A DNA stretch of 64,000 nt from Flaccisagitta enflata (Eukaryota). The notes beneath the pieces were generated by a model that had not been told where the DNA came from, searched no databases, and saw only the letters and a list, made by a program, of their open reading frames with translations. Shown here piece after piece: positions 1 to 64,000 of the stretch. The DNA lies in the NCBI GenBank assembly GCA_965153355.1, contig OZ231126.1, positions 29,140,001-29,204,000 of the forward strand. The letters run 5' to 3'. Made by a program: the position numbers and the translations under genes. Each line of letters starts with the position of its first letter. The first letter of the stretch is position 1.

Positions 1-1
1 A

Positions 2-304
2 CTGCATTCCATAACCGGGATAGTGCATTCAAAGCAGCAAACCGAGGAGGTCAAGGTCGTCCTTCATTGCCTCGATGCATGTCAAAAATCGGGGCTTTTT
101 CTCGTCTGTTGCAACATGATGCTGATGATGAGAAAGGTAAAAGGCGATGAACGCATCCATTTGGCGCATTGTATCCTCAGCGCGCGAGAATCTCTTCCCC
201 AAATTATTGTCGATGAAGAGCAACTCAAGCTTTGCTTCGACATCGCTGAACTTCAATGGGATAGATATTTTGAATATCTATACAAAACCGCGTTGCTGAA
301 TTGA
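2..304 (+). CDS. 3'-terminal exon of a protein tyrosine phosphatase-domain gene (D2/pseudophosphatase-like); 5' part lies outside the window
   Basis: Open frame ...KVVLHCLDACQKSGLFLVC...IHLAHCILSARESLPQIIVDEEQLKLCFDIA...* follows the PTP C-terminal pattern VVHCxxGxxRSG...R..RP.IVQ..EQY.FCY. Stop at 302-304; AATAAA at 497-502 is followed by a GT-rich tract. Confidence 0.7.
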   Translation: MHSITGIVHSKQQTEEVKVVLHCLDACQKSGLFLVCCNMMLMMRKVKGDERIHLAHCILSARESLPQIIVDEEQLKLCFDIAELQWDRYFEYLYKTALLN

Positions 305-496
305 TTGTCTATGGAAACTGGAAAGGGCATTTCCTGCCTAGATATCAGACATGGGCAATGCATTTGTTTTTCATGAATATCTAAGAAAATCACCCTGTCG
401 TTATTCTTGATTTATGATTCGTTTTTCATATTTTACTCTAAATGTATATACATATGAATTGAAACAAACAATCAAGTTATGTTTTTTTTCGGTACC

Positions 497-502
497 AATA
501 AA
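497..502 (+). promoter_or_regulatory. Probable polyadenylation signal of the PTP-like gene
   Basis: AATAAA ~190 nt after the stop codon, with downstream G/T-rich sequence (540-580). Confidence 0.45.
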
Positions 503-730
503 GGCAGCTCTCGCCGTTGGAAAAAAGTCGTAAGTGCGAGGTTTTGGAGTTTTTTGTGATTGTGTTTTGTCTGGTTGATTGCCTTTTTTTTTCCCAGGCA
601 TCTTTTTGGTGTGTTCCACTCTCTACATGTGTTTCTCTGTTTGTTCTTTGTTTGCCCGTCTCTTTCTCTCTCTCTTTCTTTCTCCCATTCTCATTTTCTC
701 TCTCCCATTCTCATTTTCTCTCTCCCCTTC

Positions 731-807
<77 letters not shown>

Positions 808-1741
808 ATCTCTCTCATGTAACAAGGGGTTACAATATTGTTGCAAACAGGTGAACAGAGGCATCCAACCCCCATCCACACCCCAACCCCAACCCCCACA
901 CACAAGCATCTAGACCGCTTGATTTTTCACTTTTCTACTCGGACAGACAGACGGACCAACAAACTGATGGATGGACTGACGGAAAAAGCCTCTCATAGAG
1001 TCCAGAGTTGAAATGAGAGAGAGACTGTGCTGCCAGGATGCACAATTATCACCTGGGACATTTCAAAATTCAAATAGACTACAACTAACTCGATGACTCG
1101 TTTTTGGGAAAAATGCAAAAAATGCGAAAAATATGAAAAGATTTAAAAAATCATAGCTCCAAAACTATCAATCGCACAGAATTCTGCTTAGCGTCATCTT
1201 AAAGAGGAGAATTAGTTCTTTCTTAGCTATTAATTTCATGCGTAGTCCCATTCTGCCCCCAAAATGCAGCAACTTTCTCAAACGCTTCATTAATCAAAGG
1301 GAAATCCGTTTTTCTCTGCAGGACTCAAAAAGACCGAAGGGACTTCGTCTCTTCGACTTTTTTCCAAACTACTTAGGATATCTTTTTTTCAGGTTCCAGT
1401 TGGGGGCTTCGCAAAGCAAAAAATTTGATTTTCTTCTCGTCCCACTAACCCAATACGGAGTGAAAGAAATCATGAAGATGATTGTTTTCCATTTTTTCAA
1501 AATTCCTTCATCTTCCGTTTTTGTTTTGGCCTTAAAGTTTCCTCAGATTTTCCGGAATTCAGCAAAATCCTGTGTAGTCTTGTTACAAAAGGAACAATTG
1601 TTTGTTTTAGAAAATCATGATTTTTTAAAAAATAAATTAAAATATCACAGCATAAGTTACGAAAGAGCTTGTAAAAATGCAGATTAATGATTCTTTAAAG
1701 AGCAGAAATTTGTAAAAGCTTATTTAAAAAAGATCAGCATA

Positions 1742-1917
1742 CAGTAGGACCCCGCCTCATCGGTCCCATTGGGACTGAAGATTTTTCACCTTTATCTCAG
1801 GATAACCTTTAAAGAGAGGTGAAATAACATTAAAAACTATCATTTGGGACCTCAAAATGTTAACTTTTATTGATGGGGAACCTTTAAAAACGAGGCTGTT
1901 ATTGCGGGGTTCCACTG
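1742..1917. mobile_element. Tigger/pogo-type MITE
   Basis: TIRs CAGTAGGACCCCGC / GCGGGGTTCCACTG; TA on the left, CA (degenerate TSD) on the right. Confidence 0.7.
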
Positions 1918-2952
1918 CACTTTTTTATCCCACTGCAATATACAAATTAGGCTCTCAAAAATAATTTTCTAAAAAATGGAAAATGAACGATTTTTGATAA
2001 AAGAAAAATGGTATGGGTCTTAAAATTGGCCACTCCACATTAGGTAAAGAGGATGAAAAGAAATAATCCACTTTTGCTATGTGAAGCACCCAAAGGTTCC
2101 AGTCAATTGAGGTCCCCATTAAGTTTCATCGAGTTTGGTTCCTAATGCGTAAAATAATTCCCTCTCTTGGCCTGGTGATCAGTTATACTGGTTTTGGTGG
2201 TCTTTATTGAAAATTGTATTACAACCTGTACTCGTCTCCCCAATGCAATGATCGCGATGGAATAATTCATACAACTCGATGTTCGAAAATTGTTCAATTA
2301 TTCGTGAAGAGAGAGTGTGACTGAACTTCAGCATGCTCTTGGTCGCCCAACGTTGGAAGAGCTGGTGAAGACAAGTTCATTGCTAAAATCTCTCAACTAC
2401 CAACCAATAATGTACTCTTTCTGATGGCGCGGTAACCCACTTAGATCTTGTTTGATCTACCACTCGACTAAAAAGAAAGCCGCACCCTATTTTGAGTTGA
2501 TGGAAAAAAAAATCATTTAAACATTTTTTTGTAATTCTAGATCAATCCCAGATCTGTATCTCAAACGGTTAGAGTTTGTCAAAATTATCTTCTTATATGT
2601 AAAAATGCTCATTTTTCGATGGGATTGCAAACTAAAAATAACAATGTTTCTACCATTTCTGATGCCATTTCTAAACCAATAAAGCTAGAATTGCCAGATT
2701 GGAGCCAAATAAAAAAAACTTTTCAACAGCTTCAAATCGATTTAAGATTTTAATAAGTTATATTGAAATTCAATATGTCAATTTGCCTTTTAAAAGTGCG
2801 GCTTTTTTATTGAGTCGAGTAGTAGCTCTACATTTATCTCTACTTTTTCATTATGTCTATCTGTTCTCGTGTCATTTTGTTTTCTTTGTTTTGTCCAATT
2901 GTGCTATACTTCTCGTGTGAATAAATGCCATTTATATTAACTTTCAACTTAC

Positions 2953-3086
2953 CTTTTCAGTAAGCTTCCAATGAATGCAATGAAAAGAACTAATGCAGGT
3001 CAAGCCAGCAGGCGACGCGACAGCTAGTTCTATTTTGACATCGGTTGACCAGCAGTCCGTTTTCCAGAACTGGCGGTTCTTTTTTT
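2953..3086 (-). CDS. Putative third exon of the DPP4-family gene (junction off by 1 nt)
   Basis: CAG acceptor and AAG|GTAAGT donor. One frame is open (..QFWKTDCWSTDVKIELAVA..) and resembles DPP4 VTWATQERISL, but it needs a 1-nt change in an A7 run to join the previous exon. Confidence 0.35.
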
Positions 3087-3149
3087 CTGATGCATATTGT
3101 TGAGAATTGTGGCAAGTGTAGTGTGTGGGCGTGAAGGAAATGAACTTAC

Positions 3150-3256
3150 TTTCGTCTGACTTCCTCCGGCGGCAGAATTTCTTTGGGTTGTTTTTCAGAT
3201 TTCATTTCCAGATTCGACATCAAAATTCGCACTTTTGGGAGTCGTTTTTCGCCAAA
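3150..3256 (-). CDS. Internal exon of a dipeptidyl peptidase IV-family (S9B) gene, beta-propeller region
   Basis: TAG acceptor, GTAAGT donor, phase 0 to 2. FGEKRLPKVRILMSNLEMKSEKQPKEILPPEEVRR parallels DPP4 AGAVNPTVKFFVVN...ITAPASML and joins in frame to exon 3879-4051. Confidence 0.65.
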
Positions 3257-3534
3257 CTACAAATGACATCAAGAAAAAAAAATATCAATTCAAAATGTTA
3301 GCTAAGTTCTTCTCATGAATATTGATTGAGAATTCATTTGTAAAAAACAAGTGGTTACCTATTTACTCCGTAATACGGAGGTCCATAAGTAATAAGTTCT
3401 ACTGAACCACAACTACAAGTACAACACTATCGTAACAACAACAGCAACAACAACAATAGCATCGTTATTAACAATATCAACAAAAAAACAAAAACAACAG
3501 CAACAATAAAAAAACAACCACCACCACAGAGATA

Positions 3535-3856
<322 letters not shown>

Positions 3857-3878
3857 TCCCCGATCCCATAAACTCAAC

Positions 3879-4051
3879 CTTTGGTATTGTTTTGGTCATA
3901 ACATCCGGGTAAGTTTTGCCGACAACGTCAAGAAAACCGAAGGAAGAAATTTGAGAGTCGTCGATTTCCAAGAAGCACAAAAGACGACCATCTGGGGAAG
4001 GCCAAGCCAAAGCAGATGACCAACTGGATGACGTGCCACCGAAAAAGTACT
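3879..4051 (-). CDS. Internal exon of a dipeptidyl peptidase IV-family (S9B) gene
   Basis: CAG acceptor, AAG|GTTGAG donor, phase 1 to 0. (E)YFFGGTSSSWSSALAWPSPDGRLLCFLEIDDSQI...TYPDVMTKTIPK matches the DPP4 pattern EEVF...SALWWSPNG..LAYAQFND...YP....YPK. Confidence 0.72.
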
Positions 4052-5142
4052 CTGAGGACGAAAGAGACAAGGTTTGGTTGGTTTTATCTTTTGTTTGTTT
4101 TTGTTTTGTTGTTGTTGTTGTTGTTGTTGTTGCTGTTGTGTTATTGTGTGTGTGTATTATTGTTATTGTGTGTATACATATTGTGCTGTGTGTTGTGTGT
4201 GTGTGTGTATTGTTGTGTGTGTGTTGTGTATTATTTATTGTTGTTATTGTTGTTGTTGACTTCATCACAGTCATTGTTGTGAATTTGTGATGCTTCCCGT
4301 CGGTTTTAGCGTGTTTATTGACATATCTCTCTCGTCCTCTTTGGTGATATAGCCTCGATAAAACAAGCTGCTCTTGTTTTGTTATTCTCTTTTCACGTGC
4401 TGAGAATAACGGATATATCCGATAACAGATAGATTAACGTTTATACGGCCCCGCTCTGGTGACAAAATGGCGTCCGATGGTGTTTCATTCGACACCCATC
4501 CCTAGATACTCCCTAAACAAGGCCAAGTAGGCCAATAAGGTGCGACGTGTGGATCGTCGAACGAATGCGTTACCCGACCAACAGACCGACAGACGGACAC
4601 AGCCAGTTATAGAGGTGCTTTGTCGCACCTAAAAAATCGAAATACCCGTTTTTGATCGGACGCGTGCACGAAACTCGCTCACAAGTCACCGCTACGTTAT
4701 TGGTTGGTCCGTCTGTCCATCCATTAGTTCGCTCGATTGAAACTACCAGATCGTCTCGAGGTGAATAATGCATCATTTCGGACATTGCCCCTGCCCATCC
4801 ACACGCCGCTCTGTCATTTATCTGATCGTTGAAGGTTTCGCAGAAACTTTGATACAAACATATTGATATGGGCTGTATAGTATAGCATATCAGTAAACAG
4901 AGCCCGTTTTACTTTGAGCGCATAAAACTGTGCGGTACGGCAAATGTAGGAACGATAAAACTTTCTCTCTCCGAATATCCTCTTTTTCTTTTTTTAATTT
5001 TCTGTCGATATGACCTGGGGCCTAGCCAACGACCTAAAGATATCAACGTCAAAAATTCAGCGACGTAGTCAAGGTATTTTTTTGAGTATGACTTTCGGAC
5101 AAGCATCATAATTTTTTTCGAGTCAAACAAATGCCGTTTATT

Positions 5143-5655
5143 TGGAAACATAAATTGCCAATAGTAATTGATATTTTAGTGAATCTAGAACAATTTTGAA
5201 TAGGTCTATGAGGTTCAAAAATAGCATTAAAGTGCTCAAAAGTGGAGAAATGACCTAAAAATTGAAAAATTGTCAAAGCTGATGTTTTGAAACAGTTTCT
5301 AAGGGTAAGATATGCTCTCAGTATGAGTTTCATCGATTTACTTGAAAAAACATGGCCGTGATAAGAGAAAAACGCAAAACCGCAATATACAAATGAGATC
5401 TTATTTGCATAATGCCGTTTCGCGTTTTCGCTTATTGTGGCCATGTCTTTTTAAGAAAATCAATGAAATTCACAGTGACAGCATATTTTACCCTAAGAAA
5501 CTGTTCAAAAACATCAGTTTTGACAATTTTTTAATTTTTAGGTCATTTCTCCACTTTTGAGCACTTTAATGGTATTTTTGAACCTCATATACCTATTCAG
5601 AATTGTTCTAGATTCACTCAAATATCAATTACTATTGGTACTTTATGTTTCTATA
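5143..5655. repeat. Long inverted repeat (foldback), ~210-bp arms with a short spacer
   Basis: About 5143-5365 is the reverse complement of about 5437-5655 (e.g. AAAGTGCTCAAAAGTGGAGAAATGACCTAAAAATT vs AATTTTTAGGTCATTTCTCCACTTTTGAGCACTTT). Confidence 0.85.
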
Positions 5656-5945
5656 AAAAAAAACTCAAAAATATTTCATTTTGTACCATTTTGTTAGGAA
5701 AAATAGCTGTTTTTGGCAAAAAAAAATGTTTCTTTTTTTTTTGGCTCATGATAGGCCAAAATAAGTATCAGATTCTTGTTCTACATGCTTTTTAGCACCC
5801 ACATGCAAAAATTTGTGATGGGTCCATTTTTTTTTTCATAACCCTTAGAATTGAGATTTTCTCCAACGGGATTCCTGGCCAGATAGGCACGTCCAATGCC
5901 ATTGGCAATGGCTGATTTTACGAGAGTATGATGGACCAACTTAAA

Positions 5946-6439
5946 TAGTCGCAAAAGCGTTAGATGGTCAGCGAAACCCGTGCCCTGCTTAAGTAGGTTG
6001 TGGTTGAAGTTGGGGGGGGAGCAGGGCAGCTGGCCCGAAGGGGTTGATGACCTATGCTTTCACACATATGGGGAATTTTCTCCTCCTTCTCCTCCTCCTT
6101 CTCCTTCTCTTTCTCCTCCGCACCTCCCCTCCCCCCAGCCTCCAGGCCCATATCTCAGCCTGAGCCCCTCTAATCCCGGTCTCGCGGCCCAAATCTCCAG
6201 TCTTGAGGCCCAAATCCCCTAGAGTTTTAATCTAGGCGCCAGGATTGATTTGGGCCTTGAAGCTGGGATTTGGTCCTCAGACTGGAATTTGGGCCTCGAG
6301 GCTGGGATATGGGCCTCCAGGCTGAGAAATGGGCCTGGAGGCTGGGGGGAGGGGGGATACGGAGAAGAAGGAGGAGGAGGAGGAGAAGGAGGAGAAAATT
6401 CCCCATATGTGTGACCCCTTCGGGGCCGCTGCCCCAAAA
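5946..6439 (+). mobile_element. Short non-autonomous element, family A (subterminal inverted repeats, internal 14-bp repeats)
   Basis: Starts TAGTCGCAAAAGCGTTAGATGGTCAGC, has inverted GCAGCGGCCCCGAAGGGG...CACACATATGGGG arms and ends GCCGCTGCCCCAAAA. Related copies at ~6948-7660, 7690-8310, 9469-9900, 19461-19873, 21747-22920 and 53256-54105. Confidence 0.75.
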
Positions 6440-6619
6440 CTGAGGTCCGTCATACCGACGGACTGACACGACCTTTCATTGAGTTGCTTAGACGTAGGGA
6501 GGAGAACTTCGTATGATATCAATATTTTGAGTAGAGCTAAATCGGTGATTTCCCATTTAGCCACTTATGTTTTATAAAAGAATAATGGTTAAATTGGCAA
6601 TTTCTCTTCCGCCCAACTC

Positions 6620-6719
<100 letters not shown>

Positions 6720-8339
6720 AAGCAAGACTGTATACACTCCCCCCCAGTCGCGGATGGGTAGGCAGGAGGAATAGCGAAAGGAACCCTCACATTTTTTTTT
6801 GGTTACCGACGGACCGACGGAACGACTGACTTACAGACCGACCGACAGAGCAGGGTCTAGAGTCGCGAGTCCGCAGCTAAAAATCTAATAACGCCCTTAT
6901 TTTGCTCATTTCATGGTCTCCTCTCTTCTCTTCTTATTCCTCTTTCTCTTTTTGGGCAGCGGCCCCGAAGGGGACGAAGTCCTGTAGAACACAGGGGTAC
7001 TTTTGTTCGTCCGTCCGTCCGTCTGTCCGTCCGTCCGTTTGTCCCCCCCACCAGGCTCCTCTGGCCTCAACTCTGGCCTCTAAGACCTCTAATCTGGCCT
7101 CTCAGACCCCCAATCTGGCCTCTCAGGCCTCAAATCCGGCCTCTCAGGCCTCAAATGCAGCCTCTCAGGCCTCAAATCCAGTCTCCAATCTCAGGCCTCA
7201 AACTGGGCCTCTCAGGCCTAAAATTAGGCTTCTTAGGCTTCAAATCCAAATCCTCAGGCCTCAAACCTGGCCTCTCAGGCCTCAAACTGGGCCTCTCAGG
7301 CCTCAAATCAGCTATCTGCGCCTCAGTGTATTGCTCTCAGGCTTCAAATCAGTCCTATTACCTTTAGAGCCTTAATCAAGCTCTCTTAAACCTCAAGTCA
7401 GCCCTCCCAAGCTTCCAGTTGGCATTCTCAAGCCTTACATCAGCCTTCTTAGACCTCAGTTCAGGCTCTTGAAGGCCTTCAGTCAGCCCTCTATAGCATC
7501 TCATCCACTTCTCAGGATTGAATGAAGTCCCCTGTGTTCTACAGGACTTAGTCCCCTTGGGACCCGCTGCCTGCTTCCCCTCACTCAATTAATCCTCAAA
7601 GCAGGGCAGCAGGTATCTGCTGACCCACATGTTATACACCAGGCGACCTGTTCTTCTCTTACTTACTCCTCCCATCTTCTTCTTCTTCCACATACGGGCG
7701 GCCGAAGGGGCTGCGACCTATGCTCACATAGGAAATTTCTCCATCTTATTTATCGCTTCTTCTCCTTCTCCGTCCCCCAAACTAGTCTTGGAGACCCAAA
7801 TCCCTGGCTTGGCTCAATCCCTTGGCTCAAATCAACCTCGGCTCAAATCCCAACCTCGAGGCTCAATCCCTAACCTCGGGCTCAAGTCCCAGCCTCAGGC
7901 TCGTCAGCACGAGGCTCAGATCAGCCTCAGGCTCATAATCCTAGCCTCAAGGCTCAAATCCCAGCTTGGAGGCTCAATCCCAGCCTCGGGCACAAATCTG
8001 ACAGGCTCAAATCCAACCTTGAAGCTCAAATACCCCAGCTTCCTGGGCTCAAATCCTATTGACTCAAATCCCAACCTCAAAGCTCAAATCCCAGCAGGCT
8101 CAAATCCTCAGCAGCTCAAATCCAGCCTCAGCTCAAATCCGCCTCAGGCCTAATCAACCTCAAGCCCCCAATTCAGCCTCAGGCCTAATTCCCATCCCTG
8201 GTCCAAAGCAACATGGTCATCTGGCCCTTCAGGCCACCTGCCTCTGGCCACCTCACCCATGTCCCATGAGCAACAGGTACATGACCATCTGTGCATATGC
8301 AACTATTCATCTTCTCCTTAACCGTCTTCCTCTTCCTTT

Positions 8340-8370
<31 letters not shown>

Positions 8371-9974
8371 ATTCTTCTTCTTCCTCTTCTTCATTATCTA
8401 CTTTATCTACTTCTTCTTCCTCCTCTTCTTCCTCATCTTCTTCTTAATCTCTTTCTTCTTTTTTCTTCATCATCTTCTTCTTCTTCTTCTCCTTCTTCTT
8501 CTTCTTCTTCTTCTTCTTCTTCTTCTTCTTCTTCTTCTTCTTCTTCTTCTTCTTCTTCTTCTTCTTCTTCTTCTTCTTCTTCTTCTTCTTCTTCTTCTTC
8601 TTCTTCTTCTTCTCCTTCTTCTTCTTCTTCTTCTTCTTCTTCTTCTTTTCCTTCCGCATTAGCCCCTCCTTGCTCCTGCATGTACTTCTCCCAGTGACTC
8701 TCATCCACTCGGCCCTTCACGTTCAGCCTTTAATACAAGGAAGTTATTCCTCGGTCCTTCGAAAGAAGTTATAACAGTAGACCAGCATCTCTTTTAAATG
8801 TATATATTTTAGATTCGAAAAACAGTTTAAGTGTAAAAGTGTCGGTGAATCACCGTTGAGTTTAACTCGCTTCGATATATAAAAGGTTATTTCCCCCGAA
8901 AAAGGGTTGAATTTGAATATTTTCCCAGTCGTTGCCAAGTAAAGAAAATTTGTTTTTGCCGGCGAAAAAAATGGCTTAACATCACATTTTTTCGGGATTA
9001 GTCAACATCAGGTGAGCCAACTAAAAAGCATAAAGAAGTCTTTAAGAGGTTGCCCCGCATGTAAAAAACTGCATCGGGCCGCGAAACATTCATCATGGAA
9101 GCTTTTTAGCTGCTTGCTAGGCGACTCGGATAAGCAACTTTTCGGTCATGCCGTTTTGTCGCGCCTGCAAGCGAGCCCATAACTCTGCCCGTCTGTCCGT
9201 CGGGCAGTTAACACTTTTCCTTGATGGGCTGTTGGGGCTCTTTATTCTTAAAAGAATAGTAAGATTATCTCCAATATTTCGTCCTTGAGGAATCGATATG
9301 GGATCGAGATGCTGCAAGCTGCAGGCTGCTGCACGGCAACAACAACAACAGCGTCGCCATCAAACAAAACAACCACGTCATCAAACCGTCATTTATAAAC
9401 CAAGTAACCTGAGAAGACCTCCTTGATGGGGGGGGGGGTTAAGGGGTGCAGGTGACGCAAGAAAACTTAATAGTCGCAAAAGCGTTAGATGGTCAGTGGT
9501 GCCCGTGCCCTGCTTAAGTAGGTTGTGGTTTAAGTTGAGGAGGGAGCAGGCCAGCGGCCCCAAAGGGGTCGATGACTTATGCGTTCACACATATGGGGGA
9601 TTTTCTCCTCCTCCGTCTTCTTCATTTTCTCCTCCGTCCATCCCCCCTCTGAGGGCTTCAAGGATGGTATTTGGGCCTTGAGGTGGAGATTTGGGCCTCA
9701 AGGTTGGGATTTGAGCCTCAAGGCTGGGATTTGGCCTCAGGCTGGGATTTGGGCCTCAGGCTGGGATTGGCCCTCGAGGCTTCATGAAGCAGATTTGGCC
9801 TTGGGCAATTGGGCCTGAGGGATTGGGAAGGGGGGCGGATCAAGAAGAAGAAAGAGAAGTTCATATGTGTGAAAGCATCAGTCATCGACCCCGCCAAAAG
9901 ACGATGTTTTAGTTGGGCTGTGACAAGGTCCTTGTTGGAAAAGCCTCGACTTTGATTAGGTCTGATCGGGATGG

Positions 9975-10290
9975 GACGGGTCTGGTCACATTGGGTCAAT
10001 TCAGGTCAGGTCAGGTCGGGTCAGCTCAGGTCGTATTAGGTCGGGTTAGGTCAGATTGGATCAGATTGATTCGCGTCAAGTTGCTCTGGGTTGGGTCAGG
10101 TTTGGTTTGATTGGTGTGGGTCGGGCCGGGGCAGGTCAGGTCTGGTTGGGTCAGCTCAGGTCATGTTAGGTCGGGTTGGGTCAGATTGGATCAGATTGAT
10201 TCGCGTCAAGCTGCACTGGGTTGGGTCAGGTTTGGTTTGATTGGTGTGGGTCGGGCCGGGGCAGGTCAGGTCTGGTTGGGTTGAGGTGGG
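9975..10290. repeat. GGTCA/GGTCG pentamer-based repeat with a 130-bp higher-order duplication
   Basis: 10021-10150 is repeated at 10151-10280. Confidence 0.85.
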
Positions 10291-10360
10291 TTTCGTGGAA
10301 GTCATGAGTGAGTATTAAAGATTTGACCTGAACTTTTTGTCTCTTTCCATCGATGCTCAG

Positions 10361-11107
10361 GAAATGTTTTATTTTCGACAACAGAGGCAACGATCAACTT
10401 GAATCTTGGGGAACATCCGATTGCGGATGCGACTACAAACGGAATTGAAGAAGATGCGAACCAGGATGCGGATGCGAATTTAGATGCGAACCAGGATTCA
10501 ACGGCGATAGTTGATCCGGACGCGGATTCAGACGCGGATTCAGACTACAAAACGGATGCGGTAACAGATGCGGAAAGAGATGCGGAAAGAGATGCAGATG
10601 ACAAGTCTGAGTTGTCTGAATCATCGTCTTCATCATCATCATCAACACGGGAAAAGGAAGTGTTGGAGACAGGGAGGGGGAGTGAAGAAGAAGTAGTAGA
10701 AGAAGATGAGGAGGAGGTGTATGAGGAGAGAGATGAGGAGGAGGCAGAGGAGGAGAGAGATGAGGAGGAGGCGGAGGAGAAGGGACATGAGGAGGCAGAT
10801 GATGCAGAAGAGCAAACTCATTCCGCGTCTATAGTTCCCTCATCGCAAGTAGACATTGTCAATGAAAAGGACGATGACAACAACAAGGACAAGGACAACA
10901 AGGACAAGGACAACAAGGACGACAACAAGAGGAAGAACAAGGAGAATACGTTTGATCCTGATGATGATCAGCCGCAATTTCCATCCCCAATGTCAACACT
11001 GCCATTATCCCCACAATCTGCCCCACAATCCACATCATCATCATCATCATCATCTCAAGTGTCAACACTGATTATCAAGGATCAGGATATCTTGTGTCCG
11101 TCAAAGG
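10361..11107 (+). CDS. Large internal exon encoding an acidic, low-complexity (D/E/S-rich) region of an unidentified gene
   Basis: Pyrimidine tract and CAG at 10358-10360; ~249 open codons; phase-1 donors after 11107 (GTGAAG) or 11113 (GTGTGT). Joins in frame to 11736. Confidence 0.6.
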
Positions 11108-11124
11108 GTGAAGGTGTGTCTTGA

Positions 11125-11230
<106 letters not shown>

Positions 11231-11639
11231 TGTGTGTGTGTGTGTTTGTGGGTGTATGTTAGGCTGGTTACCTGAAGGGTTAATTTGGCTCAAAATTTAA
11301 AATTCCTCCGCCATCTAACCATACACTCTAAGCGGTATTTGGGCAGTAAATCAGACAAGCAGAGGTCGGTATTTGATCAAGAAACCCGCACGGCAACACA
11401 ATGGTAAAGTATATGAAAGCAATTTTACGCCCATTGTAACTCTATAGTGTTGCCGTGCGGGTTTTCTTTCCAGATACCGATCTCCGCTGGCCTCAATTTC
11501 TTTTTAAATATGACGTAGAGTGTATGGTTAGTTGGCTGAGGCGTTCTGAAATTTGACCATATTTGACCCTCCAGGTAGCCGCCCTGTATGTCTTTTTGAT
11601 AGAGGGAGATCATCTTATTACATCTAATCACCATACACA

Positions 11640-11728
<89 letters not shown>

Positions 11729-11735
11729 CTTTCAG

Positions 11736-11888
11736 ATGGATCTGGCATCAGATTCGACAGCTGTTCCGGACGAGTATCCTTGCCATTCAAGAAGCGCATC
11801 AGCAAGGTCGTCATTGAAGCTGCTCCTCAACTTGCCAGCAGAATCAAAATGATCAATTTGAAAGCGAATCCAGTAAAAATAATCGAGG
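11736..11888 (+). CDS. Internal exon, possible start of a leucine-rich-repeat region
   Basis: (CT)n...TTCAG acceptor, G|GTGAGT donor, phase 1-1, 153 nt. (D)GSGIRFDSCSGRVSLPFKKRISKVVIEAAPQLASRIKMINLKANPVKIIE ends in an IxxIxLxxNxVxxI LRR-like motif. Confidence 0.6.
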
Positions 11889-12028
11889 GTGAGTTTGATT
11901 ATGGTCTCACTTTTTAAGTAGGGTGACTTTCGCCGTGAAAGAAAAAAGTCTTATAGGCTGGTGTGGACAGCGACATTGAACAACCGATGTTGTTTTGACC
12001 ATGATTGTTTTTACATCTATCTTTCTAA

Positions 12029-12075
<47 letters not shown>

Positions 12076-12459
12076 CATATCTATCTATCTATCTATCTGT
12101 CTATCTAACAGTAGCAAAAGAAATACAGTCGAGCTTCACTAGAGCGCATCTCAGGGGACCGGACAAATTCATGCCTTATAGGCGAGGTGCCTTATTGCCG
12201 AATATGACTATTTCTATGAGAACTATCTATTCAAGACGCCATGATATCTCTTCTAGCTTCATGATGTATCCTTAACATGAAAAGAAACAGGGGATAGAAA
12301 TGGAACATTAGCAGTAATGAGAATGCAAAATTATTATTATCGTTTTATTTTTCGTCAACATGAAATGCGACAATCCAAGCAACAGTCAAAATCATAGACA
12401 ACTACTCTACTACACAGAATCCAGCAACCCAGTCCCACTAGTTTCAAGAAAGAGTAACA

Positions 12460-15336
12460 TCACGGGGTTAAATTTCTTTCTCTTTCCTCGCTCTCTCTTT
12501 GGAGGGCCGCCAAAAACATCAAAGTCCCGTTATCATGAGCAATCATGGCATTAAAGAAACGCTTTTTTGCTTTCGTGTACAATAATTCGATAGAATCAAA
12601 GCCATAAACTTCCCGTATCTGACGGATACTTTGCCATTGACAAGAACCAAATATACGGCGTATAGCAGTGTTCAGTGCCACATTCATTTGATTCATTTCT
12701 GACGCGCTGGGCTCTTTTACAGGAGCACCAAAAGTAAGTTTAGGTACGCAATTCGAGTATAGTAGTTGCATGAGTACATTTTCCCTTGGTTTTTGAACGC
12801 TTGACAAAATAGAGTTTATGCTACCAAAGAAACCGCGTAAATCTTCATTAAATGAAAATTTTAGTTTATCGTGTGACAATAAATAAAATCCAAAGTACTT
12901 ACAGGATTTAACATAATCAACACTTATTCCATTGACAGTTATCTTCGCCAATGTATCAATAACACGACTAAGCTTACCAAAAACCATCACTTTTGTTTTG
13001 GCCACATTAAATTTGAGGCAAAAACGCGCACAATAGGATGCGCAAACATCAATTAGTTGCTGAAATGCTTCTCGTGTTGGGGCGATGAGCGACATATCGT
13101 CTGCAAAGAGAAGACAAGCTATGAACAAATCTATCATATGACAGCCGACACCCATACTTTTCAAAAGAACAATGAGATCATTGATATAGACCGCAAAAAA
13201 GTCGGGTGACAATATGCCACCCTGCTTCGTGCCACACAGAACCCGGAATGAATTTGATCGTGCATTAGACCATTTAACATCGTATGACATGTGCAGATAC
13301 CAAAACATTATTAGTAACAAAAAGCAAAGCGGAACCTTTCGATCCATTAACTTAAGAAACAGTCCGCTGTGAGATATAGTGTCAAATGCTTTCGAGTAAT
13401 CCAAAAAAGCAACATATACATTGGAACCCCTCTCTGTGAAATAGTCAACACATGACTTAAGGGTGAAAACTGCATGATTGACACTGTGCTTTGGCTTAAA
13501 GCCAAATTGCAAATCCTGACTGGACAAATAGCGTCCAAATTTCAACCGCAACGCATTTTCGAACATATGTGCAAAGACGCTACTCAAAGTGACACCCCTG
13601 TAATTATCTGTGGCGTTTAGATCCCCAGAACTATCCTTTACTACGGGTGAAATTGTCCCCTTTAAGAAATCGACGGGGACAAAAGAATGTTGCAAGAAGG
13701 AGTTGAATAAAAGATGCAAGTGAATGGCTAATTTGGGACTACCGTGTAAAATGTGCTCAGCAGTGAAGTAAGAATTTGTACTTTTCCCTTCTTTCAACTT
13801 GCCTGAAATTGAGATCATGTCGTCCCATGAAATGAAGAAGGAAGAAATTGAGTCGTTCCACGCATTACTGAAATAGTCGGGAAACCTGTTGGCGAATTCG
13901 CGTTGAAGTTCTTTGTGCGCATCTGTGTCGTTTTTGCCGTAGATGCCCTGAAAATAGGATTGAAACAAACTGGCAATATCGGGTTCTTCAACTGCATCAC
14001 CAATACGACTAACTGGAGGACTCTTAGATTGGGACATTTTCTTCCAATCCCTCCAAAAGCGAATAAAATTCTTGTTCATCAAGTTATCCCCTAAGGCTTC
14101 ACTCTTTTCAGCGGCCATCTGTCGACGACGCCTACGGAGCTCAGCCTTAAATATGTAGTGACAGGATTTTTTGTGCTCAAAGGAGGGACCAGAGGATGGG
14201 CGTCCGTCCGTTTTCCAAGCATCATATGCATTAACTGATTCCCGTTTAAGCTGAGACAAGTTTTCAGTCCAAAAATCTTTTCCCCTTGTACCATGGGGGG
14301 ATTTTCTAGGCAGTAACGAATCTGCTACTTCTAAGACTGATAATAATGAATGATAATATGCATTAATTTGAAAAACATGCTGTTCACAAAAACACCACTT
14401 ATCTCCGTGAACAATGTCAGTCGGTACAACCAGAGAATCTAACATTTCTCCCATCGTATCACTGTACTTAACCAGATCCTCGCGCGGTATTGAAGACCAA
14501 GCAACTCTTTTGTTACCATTTTGAGGCTCGGCGTAACCACCATTACCAGTTACCATTGGAACTACATCTAATTTAAGTGTTACAGGAACGTGATCGGAGG
14601 GGTTCCGTCCATCGTATTGTATCTCGCATTGATCCACTTGATCCCGCAGCGCACTGCTGATAAAAATATAGTCTAGGAGTGAGTAGGTTTCACTTTTTGT
14701 ACAACAACGAGTGAACGAAGTATCATGATTAAAGGACGGGTCGAGTTCGTGGGTACAGATTAGATCATAATTGTGCATGAATTCGAGAATTGTGTTAGAC
14801 ATTTGCTGCCTACTATCGTAAATGTCATAATTCCAATCACCAGTGATAATAAACTTAACCGTCGGATTATTGATTAAAATATTTTCAACCGTACCAAGCA
14901 CTTCCAAATATTGAACTCTGTGCTCATCATTATTTTGTCTAAAAGGAAAATAGACATTAATAATCATTATCGTATAATCAACATCCAAAAGCTTCATCAC
15001 AGAAATTCTCTCATTTTCATATTCTAGAACCGGTTGTAAAAAAGATGTAAATTGTTTGTTAAAAATGAAGCCAGTACCTCCATAAGGTCTGCCCGAAAGA
15101 ATTGCATTATTATGTACATGTTTCATGGCTGAAACTCCATAACCATCAAAATGCTCATGTACTGTACGTAATTGATTGACTGACTTCAGTCTTTTGTACG
15201 CTGGTCTCAGCCAATGCTCTTGAATGCATAAAATAGAATTAAAATCATCTTCACACATCATTTTTATAAAACTCTCACTACTATTGAATCCATTTATATT
15301 GTGAGAGACTAGATTAATTCTAACCTTATCATCCAT
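12460..15336 (-). CDS. LINE ORF2: APE endonuclease + reverse transcriptase (958 aa from the ATG at 15336)
   Basis: APE motifs SHNING, CIQEHW, TGDWN, LLDYIF, SDHVPV; RT motifs NYRGVTL, QFGFK, FLDYSKAFD, GTKQGGILSP, LFADD; no stops or frameshifts. Confidence 0.95.
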   Translation of the reverse strand: MDDKVRINLVSHNINGFNSSESFIKMMCEDDFNSILCIQEHWLRPAYKRLKSVNQLRTVHEHFDGYGVSAMKHVHNNAILSGRPYGGTGFIFNKQFTSFLQPVLEYENERISVMKLLDVDYTIMIINVYFPFRQNNDEHRVQYLEVLGTVENILINNPTVKFIITGDWNYDIYDSRQQMSNTILEFMHNYDLICTHELDPSFNHDTSFTRCCTKSETYSLLDYIFISSALRDQVDQCEIQYDGRNPSDHVPVTLKLDVVPMVTGNGGYAEPQNGNKRVAWSSIPREDLVKYSDTMGEMLDSLVVPTDIVHGDKWCFCEQHVFQINAYYHSLLSVLEVADSLLPRKSPHGTRGKDFWTENLSQLKRESVNAYDAWKTDGRPSSGPSFEHKKSCHYIFKAELRRRRRQMAAEKSEALGDNLMNKNFIRFWRDWKKMSQSKSPPVSRIGDAVEEPDIASLFQSYFQGIYGKNDTDAHKELQREFANRFPDYFSNAWNDSISSFFISWDDMISISGKLKEGKSTNSYFTAEHILHGSPKLAIHLHLLFNSFLQHSFVPVDFLKGTISPVVKDSSGDLNATDNYRGVTLSSVFAHMFENALRLKFGRYLSSQDLQFGFKPKHSVNHAVFTLKSCVDYFTERGSNVYVAFLDYSKAFDTISHSGLFLKLMDRKVPLCFLLLIMFWYLHMSYDVKWSNARSNSFRVLCGTKQGGILSPDFFAVYINDLIVLLKSMGVGCHMIDLFIACLLFADDMSLIAPTREAFQQLIDVCASYCARFCLKFNVAKTKVMVFGKLSRVIDTLAKITVNGISVDYVKSCKYFGFYLLSHDKLKFSFNEDLRGFFGSINSILSSVQKPRENVLMQLLYSNCVPKLTFGAPVKEPSASEMNQMNVALNTAIRRIFGSCQWQSIRQIREVYGFDSIELLYTKAKKRFFNAMIAHDNGTLMFLAALQRESEERERNLTP

Positions 15337-16471
15337 TACTGATGGGATCGGAAGCGGTGGATCCACCAATGGCTTGAAGACGTTCGTCATTCTTTGGTCG
15401 GAAGAAAGAGCCACAGAGAACTCCTTGTGGCCAAAAATCGCGTTCTTCTATGATCTCGAGGTCGTCACGTTTGACGCGAACCCGAAACGACTTGAAACGG
15501 TTGTGTTTGGTTTCCAGCTGCTCCAGCTCGATGACGGAGACTTTCTGGCCCTCGAGAAACGCACGGACATCATCCATTGAAACGTCGTTATGAACACGTC
15601 CTATATATTTGTTTATCGTTAAGTCAGCGCCTTTCATGGACATCAGGCCTTGATTGACTTTTTTACCGATTATAATTCGCGATTGGGAAGGGGGACGAGA
15701 GCGTTGGGAGGAAGCATCTCGACGAAAACTTCCACCTCCCCCTCTTCCACCTCCTCCTCTACCACCCCTCCGTCCTCTGCCGCCACCTCTTCCTCCACTC
15801 ACAACACCTCCACTTCCACTGCCGTTCGCCGCGTGTCCTTCCGTCCTCGAATTTACCGAGTCATTCGAGGCAGCAACTACTGTATTGAAAGAAGGCGCTG
15901 ACGGGGTAATGGGAGCCGAGGAGATCGACGGTAGATTCATCGCCGATGGTTCTATGGGGAGGGGTGCAGGAGCAAATGGCGGGGGTGGAGGTCGACCTGA
16001 AGATGTCGTCGACGTAGACACTATTTCCGATTTCAAAACATTTATAGACGATTCTAACATTTCCGTGGTAACCATAGATTTTTTGATATCCGTAATAGCC
16101 GCCATCAATTGCCCAATAGTTGGGTTGCCGGAAGCACAGGTTGGGACATTGCTCAGATTGAGAGACGCGAATTTGGGAATAAAAAGACCCTGAGAGTCTC
16201 GACGTGTAAGAATTGAGCATATATCTTCGAGGTTATTTTGTCGTTTGTTTTCATTACGGCGACCTGGACATGGTTCGTTTGTCGCGTCGCATAGCTTTTT
16301 CTTTTCGCCAAAAACAAACTCGTTGTTGGAATAAAAATTGAGACATGTCGCTACAACGTCTTTAACTGGCGTGCTATGTATCTTGTTTGAAATGTAATAC
16401 AGTAGATCCGACGCAATCACTTTGTCGGCAACGGCGATATATGATAGCGTGTTGTCCATTTTGACGTTCAA
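15329..16471 (-). CDS. LINE ORF1 (nucleic-acid-binding; RGG-rich linker, C-terminal RRM-like domain)
   Basis: 380-codon ORF directly upstream of ORF2. KYIGRV...DDVRAFL...FKSFRVRV...FWPQGV is typical of CR1-group ORF1 C-termini. Confidence 0.85.
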   Translation of the reverse strand: MNVKMDNTLSYIAVADKVIASDLLYYISNKIHSTPVKDVVATCLNFYSNNEFVFGEKKKLCDATNEPCPGRRNENKRQNNLEDICSILTRRDSQGLFIPKFASLNLSNVPTCASGNPTIGQLMAAITDIKKSMVTTEMLESSINVLKSEIVSTSTTSSGRPPPPPFAPAPLPIEPSAMNLPSISSAPITPSAPSFNTVVAASNDSVNSRTEGHAANGSGSGGVVSGGRGGGRGRRGGRGGGGRGGGGSFRRDASSQRSRPPSQSRIIIGKKVNQGLMSMKGADLTINKYIGRVHNDVSMDDVRAFLEGQKVSVIELEQLETKHNRFKSFRVRVKRDDLEIIEERDFWPQGVLCGSFFRPKNDERLQAIGGSTASDPISNG

Positions 16472-16753
16472 TTTTTTAACAATGTTATTTTACTTTCATA
16501 TTTACGGTCGGTCGTTTTCTTTCATATTGTAAGTTTGAGTTTGATGTTCACCAGTAAGTTCATCAAAATTCACTTTCGATATATAACAAACAAAACCCCG
16601 CGCAGATGACACATCCAGTAGCCTGATTGAGCTTGTTTTTGCCACTTTAAACAAGTGAAGTAGTAGAAATTAGCTTAGATTAATCAATCAATGCAATAAG
16701 TAATCATCAATGGACAAGTTAAATAATTTAGATGGGAGCATCAAGGACCCATG

Positions 16754-18697
16754 TCAGTGATGCTTGACAAAGTCTGCAATGGACGGTTGCCTACGGGGGA
16801 CATTTTTTAGAAGGGCCGATTCGAGTTTGTTGATGCTGAAGAAATCAAAGTCCGAGGTGAATGAACGTGACTCAAAATATCGCCTCACTTCCTGCAAATA
16901 CTTTTTAGCTTCACTGAGGGAGCAAATGTTGGGCTCCTCCTCCGCAGGATCATCTTCCTCCACTTCCGCGTCTTCGTCGACATCAGACTGAACCAATTCT
17001 GCCAAAATGTCTGCTTCTGTCAGTTCCTCAGATGACAGAAGATTGTCATCAATGCTGATATAATCATCAAAAGTGAGATTATCGGGCAGTTGAAGACGTT
17101 CCCGCAAAATCGACAAAGGAATCGTGTCTTCCTCCTCTTCCTCTTCCTCCCTTTGATCATCACTGCCATCATTGTCTTTCTTCCACCCGGCCTTTCGGAA
17201 ACAGTTTTTCACCGTGTCGGGTTTGACATCTTCCCATGCGGCGGAGATCATTTGTATCGCGTCAAGCACAGTTGGCTGAAAATTGCTCGAAGTGTGCAAA
17301 GCATCAATGTGGGCCAACATTCTGCGGATAAGTCGCGTCCGGTATTTGTGCTTGAGATCGCGGATGATACCAGCGTCACAAGGTTGAGTGTGTGAGGTGG
17401 TGTTTTTAGGAAGAAAGTGAACGTCGAGATTTGTCAGTTTCACCGGAACTGGATTGGGGTGACTCGGACAATTGTCAACGAGAAGAAGACAGCGACGTTT
17501 CTCCTTGCGAAATTTGCTATCCAATGCCTTCAACCAGCCGACAAAAATTTCGCTCGTCATCCAAGCGCGCCTATTGTTTTTGTAGTCCACTGGAAGAGTT
17601 TTGACATTTTTGAAACACCTCGGTTTCTTGGCTTTGCCTATCACGAGAAGTTTGAGTTTTTCGGTTCCTGTCATGTTTGCGCCAACCAAAACTGACAGTC
17701 TTTCCTTTGACTGTTTCCCGCCGGTACAACGCTCGCCGCGAAAATGAAGTCTTGTTTGGTTGCATTTTGTAGAAGAGGCCAGTTTCGTCGGCATTATACA
17801 CGTCAGATGGATCGTAACCCGCAAGAAGCGATGGCAGCACATTTGTCGTCCATTCATTGACAACGTTAAGGTCCACATCGCCTCCCTCCCCTGACACGGC
17901 CTGAGACAATAACAAGGCCTTGCTTTGTTATTTGAACCACTGACGGAGGCGCAGGTAGATCGAAAAGTGGGATGAAAGATTGATGGGAAAAAGACAGACA
18001 GACTGAAAGATTGACAGACTGAAAGAAAGGCAAACTGGAAGAAAGACAGACTGATAGAAAGATAGACTAAAAGAAAGGCTGACTGAAAGAGAGAGAGACT
18101 GAAAGAAAGAGAGACTGGAAGAAAGACAGACTGGAAGAAAGACAGACTGGAAGAAAGACAGACTGGAAGAAAGACAGACTGGAAGAAAGACAGACTGGAA
18201 GAAAGAAAAAATATAAACCGGGACAGGACGAAAGAATGGAATAAAGATTTTCAGACTTATAAATTGAAGGAAAAGTGTTTTTTTTTTTTTCTTGCCTTGA
18301 AGTCGAGGTTTTCACGCTTTGTAAAACGATAAAGCCATCCTCCAGATGCAGAAAAGTCGTTGATTCCCATTTTTTCGGCGAATTCGAGTGCTTTTTCTTG
18401 CACCATCGGTCCGTTTAAACTTATCTTTTGATTTCTAACAACGTGAATCCATTGGACAAGTCTTTGTTCAAGTTCATGAAATGGAGAGAGCGAAACTTTT
18501 TGTCGTTTTGTATCACGGTTATTTTCGAATTCCGCGCGAAGCTTCTTTTCATCTCGTAAAAAGTTTTGCAACGTGCTGGGTGCAATGCCATGCTGCTTAC
18601 AAAGTTCTGGACGGGATTTTCCTTGTTTGACAAGATCGATCAACTCAATCTTCTTTGCGATAGAAAAGCGAACTTGAGTTGTTTTTGGCGAGTTCAT
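16754..18697 (-). pseudogene. Tigger/pogo transposase (CENP-B-type HTH + DDE_1), two exons, one frameshift near 17745
   Basis: Exon 1 (18697-18296): FSIAKKIELI..., GPMVQEKA, FSASGGWLYRF. Exon 2 (17900-16754): VSGEG, YNADETG, SKERLSV, LLVDNC, QPCDAGII. The frame switches after QPNKT. Confidence 0.88.
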
Positions 18698-21600
18698 GAT
18701 GATAAGACGAGATCTTGTGTGATTTGAGATTTTAGGAAATTGTGGGTGCCATGGATCATCATACGATTTTATACCCACTCGTAGGAAAGGTCATGAGTAT
18801 GGAATCATTCATCCCTTAATCCCTCGATACTGTGGCCATTGTTGCCTCAAGTCCATATGGCCATGCAGGATCACCTGTGCCTGGATCGATTTCACCAACG
18901 TCTTCCCTGCCTTTGTCTTTTCTTCATTCATTCACCAATATCAGCTTCTCGAGTGCAGTGACGGTGATTCCGCCGCTCGATCCTCATCCATTCATTCATT
19001 TTTTGTCACAAGCACGCAACTCAATGGTTTGCCGTATCAGTCGGTTCGGCTGTCGCGTTGGTGAAGCTCTCACATCATCAGCCACTGGGTAAACAAGCTT
19101 GATTCGATCCTCTTCTTCTTCTTCTTCTTCTTCTTCTTCTTCTTCTTCTTCTTCTTCTTCTTCTTCTTCTTCTTCTTCTTCTTCTTCTTCTTCTTGATCA
19201 TCTTCTTCATTTTCGTTTTTTCATCCTTTTTTCCCTTTTTTTAGTCGCTTCTCAACCCCAAAAATGCCTTCTAAGCGAGGCTGAAATGCTACAGAAATCA
19301 TCATTTTCATGCGCTATTGCGAATTTTGCCTTATAGGCGGGTGCGCTATTGGCGGGTTTTTCCAACAAAGAATTAAAAGAGAAAAAGTTGGGACTTTGAA
19401 AATCATGCCTAGAAGCGAGGGATGCCTTATTAGCGGGTGTGCTCTAGTGAAATTAAACTGTAGTCGCAAAAGCGTTAGATGGTCAGCGGTACCCGTGCCC
19501 TGCCTGAGTAGGTTGTGGTTGAAGTTGAGGGGGGAGCAGGGCAGCGGTCGATGACCTATGCTTTCACACATATGGGGGATTTTCTCCTTCTTCTCCTCCT
19601 TCTGCGATTTGGGCCTCAAGGCCGGCATCTGGGCCTCTTGGCTGAGATTTTGACATTGAGGCTGAGATTTGGGCTTCAAGACTGTAATCTGGGCCTCCAA
19701 GCTAGGATTTAAGCCTTGAGGCTAGGATTTGGGCCTTGAGGCTGAGATTTGGGCCTGGAGGCTGGGATTTGAGGGGGGGGGGACGTAGGAGAAGAAGAAG
19801 GAGAAGAAGGAGAAAATCCCCCATATGTGTGAAAGCATAGGTCATCGACCCCTTCGGGGCCGCTGCCCAAAAACGGAACAACTTGTTTCGCTAATTTTTC
19901 CCAAACAGAAGGCCTAAACTAAAGAAAACTCATGACCATTCAAAAGCTCTGCAAGAGATCTTTCAAATGCGACGTTGCTGGTCATTCTAGCTTTTTTCGT
20001 TTAGAAATAGCATAAGAATGAGTAAAAACATTACTCCATTGAATATTGGGTTAAATTGAATGAAACGGTTTTGTGAAAAACATTTTAACTTTGACAAGCT
20101 CTAGCTCCTAAACCGTTTGAGATACAGTTCTGGGGTTGGTCTAGATTTAAAGAAAATTCGAAAATCTTTAAAATCACCTAAGAAAAAAAGCTTATATAAG
20201 TTTTTTATTGGGCTTTCTCACAAATCAACGAAGAGCTGCAGCTTTTTCCACTTCAACTTTTACACTTGTGACCACCTCTTCACTATTCTTGTGCCATTTC
20301 TAAACAAATAAAGCGGGGACAACCAGCAAGGTCTCATTCAAAAGATTTTTCACAGAGCTTTCAAACGGTCATGGATTTTCCTACGTTATTTTCATTGGAT
20401 GAATACAAATCAATGAAAAGCATTTTTTTTTCAACCGTTATCTATCTATCTGTGCGTACATCGGTTTGTACATCCATCCATCCATCCACTCATCCCTTAA
20501 GCCCACATTCTTGGCCTTGAGGCCTGGATTTTTGTAATCAGGCCCAACTTTTGGCGTTTCGTTTTGTCCTGGATTTCAAAATTAGAGGGCTGAGACTAGG
20601 ACGCACTTGGCTAGAAAACATGACTGTACTTTGATGGACGAAAAACATTTTGTTTGTGAGACTCACAAACAATAGGGGGGGTCATACAGGGTTGTTTTTG
20701 GAAATTCCTTATGAGACTCCGGAATCTGGGGGTTTATTGAATGTAGAAAAGGATAGAAAAAAAATTGGGTATCCATCTCTTAAGGAAAAATAATCCATTT
20801 TCGATCAAAAATGAGGTATCAGATAGGCGAAAATCGCAAAAATCGCGAAAATCGCGAAAATCGCCAAGATTTAGGCCATTGGTTATAGCCACAAGGGCAC
20901 TAAAAAACATTTGTTTTTGACTTAGATGATGTATTTTCGCTTTACTCTTACCACTCATGTCAATAATTAGGCTTCCAATGCAAGATTTTTCTCATTTTTA
21001 GGGCTCTATACATGCTGCCGTAAAGGGAAAAACTAGCGAAAATAAAAAAAAATGAGAAAATCCTAAGAAAAAGAAAAAAATTGTACTGTCTAGTGTGAGT
21101 CAAAAAATGTGCCTGCTTATTTTAAAGATGCTTGTCTGAATTAGTATTTTCTATTCTCACAATATTTTCCCTTTTTATGTTAAAAAAAAAAACCCTTTTT
21201 TTTACTATGAAATATTTGCCAAAAAGGCAAAAATAAGCGAAATAAAAAAAATTTCAAAATTCAATGCTCAAGCTTCTCCCTCCAGAACTTGCAACCTGGC
21301 ATGGGAGGTTTTCTTTTTGGTTTTTAAGATTTTTTTTAAATTTTTTTTTGTTTTTGTTTTGTTTTTTTGTTTAATCAAAGTTAGCACCTACACAAACATG
21401 GGTAGGGCTTAACAGTCAAACGAAAAACTAGTTTGATGGAATGGCTGATTTTTAACCACTAAAGCAATTTCATCAAAAGCAGTAAAAATGCAAAACTCAA
21501 TGATTTTTTCAATGAATCATAGTATTGTACCATACAATGCACAATAAGGTGATGAGTTCAAACTGTAAAATGTTTGATACAGCAACTGATTTTTAACCAC

Positions 21601-22977
21601 TAAGGCAGTAATAATTAGCAATACAGATTAGATAATTGAATATTGGAATTAGTGAGTGCAGAGAGAAATGAAATAAAAAAAACTGAGCGGGCTCTGTGGT
21701 AGATCACCATGACCTCAGTTCCAAGTAAAAAGAATAAGAATTGCAAAAAGAAATAGCAGCCCAAAGGCAGTAAGTGGTCAGCGGTACCCGTGCCCTGCTT
21801 GAGGAGTGTGTGATTCAAGTTGAGGGGGAGCAGGGCAGCGGCCCCAAGGGGACAAAGTCCTGTAGAACACAGGGGGATTTTGTCCGTCCGTCCGTCCGTC
21901 TGGCCCCCCCCCCCCCCCATCCTCAGGGCTTCATCTCCTTTGGTGCCTATTCTGACCCAAATTCTGCCAAATAGCCCAAATCTAAGCAATATGGCCCAAA
22001 TCTAAGCAAAATGGCCCAAATTCAAGCAATATGGTCCAAATCCAAGCAAAATGGCCCAAATCTGGTCAGAAATTAAGTATCAGAGGCCACAATATAGTTA
22101 ACTAGTCATCCAAGGATCGCACATGGTCAGCGGTACCCGATGCCCTGCTAGGAGTGATCCAGTGAAGAAGTGGAGTGAGAGCAGGGCAGCGGCCCCAAAG
22201 GGCCGATGTCCTGTAGAACACAGGGGGGAATTTCCATACGTCCTGAGGGGGCATATTTCAGGCCTTAGATGACTGATTTAGGCCGCTGAAGGCATATTTG
22301 AAGGCTGGAGGGCATAATTAAGGCTTGGAGAGCCGATCTGAGGTTTGGAGGGCAAATTTAAGCCATGGAGGGCTGATTTTATGCTTGGAGGGCTAATTGA
22401 GGGTCTGGAAGGCAGATTTGAGGTCTGGAGGTCAGATTTGAGGTGGGGGGCTGATCTGAAGCCTGGAAAGCTGATTTGAGGCCTGGGGGGCTAAATTGAG
22501 GGCTGGGAGGGCAAATTTGAGGGCTGGGAGGGCAAATTTGAGGCTAACGGGGGGGGGGACGGAAGGACGGACGGACGGACGTATGGAAATTCCCCCCTGT
22601 GTTCTACAGGACATCGGCCCTTTGGGGCCGCTGCCCAAAAATGGTGGACCTCAGGCCAGGATTGGGGCTCTCTAGCCAGATACAGGCCAGATTTGGGCCA
22701 TTTTGCTTGGATTTGAGCCATAATGCTTGAATTTGGGCCATTTTGCTTAGATTTGGGCAGTATGGCTTGGATTTGGGCCATTTGGCAGAATTTGGGTCAG
22801 AATAGGCCCCAAAGGAGATGAAGCCCTGAGCATAGGGCGGGGGGGGGACATACGTACCGGACAAAATCCCCCTGTGATCTACAGGACTTCGTCCCCTTCG
22901 GGGCCGCTGCCCAAAAATAGCAAATGAGCGGGATTTGTGTAAAATCACCAAGACCTCATTTACTATTTTCAATAATC

Positions 22978-23490
22978 TCATTCATCATTTGGTTGGCAAG
23001 CAGCTTCCACCTTTGGAAAGTAGTCCTTCTTTGATTCAAACTTGGTCAACTCCTGCCTTTCTTTGATCTGTTGAGAGATGAAACCTTCTCTTGCTTCTTG
23101 TCCAATCACTGCAGCAGAAGCCTCAGAGACAAGCCTGATGGCCCTTTCCACTGCCTGGGTGTGGCATGGGTAATTTGGTTCTTCAAGGGGGGCCTCTTTG
23201 ATGGCAATTAGTTCAGCTTCCTTGAAATCCAAAGTGAAAGGTGGCTCTGTCAACTTTGTCAATTCCCAGTCAATCAGTTCAGTGTAGCTAGTTGCACTGA
23301 AATTCACTTTGGGAAAAACAAATTTCCTAACTTGGGAATTTGAAATGGCATGATCTTCTGAAGGGTCCCATCGGAAGGCATCATCTTCTTCCCCTTCAGG
23401 AGGTTCTTCCTCATCTTCATCTTCCTCATCCACGCCTCGCCCATCATCCTCTTGACAGAGGTCTGCCCTTGCTTGGTCTGATTTCATCCG
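22978..23490 (-). pseudogene. C-terminal fragment of a DNA transposase (probably hATm-type)
   Basis: VRKFVFPKVNFSATSYTELIDW...EPPFT...PCHTQAVERAIRLVSEAS...G..AREGFI...FESKKDY is a recognisable transposase C-terminus. The subfamily assignment is from memory. Confidence 0.7.
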
Positions 23491-24121
23491 AATGGTGCCA
23501 ATATCTGCCCTTGAGAGAGATCTTGGTTTTCCCAGTGAGAAGATCCTGCTTGCCACCAGTCCCATGTATGATACAGAAAGGAAAGTGCGATTTGTAGCAC
23601 TTGAGTTTTTCCACCCAGATACCTCTGTTACCATCAGAGTGGCAGCACTTGGGGGACACAGCATGGGAATTCTTGCTCCCCCTGGGCATTACTTGCTGGG
23701 GAAGGAAACTTTGCAACAGCTTTGCCCTTTGGTCCACAATACGAGTGCAGGCAGGCAGGCAGGCTTTATCTCTCAGCAACAAAGAAAAGGAGGGGTCAAA
23801 TATAGTGCCAAAGAGAGCAACTATCGTCCCAATGCAAGTCATGCAGTCAAGGTGGAGACAGACTCTGCAATCCAACTACTTGAGCTTGGATATCAGTTCT
23901 TTGGTAACCATTTCTGTGATACAGTTTATGGCATGGGGATGTGGGAAGATTCATGCTGGTCTGGGCAAATTCCAACCCGTTTCCTGAAGATCTCTTTACA
24001 AGAGCATTAAATTACTTTCAGAAGATAAAATGTTTGAATGTCATGATTTTTTAATGTAATTCTTACCAGAAACGAGATTTGAAGATTACTACATTTTGGT
24101 GTTATAAGTTTCAACTGTGCT

Positions 24122-24595
24122 TTTTTAGTCGCGTGCTACGCGACTCTACACCCCGCTTTGTCGGTCCGTCGGTCGGTCCGTCGGTTGGTCGGTCGGTTGG
24201 TCGGTCCCCTTTTTACTTTTTTGTCCGTTAAGACATTTTTTAAGTCATTGTAGGGTGTGTTAAGTAATCTAAAGTCATTGTAAGTCATGCCTAGTCATTC
24301 TAAGTCATTCTTAATCATTTTAAGTCATTTTAAGTCATTTTAAGTCATTTGGTCATTTAGTCATTTTAAGTCCTTTTTGGTCATTTTAAGTCATTCTAAG
24401 CCATTCTAAGTCATTTTAAGCCATTCTAAGTCATTCTAAGTCATTTTAAGTCTGTAAGTCTCGCACGCGACTTATAGGTGTTGGCCTTGTTCATAAAACA
24501 TTCAAATGTTCTTATCTTAGCAAATGATGGGTGGCCTCAAATATGGCCCCTGCCCACCCGCACGCGACTTGGGTAGCCGTGTATCCGGCCTTGTT
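24122..24595 (+). mobile_element. DINE-1/HINE-like non-autonomous element, family B, with internal 10-bp TAAGTCATTT repeats
   Basis: 5' palindrome AGTCGCGTGCTACGCGACT, (GTCG/GTCC)n tract, 3' CACGCGACT and GCCGTGTATCCGGCCTTGTT end, T-rich insertion site. Related copies at ~24860, 40729-40880, 41035-41281, 42167-42375(-), 42409-42668(-), 48667-48839(-), 50475-50685, 57638-57849(-) and 60686-60894. Confidence 0.75.
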
Positions 24596-25116
24596 CAGTT
24601 TTTACTACTAAAATTTCATTGGAAATCTATTGAAAAAGTTCCAATTAAACTTCCCATCACCATCTTTTTCTGTTCATGAAGCTAAAAAATGGTAGAAGTC
24701 GCCAGGTTAGAAGTTAGAACTGCTGACCACGGAGAACATTTCTAATTGGGGATAGAAGTTGAAAGAGCGTAGTATGTCCGTCAGACTGTTCACTATCGGT
24801 AGCTAGATCGGTCTCGAACAGGATAGCTCTTGCACCAAAAACGCACCAATTCTACGGCAATTTTTAGTCGTGTGCTACGCAACTCTACACCCCACCTCTC
24901 GGTCCGTCGGTCCGTCGGTCCATCGGTCTGTCGGTCCTTCATTCCGCCCGTCCGTCCGTTGGTCCATACGTCCGTCACACTATACTTTCTTGTTTTTTTT
25001 TTTTTTTTGGCTCTGCTCCTGCAAAGGTAAGTCAGAGTGACCTCAATGGCCCACCTGCCCACCCACTGACAGGTAGCCAAGTGTGAAAATACTGACCACT
25101 TCTCTCTCTCTCTCTC

Positions 25117-25212
<96 letters not shown>

Positions 25213-25251
25213 CCTCTCTCTCTCTCTCTATCTCTCTCTGTGCCCTCTCAC

Positions 25252-25477
25252 CTCTGATTATGCTCGGCCATGATCCTCCTCATCTTGGAGGCGTTTTCCG
25301 CCACAACGGCGACGACGGCGTTGGAAGTTCCGATGAGGAAGTCTCTGACTAAGAAGGGCCCCGTCTCGATGGTCGCGGGATCGCCCAACGATGGGTCACC
25401 CACGAAATCCGGAGCGTACTCGAAGGATACCGAGTTGATAGGACCCAAAGAGGCCTCAAAAGGAGATGGGCCTTTAG
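25252..25477 (-). CDS. CFAP251: CFAP251/WDR66 internal exon (6th of 6 seen)
   Basis: CAG acceptor, AG|GTGAGA donor, phase 1 to 2. LGPINSVSF...ATIETGPFLVRDFLIGTSNAVV matches WDR66 LGAIRTLSF...FVLRNFIIGTSDA. Confidence 0.88.
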
Positions 25478-25693
25478 CTGAAATAACAAATCCATGGTGG
25501 TGGTGGTGGTGGTTGAATGAATGAATGATTGATTGAATGAATGAATGAATGGATGCAGGCATGTATGCGTGTGTCCTGGATGTCGAAAATGGCTCTCAAA
25601 GTCAAAGAAAAGGGGAATGGTGGTGTATCACTCAGTATGATGAACAAGAGTTTCTTATCAATTAAACAAACACAGCCACACAACAGACACACA

Positions 25694-25806
<113 letters not shown>

Positions 25807-25893
25807 ACAAACGCACAAACAAGCAAACTGCAATCAAACAAACAATCACACAAAAACAAACAAACACAAGCATAACTATATAATATTTTATAC

Positions 25894-26132
25894 CTATTCG
25901 TCCTCCTTTGCCCCCTTTGGTAGGACAGTAGATGAGTTTGATGTCCATATCGAAGAACTTGACTTGTCCTCCGCTGTCCCCAGTGACGAGATAATTATCG
26001 ACGCTCGTCAACACGGTAAATCCGCGTTCTTGGATTTTGACCAATTTTAAAGCTTTTTTCTGGTCTGATGTCACGTGACCACGAAGATTGTCCCAAACCA
26101 CCAAATTGCCCAAAGATGTCGCCGTCAGAGCC
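25894..26132 (-). CDS. CFAP251: CFAP251/WDR66 internal exon (5th)
   Basis: CAG acceptor, G|GTATAA donor, phase 2 to 1. ALTATSLGNLVVWD...KLVKIQERGFTVLTSVDNYLVTGDSGGQVKFFD. Confidence 0.9.
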
Positions 26133-26206
26133 CTGCAGGCGTGCAAGTGTGTGCGTGTGTATTTGTGTTTGTGTGTGTGTGTGTGTGCGTGAGTGTGTAT
26201 AGTGTT

Positions 26207-26245
<39 letters not shown>

Positions 26246-26272
26246 CTGTGTGTGTGTGTGTGGTGTGTGTGT

Positions 26273-26372
<100 letters not shown>

Positions 26373-27198
26373 TTATGAATGTTTGTGCGTGTGTGTTTGC
26401 GTGTATGATAGAGTGTGTTTGATTGTGTTTTGAGTGTAAGGAAAGAAAGTGGAAACACGTATAAAAGACAGATAGAAAGAAAGAAGAAGCCAATTGAAAG
26501 AGAAAGTCGTCTTTTTTATCGTACATCGGAAAGAGATTAGAGCGAAATGTGGGTGTGATAAGACGACAAGATACATCGAGGAGGCAGACGGGAAGGCGGG
26601 AGGCAGACGGGAAGGCGGTGGAGGAGGAGGAGAGGGGAGGAGAAGAAGAAGAGGAAGAAAAAGAAGAAGAAAAAGGAAAAGAAAAAAAAAGGAAAAAGAA
26701 AAAGAAAAAGAAAAAGAAAAAGAAAAAGAAAAGAAAAAAGACAAGACACAGGAACTGAAGACAGGAGCAAGACAAATGAGACAAAAGCAAAGACAAAGAC
26801 AAAGACAAAGACAAAGATAAAGGCCAAGGCCAAGGCAAAGGCAAAGGCAAAAGCAAAGGCAAAGGCAAAAGAAAAGAAAAGAAAGAAAGAAGAAAAAGAA
26901 AGAAGAAAATCGGAAAAATAAGAAGAAAATAAGAAGAAGAAGAAGAAAGAGAAAGAGAGGAATGAACGAGAAAAAAGAAGAAAAAAGAAGTGAACAAAAA
27001 GACATTCTTGATAACTTTAGATGCGCCCTCACATCTCTATAAGGAAAGTCTGTCGTAAATCCGTCCGTCAGTCGGTCGGTCCATCGGTCCGTCCGTCCGT
27101 CCATCGCCTCCTTGAAAATCACAGTACTTGGCACTTTTCAGCCGCGAGGATATCATGTATCAAGTCATTAGGATAATTTGAGAGCCTCTTTCAATACC

Positions 27199-28248
27199 AT
27201 ATTATCTATCGTAGGTTCGAATCCCACCAGGACTCAACTTTTTCAGAAGTTGAGTAAAAGTGAAGGATAGTACGCTCATTCTGGTGACCACAGGGCAAGA
27301 GCTCTGATAAGCTCAAGCGGTAGAGCAGTTGCCCCGGATTGGCGGTATCCATCGTGGGTTGATCCCACCAGGTTCCAACACACCTGCCAGAAGTTGAGTA
27401 AAAGGGGTGGGATTATGCGCTCATTCTGGTGACCACAGGGCAAGAGCCCTGATAGCTCAGACGGAAGAGCAGACACCCCGGTTGCTTGTTATCTATAGGT
27501 AGATTAAGATCCCACCCAGGACTCAGCACAAGTTGAGTAAAAGAGATAAGGATTATGCATCATTCTGGTGACCACAGGGCAAGAGCCCTGATAACAGCTC
27601 AGGCAGTGGGAGCAGTTGCCCTAGTTTGGCATTATCTATAGTAGGTTCGAATCCCACAGGACTCAACTTTTTCAGAAGTTGAGTAAAAGAATGGGATTAT
27701 GCGCTCATTCTGGTGACCACGGGGCCAGAGCCCTGATAGCTCAGGCGGTAGAGCAGTTGCCCGGATTGGCATTATCTATCGTGAAGTTCTGATCCCACCA
27801 GGACTCCAACTTTTTGAAGTTGAGTAAGAAGATGGGATTGTACGCTCATTCTGGTGACCACAGGGCAAGGCCCTGATAGCTCAGACGGTAGAGCAGTTGC
27901 CCGGATTGGCATTATCTATAATGGGTTCGAATCCCACCAGGACTCAACTTTTCAGAAGTTGAGTAAAAGTGGGATTATTAAACATTCTGGTGACCACAGG
28001 GCCAGAGCCCTGATAAGCTCAGAGCGGTAGGCAGTTGCCCCAGTTTGGCTATCTCGTGGAGTTGAATCCCACAGGACTCAGCACCAGAGATGAGTAAAAA
28101 GGTGGGATTGTACGCTCATTCTGGTGACCACAGGGCAAACCTAGTAGCTCCCAGCGGTAGAGCAGTTGCCCAGATTGGCATTATCTATCGTGGTTAAGAT
28201 CCACCAAGGACTCAACTTTTTCAGAAGTTGAGGTAAAGATGGGGTTAT
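27199..28248 (+). repeat. Tandem array (~7.5 x ~140 bp) of tRNA-like units
   Basis: Units start near 27299, 27444, 27583, 27728, 27869, 28005 and 28139, plus a 5' partial unit. Consensus has A-box TAGCTCAG(G)CGGTAGAGC, B-box GGTTCGAATCCC, then ACTCAACTTTTTCAGAAGTTGAGT. Confidence 0.9.
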
Positions 28249-28252
28249 AACT

Positions 28253-30356
28253 CTAAATACGAATGTGATAGTATGGATCCGTTTTCTTATTCCCAGGCTT
28301 GGGAGCGTCTTTTGCGATAGGATCTGCTACAGAGGAAAGCTTTTTCTGAAGGAGCCTTTGGAGGGTGGAGATGCTACATCGCAATTCGGCGCCAAATCTG
28401 AAATTTAGGGCCTCACAGCGAGCGCAGTTTGATCGGCAGCCTGCCGCCTTTGCGCGATTCTGAAAGAAAGCCTCTTTCTTCTTAAGCTGTCGCTCAGCAG
28501 GCCCATAACTACTCCTTTTCAAAAGCAGCTGCCAGTTCCCGACTCGTTTATTATGCTGACCACCTCATTGTCATAGCCATTGCTGCTTGAGTATACGTCT
28601 CTCCTTTTGGATGTTGCATTAGATCCTCTCGTCTAAGACAGCGAGCCGCTTCAGCTCGTTGGCCTTGTACGGTGGCTGTGAAGAAGTCTTTGGAAGCCTT
28701 GATGCTAAATTCTTCACCCCACCCAATGGAGCGTTTGAGGTCAGTGAAGAGGCTTCTTGTAGCAATGACTCGGCGATGTGGTGTCCATACGCAGGATCAA
28801 AGGCTGGATTCGACGGGGGAGGCGGGTTTTGCACATGCTGCGGACCTTAGGCAGACTCGGTTTGCTGACGAGGCGCTACACCAGCTTTAACAGATGCTCC
28901 TGTACCGCCAACTAGTTCGCAAGCTACCGCTGCTTTTGATGGCCGCGAGTGAAAGGAAGACGCTCCCGTCTGCTGACCAGAGACGAGAGTTTAACAGCGG
29001 GCCTTGGCTTGCGCAGGTAGAACCTAAAACAGTTTGCTGCCTTATGCTTCTTCCCAGCTCTCTTGGTCTTCTTCCCCTTTGCTGCCGCTGCCCAGGCGCC
29101 TGATTCAGCTTCTGGGTTGCTGCCAACGTTGCCGTCGGCGAACCACTTGAAGCTTCTCCTTGGCCTTTGGGCGTTACTGCTGCAGGGGGCGCGCTGGAGG
29201 CGCCAGAGGGCCTTTGCTTTTGGAATCCAGCCCTTTTTGTTGACTCGGCACATTGCGCGTTTGTAGAGTCTTTCCCCGCCATGATCTCTTCGACTGTTGT
29301 GAGGGAGTGACGTCACGAGGACCCTGTTGCTACTGATTTGGGGGATGAACCAATCCAGGGCGCGATTGCCGACTTCCTGATGCTGTGGAGTGAGTTGCAG
29401 CTGATGCAGCTGCAACTGCGTTGAGCACCATTACAGCTGGTGGAGGTGCGGAAGCGTCGTCGGAAGTTATTGCAGATGAAGTTGCAGTTGCATCAGGAGG
29501 CTTCGGGGCCGCATTCTTCCTCTTCGTCGCCTGGACCATGCGACGAACCTCCTCCTCATACTCCCTCCTTCTTTTGTTGCTTTGGATTTTGCGCTCCAGA
29601 GTCTCCGAGCCAAGCTCTGTTTGATTAGCCGATGAGCGCATGAGAGTTTGTTTGTTGCAGCATACTGAAAGTTTTTCAAACTCTTTGAAGAGGAGAGATA
29701 CTCCGACGTCCGGACTGATGATACGATACCAATTTTTGCATCCCAGGATTGGTGCTTCTCTTCCGGCGTCGCAGTGTCCACTTCCGGGTCAATGTCTTTC
29801 TCCACCACCTCCCCATTCACCAACACCTCCTCCTCTGTTTCCATCCCCTCCTCCTCCACTCTTGCTCCATCATTGACCGATCTCTCTCTCTCTTTGCCCC
29901 CGCTGCGTTGACATGCAGCTGCAGACGCTTGATCACGAGACGCTGGGCGGCCGAAATCACGCCAGAATTGGCGAGGCGATGAGGCAAATCCGATGATGAT
30001 AGCGCTTGCGCGAAGTGATGAATCGATCCGTCGGCGGCGGTTGATAGAATCATATGAACCTCCATCTATGACCACCAATGGAGGAAGCGAAGCGGGATCA
30101 ACGGCGTTGGATGGCTGTTGACGATTTACCAGCGCATCATCTTGTTGACGCTTTTTATTCGCCATTTTTGCGTCCTGACGGAGCGAAGGTCGCCATTGAA
30201 GGCTGCGTACGCGACAGCCTCCTCCTCCGCCCCGAGCGGCGTCGTGGATGCAGGTCCTTCTCGATTAGAGCCGTCGATGAAGAGCTGATGGAGATCCAGG
30301 GATCCGTACGGCGACGAAACGTCGGCTAAAGCCTCGGGGCGCTGCTGCCAGGACAT
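28253..30356 (-). pseudogene. Additional coding-like region of unknown function downstream of integrase
   Basis: GC-richer chain of overlapping ORFs (30126-30356, 29467-30165, 29330-29641, 28924-29415, 28619-28834, 28253-28522) after an AT-rich spacer; ATG at 30356. Confidence 0.5.
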
Positions 30357-30619
30357 CTTGACTCCGACGAGCGACTTCGAGATGCGAACTGCTTAGTGGA
30401 TAGAATGACATCGTCAGCGGAAGCTTTGAAATGATCGTTGAGAACTGATAATGGTAAGATCGAGATTTGGCACAATATTATGTACATATAGACAGAGCGA
30501 ATGAATCAGTGTTTTGATGTGTAAATTGAAATGGACAACATAATTGACAAGAGGAAAGATGAAAGCATGGATAATCAGAACCAGATATGAATAATAACAA
30601 CTCTGTAAATATAACAAGT

Positions 30620-33600
30620 CAGAGTCTCAATCTCTCATATCTATAGTTACTAATAGACAGGCCCATGCGCCTTTTTCTCTCTCTCTTGAAACTTAGCGTT
30701 GTTTTATGAATCCAATTCCAGCCGCTCAAGCTTTGTGCGGTCTTAACACGATCTTTCCATCTTGGCACTGGATGTGAGCCCTCCGGACATGGGCTGTCGA
30801 ACACTCGACGCCCATAACCCGTCCTAGACTCCAGGTGCGACGAGGCAGAGTGTCGTTTATGACGACGACCATGTCATCAACCGCAAAGTCTCTCGGATCC
30901 GACCATTTTACCGCTTTGCGCGTGAAGAAGCGACAAATATTCGACCCTCAACGATTTAGCATCCGCCAGCGATTACGCCTTTCCGGTAGACGCCGCGGAG
31001 TCGGCGTCGAGTTGACATGTATTTTCCAGATCCCAGAGGGGCATGGCCGGATGTTGATGGATTTAGGATATGATTTGGTGTAAGGGCCTCAGAGTCATTT
31101 GGGGTCAACTAGCTGGCGCTGTCCAGAGGGCAGCGGTGCCAGAAATTCACCCTTCAACACGACGACAGCAGTGTTGAAGGCGTCGGCGTGGAGGATGGCG
31201 CCCGTCGAGATGGAAGCAGATGGCAAAGGCAGCGATTCTCTCACCTCCATAGTGGGGTGTTTCTCGGCGTCGATGAAATCACGAAGACGCCGCTGGGTCG
31301 GGGAGTACGGCGGTTCCAAGCTTCCATTTCCTTCTTGAGGATATTAGTGGCGCCAACTAGATTCGTTCCACAGTCTGAGTGGCAAAGGCGGTTCTGGGCG
31401 CCAGCACGCGCGGATGGTTGCTGTTGCCATCGCATCAGCTGACATGGACGAAAACAAGTCCACATGAATGAGCGCGTGACACAAAACAGGTGAACACTGC
31501 GATCCACTTGTGATCAGCACGCCCGTACATTTTGACAAGGAAATGCCCCATGACGTCTAATCCAGTCTCTGCAAAGACAGGAGCAGGATTAGCGCGATTT
31601 GATGGAAGATTGGCCATTTGCTGATTTCCGATTTCTTTTTTGAAGTTCTTCTGGCATCACAAAGCACGTGTTGACGACGCTCTTGACAGCCTGAAGACCT
31701 TTTGTAATCCACACAAATTGGCGTAATTGGCACAATGTGTGCTTTGCACCCGCGTGAAAATCATTATGATGATAATGGCGAGTCAGCGATTTCACATTCT
31801 CGTCTTTTGGCGGAAGGATAAAGGGAAAGTGAGCGTCATGAGCGATGTCGGCATTCTCCAATCGGCTGCCGACGCGAAGGATGCCATCGTCGTCGACGAA
31901 AGGGTTCAACTTCAGCATCTCCTTGTTTTTGATGATGAAGTCACGACTGACTTTCTGGCTTAGACTTTCCCAATTCAATTTGTTGAAACGTCAGAATAAT
32001 GTTGCTGCACATTGACTTGACGAGCTTTTTGCGCGCCTCCTCCACGACGTCTTGCGTCACTCCAGTTTGGAAGGAGTCTTTGCTGCTCGTGTCTTACAGC
32101 CCCTTGGATCGCTCTCCACCTTGCAGCTCTCACATTAGGGAACAATAGCAATGATCCGCAATTTTCTGCATCCATTTTCGAGAAGCGGCTACCAGAATAT
32201 CGCGTCATGCCTTATTCTTTTCACTCTCTCCTTTTTGCCTGGAAGCGGCGACCTGTGCCAAGCAAGACACGTCACGATGTTCGTCTTTGGCCATTGATCT
32301 TCAAGGAAGACGCAAAAATACAGGACCGTGATGGAATTGGGCCTTGTTTTCGGCTTCATAGGCCTGGATGCACCTCTGCTACAGTGGTCTCGCGAGGTTG
32401 TTTGGCGAGTCAACCCGGCACTGTTGAGATCAGACCGCTGGATCTGGAGAGGCGATTGGCGAAGGAAATACAGGCACCTCGGTTTGCGGTTATGGAAATC
32501 ATCTTAGTGCATAGTTAGAATCAGATTGCAAAATCCTGTGACCAGATTGCAAAGTTGATGGTCCTTCCGGCGAGCGTTTGACTGCAGCAACTTTTCTGCG
32601 GATACAATCTCGTAGCATTGGGCAGCTGTTTGTGATGGTAATTTTGGATTGAGAGGAATGACGTGAGATTTGGAGGCAATGAATGAAATCTTGAACATCT
32701 CTCCATCTCAGTTGACTTAGCGTGAGTATGCAACCTGCTCATATCCTTATTTTGGAGCTGCATCACAAAATAATAAGTTGACTTGCCAATGTAAGCTATT
32801 ATGTAGCCGCCATTCCTGGCTGTTCAATTCGGTATTGTTGTGAAGGCCAAAAGATGAAGTCGCGGAAGAAGGATTCCTCCGCTCTCTTCCAGGCGAATCA
32901 TCCCACTTCTGTGGGCCGACAGAGTTGAAGATGTCGTCTGCCGATGTATGCGCTTGGGCTCCAAAATCCCAATGGATCATAAAGTTTAGCTTGCATGGAG
33001 ACCAATTGACGAGGTGTTTTTGCCCTAAGAGTTTTGAATCCTTCGTCGCAGATGAAGATGAAGGCGTCTTCCATCGGAAGCCATGGGGCTCCCAACACCT
33101 TCGTCGGTGCATCATCTTGCTTATCTGCGAGATGGGAATTGGCACGTTCGGATCTCCATCCATCAATTGCCGCGCATTACTTTTCCACTTCACAAGATCC
33201 ATCCCGCCTTCAGCCATCGCCGCCACTGCATCCACCTTCAACTGCAGTGCTTAGTCGACCGAATCCCCACCCCCACTTCCGTCGTCGACGACGTAGAAGC
33301 CGAATCGAATAAGATAGTAGACGTTGTGGGGATACTTGGGCTGGATCACTTCAGCATGCTTTCTGACGGTGAAAGACGTGGCCAGTGGCTGGATTGGCTC
33401 TTGAACATGTATTAAGAACAGATTCAAAATGGCTTCTCGTAGAGTACGGTCTTCAGACAAAAAGAATCTGAACAGATCAGCGTCGTCAGGATGGGCCCAG
33501 CGGATCACAAGTGGAAGAACGCCTTTATATCACACACATAAAGGCGATCTTCACTAACCAACAGCAAAGGGATGTCCATCAGCTGTTCATCAGGTTGCGG

Positions 33601-34720
33601 ATCGGCGGGCGTGTTGAGTGAGACCCCGCTGATCGCTTCGCCGCGCCTCGTGACATACGCGGCGTTTTGCGGCGCAATTCAACAATATAGGCGGCAATGC
33701 CGGCGCAGCTATCAATGCTGTCATGCGTCGTCGGCGTTATCAATCTCAATACGCCACTCCCGTCTCGTAAAATTTCTCGATCTCGGAAGAGTCTCTTTCT
33801 TTGAAGGCTGGATCACGCTTGAAGCGGAAACGTTGATTGCCGAGCCGCTTCATCGCAGTGGGTCGTGACTTCACTCTTCTCAGAATTTCCATGATCTTTT
33901 AGTGATGAAATTTCCATGTGACAGGAGCGAAATACTTTTTCACAATTGGGCAAAAATACGTCTTTTCCTCTAACATTTTGCACGCTCTGATATTCTCAAG
34001 GGAATCACCCATCTCCTCCTTGCCGAAAGCGATTGATGATGCAGAAATCGCTGGTAGAAGATGCGGTCAATGTTGCTGTTGAGGACGCGATTATCGAGGA
34101 TGCGATCGATGTTATCGTTGAGGACGCGGTCATCCGTTGCGATAGCGTTGATCGATGCAACATCTCGTCCTCTCTTCCCCGTCTTTCCACATGCCGTCCA
34201 ACCGAATAGACATCTGAAGCAAGTCAAAGATCCTGAAGGCCCTCGACGGATTTCTTGAGCGACGGCACTCCGCATGCGCACTCAGGTGATCATCACACCG
34301 CCTTCAGCTTCTGGAAATTTTATGTCTCTGATGTGAGGTTGGTCAGATAGTGCACGGAGAAAAGGAGGAATCTGGCGTTCACTAGTTTACAAATCACCCA
34401 CCAACGCGTGGTTGGCGTCGGCGACATATTCCTCGTCGACCGATTGCATGGTGAATGATGTGATGAAGCGATCCTCAACTATATGATTTCCCACGGTAAT
34501 TACAATCATTTGCACTGTTTTCGTTGGGATCAGAAGACTGAGAATAACATTAGTACTAATCACGTCGCGATCGGCGCCTGAGTCGATCGTCGCGTATATC
34601 GTCCTCTGCGCACCAGAAGAATTTTTTATGATAGTCTCCAGAACGATCGGACGGACAGCGTCGTCGAATGAAGAGACGGACCGTGGCGTTGCCGTCGCCG
34701 CCAGTCATGCCGTAGCATTA
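30620..34720 (-). pseudogene. Bel/Pao pol (protease, RT, RNase H, integrase), fragmented
   Basis: IDSGAD (~34580), LFGWTACG, HPDDADLFRF, FYV(V)DD, GGMDLVKWKSN, KLYDPLG, FCDAA, LNPFVDDDGILRVGSRL, H..FHAG..C..C, MANLPSNR..PVFAETGLD, SDCGTNLVGA. Confidence 0.9.
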
Positions 34721-37700
34721 GGAGAGATTACTTCCGTTGGATTGGCTGCTTCCGCCGTCTAAGCAGCTGTTGGTGCTGCTGCAGCCGCATCCTCTGACTT
34801 GAGGAATAGAGCCAGCGGTACTTTATTTCCCTGCTTGTTTTCTCCTTTATTCTCTTCCTTTTCTTCTTTCTTGTAGGAAAAACCGTGGAGAATAGTTGCG
34901 TTTCGCTTCTTACAGGTTTGGCAAGTTGGTCTGTTCTACGCACCCTTTTGCAGCATTGTGTCCTGGCGCGAGGCAGTAGAAGCAAGAGACGACGAGATAT
35001 GATCTTCTGAACTCTCGCGTCCACTTCCAACTCGACAACTGATGACCTCTTCCGTTTGGTGCATTCCACTGCAGGCGTTGCAGCGGTCAGTCGACTACAC
35101 CTTTTGCTTGCCATTGGTCAAGGCATCCTCATATGATGATGGCGCCTCTTTTTCTGTCGTCGCAACTGCTGCCACTGATGCTGTTTTGCAGCTTGCGCCT
35201 TTGTTGAGCTGAATCACCGCCCATGTCTCAATCATATGCACCAAGTTGTCAAATGAAAATAATTGTCCATTTTGGGCTGCTTCATGTTGCTTTTCCCAGA
35301 ATTTATCCGCAAGATGAGGGACCCTCTTAATGAGGATCTCCTGCAACGCCTCATCACAATAGCATTGTTGCACTCCTCCACAGGTCCTCGTAATCTTCTT
35401 TCCCCTTTACCGCCTTGCAGACAGATTGAAATGCCTTGCGTGGTCGGCCGACTGGATCCTTGCCTCCGCGACGATTTCGTTGATCAGCGCCGCAATGTTG
35501 CAGCGCCTTGCCATAAAGACGACGTCCATTTTTGCGAAGGCGTCGTCGGTTTCTCCTCTTGCTGTCGAACCAGTTGCATCAATCGTCGCAGTTTCAATGA
35601 TCTCTTTTGCCGGACCATGCTGACCACTTAGGCAATTCCAATAATATGTCCATTTGCGTCAAGCCTTCATGCTTCTCAGCATCTTTGAACTTCCTCTTCC
35701 ACATCAAGTCGGTGGATGAAAATCTCAGACTAAGGGATACCTTTGCTCTCTCCAGCGCTTTGAGGCCGGCCTCACTTGCTGCGCATAGGATCGTTGTGCG
35801 CAGCTCTTTCAAAAACATGTCCAGGCAGTTATTTAGGCATCTGAGCGTGGACTTCCGGATTGGCAGGCTATGATGATGCCCTTGATGATATCCTTGAAGT
35901 TGTTGGGTAAACGCGTATTGACCCCGACTTTTACCGGAGATCTTTTCTTGGTGGTTTTTCTCCACTGCCAACTTCTTCTGCTGATTCATCTCTGTGTTGT
36001 GCGATCATCTTGATGGAATGAGAGGCATCAAAATCTTGGCGAGACAATACTATCGCTGTTGTTGTTCTCCTTCTGATTGTTCTCTACTGTCTCGCTCATG
36101 GCCAGGTCAAAGTCTCTCTGCTGAATCTGCATCTTCGACTATCACTTCTTGCTGCAACGTTGATTCTGGATGACTTCCGCTTGAGGCGTTGCTAGAGGCG
36201 CTTGCGCTACTTTCGGCACCTTCGGCTGCAATCCACTCATTGTCTTCTTGGGAGCGACTTTTCTTCTCTCTTTATCTTGCAGCTGTTGCGTTGCCTTCGC
36301 GTCAGCGGCCTCTTGCCTCTGCCTCCTGCGCATCGCCTCTATAGCATCACCTCCGCTTCCGGCTGTGTTGAAGACCTTGCTGCTCTTGATGGGGGCAGTC
36401 TCACCTGTGAAGACACGATCTCGCCTCGAGATCACTTCCCGATGCCGGTGGGGAGAATCGTTGCTGCTGGGTTTTGGTGATGCTGATCCTGATGCTGTTG
36501 CTGTTGTTGAAGCCGTTGCTGCTGCCACTGTTGATGTTGAAGCTGCTGTTGCTGGTCAGGATACTGTTGCTGCTCATTCTGCTGCTGCAGTTGACGCTGG
36601 CGCTGTCCTTGCTGCTGCTGCTCCATTTGTTGCTGCTGCTGCATTGGCTGCTTAATGGGCGTTTCCACTGACTGCACATGGCGTTGCTGCGTGTTCGAAT
36701 TCATCAATCCCGGATTGAAGTTTCTGAAGATAGATCGACGGTCTTTTGGCGGATGCTGCGGCTGCTGCTTGTCCAGCTCAGACAGTTGTCTAAGCTTCAC
36801 ATCCCGCTGCTCTAAAGCTCCACCAATGCCGCCGTCGTTCAGGCTATTTCAGTGCTTTCGTTGCATTTCTGCCGCATTGTTGAATACTCCTGCTCTTCTA
36901 TCTTCATCTAGATTGTTGCTGCTGAAAGTCACACATTCTGTCGTATAACTCTTTTTGTCTTCTTGTGATGAAGCTTCGCTGTTGGAATCCCAATGGCAGA
37001 TCATGGCCTTTGGAGCTGTTCACTGCACCACCACACCTTCTGTCCAGCCATCATGCGCAGGCGTTGTTCTGCAAGAAGACACTGTCTTTTCTTCTTCCGT
37101 TTCTTCACGGCGTTCATGCTTTGACAAGATGGTTGTTTGACGCTGGAGGATCACCACCGCTGGGATCGCGGCGGAGAGTTGCTGTTGCTGCTGCGGGTGC
37201 TGTTGCATTCGTTCGTCTGCATTATTTTGCCACTGTTGTTTTTGTTCATGCGGCTGCATGTCCGATTGATGTTGTTGCAGCTCTTGTTGTTGCTGTTGCT
37301 GCTGCTGCTGCTGCTAGTGTTGTTGTTGTTGGGACCACATGTTGTGGCGCCGGCTGCAAGACTTGACGTTGTTGTTGGTCTTGTTGACGAAATTGTTGAA
37401 GTTGCTGCAGCTGCTGCTGCTGCAACAGCTCTTGCTGCTGCCGTTGAGCTGTCGTTTGCTGCTGCTCCTGTGGTTGGTGGAGTTGACGTTGCTGTTGGAG
37501 TTGCTGCTGCTGCATCTACGATTGATGCTGCTGCTGTTGCTCCTGTTGCTATCTTGCTCCTCCCCTCCGTTATTTGCTGCTGCATAATCATCTATCAACC
37601 GCCGGCCTTATGCATTTCCTCCTTCAGCTGCCTACCCCATCTGTCTCTCTCCGCACTCCTGTTGACAACGTCGCCTCGCCCTCTCCTCTCACGGCGTCAG

Positions 37701-38480
37701 TCCGTTGATGATCACGACCTCTTGCGAGAGCGTCGGCGTCGTCGAGATCCGCAAGCATGTCGTCAGCTTGCTCCATCGGAGAAGCACGCGCAGGTTCGAT
37801 TTCAGAGACCAAATCCGATACCCATTGATTGTGGCCTCCTCTTTGGATCGGCGGCAGATTTAAAATTGGCCGCCAGTTGGAGATTGCGCACCATGTCGCG
37901 GACCGGAAGTGGTAGATACTCAGATCCGTCGGGGTTTGGCGAAGACGTTCGCATCCTTGGTGGTTGGAGCGCCAGTCACATTGTCACGGGCAGCATGAGT
38001 GTCAGTTGGGAGACTGTTCCATGAGAAGTCATTGGCAGGTCTTTTACGATTCCCAATGTCATTGTGCATTACGTGCGATGTCGGCGTTGGGCCCTCTGGA
38101 TAATTTTTGATCGAAGAAACGCATGGAGTTCCATTCGCGCCGGATTCGGCGCAGTGTGGCCGCCGCGAATCGAAGAGGGTCGCCGGGCATCGAGTCGAGC
38201 GCCATTTGCCTTGCGTATGATATAAAGTCAAAGACCATATCCCGAAGTACGTGTCGAGCGCCATCTGATTCGCATGCGGCGTAGTCGAAATCATTGGTCC
38301 CTTCGGCGCAAGCGGCAACGGCGTCGAAAAAGGCATGGCATCCCTCATCTCCTCCGTGATGTCGTTTCTCATCGCGCGCAAGCAGTCCGACCTCGGACAC
38401 TGATTCAAACCAGTGAGATACACGAGGAAGGGCGTTGAAGCGGTCGAGGCAGTGTAAAATGGATACTGTATGACACCATT
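34720..38480 (-). pseudogene. Bel/Pao gag-like region with a long polyQ/polyA/S-rich N-terminal extension, fragmented
   Basis: Chain of overlapping minus-strand ORFs running into the protease. CAG/CAA/GCA-rich at 36150-37600; helical gag-like segment at ~35100-35950. Confidence 0.6.
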
Positions 38481-39899
38481 GTCAATTTCCTTTTACCTTC
38501 CCCGGAGGTCGAAGATGGAAAGAGTCGAGTCGTTTTTAAATTGTTGAAATATAGAATATTACATTACGAGTTTCAATTGGCACTGTCTATGAGCGTCTAT
38601 CTGACTGACGACTTGTGGTGAAAGAAAGTTGGCCGATTGGAAAATAGGAAGGCGATCGTCTCGTTTATTCCATAAAAATTTCAACAACTGAAGAGAGGGG
38701 ATAAAATGAAAGGAAAAGTGGGCGTTAATGTAGATCAGCAAACGCAAAAGATAACATGAAATCGAGACAGGACACAATAAGGACCGAAACAGCACATGAC
38801 AACATGTTCATCTTCTTCAGAGCCCCCATGCCACCTGATAATACCTACCTACTTTACAGCCTATCCCATTAGATTCATCCATATCATCCCCATAATGCCA
38901 TGATGTTGGATGTGATAAAGCCATACTAAAATCACATGATAAAAATGCAAAAATGCAAAAAACAAGAATAACAGACCGGAAGACAAGATAAAGCTAACGT
39001 TAATAAGCAAAGACAGCATCTATAAAACTTACTTTTAGGCCCACTTTGATTGGTTTCAACCCACAGTCTATGAGAAGTCAAATTAACGTTAATTGTCCGT
39101 TCATAGGTTTATCTGCAATAAAAGTAAAGTGTAGAGTGAAGTAGATTCCAAGGGCACATTCAATCAATCACGAAAAATCAATCAATCACTTTAGGAAGCA
39201 ATGCCGTAAATAAATAAAACAATCAATCCAAATTTGGATGATACGAAAGACGAGTTACGTACGTTTGCCTACGTAATAAACAAATGGCATAAAATACAAG
39301 GCGCAACATATGATTTACCCATCTAGCGTTCATTACGAAAAATAGCGAGAAACAAAAGACGCTGGCATTGAATGATAGAGAAAGAAGAAAAGCCAAAAGC
39401 ACGCAAAAGAAACAAAAGCAAACATACCTAAGAAACGGACGGACACACATTTCTAACACTATGTCTTCATCTGTCTGTCCGTCCAAGTCTAGCGCCAAAG
39501 TCACGCAGAGACACAATTAGGACGCATCGTTGCCCGATCGGGCTTGTTTTTATATCCTGGACGCCAAGACGACAAGCAAGAGTGATGAAGAGGGTCTGTG
39601 GCCATCATTATCCCCATCTCACCTCCCCCGCCTCGATCTTTCCTTTCTCCTCCTCCTCCCCCTCCTCCTCATCATAACCCTTCCCCTCCTCCTCATCATC
39701 ATCCTCCCGCTGCTTCTCAGCATTGTCATTTCCACCTCCTCCGTCATCTCATATACAAAATCAAAGGGAGAGGTGGATAAGGGGAAGAAGGAAGTAGATT
39801 AAGGAAGGAAGAAAAAATAAGAGAGGATGAAAAGAAGGAGTGGCCAAGATGGCAAAGAACTAGTAAGTTTGGGGTAAAACGATACATCCACAACCAGCA

Positions 39900-40253
39900 G
39901 TACGCATGTCAGAGTGCCAAAACGGGCAAAACTGGCTTTCCCCCCACCATCATCTTTTTCCTTTGCAAAAGTTCTGTCAAACGAGCCGTCGCTTTTGACT
40001 TTCATTTCGATCAGGTATGTTAGGATAAGTTAAGTTTAAATTGAATTATCATTGGAATCAACATTTCTATTATGCAAATTTTGCCTCTGCCATAGATTTC
40101 TATGGAAACTTGATGGTCACCCTAACGATGGTTCCCGATCGATCTGAAAGTCGCGCGACAACTCATTTGATAGCATTCAAGTTGAGCAAAGTAAATAGAT
40201 AATGGCGGGAGGAAAGCCAGTTTTGGCCAATTGCGGCACTCTGACATTCGTAT
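39900..40253. mobile_element. Small TIR element (MITE)
   Basis: TACGCATGTCAGAGTGCC...AAAACTGGCTTTCC is inverted as GGAAAGCCAGTTTT...GGCACTCTGACATTCGTA; CCAGCAG lies on both flanks. The interior is related to 51527-51615. Confidence 0.55.
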
Positions 40254-41685
40254 CCAGCAGTCGTGCTTTTCAAGTATTCTCTGCAAAATTTCATCATCAC
40301 ACAGAGCACAAACACATTTTTGTCATCTTGTACGCGTTACGAACCGACCAAAAGAGCCGAGGAGAGACAGACAGACAGCCAAAACCTTTTTAGGTGCGAC
40401 AAAGCACCTCTGCATAACTAGCTCTGTCCGTCGGTTGTTCGGTCTGTTGGTTGGTCGGTAACGCATTCGTTCGACGATCCACACGTCGCACCTATTGGCC
40501 TATTTGGCCTTGTTTACATATAGATGCATGGACGTATCTTAAAAGAAGAGAGAAAAAACATGCAAAAAGAGGCGACCATCCATCTTTTTTCCCTCATGTT
40601 TTTGATGACATGACGTCATCTGATGTGGTCTTCTTGCCTCTTTTTTTTCCCCAGTCATTCTCGCCTTTTTCCATCTCGAAAGGTGAAGAGTTATTTTCAT
40701 CTTTTGGTCACACGCTCAGGTCCTCGCCTTTTTTAGTCGCGGACAAGCGACTCTGTAAAAGGCCTTGTCCGTACGTCCGTTGGGCCGTTGGTAATGATCG
40801 AGTTCGAAAGTGCGAAAACGCGCTTTTCCGCCCCTGCCCACCCGTCCGCGACTGGTATTGGCCGTGTATCCGGCCTTGTTGATATCAAAGCCTCTTAGTT
40901 ATACTCACCGAAATTTCCTACACCGCCTTTTCATGGCCTTGAATTCTGACCTTACATGCATTATTCGTTTCGTTTTTTTTTTCATTTTTGTTGCCTTTTT
41001 GTATTGTCAATCTTTTTTCTTGCATGAATTTTCGTTTTTAGTTGCGGACACGCAACTCTATAAGAGGCTTTCCCCGTCCGTCAGTCGGTCCGTCGGTCCG
41101 TTCGTCGGTCCGTTCGTCGGTCCGTCCGTCGGTCCATGAGCACGAGTCGAAGAGTGGGAAAACGAGCGTTTTAGAAGCTTTTTGTGTTGGAAGGGGGGTT
41201 GGGAGGGGTGTTGGGTGTGGTTGGGGTTGGCTGCCTTGCCCACCCGTCCGCAACGATATTGTGACCCCACGTCACTTGTTCTTTGTTACAAACTCTCTTC
41301 CTTTTCTCCCTTCTTTCTTGCGGTCATATTGCGTCGAGTGTGGTCGCAAGGTGGTTGCATTTCATTCATTCAATCGATTAATCAATCAATCATTCATTCA
41401 TTCATTCATTCATTCATTCATTCATTCATTCATTCATTCATTCATTAATTAATTCTATTTATTTTATTCATTCATTCATTAATTTCATATTCATACATTC
41501 ATTCATTCATTCATTCAGTCTGTTATCCATTCAATTATCCTTTCGATCATTCATTCATTCATTCATTCATTCATTCATTCATTCATTCATTCATTCATTC
41601 ATTCATTCATTCATTCATTCATTCATTCATTCATTCATTTCTCTTTCGTTCGTTCGTTAATGCATTCATTCAGTCATGTAATGAC

Positions 41686-41810
41686 CTGGTGCTGTTGGCG
41701 ACGAAAAGTGACTGTGAGAATTTGCCGACTGGTTTGTTAAAGTCGTTGTCTGTCAATTTTGGCGCCGTGAATGTGATGCCAGCCGAAGAATTCCATTCGT
41801 AGAAAATGAC
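41686..41810 (-). CDS. CFAP251: CFAP251/WDR66 internal exon (4th)
   Basis: TTTTCAG acceptor, AG|GTCATT donor, phase 0 to 2. VIFYEW...TAPKLTDNDFNKPVGKFSQSLF matches WDR66 [21 protein letters not shown]. Confidence 0.92.
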
Positions 41811-42030
41811 CTGAAAAGAGTTAAATGTATATGAGATCAAATGGATTATTTGAATGTGATGCCAGCCGAAGAATTCCATTCACAGAAAATGACCTGAAAA
41901 GAGTCAAATGTGAATGTGATCAAATGGATCATTTGAATCTGATAAAAGGCAAAGAATTCCATTCATAGAAAATGATCTGAAAATAGTCAAATGAATATGT
42001 GATCAAATGGGTCATTTGAATGTGATGCCA
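41769..42030. repeat. 83-bp tandem repeat spanning the intron/exon boundary of CFAP251 exon 41686-41810
   Basis: Units start at 41769, 41852, 41935 and 42018 (partial). Confidence 0.9.
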
Positions 42031-42058
42031 CTGATTCTTTGGCTGGCATCATGCTAGC

Positions 42059-42167
<109 letters not shown>

Positions 42168-42840
42168 AACAGGCCGGATACACAGCTACTGATCGCGTGC
42201 GGGTGGGCGGGAGCCATGTTGGGGTCAGTGGAGCAATTGGGCAGGAGCGGTATAATTAATAACCCCATAAACGCCAAAAAAGTAAAGTGTGACGGACCGA
42301 CGGACCGACGGATGGACCGACGGACCGACGGACCGACAAAGCGGGGTGTAGAGTCGCGTAGCACGCGACTAAAAACAGGCAAATAGAGAGTGAGACAAAG
42401 ATTGGATAAAACAAGGCCAACACCTTACAGTCGCACACGGTTGTTAAGACCACAAGACCAAAGGACTAAAAGACTAAGAGACCAAAAGACTAAAAGACCA
42501 AAAATGATTAATAACTTGACTTAAAATGGCTTAGAATAAATCAAACGACGAAAAAAAGCAAAGTGTTAGGGACGGACGGACGTACGGACGGACGGACCGA
42601 CGGACTGACCGACCACCCAACAGATGGACAGAGTGGGTCATAGAGTCGCGTGCACGCGACTAAAAAAAAGCCGGACATTTTAGTGGTTTTATATGGAGGT
42701 TCGGCCGACGAGCGGCGTGTTATAAAACCGGCAACTGAGCTTTTCTATCTTTGACCAGAATTGACCAGAGTTGGCCGGAATTGGCCATGGATGAAGCAGA
42801 AAGATGCACTTTAACGAAGATTCATGACGTCTCGACATTT

Positions 42841-43670
42841 CCGCGAGAGAAGCTCTTAATATTTGAGAAACGCCATCAAGTGGTGAGATTCACACTCACG
42901 GTGCTACTGACTGTGGCTATGTTTCGAAGTTTCCGCGTAAGGAGCTCTTTATATTTAAGAAACACCATCAAGTGGCCAGATTCACACTCACGGTGCTACT
43001 GACTGTGGCTATGTTTCGACATTTCTGCGAGAGAAGCTCTCAATATTTAAGAAACGCCATCAAGTGGCAAGATTCACACTCACGGTGCTACTGGCTGTGG
43101 CTATGTTTCAATGTTTTTGCGAGAGAAGCTCTCAATATTTAAGAAACGCTATCAAGTGGCAAAATTCACACTCAAGGTGCCACTGGCTGTGGCTATTCTT
43201 CAGTAATGTTTTGCGAGTGGAAACTCTCAATATTTAAGAAGGAACGCCATCAAGTGGCAGATTACACTACGGTGCTACAAAAACATGGCTGTGGCTATGT
43301 TTCAATGTTTTTGCAAGAGAAGCTCTCAATATTTAAGAAACGCTATCAAGTGGCAAAATTCACACTAAAGGTGCTACTGGCTGTGGCTATGTTTCAATGT
43401 TTTTGCTAGAGAAGCTCTCAATATTTAAGGATCGCCATCAAGTGGCAAGATTCACACTCACGGTGCTACTGGCTGTGGCTATGTTTCAATGTTTTTGCAA
43501 GAGAAGCTCTCAATATTTAAGAAAAGCTATCAAGTGGCAAAATTCACACTCACGGTGCTACTGGCTGTGGCTATGTTTCAATGTTTTTGCGAGAGAAGCT
43601 CTCAATATTTAAGGAACGCCATCAAGTGACGAGATTCACACTCATGGTGTAACTGGCAGCAACTATGCCT
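42841..43670. repeat. 92-bp minisatellite, ~9 copies
   Basis: Unit GAGAAGCTCTCAATATTTAAGAAACGCCATCAAGTGGCAAGATTCACACTCACGGTGCTACTGGCTGTGGCTATGTTTCAATGTTTTTGCGA. Confidence 0.95.
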
Positions 43671-44030
43671 TCACATTTCAATAAACATCATCTTGAGGCA
43701 TAGTTTATACTTTCGGTACCATTGGCTACGTGAGAGACACTAATACTAACAAGGTCGTATACACTCCCCCCCCCCCGTCGCGGATGGGTGGCTAGGAGCG
43801 GAAAGCAGAAATGATACGTGACCGACACACCGACCGACCGACCGACACGGTAAGTTCTTGGTTCGCGTGTCAACGACTAAAAAGTAATAGAATAATATTC
43901 CATAGACAAAATCAAATGGTAAGGTTCAGTACCAATGGCTGCAACCTATTTGTATCATTCCCAGCGCCTTTTTAGATGCAACCTCGCATCGCTTTGAGAG
44001 GTCATGTCCGTTGGTCTGTCGGTCTATATA

Positions 44031-44441
44031 CTATACGAATTAAAAAAAAAGACGCACTTTTGAATGATTGATTGCGCCATTGAAAATCAAAAAAACTAAC
44101 TAAAATCTTAGACCATTTTGAAGCCCTTGAAAAACTCTTTCATTTGGCGCCAATCTGGTATCTCTATCTTTTTTCGTTTGGAAATGGCATCTGTTTGAGT
44201 AAAAATGTTGCCAAATTTGTTTTTGCAGTCCCTTTGAAAAAGATGCAATTCAGCAAAATGGTGTCTCACTTTAAAGAGCTCTAGCTCCTAAACCATTAAA
44301 GATACAGATCTGGGATTGGTCTAGAATGAAAGATAATTCAAAAATCTACAAAATCACTCTTTCTGTAAAATTCTTTTGGTACTTTTTAAGTCAGTTTTAT
44401 CAGCAAATACAAAGGTGCGTCTTTTTTTAAAATTCGTATAG
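44031..44441. mobile_element. Tc1/mariner-type MITE nested in a DINE-like element (~43968-44670)
   Basis: TIRs CTATACGAATTAAAAAAAAAGACGCAC / GTGCGTCTTTTTTTAAAATTCGTATAG, flanked by TA on both sides. Confidence 0.75.
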
Positions 44442-44757
44442 TATCCGTTTCGCTAACCTTAAAAACCACGATATTTTTGATAAAAAAGTTCTACCAACCC
44501 AGCAATAGTACTATACATTAAATAAATCAATCATCAAACCATTTATTTATTTATTCATAAACGACATTCATAAAAAAAAAACATTCATCACAAAAAACAC
44601 TCATTCATAAAAAAACATTTATTCATAAAAAAAATATTCATTCAAAGTGGACGTAAAGAGGCCTTGTTTTATATAAAGATAGGCGAGGTTCAACTGTAAG
44701 AGGTTCAACTGTAAAATGGAATACCGGAGATGCGCGAGTTGATCATTTATCACTTAC

Positions 44758-44901
44758 TTGCGTATCGCTGTTGGAAATAAGTTGCTGTGAATTTTGCGGA
44801 CTGAAGACGACGAACTTCTGTTGTCCAAATCCGGTTTCTAAGGTAGTTGTGCTTATCGGATCGTCGTTGTTCTCATCAGTCCAATCCCAAATTGAAACTT
44901 C
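44758..44901 (-). CDS. CFAP251: CFAP251/WDR66 internal exon (3rd; not in the ORF track)
   Basis: CAG acceptor, CAA|GTAAGT donor, 144 nt, phase 0-0. EVSIWDWTDENNDDPISTTTLETGFGQQKFVVFSPQNSQQLISNSDTQ. Confidence 0.92.
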
Positions 44902-44909
44902 CTGTGATG

Positions 44910-46748
<1,839 letters not shown>

Positions 46749-47027
46749 CTGTGATGGCAATAGAAGACACATTTCATAGTCATTGTCTTGCTCATTCGTT
46801 CTTTTATTCATTCATTCGTTCGTTTATTCATTATTCCATTAATTCATTTATTCGTTCATTTATTCATTCATACGTTTCCGTATTCATTCACACATTTCTT
46901 CCTCCCTTCCTCTCCTCCTGCTTCCCTTTCCTTCCCTCCTTCCTCCTACTTTCCATCATTTCTTCCTTCTTTCATTTCTTCCTTTCATCATTCCTTCCTT
47001 CCTTCCTTTCTTCTTACCTTTCTTCCT

Positions 47028-47470
47028 CCATTCATTCATTCATTCATTCACTCATTCATTCATTCATTCATTCATTCATTCATTCATTCATTCATTCATT
47101 CATTCATTCATTCATTCATTCATTCATTCATTCATTCATTCATTCATTCATTCATTCATTCATTCATTCATTCATTTATTCATTCATTCATTCATTCATT
47201 CATTCATTCATTCATTCATTCATTCATTCATTCATTCATTCATTCATTCATTCATTCATTCATTCATTCATTCATTCATTCATTCATTCATTCATTCATT
47301 CATTCATTCATTCATTCATTCATTCATTCATTCATTCATTCATTCATTCATTCATTCATTCATTCATTCATTCATTCATTCATTCATTCAATCATTCATA
47401 CATTCATACATTCATTCATTCATTCATTCATTCATCCATTCATTCAATCATTCATTCATTCATTCATTCA
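47028..47470. repeat. (ATTC)n microsatellite abutting a CFAP251 splice donor
   Basis: Direct reading. Confidence 0.95.
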
Positions 47471-47471
47471 C

Positions 47472-47617
47472 CTGCACGTCTCCCGCGCTGATTGTGACGA
47501 GGAATCTGGCGTCGTTGGTGAGCGCCACGGCAGAAACACCGCCGTCGTGAGCGTCAAAAATCGTCTTGACAGGAACACAAGTTGTAGTGTCCCAAACGAT
47601 CACAGTTGAATCAGAAC
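47472..47617 (-). CDS. CFAP251: CFAP251/WDR66 internal exon (2nd)
   Basis: (CT)n-TAG acceptor, CAG|GTGAAT donor, phase 1 to 0. (G)SDSTVIVWDTTTCVPVKTIFDAHDGGVSAVALTNDARFLVTISAGDVQ. Confidence 0.92.
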
Positions 47618-47620
47618 CTA

Positions 47621-47651
<31 letters not shown>

Positions 47652-48425
47652 TTGAAAGAATGTAAGATTGTAATAAGACCACGTTTGCATATCGATGTGA
47701 AATTGAAAAATACGCCTTTGACCAGACAGATTTTTGTCGAAACAACACATAAGAACGCTAAAATATTTCAGTGCTGATAATAAGTGAAAAAGATTGTCCT
47801 GAGATGTGGGGCTGCAGGATTTTTGTTGAATATAAAACATCATTTAATAATTCTTTGCTAAATTTGATTTCAAACGGGGATGACTAGTAAATCTCCAGAA
47901 ATCCAATAAAGTACATTTCGAATTTTCGACAGCTGTGGTAACTGCAGAGGTAACTTTTTACGGCTGCCCCAGTGACCTCGTACGGCTAACGCAAAAGCAG
48001 GGCTGCCCGTCGACTATGCAAAGCCAGAGCAGGGCCCCGGAACAATGACACTATTTCGATATTTAACATAAGCTTCATAATTATTCTATAGAGCAATCTG
48101 TGAGCAATCTAATTGTCCTAGCTTTATATGTTCGGGAACAGCATTTTCGCGTTTTTCGCCAACGGCTAAGACGGTAATGTTGACGGACATGAAGACAAAT
48201 AGACAAACCTTGATACACATTCGATTTTCGCTGGCCGCTGTCGCAGTCATGTCGACAGACAGAGAAATGACAGAGATAGACGGACAGTCACGGACAAAAA
48301 GACAGACAGACAGACAGACAGACAGAGAGACACAATCAGACGTATAGACAGATAGACTGAAAGACATACAGTATACAGACAGACAGATAGACAAAGAGAC
48401 AGGCATACGCCATAATGTTACTCAC

Positions 48426-48575
48426 CTTCATCTGCAGTGACGACCCATCTTCGATTTTCGCTGGCTGCTGTGGCTGTGATGTTGTTACGATGCCCTTGGA
48501 GCAGATGTTGCGTGTTGTTGTGGAAGTCGTAGAGGATTCCGATGTGAGCGCAAACGTAGAGTGCGCATCGACGAC
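48426..48575 (-). CDS. CFAP251: CFAP251/WDR66 internal exon (1st seen)
   Basis: TTCAG acceptor, G|GTGAGT donor, phase 1-1. RRCALYVCAHIGILYDFHNNTQHLLQGHRNNITATAASENRRWVVTADE matches WDR66 LLYVCAHTAIIY...[26 protein letters not shown]. Confidence 0.92.
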
Positions 48576-51419
48576 CTGAATCAACCGGAAATGAAAATGG
48601 AAGTAAAGGTTGAAAATTGTGTATCGGCAAAGAAAGGAAATAGAAAGGACATAGAAGAAAAAAGGAACACGGCCGTATAGTGGTATACATGGATCCCCGG
48701 TAAAAGACAGGTCGGCAGGGACAATATATGGCGAAAAATCGCTCGCATTCCGAAAAAAAAATACGGACCGACTGACCAACGGACCGACCGACTGACACAT
48801 CAAGTTCTACTTTAAGAGTCGCGTGTCCGCGATTAAAAAGAGGGGAATAAAATAGATTGGATGAAAGGAGAAAGATATGAACTTATCATAAAGAGAAACA
48901 AGACAGGATACAGACTCCCCTGCCCATAGCGAACGGTTGGGCAGAGGGCAGTAACGCACAAAACTCGCCAAAAATGTTAACGAAAGACGGATGGACGGAC
49001 GGAGTCCGAGTAGGACGGACGGACGTACTCAACAAGGCATTGGGTCGTGAGTTTGCGATCAAGAAGGCTAGAGAGAAAGGGGGAGGAAAGGAAGGTAAAC
49101 AGGGAATGTTGGGGGGATTGAAGAAAGTGAGGAGGATGAGAGGAAGGAAGGAAGGAAGGAAGGAAGAAAGGAAGGAAGAGGAAGGAGGAAGAGAAGGAAA
49201 GAAGGAAGGAAGGAAGGAAGGAAGGAAGGAAGGAAGGAAGGAAGGAAGGAAGGAAGAAAGAAACAGAACAGAACCATCAATTGGTCATTTGGTTTCAGAC
49301 GTTCAGGAGGAGCTAAGTTGATTTAAATATATCCGACATGACAATTGGACAAATACGCTGACGACGTTCATTCAAGCACATGCGCGTATAAAAAAAGAAA
49401 AATATGTTTACTTTTGCAATTTTGCAAAAAAAGCAAACAAAAGAAATAAGAAAATAAAAGGTATTCAGCGTCACAAAGAGCAAATAAAGAAAAAAAAAAA
49501 GACATGCCCAAGGGAGAAATAAATACACAAAGAAAGACCCGGGAAAAATTGAGGTTAAAGCGAACATGATAAAAATCAGCTGAAATTTTCCGGTATTGCG
49601 CGGATATATATTGGCCCAGGCGGTCATTCAATGTTAGACACACACCGTCACACCGATGAAAATATATCCGACTAGAGTAAGAAAAAAGATACCAAGTTGT
49701 TGGAAAAAAGTCGAATTACGTAATTCGACTTTTTGAAACGTACTTTTTGTCAAGGAAATCGGGTTTTGTGCGATTTGAAGCCTTGGGGAAGTTGGGCCAT
49801 TTCCTGCCTGGGATGACACATTTTTATATTCACAGCTAAGAAAGAGCTTATTTTCTCTCTCTACCAAATGGCCTCTCTTAAGTCCTACGATCATTAGTTT
49901 TTGCTGAATTTTTGTCCACTTTTGTTTTTGCATTTTCAGAAAAAATGAGATTTTTAAATTCAGATATTTTAGGCCCTATGTAACAAGGCAGAAACAGGAT
50001 TATTCACACAAATTGGACACAGAGTTTTGCAGCTGCTTTTGCATTTTTATTCTACTTGAAAACAGAGAAAAGAAAATAGAAGGGAAATAGAAAGAAGACA
50101 GAGAGAGAGACACACACTCACACACACCGCATACACAGAAAAAAAAAAAGAGAGAGAATGAGGGAGAGGGAGGGAGAGGGGGAGAGAGGGAGGAGAGGGG
50201 AGAGGGGGAGGGAGGAGAGAGGGGAGGAGTGGCACGCACACACTGGCACACACGCACACTCAAAGACAAAGGAAGAAATAAAGAGACGCAAAGACAAGAT
50301 TGAATAATAAAAACAGGTGGCAGTGACAGGCGTATGAGATCTGAAGAAGATCACGATGAAAAAAAAGACTCCATTTGACTTTTTCCAGCCGGCGACCACT
50401 GCGCGTGGTAAAGCATAGAAGGTAGTCAACCCGATACCCATCGGATTTGCCAGTAAAGTCGAATATTAATCTTATAGTCAGGTGCTACGCAACTCTACAC
50501 CCTTCTACGTCCACCCGTCCATCCATCCATCTATCAGTCGGTTGGTCCCCTATATAGATTTTTATTCCTTGGCGTTTTGGAGTGTTTTGAGCTCACTGCT
50601 CCTGCTAAAATGCCTCAGTTACCTTCTCCATCACTTCCCCTGCCCACCCACACGCAACTAGGGTAGCTGTGTATCCGGCCATGTTATCAATGGTAATTGA
50701 TGAGCCCTCATTAGAACATAAGCTCACATTACTGAAATTTGATCATGGTCAAATGTTTTGCTTTAATGTAAGCTTTCCTAAAAGATCTTTAATACGTTCT
50801 CTGAGGCCCTCGAGGCTGCGATTTTTGGATTCCTAGTCAAAAATTAGTTGGAAGACGTTAAAACTGACTTTTTGGCGAAACCGAGATTGAAAATCTCACT
50901 CCTCATCATAAGTCCTACCCTCGAAAATTTTACCGCCATTTTTGTTATCGATGTTGACAGGATGGAAGCTCTTTTTCACTCTGAAACATCGGCGTATTGT
51001 TCAATGTCGCATTATTTGAGTGATAGCGTTGCATTTGACAGGCTTACGACGCTATGCGACAGCTAGGAGTGGGCTGAGCGTTTGGTATTACATAAAGTTA
51101 TATCATGTGAACATATATATTTATTTCCAGCAATTTTCTGGAAGTCGAAAGTGGCCTAATGAATGTTTTAATATTTTGCTTATTTTTGACAATGTTTTGT
51201 ACATATAGGAAAAAACAAAATTTTGCTCAATGAACCCTCAGATATTTCCATTCTCATTTTTAGCGACAAATTTTTGTAAATATCAAGATCAAAAACACAG
51301 CACAAATTTGAAATTAGCTAATTATGTAAGGGAAAAAGCCCGTTTTAATTAAGATACACTTTAAACTCTGTCTCATGCTTATTCTGATTTTTTCATCACC
51401 ATTACGTTCCATGAACCGC

Positions 51420-51733
51420 CCCAAACTTTGACGCTGATTTTCACCAATCTTACCATGGTTGAGGCTTGGTAAAAAAACATCCCATGCAAAATTTCAGGCC
51501 TCTGGAACAGCAGGCACCTTTGTCAGGGTGACCATGAAGTTTCAATAGAAACCTAGGGCAGAGACAAAATTTGCATAATAGAAATATTGATTCCAATGCT
51601 AATTCAATGCAAACTTCATCCTCACCCTGACAAAGGTTCCTGCTATCTCAGAGGCCCAAAATTTGGCATGGGATCTTCATTTACCAAGCCTCAGCTGTGG
51701 CAAGGTTGGTGAGAGCCATAGTCAAAGTTTGGG
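51420..51733. repeat. Imperfect inverted repeat, ~110-bp arms (within a TIR-element remnant)
   Basis: CCAAACTTTGAC...ACCTTTGTCAGGGTG vs CACCCTGACAAAGGT...GTCAAAGTTTGG. Confidence 0.75.
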
Positions 51734-52327
51734 AAAAGCATCTTCCTGGACATGTCCTGTCTAACATTGCCGTATGTAAAGATAAGCTGTTTCTTGTGAG
51801 TCTGATGGTGTTTTTATTTTTTTTTTCTCACTATGTTAACTTATAAAAATGCATAATAAAAGATTAATGAATCCCAACGGCGGTAAACGTGTAATTCCGT
51901 GTGGGAAATTTCTTCCAGGAAAGTTTATTTAAAGCCTTTCAAGCCAAAAGCTGTTTGGAAACTTGAGCGAGGCTTGAGCCTCATGTATAAAGATTAACCC
52001 TACTTTTACTTGGATATAAAACTCAAACGTTCTCCCTTCAATTTTTTTAAAGATGCGAAAAGGGGAGACAATTCTTTTGCCAAATCATAACTTTTTGGGG
52101 CTGCTGTCCCAAAAAGGAGTGGTAGAGGGAGGCAGTTTTACGTGCGTGGAATTTTTTTGCTTTTTGCTTGGTGGGGAATTACGCGGCGAAGCCTCCTGTC
52201 TCTTTTTATTTTTCTGTCTGTACATTCTTTTTTTTTCTTTTTTCATTCGTTGTATATAGCTAAGCCTCTTCATGTCCGTATATTCTGTAAATTCATGTGT
52301 CTGTTCGTCTCTGTCTGTCTCTCTGTT

Positions 52328-52362
<35 letters not shown>

Positions 52363-52989
52363 TTCTCTCTCCCCCAATGCTATGCCTCCCACGATTTTTG
52401 AGATAGATCACATTTCGCCGTTATAAACTCCCCATGTGGCACTAGAGCGCGTAATTGACCATTTATTTAGAGTGAATCTGACGCTAATTTTCTGCTTTTA
52501 TTTTTTTCCCGTTTGATTCTTGTTCCTCTGCCCAAAATTCTATGTACTTTCGAGCGTTTGCTCTGGCCTCTGCGTTGCGTGAATTTGTGACCGTTTTTGC
52601 ACGCACCTGCAAGCATGAACGGTTATAGAGAAATACATTCACTTTCTTGCACTTTGTTGCAGGGAACTCACTGTCGAAATTTCTTATGGCGTTTTGTTCA
52701 TTTTCTTTTGGTTAAAATGAACGTACTTCAACATCTGTACCTGTAAACCGACTTTTAGCTCTAAAGTTATCTTTCCTTTAAACCCCCCTTCCCTTTTGAA
52801 TCTTGATTTTCACTCTATGTACCTGTTGTACTGGTTAGATTAGTTACGGACACGCGACAGTATGAGTCACTATTTTGGGGGGGATTACCGCTCCGTCGAT
52901 CGGTCTGTCGGTCCATTACAAGGTCTCTTTTGAAGGTCTTTCACTCCAGCCCATCCATCCGCGTCTTTTTTTCTTTCTTCCTTTACTTG

Positions 52990-53056
<67 letters not shown>

Positions 53057-53105
53057 TTTTTTTCCTTCTTTCTTCCTCATCTCTCCTTCTCTTTCTTTCT
53101 TTCGT

Positions 53106-53181
<76 letters not shown>

Positions 53182-53185
53182 TTTT

Positions 53186-53253
<68 letters not shown>

Positions 53254-54122
53254 ACTTTTGGGCAGCGGCCCCGGAGGGGCCGATGACCTATAATTCCACA
53301 TAGGGCAAATTTTCCGGTTTCCGTCCTTCCGTCCGTCTGTCCCCCCCCCTGGCCTAGAAAATAACCTCCTGGGCCTCAAAATAGGCCTTTCAGACCCCCA
53401 ATCAGACCTATCAGATCCCAAATCAAACTTCAGACTCAATCTGGGCCTCTCAGGACCTCAATCAGGCCTATCAGATACCAAATCAGGCGCTGGACACTCA
53501 ATTTAGGCCTCTCAGGCACTCAATCAGAGCCTGTCAGACCCACAATCAGGCTTTCCAGAAAACTCAAATTAAAGCATCCTGAATCTAGCAGGCCTCTAAG
53601 AACTGATAGGCCTTTCAGATCTTAAATCAGTATTGGCAGACCCCTGTAGGCCTTTGAGCCTCTGATCAGGCCATCTAGACCTCAAATCAGGCCTCTCAGA
53701 CCCTAATTCAGGCATTTCAGTACTTAATCCAGTTCTCTCAGGTCCAAATCTGGCCTTTCAAACCCAAAATCAGATCTTCGAGACCTCAAACTAGGCCTAT
53801 CAGACCCACATCAGCCCTTCGACCCCAAATTAGACCCAAGATCAGGCCTCTAAGCTCCAAAACAAGCTTCTGAAATCTCTCAGACCTCAAATCAGGCATC
53901 TTAGACCTTAAATCAGGCAACTAAGACCTCAAATCAGGCTATTTAGACACAGAATTAGGTATTAAAGGCCCTGCAATTGTCCAGCGTGGAATCATAGGTC
54001 ATCGGCCCCTTCGGGGCCGCTGCCCCACTCATCTAATAGCAAAAAAAACTAACATAGGGGCATCGGGTATCGCTGACCATGTAACGCTTTTGCGACTATT
54101 TTTCTTACTATCTTTCTTTCTC

Positions 54123-54188
<66 letters not shown>

Positions 54189-54822
54189 TTTCTCTCTTTC
54201 TTTCTTTCTTCTTTTTTCTTTTTTTCTATCTATGACACGCTCGGCGCGATCGTGGGATATTTTCGCCAGTTATATTTTAGCACTACTTATGGGATTTTCC
54301 TTTATAGTATTGCCTTGCTCTGCTGATAATGTGCAGCAATCACATCGATGTACTCTTCCAGTCCCCATTTGTGGAAGAGATTCATTTTATGAACAACGTA
54401 CTGGGAAAAAGAAAGGGAATAGGAAATCGATTTACTGAAAAATGAGTGATAAAAATTGTCTTTAAGTTCCGCGAAAAATTCTTAATCTGCTTCCAGATGA
54501 AACATTTTGCATTTCCAAGAACATGGCTCTTTTCTTTTTTGTTTTTGGACGAGAGCCATGTTTTTTGTTTTTTGAATTAGTCATTTTCTATGCAAATTAA
54601 GAATTTTTTGCGAGGCTTGTCCAGTGATAAAAAGATTTTTCTTAAGAAAAAGTGGTATTTTTACCTACATATCGATACTATTTACACTACCAGTAATGGC
54701 GGCTGTCGTCGTGAGGAAAAAAGTCGTAAGCATTGGTCACTTTTCACCTTCTTCAATCACTGAAATTTTGTTAGATCAAATCAATAGCAATTATATGTAT
54801 TGACTGCACTGAAAAATAGGAC

Positions 54823-54954
54823 TAGGGATGTGGAAGCGGTCGATTCTAGTACCGCTTCCACCGCTTCCGCTTCCCCTTCACGTGGTTTGTGGCTAAATAC
54901 TAGTAGCTATCCCACCCTCCAAAATGGAAGCGGTCAATCGCTTCCACATCCCTA
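54823..54954. mobile_element. hAT MITE (132 bp) with 8-bp TSD AATAGGAC
   Basis: TIRs TAGGGATGTGGAAGCG / CGCTTCCACATCCCTA; TSD at 54815-54822 and 54955-54962. Confidence 0.92.
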
Positions 54955-56014
54955 AATAGGACTGAGCCAAATGAGCTAGATGAGCTAAAATAATCAAAAT
55001 GATTCAACCAGACAACCAGCTTTGCTTACTGACATGCTCTTTTGTATTTGCATGCTAAAATCAAAATATCGATTTATATATCCTGTTTAAAATCAGAGAA
55101 AAAGCGCAAGCTAAATGAGCTAAATGAGCTAGGCCGAATGGCAACTTCCCTCACAGATGAGCAGCTCTGCTCACTGCCATGTTTTTTTAGTTTGTATTAA
55201 AGTTAACAAGTTTAGAAAATAATAATCATTCAGTTATCATATTAAAAATCATAAAGAACAGACTGAGCTAAATGAGCTAAATGAGCTGAAATGCTCAAAA
55301 ATACCCTCACAGATAAGCAGCTGTGCTCATACATATATTTTCTTGTATTTGCATGCTCAGTAACATAAATACCTCCTTTATTGATCAAACACAAAATATT
55401 AAAATCAAAAAAATTCCATTCGAATTTTTGTAATAAATAAATCTTTTAAAAAATCATAGTATAAAAAGTATTTGTCATAGAGCATTCTGCTTGGCGCCAG
55501 AAAAAGAGAATTATCAAATTTACTTACCCTATCAATTTCATTGAAGGCCTCAATCGCCCCTAGGAGATTCCCAACTTCCTAATAAGAAAATGAAAACCCT
55601 GTTTCTCTCGAATATGTCAAAAAGTCGAAGACTGACTTCGACTTTTTTCCCGATAAACGTCATCCCTATGATATTTCCATACAAATTCTCAACCAAACTA
55701 CACATCCACATGTTCTGGGTACCTTAATGAAGGCGTCTGATCGATTTATCCACATAGTAAAAACTGGCTGTGGCAGTGAAAATCTCATATTCAAAAAAAC
55801 CGTGTCCTATCTTCCTTTCTTTCTTTTGTACATTCTTTCCTTCAATCTTTCTTTTTTTCCTTCTCTCTCTCTCCTTCTTTTCATCCCCATATTCTTCTTC
55901 TTTTTTTTTCTCCAAAGGCAAGGTTTATCGCGTAAAGGAGGAAATTGAGCCTCTCGATATCCAAGCATTACCATAATATGCAAAAAAGTTGAAAGCTGGC
56001 GAGAGCGAGACCGG

Positions 56015-56100
<86 letters not shown>

Positions 56101-56353
56101 AAGAAACAGCGAGACCGGTAGTGAGTGAGCGATAGAACCCGCGTTTTTACACTGAAAGACCGGAGGAAAAAAAAGAAGCCTAGAATGCTAATTTTTGCCG
56201 AGAGTTTCAACAGCTTCTGTCCAATTGTCTGTCTGACCGTTCTGATAACTGCTCTGCTGACTTTAAATCTTTCTGTCAAACTATCTGTCTGCCTTTTTGC
56301 TTGACAAATATTTCTGCAAGTCTAGTCTGTCTGTTTTACTACCCGTCTGTCTG

Positions 56354-56463
<110 letters not shown>

Positions 56464-59030
56464 CTGCTTTTCCTCTGTCTCGTAAATTCCTTGCGTGAAC
56501 TTATGTTTGATAAAGAAAATGCTAATTGAGGAGAGAAAAAAAAAACGTAACACGTGTCAAAAGTTTTTTTTCCTTCATGCGGTTGAGAGAGGTGTAACAG
56601 GTCTCACAAAATTAGGCGGAAAGAGATGAAAACTCGTTGAACAGAGCGTTAAAGATGGAGATATAATCAATCCAAGCGATGTATATCATTAATTTGTGTT
56701 CATTTCATTAACATAGTGCAAAGAATGCCCAAAAAAAATAAACGGCTATCCCCTGATGAACGTAGATATACTGCTCAGTGAAAGGTAACCGAATTTGGGA
56801 TTGACACGCTCTTCTTATTGTTGATACTCAACTTCACCTTCAATTCATCAGCTATTGTCAACTAACGCGGCTTTCTTTCTGCGTGACTGATGCTTCTGCA
56901 TCCATCAACTGCATTACCAGAAAAAAATGACGGTTTTTTTTTATTCAATCCTCTTAAAATGACAAACGGAAAACATCTTCCACTTCTCTACTTTTTTTGT
57001 CGTAAAAATCAGCAATTATCGGGCACCTCACTTTCAGTAAAAAACCCTTCATCTCGCCCTACACGCAGGAAAGTCGCCAATATTACTTTGCTACGTCAAA
57101 ATAACAGGTCTTAGCTATCTCCATGTCAAATTTCATCATGCTGAGGGCATTTTTGCTACCTATATTGATCATTTTACTTTTCCGCCTAATTATGTGAGAC
57201 CTGTTTAGAGCTCGTGTTGTCCCGTTCATACTCATTCCTATTTGTATGAATTTCAACGGGGAACTAATGAATGTCAGGCGCAGAGTTACTCTCATTCAAG
57301 ATTTCCTTTTTAAACTTACTAGTAATGAATACGGCCGTGATCATATCTTTATTTTTAAGTCATTTCAAAAGATTTTTTTTTGGTTGAAAGACTGAAGTGA
57401 AAACGTCTCAACTCTAGGAGGATTCCCTACATTGAATGACGCATGAAATACATGAATTGGAGAAGAAAACGATGACGGAGATTGTAAAGAAAAAAAGGAA
57501 AAAAAAAAGCGTGCGCAGAAATATGCATACGTCAAAACATTTCTACAGATGAGGTTCGCCGAAGTGGGAAGCTGGCAGGTTTTTTTTTAGAAAATGTGAT
57601 TCCTAGACAAATCCTTCCTGTCTGTAAAGATACATTGAACAAGGCCGGATACACCTACCCTAGTCGCTTGCGGGTGGGCAGGAGCAGTGCTGGAGAAGGT
57701 CACTAGGGCATCTGGGCAGGAGCCGTATGCCCAAAAAGCTCAAAAACGGCAAAAAAAAAAAAATGAAAAAGGGACCGACCTACCGACCAACCGAAGGACC
57801 GACGGACCGACATAGCAGGGTGTAGAGTCGCGTAGCACGCGACTAAAAAGTATGACCATTTGATTCCTCACCTGTTCCTTCAAAGGCTGTTTTTTTTTTC
57901 TGGTTCATTGGATGTTGTTAAAGACAGTTATAAACCGTGCTTGTTTGAATAATTTTCATTTGTTTTATCATACACATTTCTCATGGACACATTCATGAGG
58001 TTTGAAAGCCCTGATTATATTTCTCAGAAAGGTAAGAATTTTGTTGGATAAAAAATGAGAATTTAGAATTATGAATTTGTAAAATCATTTAGAATGCGTT
58101 GAAAGTGCTACAACATCAATATGCCAGATGAAATTCATTGACTTTTCATATATTTAACTAGAAAATGGTATATTCATAAGTCAATAGTTTGCTAACCAGT
58201 TGATTTTGAGCAAAAAAATTGTTTGTCGATCCTTATGCAATCAAACTCACCTTGTTCATTGACTATCCTTTGAGATCATTGCAATGGTTGAAATACTTTC
58301 ATCACTGTGTTTCTTTTTATGAAAATCATGATAAAATTGAATACAATTTGCAAAAAAGTATCGGACTAGAAAGCTAGCGCAGGAATTGAATGGACTTATC
58401 TACAGACGCTGAACTGAAATGCATTTAAAAAAAAATACAAAAGAATTGTGGCAGTAACAGATGGTTCTCTGAATCTTTTATCTAGCCATGAGCAACTTCC
58501 ATTTTTCTCATGTCACTAAATAACACCGCGTGAAACCAGGAATTTATGATTGTAAAGCATAGAAAAACTTTTTTTTTCAATTTTCTTTTTTTTTTTGGCA
58601 CAATGGCACCTGGTCTGATTCAACGAATGCAAATGGAAATCTGTCGCCCTCCCGTACTTCTCAATCACATCTCATCAGTCCTTCCTTCCAACCTTTCTTC
58701 ACTCCTCGATCAGAAGATGGAACTTCCTAAGCACTATCCCCGTTCTGTTACCCACTGTTTACTGTTTACTGTTTACTGTACACTCCTAGGTTTCCATCCT
58801 CAAACTCAACCCGAGGTAGTCGTAGTCTGGGGGCTGAGGCCAGGGTTTTTACATAGAAAAAGCCTTTATCCGCAGTTTTATCCGCAGTTTTAAGTGCTCC
58901 ATAATGATATCCGCAGGTTTATCCGCAGGTTTATTCTAGGTCTAACTGCTGATTTACCCGCATTATTCATCAAGATACAAGGGTGTCAGGAAGAGGTGGT
59001 GGCGCAGGCGCTAGCGCTGGAGAAAAAAAA

Positions 59031-59121
59031 TGAAGAAGAAGAAGAAGAAGAAGAAGAAGAAGAAGAAGAAGAAGAAGAAGAAGAAGAAGAAGAAGAAGAA
59101 GAAGAAGAAGAAGAAGAAGAA

Positions 59122-59165
<44 letters not shown>

Positions 59166-59181
59166 AGAAGAAGAAGAAGAA

Positions 59182-59228
<47 letters not shown>

Positions 59229-59346
59229 AGAAGAAGAAGAAGACGAAGAAGAAGAAGAAGAAGAAGAAGAAGAAGAAGAAGAAGAAGAAGAAGAAGATGA
59301 AGAAGAGGAGGAAGAAGAAGAAGAAGAAGAAGCAGACAAAGAAGAA

Positions 59347-59390
<44 letters not shown>

Positions 59391-59420
59391 AGACGACGAC
59401 GACGACGAAGACGAAGACGA
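59031..59420. repeat. Compound (GAA)n/(GAC)n microsatellite
   Basis: Direct reading. Confidence 0.95.
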
Positions 59421-60066
59421 GGGCAAGGAGCAGACGAAAGAAGGGTGAACAAGACATAAAGATGGCGAGACAGGCGGCGCTGGCGATGAAGAGCAGGAGG
59501 TGACATGGCGGCGATGTCGATGGCGCGCCAGCGCAATGAAGCAGAATAAGCGGAGGCGATGGCGATGGCAGTAGCAATGGGTGTTTACACTTCCGTCGCC
59601 TTCGCCTTCCGCCTTCATAAATCGCCATCGCCATTACCATCTTCATCTCCAATGTTGTCATCATGGCCAAACATCGTTTTCAAATTTAACCGCCGATAAG
59701 CAACGACGGCGGCGTGGCCTGGCCGAAAACGACAACGACAGTGACGACGACGACGGCAGCGGCGGCGGCGGCGGCGGCGACACATCGGCAACGACAACGA
59801 CAACGACAACGGCAACGAAATCAGCACGGCGATAGTGACGACGACGGCAGTAGCAAGCAACGACGACGGAAAAAAAGAAAATGAAAAAAGAGAACAAAGA
59901 AAACAGGGAGAAAAACATAAAAAGCTAAAAAAACAACAAAAACTTCATTGTTATTGCCTTCATTGTCGCCGTCACCAGCGCCAGCGCCATTGCCATCATC
60001 ATCTTCATGGGAAAAACTGCGGATAGACCCTTATAGCCCTCAGACTACTCAAGGGTGCTCAACCCA

Positions 60067-60176
<110 letters not shown>

Positions 60177-61094
60177 ACACCCTTTTGGTTCTACAATGAA
60201 ACCCTGCTTTAACGGATCCGGAAGCAGCGGAAATCCGCCATTTTCTATCATTTCTTGAAAAAATGACAACAAAAGAAACCCGCTTGTAACAGAAAGATGG
60301 TCCCTAGTCAAGGGCCACGATATTCGTGTTTGCGTTCTTTACTCGCCCTTTGATGATTAATCACAACTCCGCGATTCTGCCCCTTGCCCCGCCATCAAAT
60401 TAATCCACCTCAGTGGTTATTCCCGGAACGCTCAACCTGTGTTTTCTTCTCACAAACATAATAAAGTGACCATATGATAATTAGTTAATCACACCTCAAC
60501 GATCCTACCCCTCGCCCCTCCATCAGTTGCTCCTCTCAACCCTCAACCAACGCGTTTTCCCCCACAAACAAACAAAGAAAGAAAGAGTGACCATTTGACA
60601 TTTGAAATGTTGATTTTCGTGGAAGTGCGAGTTGCTCATCCTGATCATCCTGATTCTCTGTGCGCGCTTTTTTCAATCATGTTTACTTTTTAGTCTTGTG
60701 CTACGCGACTCTACACCCCGCTATGTCGGTCCCCCGGTTCGTCGGTCGGTCGGTCGGTTGGTCCCTTTTTTACTTTTTTGGCGTTTTTGAGCTTTTTGAG
60801 CATACGCCTCTTGCCCAGATGCCCTAGTGACCTTCTCCAGCACTGCTCCTGCCCACCCGCACGCGACCAGGATAGCCGTACATCCGGCCTTGTTCATTCT
60901 CATTCGGTCTTTGGCTTTGTCAGTCTGTATATTTGTTAAGCAGTTCGTACGTCCATGTCTCCTGCTCACTCTTGCTAAATTTTGGTCTTTTGCATCTTTT
61001 GTGTTATTCAATCGCTTTGAATTCGACTATGCATATTTGTTTGTGTGGTTTTCCGTCCCTGTCTCACTGTCTCTTCCTCTCATTTATTCAAAAT

Positions 61095-61261
<167 letters not shown>

Positions 61262-63364
61262 ACCAACCGTGAGAAAGACGGACCGACCAACACATGTAGC
61301 GGATTATAGAGGAAGAGATGCAAGCATAGACGACAATTATCATCTAACACGGTACAACGTGATGTATATGTCGACAGCATGGATGGGAAAAACATAATGA
61401 TCAATTATCATTTGACACGGCACAACGTGGTGTATTAACGACGGCATTGGACATGGCACACCATGAGGTATTTGTCGACAGTATTGGATTGGAATGTACA
61501 CCGCTTTTAGATCGGACTGTCGCCAAAAGAACCTTCAATACTATTCATAGTAGTTAGTTTTTTCATTTTTCCCCTGATAGACAATTTGATTAAGTTTTGC
61601 TACAAGCAAAGAATTTCCCACTGATTCACATTAAAAGATTTTTTCCAACAACTTTTTGCTTACTATGTAGTTGTCATTTCTTAATGAATTGAGCTAAGAT
61701 GCTGGGATTGATCTTGAATTTGAGAAAATTTAATGTCCTTTATGATCTAAGCTAAGAATGGTCTCACTAATTGTGTTTTTGAGCGATTTTGAGACAATTT
61801 TCCAAAAATTTCCCAAATTTTAAGGTTTTGCATTGTTTTGGCTTCAAAATCAGTCATAACTGCTTCAAACAATTCACATCTCATCGCGTTTCCATCAAAA
61901 CTAAATTAATTTCTCAGCAACACTGCAGGACCAGTCTTGTTGAAATGGAAAAGCACCATAGCTATTCTAATCCTTTTTTCCCGACGAAATTAGTCAATTC
62001 TCGCTGAAATTGACTAATTTCGTCATGAAAGGTTAATCCATTAACGCTAAGGCTTTTTCTCATTTGGTAAAAAAATTCAATCAAATTATCAACCTCAGAG
62101 AAAAAGAATCCAGTGGTTGTCTTAAGTTTCTTTTGAGTAACATACACTGCGAACCATAAAAAAGGAAACAGCTGTTCTTTAAGATATTTCTTATGAAAAA
62201 AAACCTTTATTTTCTTGGTGAGAAATGTAAAGAGTGTTATCAAATGAAGCTAATGTCACAAATCCCACGAGTTTTCATTGATTATTATAGGTTTTACAGT
62301 AAAAAGAAAATATGGTATCAGAATCTGTGTATGAACTGTGACTTCATCAAAAAAATATAAAAAAGAGACCTTTATAACTTGATTTTTATCATTTGCAGTA
62401 CAGGAAATCAATTAAAATCATAGATCATTTGAAAGATATTTAAAAGAGCTTTCATTTGCCGCCAATCTCACATTTTTATCTCAATTTGTTCAGACACAGT
62501 GAAGGAAAGATTGAAGAGTATCGATTTTCAAGTTTGAAAGGTGCATTACCAAAATGTACCCATTTAACTCCAAACAAATGTCATTTCCAAACGAGTAAAG
62601 CTAGGAGGATGGGATTGGTCTAGAATAAAAGATCTTTTGAAAATCTTTCATAGGTCACTGATTTTGTCTACTTTCTTCTACTCAAACATGGATAGTATAT
62701 GAAAAGAAAATGATCCTTCATTCTTGAAATTTGTGTGATGAAAAAATTTTTCTTTTGTCATTTATAAAAGGTTTAAATCAAGTGAAATCCTGTCAAAATC
62801 CATGACATTGAAAAAGCCCTGCAAAAAATCTGTCCTTTGAGCTGTTTCTGGAGTTACCAGTAGGGATGAAACTTATGCAGGGATTCTTGAACCGGTCTGT
62901 ACAGGCTGTCTAAGTGAACTAATCTAGAGGTTTAAACCCAGAAACCCCATCAAAATAGTCGGGAACCTACCTAGCGGGACCCTTGCCCCTGCCCTTGGAT
63001 TTAGCCTTTTCGCCAAGGAGGAAGAGGAAAACCCCATGTTAAACCAATGGGAGGCGGATTGACCATTTGTTTCAACGTCATTTTGTTATATACCAACTAT
63101 TTTCTTTGTACAATGTGTTAATAACATTGTCATGAAACCTATTTAGCTTCCTTATCTGCTGAAACATTTCCTTTTTTGTTGAGGACATGCAACTCTATAT
63201 AAGGGGCTCTGTCTGTCCATCTGTTGGTCCATCTGTTAGCTGATCACGTTTTGAGTTGAAAATGCAATAAATACGCAGTTATTATTGAGTGCAGTGTGTG
63301 TTGGTGTGTGTGTGGTTTTATGTGTAGGTGTGTGTGGAAGGGGATAAGGTTGTTGTCCCCAGGG

Positions 63365-63431
<67 letters not shown>

Positions 63432-64000
63432 GATTTATTTGTTGTTGTTGTTGATGTTGTTGTCACATGCATCATAGCTAGATTTGGAGCTGTCAGAATA
63501 CAGTGTGATTGAGTCAGGGGGGGGGGCTGGGGGTTGGATACCCCTGCTTGCCCTACCATGATATTGTGACCAGGCATGTAGAGGTGTAGATTATGGAGTA
63601 GCGGGTGGCGCCAAAACTTGGCCTTTTGGGCAGTAGAAAAGAAAAGAAGAAGAAGCAGAAGAAGAAGAAGCAGAAGAAGAAGAAGAAGAAGAAGAAGAAG
63701 AAGAAGAAGAAGCAAAAAGAAGAAGAAGAAGAAGAAAAAGAAAAAGAAAAAGAAAAAGAAAAAGAAAAAGAAAAAGAAAAAGAAAAAGAAGAAGAAGAAG
63801 AAGAAGAAAAAGGAGAAGAAGTGAGAAAAGAAAAGAGAGAAGAAAGTAAGGAAGGTATGAGGGAAGAATGAAAGAAGAATGGTACGAAAGATGTAAGGAG
63901 GGATAGAGGGAAGGATGGAAGGATGAATGGATGGAAGGAAGGAAGGATGAAAGAATGGATGGAAGTGAGAATGGAAGGAAGGATGGAAGGAAGGGGGAAA

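What the first reader, a model, noticed from the sequence alone, without database searches (positions are those of the whole stretch)
27199..28248. Tandem array of self-contained tRNA-like Pol III cassettes abutting the 3' end of a Bel/Pao retroelement
Seen: ~7.5 head-to-tail ~140-bp units. Each has a ~79-nt cloverleaf-like part: GAGCCCTG/CAGGACTC acceptor-like stem, GCTC/GAGC D-stem with A-box, TGCC/GGCA stem whose loop varies (CCGGATT, CTAGTTT, CCAGTTT, CAGATT), an 8-nt variable segment, and a GT(G/A)GG-TTCGAAT-CCCAC T-arm. Most units continue into a T4-5 run inside a 9-bp hairpin (ACTCAACTT..AAGTTGAGT), then a conserved spacer CATTCTGGTGACCACAGGGC. Known: A/B boxes plus a T-run define a type 2 Pol III unit. 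Inference: this is not a normal tRNA gene (non-canonical anticodon arm) and not a normal SINE (no body or tail). It may be a multi-copy small-RNA cassette. It lies antisense to the retroelement, where the 3' LTR would be expected, so it could be element cargo (small-RNA source, TFIIIC insulator, primer or decoy) or an integration target.
Basis: partly seen in the sequence, partly recalled or inferred. Interest (0 to 1): 0.72.

Follow-up and report, generated by a model that had tools for sequence, protein, structure and literature searches.

The report
Decayed tandem array of tRNA-derived repeats
This is a short, decaying tandem array of a 139-base repeat that descends from a tRNA-like sequence, an ordinary kind of repetitive DNA lying in a transposon-rich stretch of an animal genome, not cargo of the neighbouring retroelement.

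Summary
At 27199-28249 there are 7.5 head-to-tail copies of a ~139-bp unit. Each has a tRNA-like part, a T-run inside a hairpin, and a conserved 20-nt spacer motif.

The reading as "self-contained Pol III cassettes" is overstated:
- Only 1 of 7 complete units (27847-27982) keeps A box, B box and T-run together.
- That same unit is the only one to match Rfam tRNA, at 24.6 bits against a threshold of 29.
- Units are 72-87% alike, and base pairs do not covary above shuffles.
- A majority consensus of the units is called a 79-nt tRNA by ARAGORN, so the founder was tRNA-derived.

The link to the retroelement is not supported:
- The last Bel/Pao pol domain lies 2.5 kb away, and no LTR pair exists.
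- The array sits 33 nt from the broken end of a separate, frameshifted copy of a ~710-aa ORF family. Other copies of that family run on through the ORF end and do not enter the array.
- Public DNA runs hold more than 1,000 contigs matching this stretch, some with tandem units at other loci.

Best reading: a small, old array of a tRNA-derived tandem-repeat family. It resembles the amphibian Pol III tandem families, squamate SINE-derived satellites and tandem SINE arrays of bivalves. It is a new member of a known kind and of low interest.

The parts
27199..28249 (+). Tandem array: one partial unit plus 7 complete units of 133-145 bp (period 139)
   Evidence: TRF; unit alignment; nhmmer profile gives 8 hits, E 1.8e-18 to 4.9e-42
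27199..27276 (+). u0, a partial unit that starts in the variable region of the tRNA-like part. It keeps the B box, the hairpin and TTTTT (27239-27243).
27277..27421 (+). u1 (tRNA-like part 27299-27376). B box damaged, no T-run.
27422..27560 (+). u2 (tRNA-like part 27444-27524). A box kept, anticodon-like arm and B box damaged, no T-run.
27561..27705 (+). u3 (tRNA-like part 27583-27664). B box and TTTTT (27668-27672) kept, A box disrupted by insertions.
27706..27846 (+). u4 (tRNA-like part 27728-27806). A box and TTTTT (27811-27815) kept, B box damaged. ARAGORN calls it only at a relaxed threshold.
27847..27982 (+). u5, the best-kept unit. tRNA-like part 27868-27945 with A box, B box and TTTT (27949-27952). 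It is the only Rfam tRNA match (27870-27944, 24.6 bits, gathering score 29).
27983..28116 (+). u6 (tRNA-like part 28005-28079). A box, B box and T-run all lost.
28117..28249 (+). u7 (tRNA-like part 28137-28213). Acceptor-like 5' strand and B box damaged, TTTTT (28217-28221) kept. The array ends about 5 nt before the place where the spacer motif would start.
27930..27976 (+). Example (u5) of the long imperfect hairpin found in every unit. The T-arm 3' strand pairs with a downstream GTGGGATT, enclosing the 9-bp hairpin that holds the T-run.
   Evidence: RNAalifold consensus; 90.7% of cells paired; fold z-score -3.35
27112..27198 (.). Left flank: a different repeat, high-copy in the public runs and unrelated to the unit
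   Evidence: summed word depth about 41,000 (X1) and 34,000 (X6); no match to the unit profile
27060..27102 (+). (TCCG)n microsatellite left of the array, shared with several other places in the window
28250..28281 (.). 32-nt filler between the array and the broken ORF remnant. No match to the unit or to the ORF family.
28282..30356 (-). Frameshifted copy of a ~710-aa ORF family with no Pfam domain, truncated at residue 698 of 710. High-copy in the public runs.
   Evidence: tblastn of P0007 and P0009 on the window; homologues; no Pfam family for P0001, P0005, P0006 or P0007 and only two sub-threshold chance-level rows for P0009; depth and loose ends at 28282
30729..33176 (-). Decayed Bel/Pao pol remnant: DUF5641 (30729-30947), Integrase_H2C2 (31592-31990), weak Peptidase_A17 (32901-33176)

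Best explanation
The array is a small, old member of a tRNA-derived tandem-repeat family.

Origin. The founder unit was a tRNA-like sequence of about 79 nt with internal A and B boxes, followed at once by a T-run terminator and about 55 nt of spacer. It was either a tRNA pseudogene or the head of a tRNA-derived SINE. Whether a retroposed SINE stage existed is not resolved.

Amplification (inferred). The unit was multiplied head to tail at the DNA level, by unequal crossing-over or replication slippage, and not by repeated retroposition. The array begins and ends at arbitrary points inside the unit, and there are no tails or target-site duplications between units. The ~50-nt inverted repeat in every unit may favour slippage.

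Decay (shown). At this locus the copies have since decayed neutrally. They are 72-87% identical with many indels, promoter and terminator are intact together in only one unit, and pair changes are no more compensatory than chance.

Context. The array is not part of the neighbouring retroelement. It lies at a breakpoint between two other unrelated high-copy repeats.

Activity (inferred). At most, unit u5 could still give a short Pol III transcript ending at 27949-27952. No function is needed to explain the array.
For: Shown:
- Array and period. The motif occurs only in the array.
- Units are 72-87% alike.
- The majority consensus of the 8 units is called a 79-nt tRNA by ARAGORN at default settings. 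In the real sequence, ARAGORN calls none at default, u5 with -ps, and u3 (type undetermined), u4 and u5 with -ps80.
- Rfam tRNA matches only u5, at 24.6 bits, below the gathering score of 29.
- A box, B box and T-run occur together in 1 of 7 complete units.
- The cloverleaf is paired in 81.8% of cells, but its covariation is reached by 136 of 500 shuffles. The long hairpin is paired in 90.7% of cells with no change on both sides of any pair.
- Array ends lie at profile positions 67 and about 138 of 142, so not at unit termini.
- The family is multi-copy elsewhere. 1,022 (X1) and 1,425 (X6) contigs of two DNA runs lie on 26500-29500 at 80% identity or more. Summed word depth over the array bins is 8 to 75,490 in X1 and 7,719 to 115,399 in X6.
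- A 172-nt contig in two marine metagenome runs spans 27816-27969, more than one unit, with 6 other letters and 3 gaps.
- No LTR pair.
- The neighbouring ORF copy is truncated at residue 698 of 710. Nine X6 contigs and one X5 contig carry, beyond 28282, a different and mutually consistent sequence (agreement 0.99). By my hand translation it encodes the next residues of P0007.

From the literature:
- tRNA-like Pol III tandem families in amphibians, and SINE-derived satellites (PMC10702118; Background and Discussion read).
- Tandem arrays of 4-15 tRNA-derived SINEs in a bivalve (PMC11481361; passages read).
Against: - No solo copy with a tail or target-site duplication was seen, so the SINE step is unproven.
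- The whole genome was not available. Copy number, array sizes and chromosomal position in the source genome are therefore unknown.
- The tool warns that summed contig depth is not a copy number, and that the runs may come from relatives or from the source itself.
- The many indels between units could partly be assembly errors, which could not be checked.
- Only 32 of about 2,500 laid pieces were listed. A contig joining the array to either flank at another locus may therefore exist unseen.
- The T-arm, the spacer motif and the long hairpin are better kept than the rest of the unit. That could reflect constraint and not only a shorter time since duplication.
- Transcription was not tested.
Confidence: 0.72

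Rival explanations
1. It is a decayed cluster of real tRNA genes. A tandemly amplified tRNA gene with its own terminator and a short spacer has since turned into pseudogenes, with no SINE or satellite stage.
For: The T-run lies directly behind the acceptor-like 3' strand, as in real tRNA genes. The consensus passes ARAGORN at default settings as a 79-nt tRNA. There is no SINE body, tail or target-site duplication.
Against: Even the consensus is non-canonical in the ARAGORN fold. It has an 8-bp acceptor with a C.A mismatch in 7 of 7 units, C at position 33, an anticodon stem of one G-C and three G.U pairs, and a long variable region. The family gives more than 1,000 matching contigs at very high summed depth in two DNA runs, and short arrays at other loci. 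That fits a repeat family better than one gene cluster.
Confidence: 0.13
2. It is a functional multi-copy Pol III cassette. The units are transcribed into tRNA-like small RNAs of about 85 nt, or act as TFIIIC-bound insulator sites.
For: u5 keeps A box, B box and T-run at tRNA-like spacing. The T arm, hairpin and spacer motif are the best-kept parts. Units with the hairpin fold better than shuffles, with z -3.35 and -3.16. Amphibian tRNA-like tandem families are reported to be transcribed in vitro (PMC10702118, Background).
Against: Six of 7 complete units lack at least one of the three elements. There is no covariation above shuffles. The tRNA-like part alone folds no better than shuffles, z 0.12. 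If the RNA ends at the T-run, the hairpin cannot form, because the T-run lies in its loop.
Confidence: 0.07
3. It is part of the neighbouring mobile element: terminal or internal tandem repeats, or cargo, of the Bel/Pao element or of the 710-aa ORF element.
For: It lies within 33 nt of the ORF remnant, on the side where the element's 3' end would be. The ORF and the Bel/Pao pol remnant are collinear on the minus strand, about 370 nt apart.
Against: The ORF copy is cut 12 codons before its stop. Other copies continue with ORF sequence at that point, and not with the array. There is no LTR pair. No unit copy lies at the other end of the element or anywhere else in the window. Two contigs carry about 2 units next to sequence that does not lie on this stretch.
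Confidence: 0.05
4. It is an assembly artefact: a collapsed or mis-joined repeat that does not exist as such.
For: There are many indels between units (11%). Both flanks are repeats, which are prone to misassembly.
Against: Independent public runs hold contigs with the unit, including tandem ones, at up to 99% identity or more.
Confidence: 0.03

Closest known systems
Amphibian tRNA-like Pol III tandem families (PolIII/TAN of Cynops, Rana/polIII, Hy/polIII of Hydromantes, OAX/satellite 1 of Xenopus), as described in PMC10702118 (Background read) and listed in PMC9659126 (table passages)
   Same: They are head-to-tail repeats whose unit contains a tRNA-related segment with Pol III promoter motifs, and no matching dispersed SINE is known. 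That is exactly the situation here.
   Different: Their units are about 200-740 nt, against 139 nt here. They occur in amphibians, whereas here the source is unknown and the runs holding the unit include marine metagenomes. Some were shown to be transcribed in vitro, and nothing is known here. This locus is short and decayed.
SINE-derived satellites (sSats) of squamate reptiles (PMC10702118; abstract, Background and Discussion read)
   Same: They are tandem repeats from tRNA-related SINE sequence. Many loci are short, with a few variable units alongside longer homogeneous ones. The proposed origin is unequal recombination and a 'library' of short duplications.
   Different: sSats have a terminal unit that runs into the parent SINE's end, and the parent SINE is known. 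Here no parent SINE or extended terminal unit was found.
Tandem arrays of tRNA-derived HCD SINEs in bivalves, 4-15 units in Scapharca broughtonii (PMC11481361; passages read)
   Same: They are arrays of similar size (here 7.5 units) of tRNA-headed elements in a marine invertebrate genome, with unequal recombination as the proposed origin.
   Different: Those arrays consist of whole SINEs with target-site duplications, in the forms TSD-(SINE-TSD)n or TSD-(SINE)n-TSD. Here there are no recognisable tails or duplications, and the array ends fall inside the unit.
Canonical eukaryotic tRNA gene (type 2 Pol III unit)
   Same: It shares the A box, the B box, a cloverleaf-like fold in the best unit and in the consensus, and a T-run just downstream.
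   Different: It fails the tRNA models at their thresholds and has a non-canonical anticodon arm and acceptor stem.

Membership tests
Functional tRNA gene | Scores above the threshold of a tRNA model | tested here: not met
   ARAGORN at default finds 0 in the window. Rfam RF00005 gives 24.6 bits against a gathering score of 29 for 1 of 7 units, and no match up to E 10 for the other 6.
Functional tRNA gene | Canonical 7-bp acceptor stem and an anticodon loop with U33 | tested here: not met
   C.A mismatch in 7 of 7 units. The ARAGORN fold of the consensus and of u5 has C at position 33 and three G.U pairs in the anticodon stem.
Type 2 Pol III transcription unit | A box, B box and a downstream run of 4 or more T in one unit | tested here: inconclusive
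   All three are present in 1 of 7 complete units (u5). Each is present singly in 3, 2 and 4 of the 7 complete units, and the partial u0 also keeps the B box and the T-run. The motifs were judged against consensus patterns that I recalled, not against a curated model.
Type 2 Pol III transcription unit | Transcribed by Pol III | not testable with these tools
   No RNA run was available for this stretch.
tRNA-derived SINE | tRNA-derived head | tested here: met
   The consensus is called a tRNA by ARAGORN. u5 gives a sub-threshold Rfam tRNA match.
tRNA-derived SINE | A-rich or simple-repeat tail and target-site duplications | tested here: not met
   Units join directly, spacer to head, with no tail. 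Array ends fall inside the unit.
tRNA-derived SINE | Dispersed single copies | tested here: inconclusive
   There are 0 solo copies in the 64-kb window. Contigs elsewhere show about 2-unit loci. The whole genome is not held.
tRNA-derived SINE | 3' region shared with a partner LINE | tested here: not met
   The unit profile finds nothing on the LINE in this window or anywhere else in it. Only this one LINE could be tested.
Satellite / tandem-repeat family | Head-to-tail units at several loci | tested here: met
   This array. Tandem units on contigs with other flanks, and a 172-nt contig spanning more than one unit.
Satellite / tandem-repeat family | Long homogeneous arrays associated with heterochromatin | not testable with these tools
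   No genome or chromosome map is held. This locus is short and heterogeneous.
Bel/Pao LTR retrotransposon (as a part of it) | Lies inside or at the LTR of an element bounded by two LTRs | tested here: not met
   No direct repeat pair between 28250-30700 and the rest of the window, apart from a 44-nt low-complexity match.
Bel/Pao LTR retrotransposon (as a part of it) | The same junction in other copies of the element | tested here: not met
   Ten contigs (9 in X6, 1 in X5) continue past 28282 with a different, consistent sequence. The ORF family has 12 more residues there.

The most novel reading that the evidence does not exclude
The 139-bp unit may belong to a Pol III-transcribed tRNA-like satellite family of a marine animal lineage. 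This would be an invertebrate counterpart of the amphibian PolIII/TAN families. Its intact copies elsewhere in the genome would make tRNA-like small RNAs of about 85 nt, or bind TFIIIC as chromatin boundaries, and the locus seen here would be a decayed outlier of that family. One hint is that the best unit is closer (about 94% over 154 nt) to a contig from marine metagenome runs than to its own neighbours (72-87%). That would fit a conserved master sequence.
Probability: 0.08. Interest if true: 0.5.

Novelty: new member of a known kind. Interest (0 to 1): 0.2.

Why it matters
The finding matters little by itself. It adds one example, probably from a marine animal, to the short list of tandem-repeat families that descend from tRNA-like Pol III units. 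It also shows how such an array looks once it decays.

If the family proved to be abundant and transcribed in the source genome, it would be useful for two things: studying how Pol III units seed satellites, and masking false tRNA or SINE calls in that genome's annotation. The suggested tie to retroelement biology (primer, decoy or cargo) is not borne out.

Tried and rejected
- **Whole-genome search.** No genome is held for this window.
- **Metagenome and viral contig scans.** The scan with the 20-nt spacer motif gave 3 loci (L001-L003), all chance 20-mers in unrelated contigs. The viral contig scan gave 0.
- **Rfam.** At gathering thresholds there was no match over the whole window. The other sub-threshold rows on the array (snoRNA, DicF and others, E 3-10) are chance-level. 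A hammerhead or other ribozyme satellite was considered. No such family appeared at E up to 10 on the array (27190-28260), or up to 1 on 26500-29000.
- **RNA evidence.** No RNA holder was listed, so expression is untested. The six DNA holders each had a share of 0.05. Parts of the stretch without cover (26601-26903) are microsatellite.
- **Higher-order repeat.** Lag-2 identity of 81.0% against lag-1 of 78.8% is too weak to call.
- **Unit homology in the flanks.** There was none on the + strand of 27000-27200 or 28249-28450 (--watson only). The both-strand profile search also found nothing there. A faint likeness of 27168-27190 to the spacer and head junction, seen by eye, was not confirmed.
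- **Identity of the 710-aa ORF family.** No Pfam family was found for P0001, P0005, P0006 or P0007. P0009 gave two sub-threshold chance-level rows, GGDEF at E 0.027 and Seadorna_VP2 at E 0.037. There was no usable ESM Atlas hit and no viral-contig relative. Whether it is a third ORF of the Bel/Pao element or a separate element stays open.
- **Parent tRNA isotype.** ARAGORN's label Pro(CGG), or Ala(GGC) when an intron is allowed, rests on a non-canonical loop and is not trusted. From memory, the D arm and T arm look like those of several isotypes. I did not test this.
- **Literature word search.** A search for four motifs of the unit returned 0 papers. Repbase and Dfam could not be searched, so 'no known SINE' is not shown.
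- **Earlier findings of this scan.** There were none for this genome or this sequence. The word search returned only unrelated bacterial, phage and Naegleria cases.

Full report
**Observation**

The sequence at 27199-28249 is a head-to-tail array. Tandem Repeats Finder reports period 139, 7.5 copies, 75% matches, 11% indels and score 1042. A second row has period 284. I cut the array at this motif into one partial unit (u0) and seven complete units (u1-u7) of 133-145 nt and aligned them. A profile of the units finds these eight copies and nothing else on either strand of the window.

**How tRNA-like the unit is**

- ARAGORN at default settings finds no tRNA in the window.
- Rfam finds nothing at gathering thresholds. 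In a permissive scan only u5 (27870-27944) matches the tRNA model, at 24.6 bits against a gathering score of 29. The other six complete units give no match even at E up to 10.
- A majority consensus of the eight units, built in a script, is called a 79-nt tRNA by ARAGORN at default settings. With relaxed thresholds ARAGORN also calls u5, u4 and, with type undetermined, u3.
- The founder was therefore clearly tRNA-derived. Even the consensus is irregular, though. It has an 8-bp acceptor with a C.A mismatch that all seven units share, C at position 33, an anticodon stem held by one G-C and three G.U pairs, and a long variable region.
- The nominal label Pro(CGG) should not be trusted.

**State of the units**

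- Pairwise identity among complete units is 72-87%.
- An A-box-like motif is kept in 3 of 7 complete units. The strict B box is kept in 2 of 7, plus the partial unit. A run of four or more T is kept in 4 of 7, plus the partial unit. All three occur together only in u5.
- RNAalifold does not recover the cloverleaf. It gives a long imperfect hairpin in which the 3' strand of the T arm pairs with a downstream GTGGGATT and encloses the 9-bp hairpin that carries the T-run. This hairpin is paired in 90.7% of cells, again without any compensatory change.
- Units folded with the hairpin are more stable than shuffles (z -3.35, -3.16, -1.72). The tRNA-like part of u5 alone folds as a cloverleaf but is no more stable than shuffles (z 0.12).
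- Both folds are therefore inherited from the founder. At this locus nothing shows selection to keep them.

**Surroundings**

The window is a transposon graveyard. It holds an open 995-aa LINE ORF2 (12463-15447, minus strand) and a pogo/Tc5-type transposase (16757-18790, minus strand), dense microsatellites, and a frameshifted Bel/Pao pol remnant on the minus strand. The pol remnant comprises DUF5641 at 30729-30947, Integrase_H2C2 at 31592-31990 and a weak Peptidase_A17 match at 32901-33176.

The last pol domain is 2.48 kb from the array. No LTR pair exists.

The sequence between pol and array is a frameshifted copy of a ~710-aa ORF family that has no Pfam domain. Its relatives are P0001 and P0006-P0009, from ENA and one marine catalogue. 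tblastn maps residues 1-698 of 710 onto 30356-28283. The copy therefore breaks off 12 codons before the stop, 33 nt from the array.

**Public reads**

Six DNA runs hold small parts of the stretch. I laid four of them at 80% identity.

- Two runs of a coded organism gave 1,022 and 1,425 matching contigs.
- Summed word depth over the array bins is 8 to 75,490 in X1 and 7,719 to 115,399 in X6. Over the left flank (27106-27206) it is about 41,000 and 34,000. Over 28621-29428 it is 110,000 to 425,000. The tool warns that these sums are not copy numbers, but they do show that the unit and both flanks are multi-copy repeats.
- A 542-nt contig and a 1,004-nt contig each carry about two tandem units next to sequence that does not lie on this stretch.
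- A 172-nt contig present in two marine metagenome runs spans 27816-27969, more than one unit, with 6 other letters and 3 gaps. Its length is about one period plus an assembler word. My inference is that this is what a collapsed tandem repeat gives.
- At 28282, nine contigs of X6 and one of X5 continue with a different, mutually consistent sequence (agreement 0.99). Translated by hand, it gives the residues that follow position 698 in P0007.
- Other copies of the ORF element thus run on to their stop codon and not into the array.
- None of the 32 listed pieces bridges either array border. About 2,500 further pieces were not shown.

**Interpretation**

The array is a small, old member of a tRNA-derived tandem-repeat family. 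It starts at profile position 67 and ends at about 138 of 142, has no tails or target-site duplications between units, and has unrelated repeats on both sides. This points to DNA-level amplification by unequal crossing-over or slippage, not serial retroposition, followed by neutral decay. These last steps are inferred.

Whether the founder was a SINE or a tRNA pseudogene is open. No solo copies were seen, but only 64 kb of the genome could be searched. The idea that the array is cargo, primer source or LTR substitute of the retroelement is not supported.

**Comparison with what is known**

- tRNA-like tandem families with Pol III motifs are described in amphibians: PolIII/TAN, Rana/polIII, Hy/polIII and Xenopus OAX/satellite 1. 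Vassetzky et al. note that no parent SINE is known for them (PMC10702118, Background; also the table in PMC9659126).
- SINE-derived satellites occur in squamates, with many short, variable loci alongside long homogeneous ones (PMC10702118, Discussion).
- Tandem arrays of 4-15 tRNA-derived SINEs occur in a bivalve (PMC11481361, passages).

The present array fits this known kind. It differs in its short unit, in the lack of a recognisable parent SINE, and in its decayed state.

**Verdict**

The finding is a new member of a known kind and of low interest (0.2). The boldest reading not excluded is that intact copies elsewhere form a transcribed Pol III satellite family. It has about 8% probability.

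Noticed in passing
window 28282-30356 (-): A frameshifted, 3'-truncated copy of a ~710-aa ORF family with no Pfam domain, rich in Ala, Ser, Pro and Gln and with a charged helical C-terminal part. Relatives at 84-91% identity to P0001 exist in ENA assemblies and one marine catalogue, and summed contig depth is very high in two DNA runs. It lies about 370 nt downstream of the Bel/Pao pol remnant on the same strand, so it may be a third ORF of that element or a separate element.
   Followed up: partly
window 12463-15447 (-): An open 995-aa LINE ORF2 with endonuclease (Exo_endo_phos) and reverse transcriptase (RVT_1) domains, apparently intact. A 386-aa open frame lies just upstream (15332-16489, minus strand).
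   Followed up: no
window 16757-18790 (-): A pogo/Tc5-type DNA transposon: DDE_1 transposase (498-aa frame, E 1.8e-48) preceded by HTH_Tnp_Tc5 and CENP-B_N DNA-binding domains.
   Followed up: no
window 24126-24218, 24872-24989, 27053-27114, 40404-40472, 41050-41147: A dispersed motif followed by a (GTCC/GTCG)n microsatellite recurs at five places. It recalls the (GTCY)n repeats tied to the SINE-like HzSINE1 listed in the review PMC9659126. It may be the tail of another short element.
   Followed up: no
window 25072-26990: An extreme density of microsatellites within 2 kb: (CT)n, (AC)n, (GT)129 and (AAGAAA)n back to back.
   Followed up: no
window 41768-41999: Three tandem copies of an 83-bp unit (83-92% alike), next to a long (CATT)n tract at 41324-41676.
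   Followed up: no
window 27289-27306 and the same place in the other units: The end of the spacer and the start of the tRNA-like part form a short palindrome (CAGGGC, four bases, GCCCTG), in about 4-5 of 7 unit junctions. Each unit junction is thus itself a small hairpin. The spacer strand pairs perfectly with the acceptor 5' strand, which the tRNA-like 3' strand does not.
   Followed up: no
window 47463-47843 (-): A weak WD40-repeat match (E 1e-4) in a 127-aa frame, possibly an exon of a host gene.
   Followed up: no
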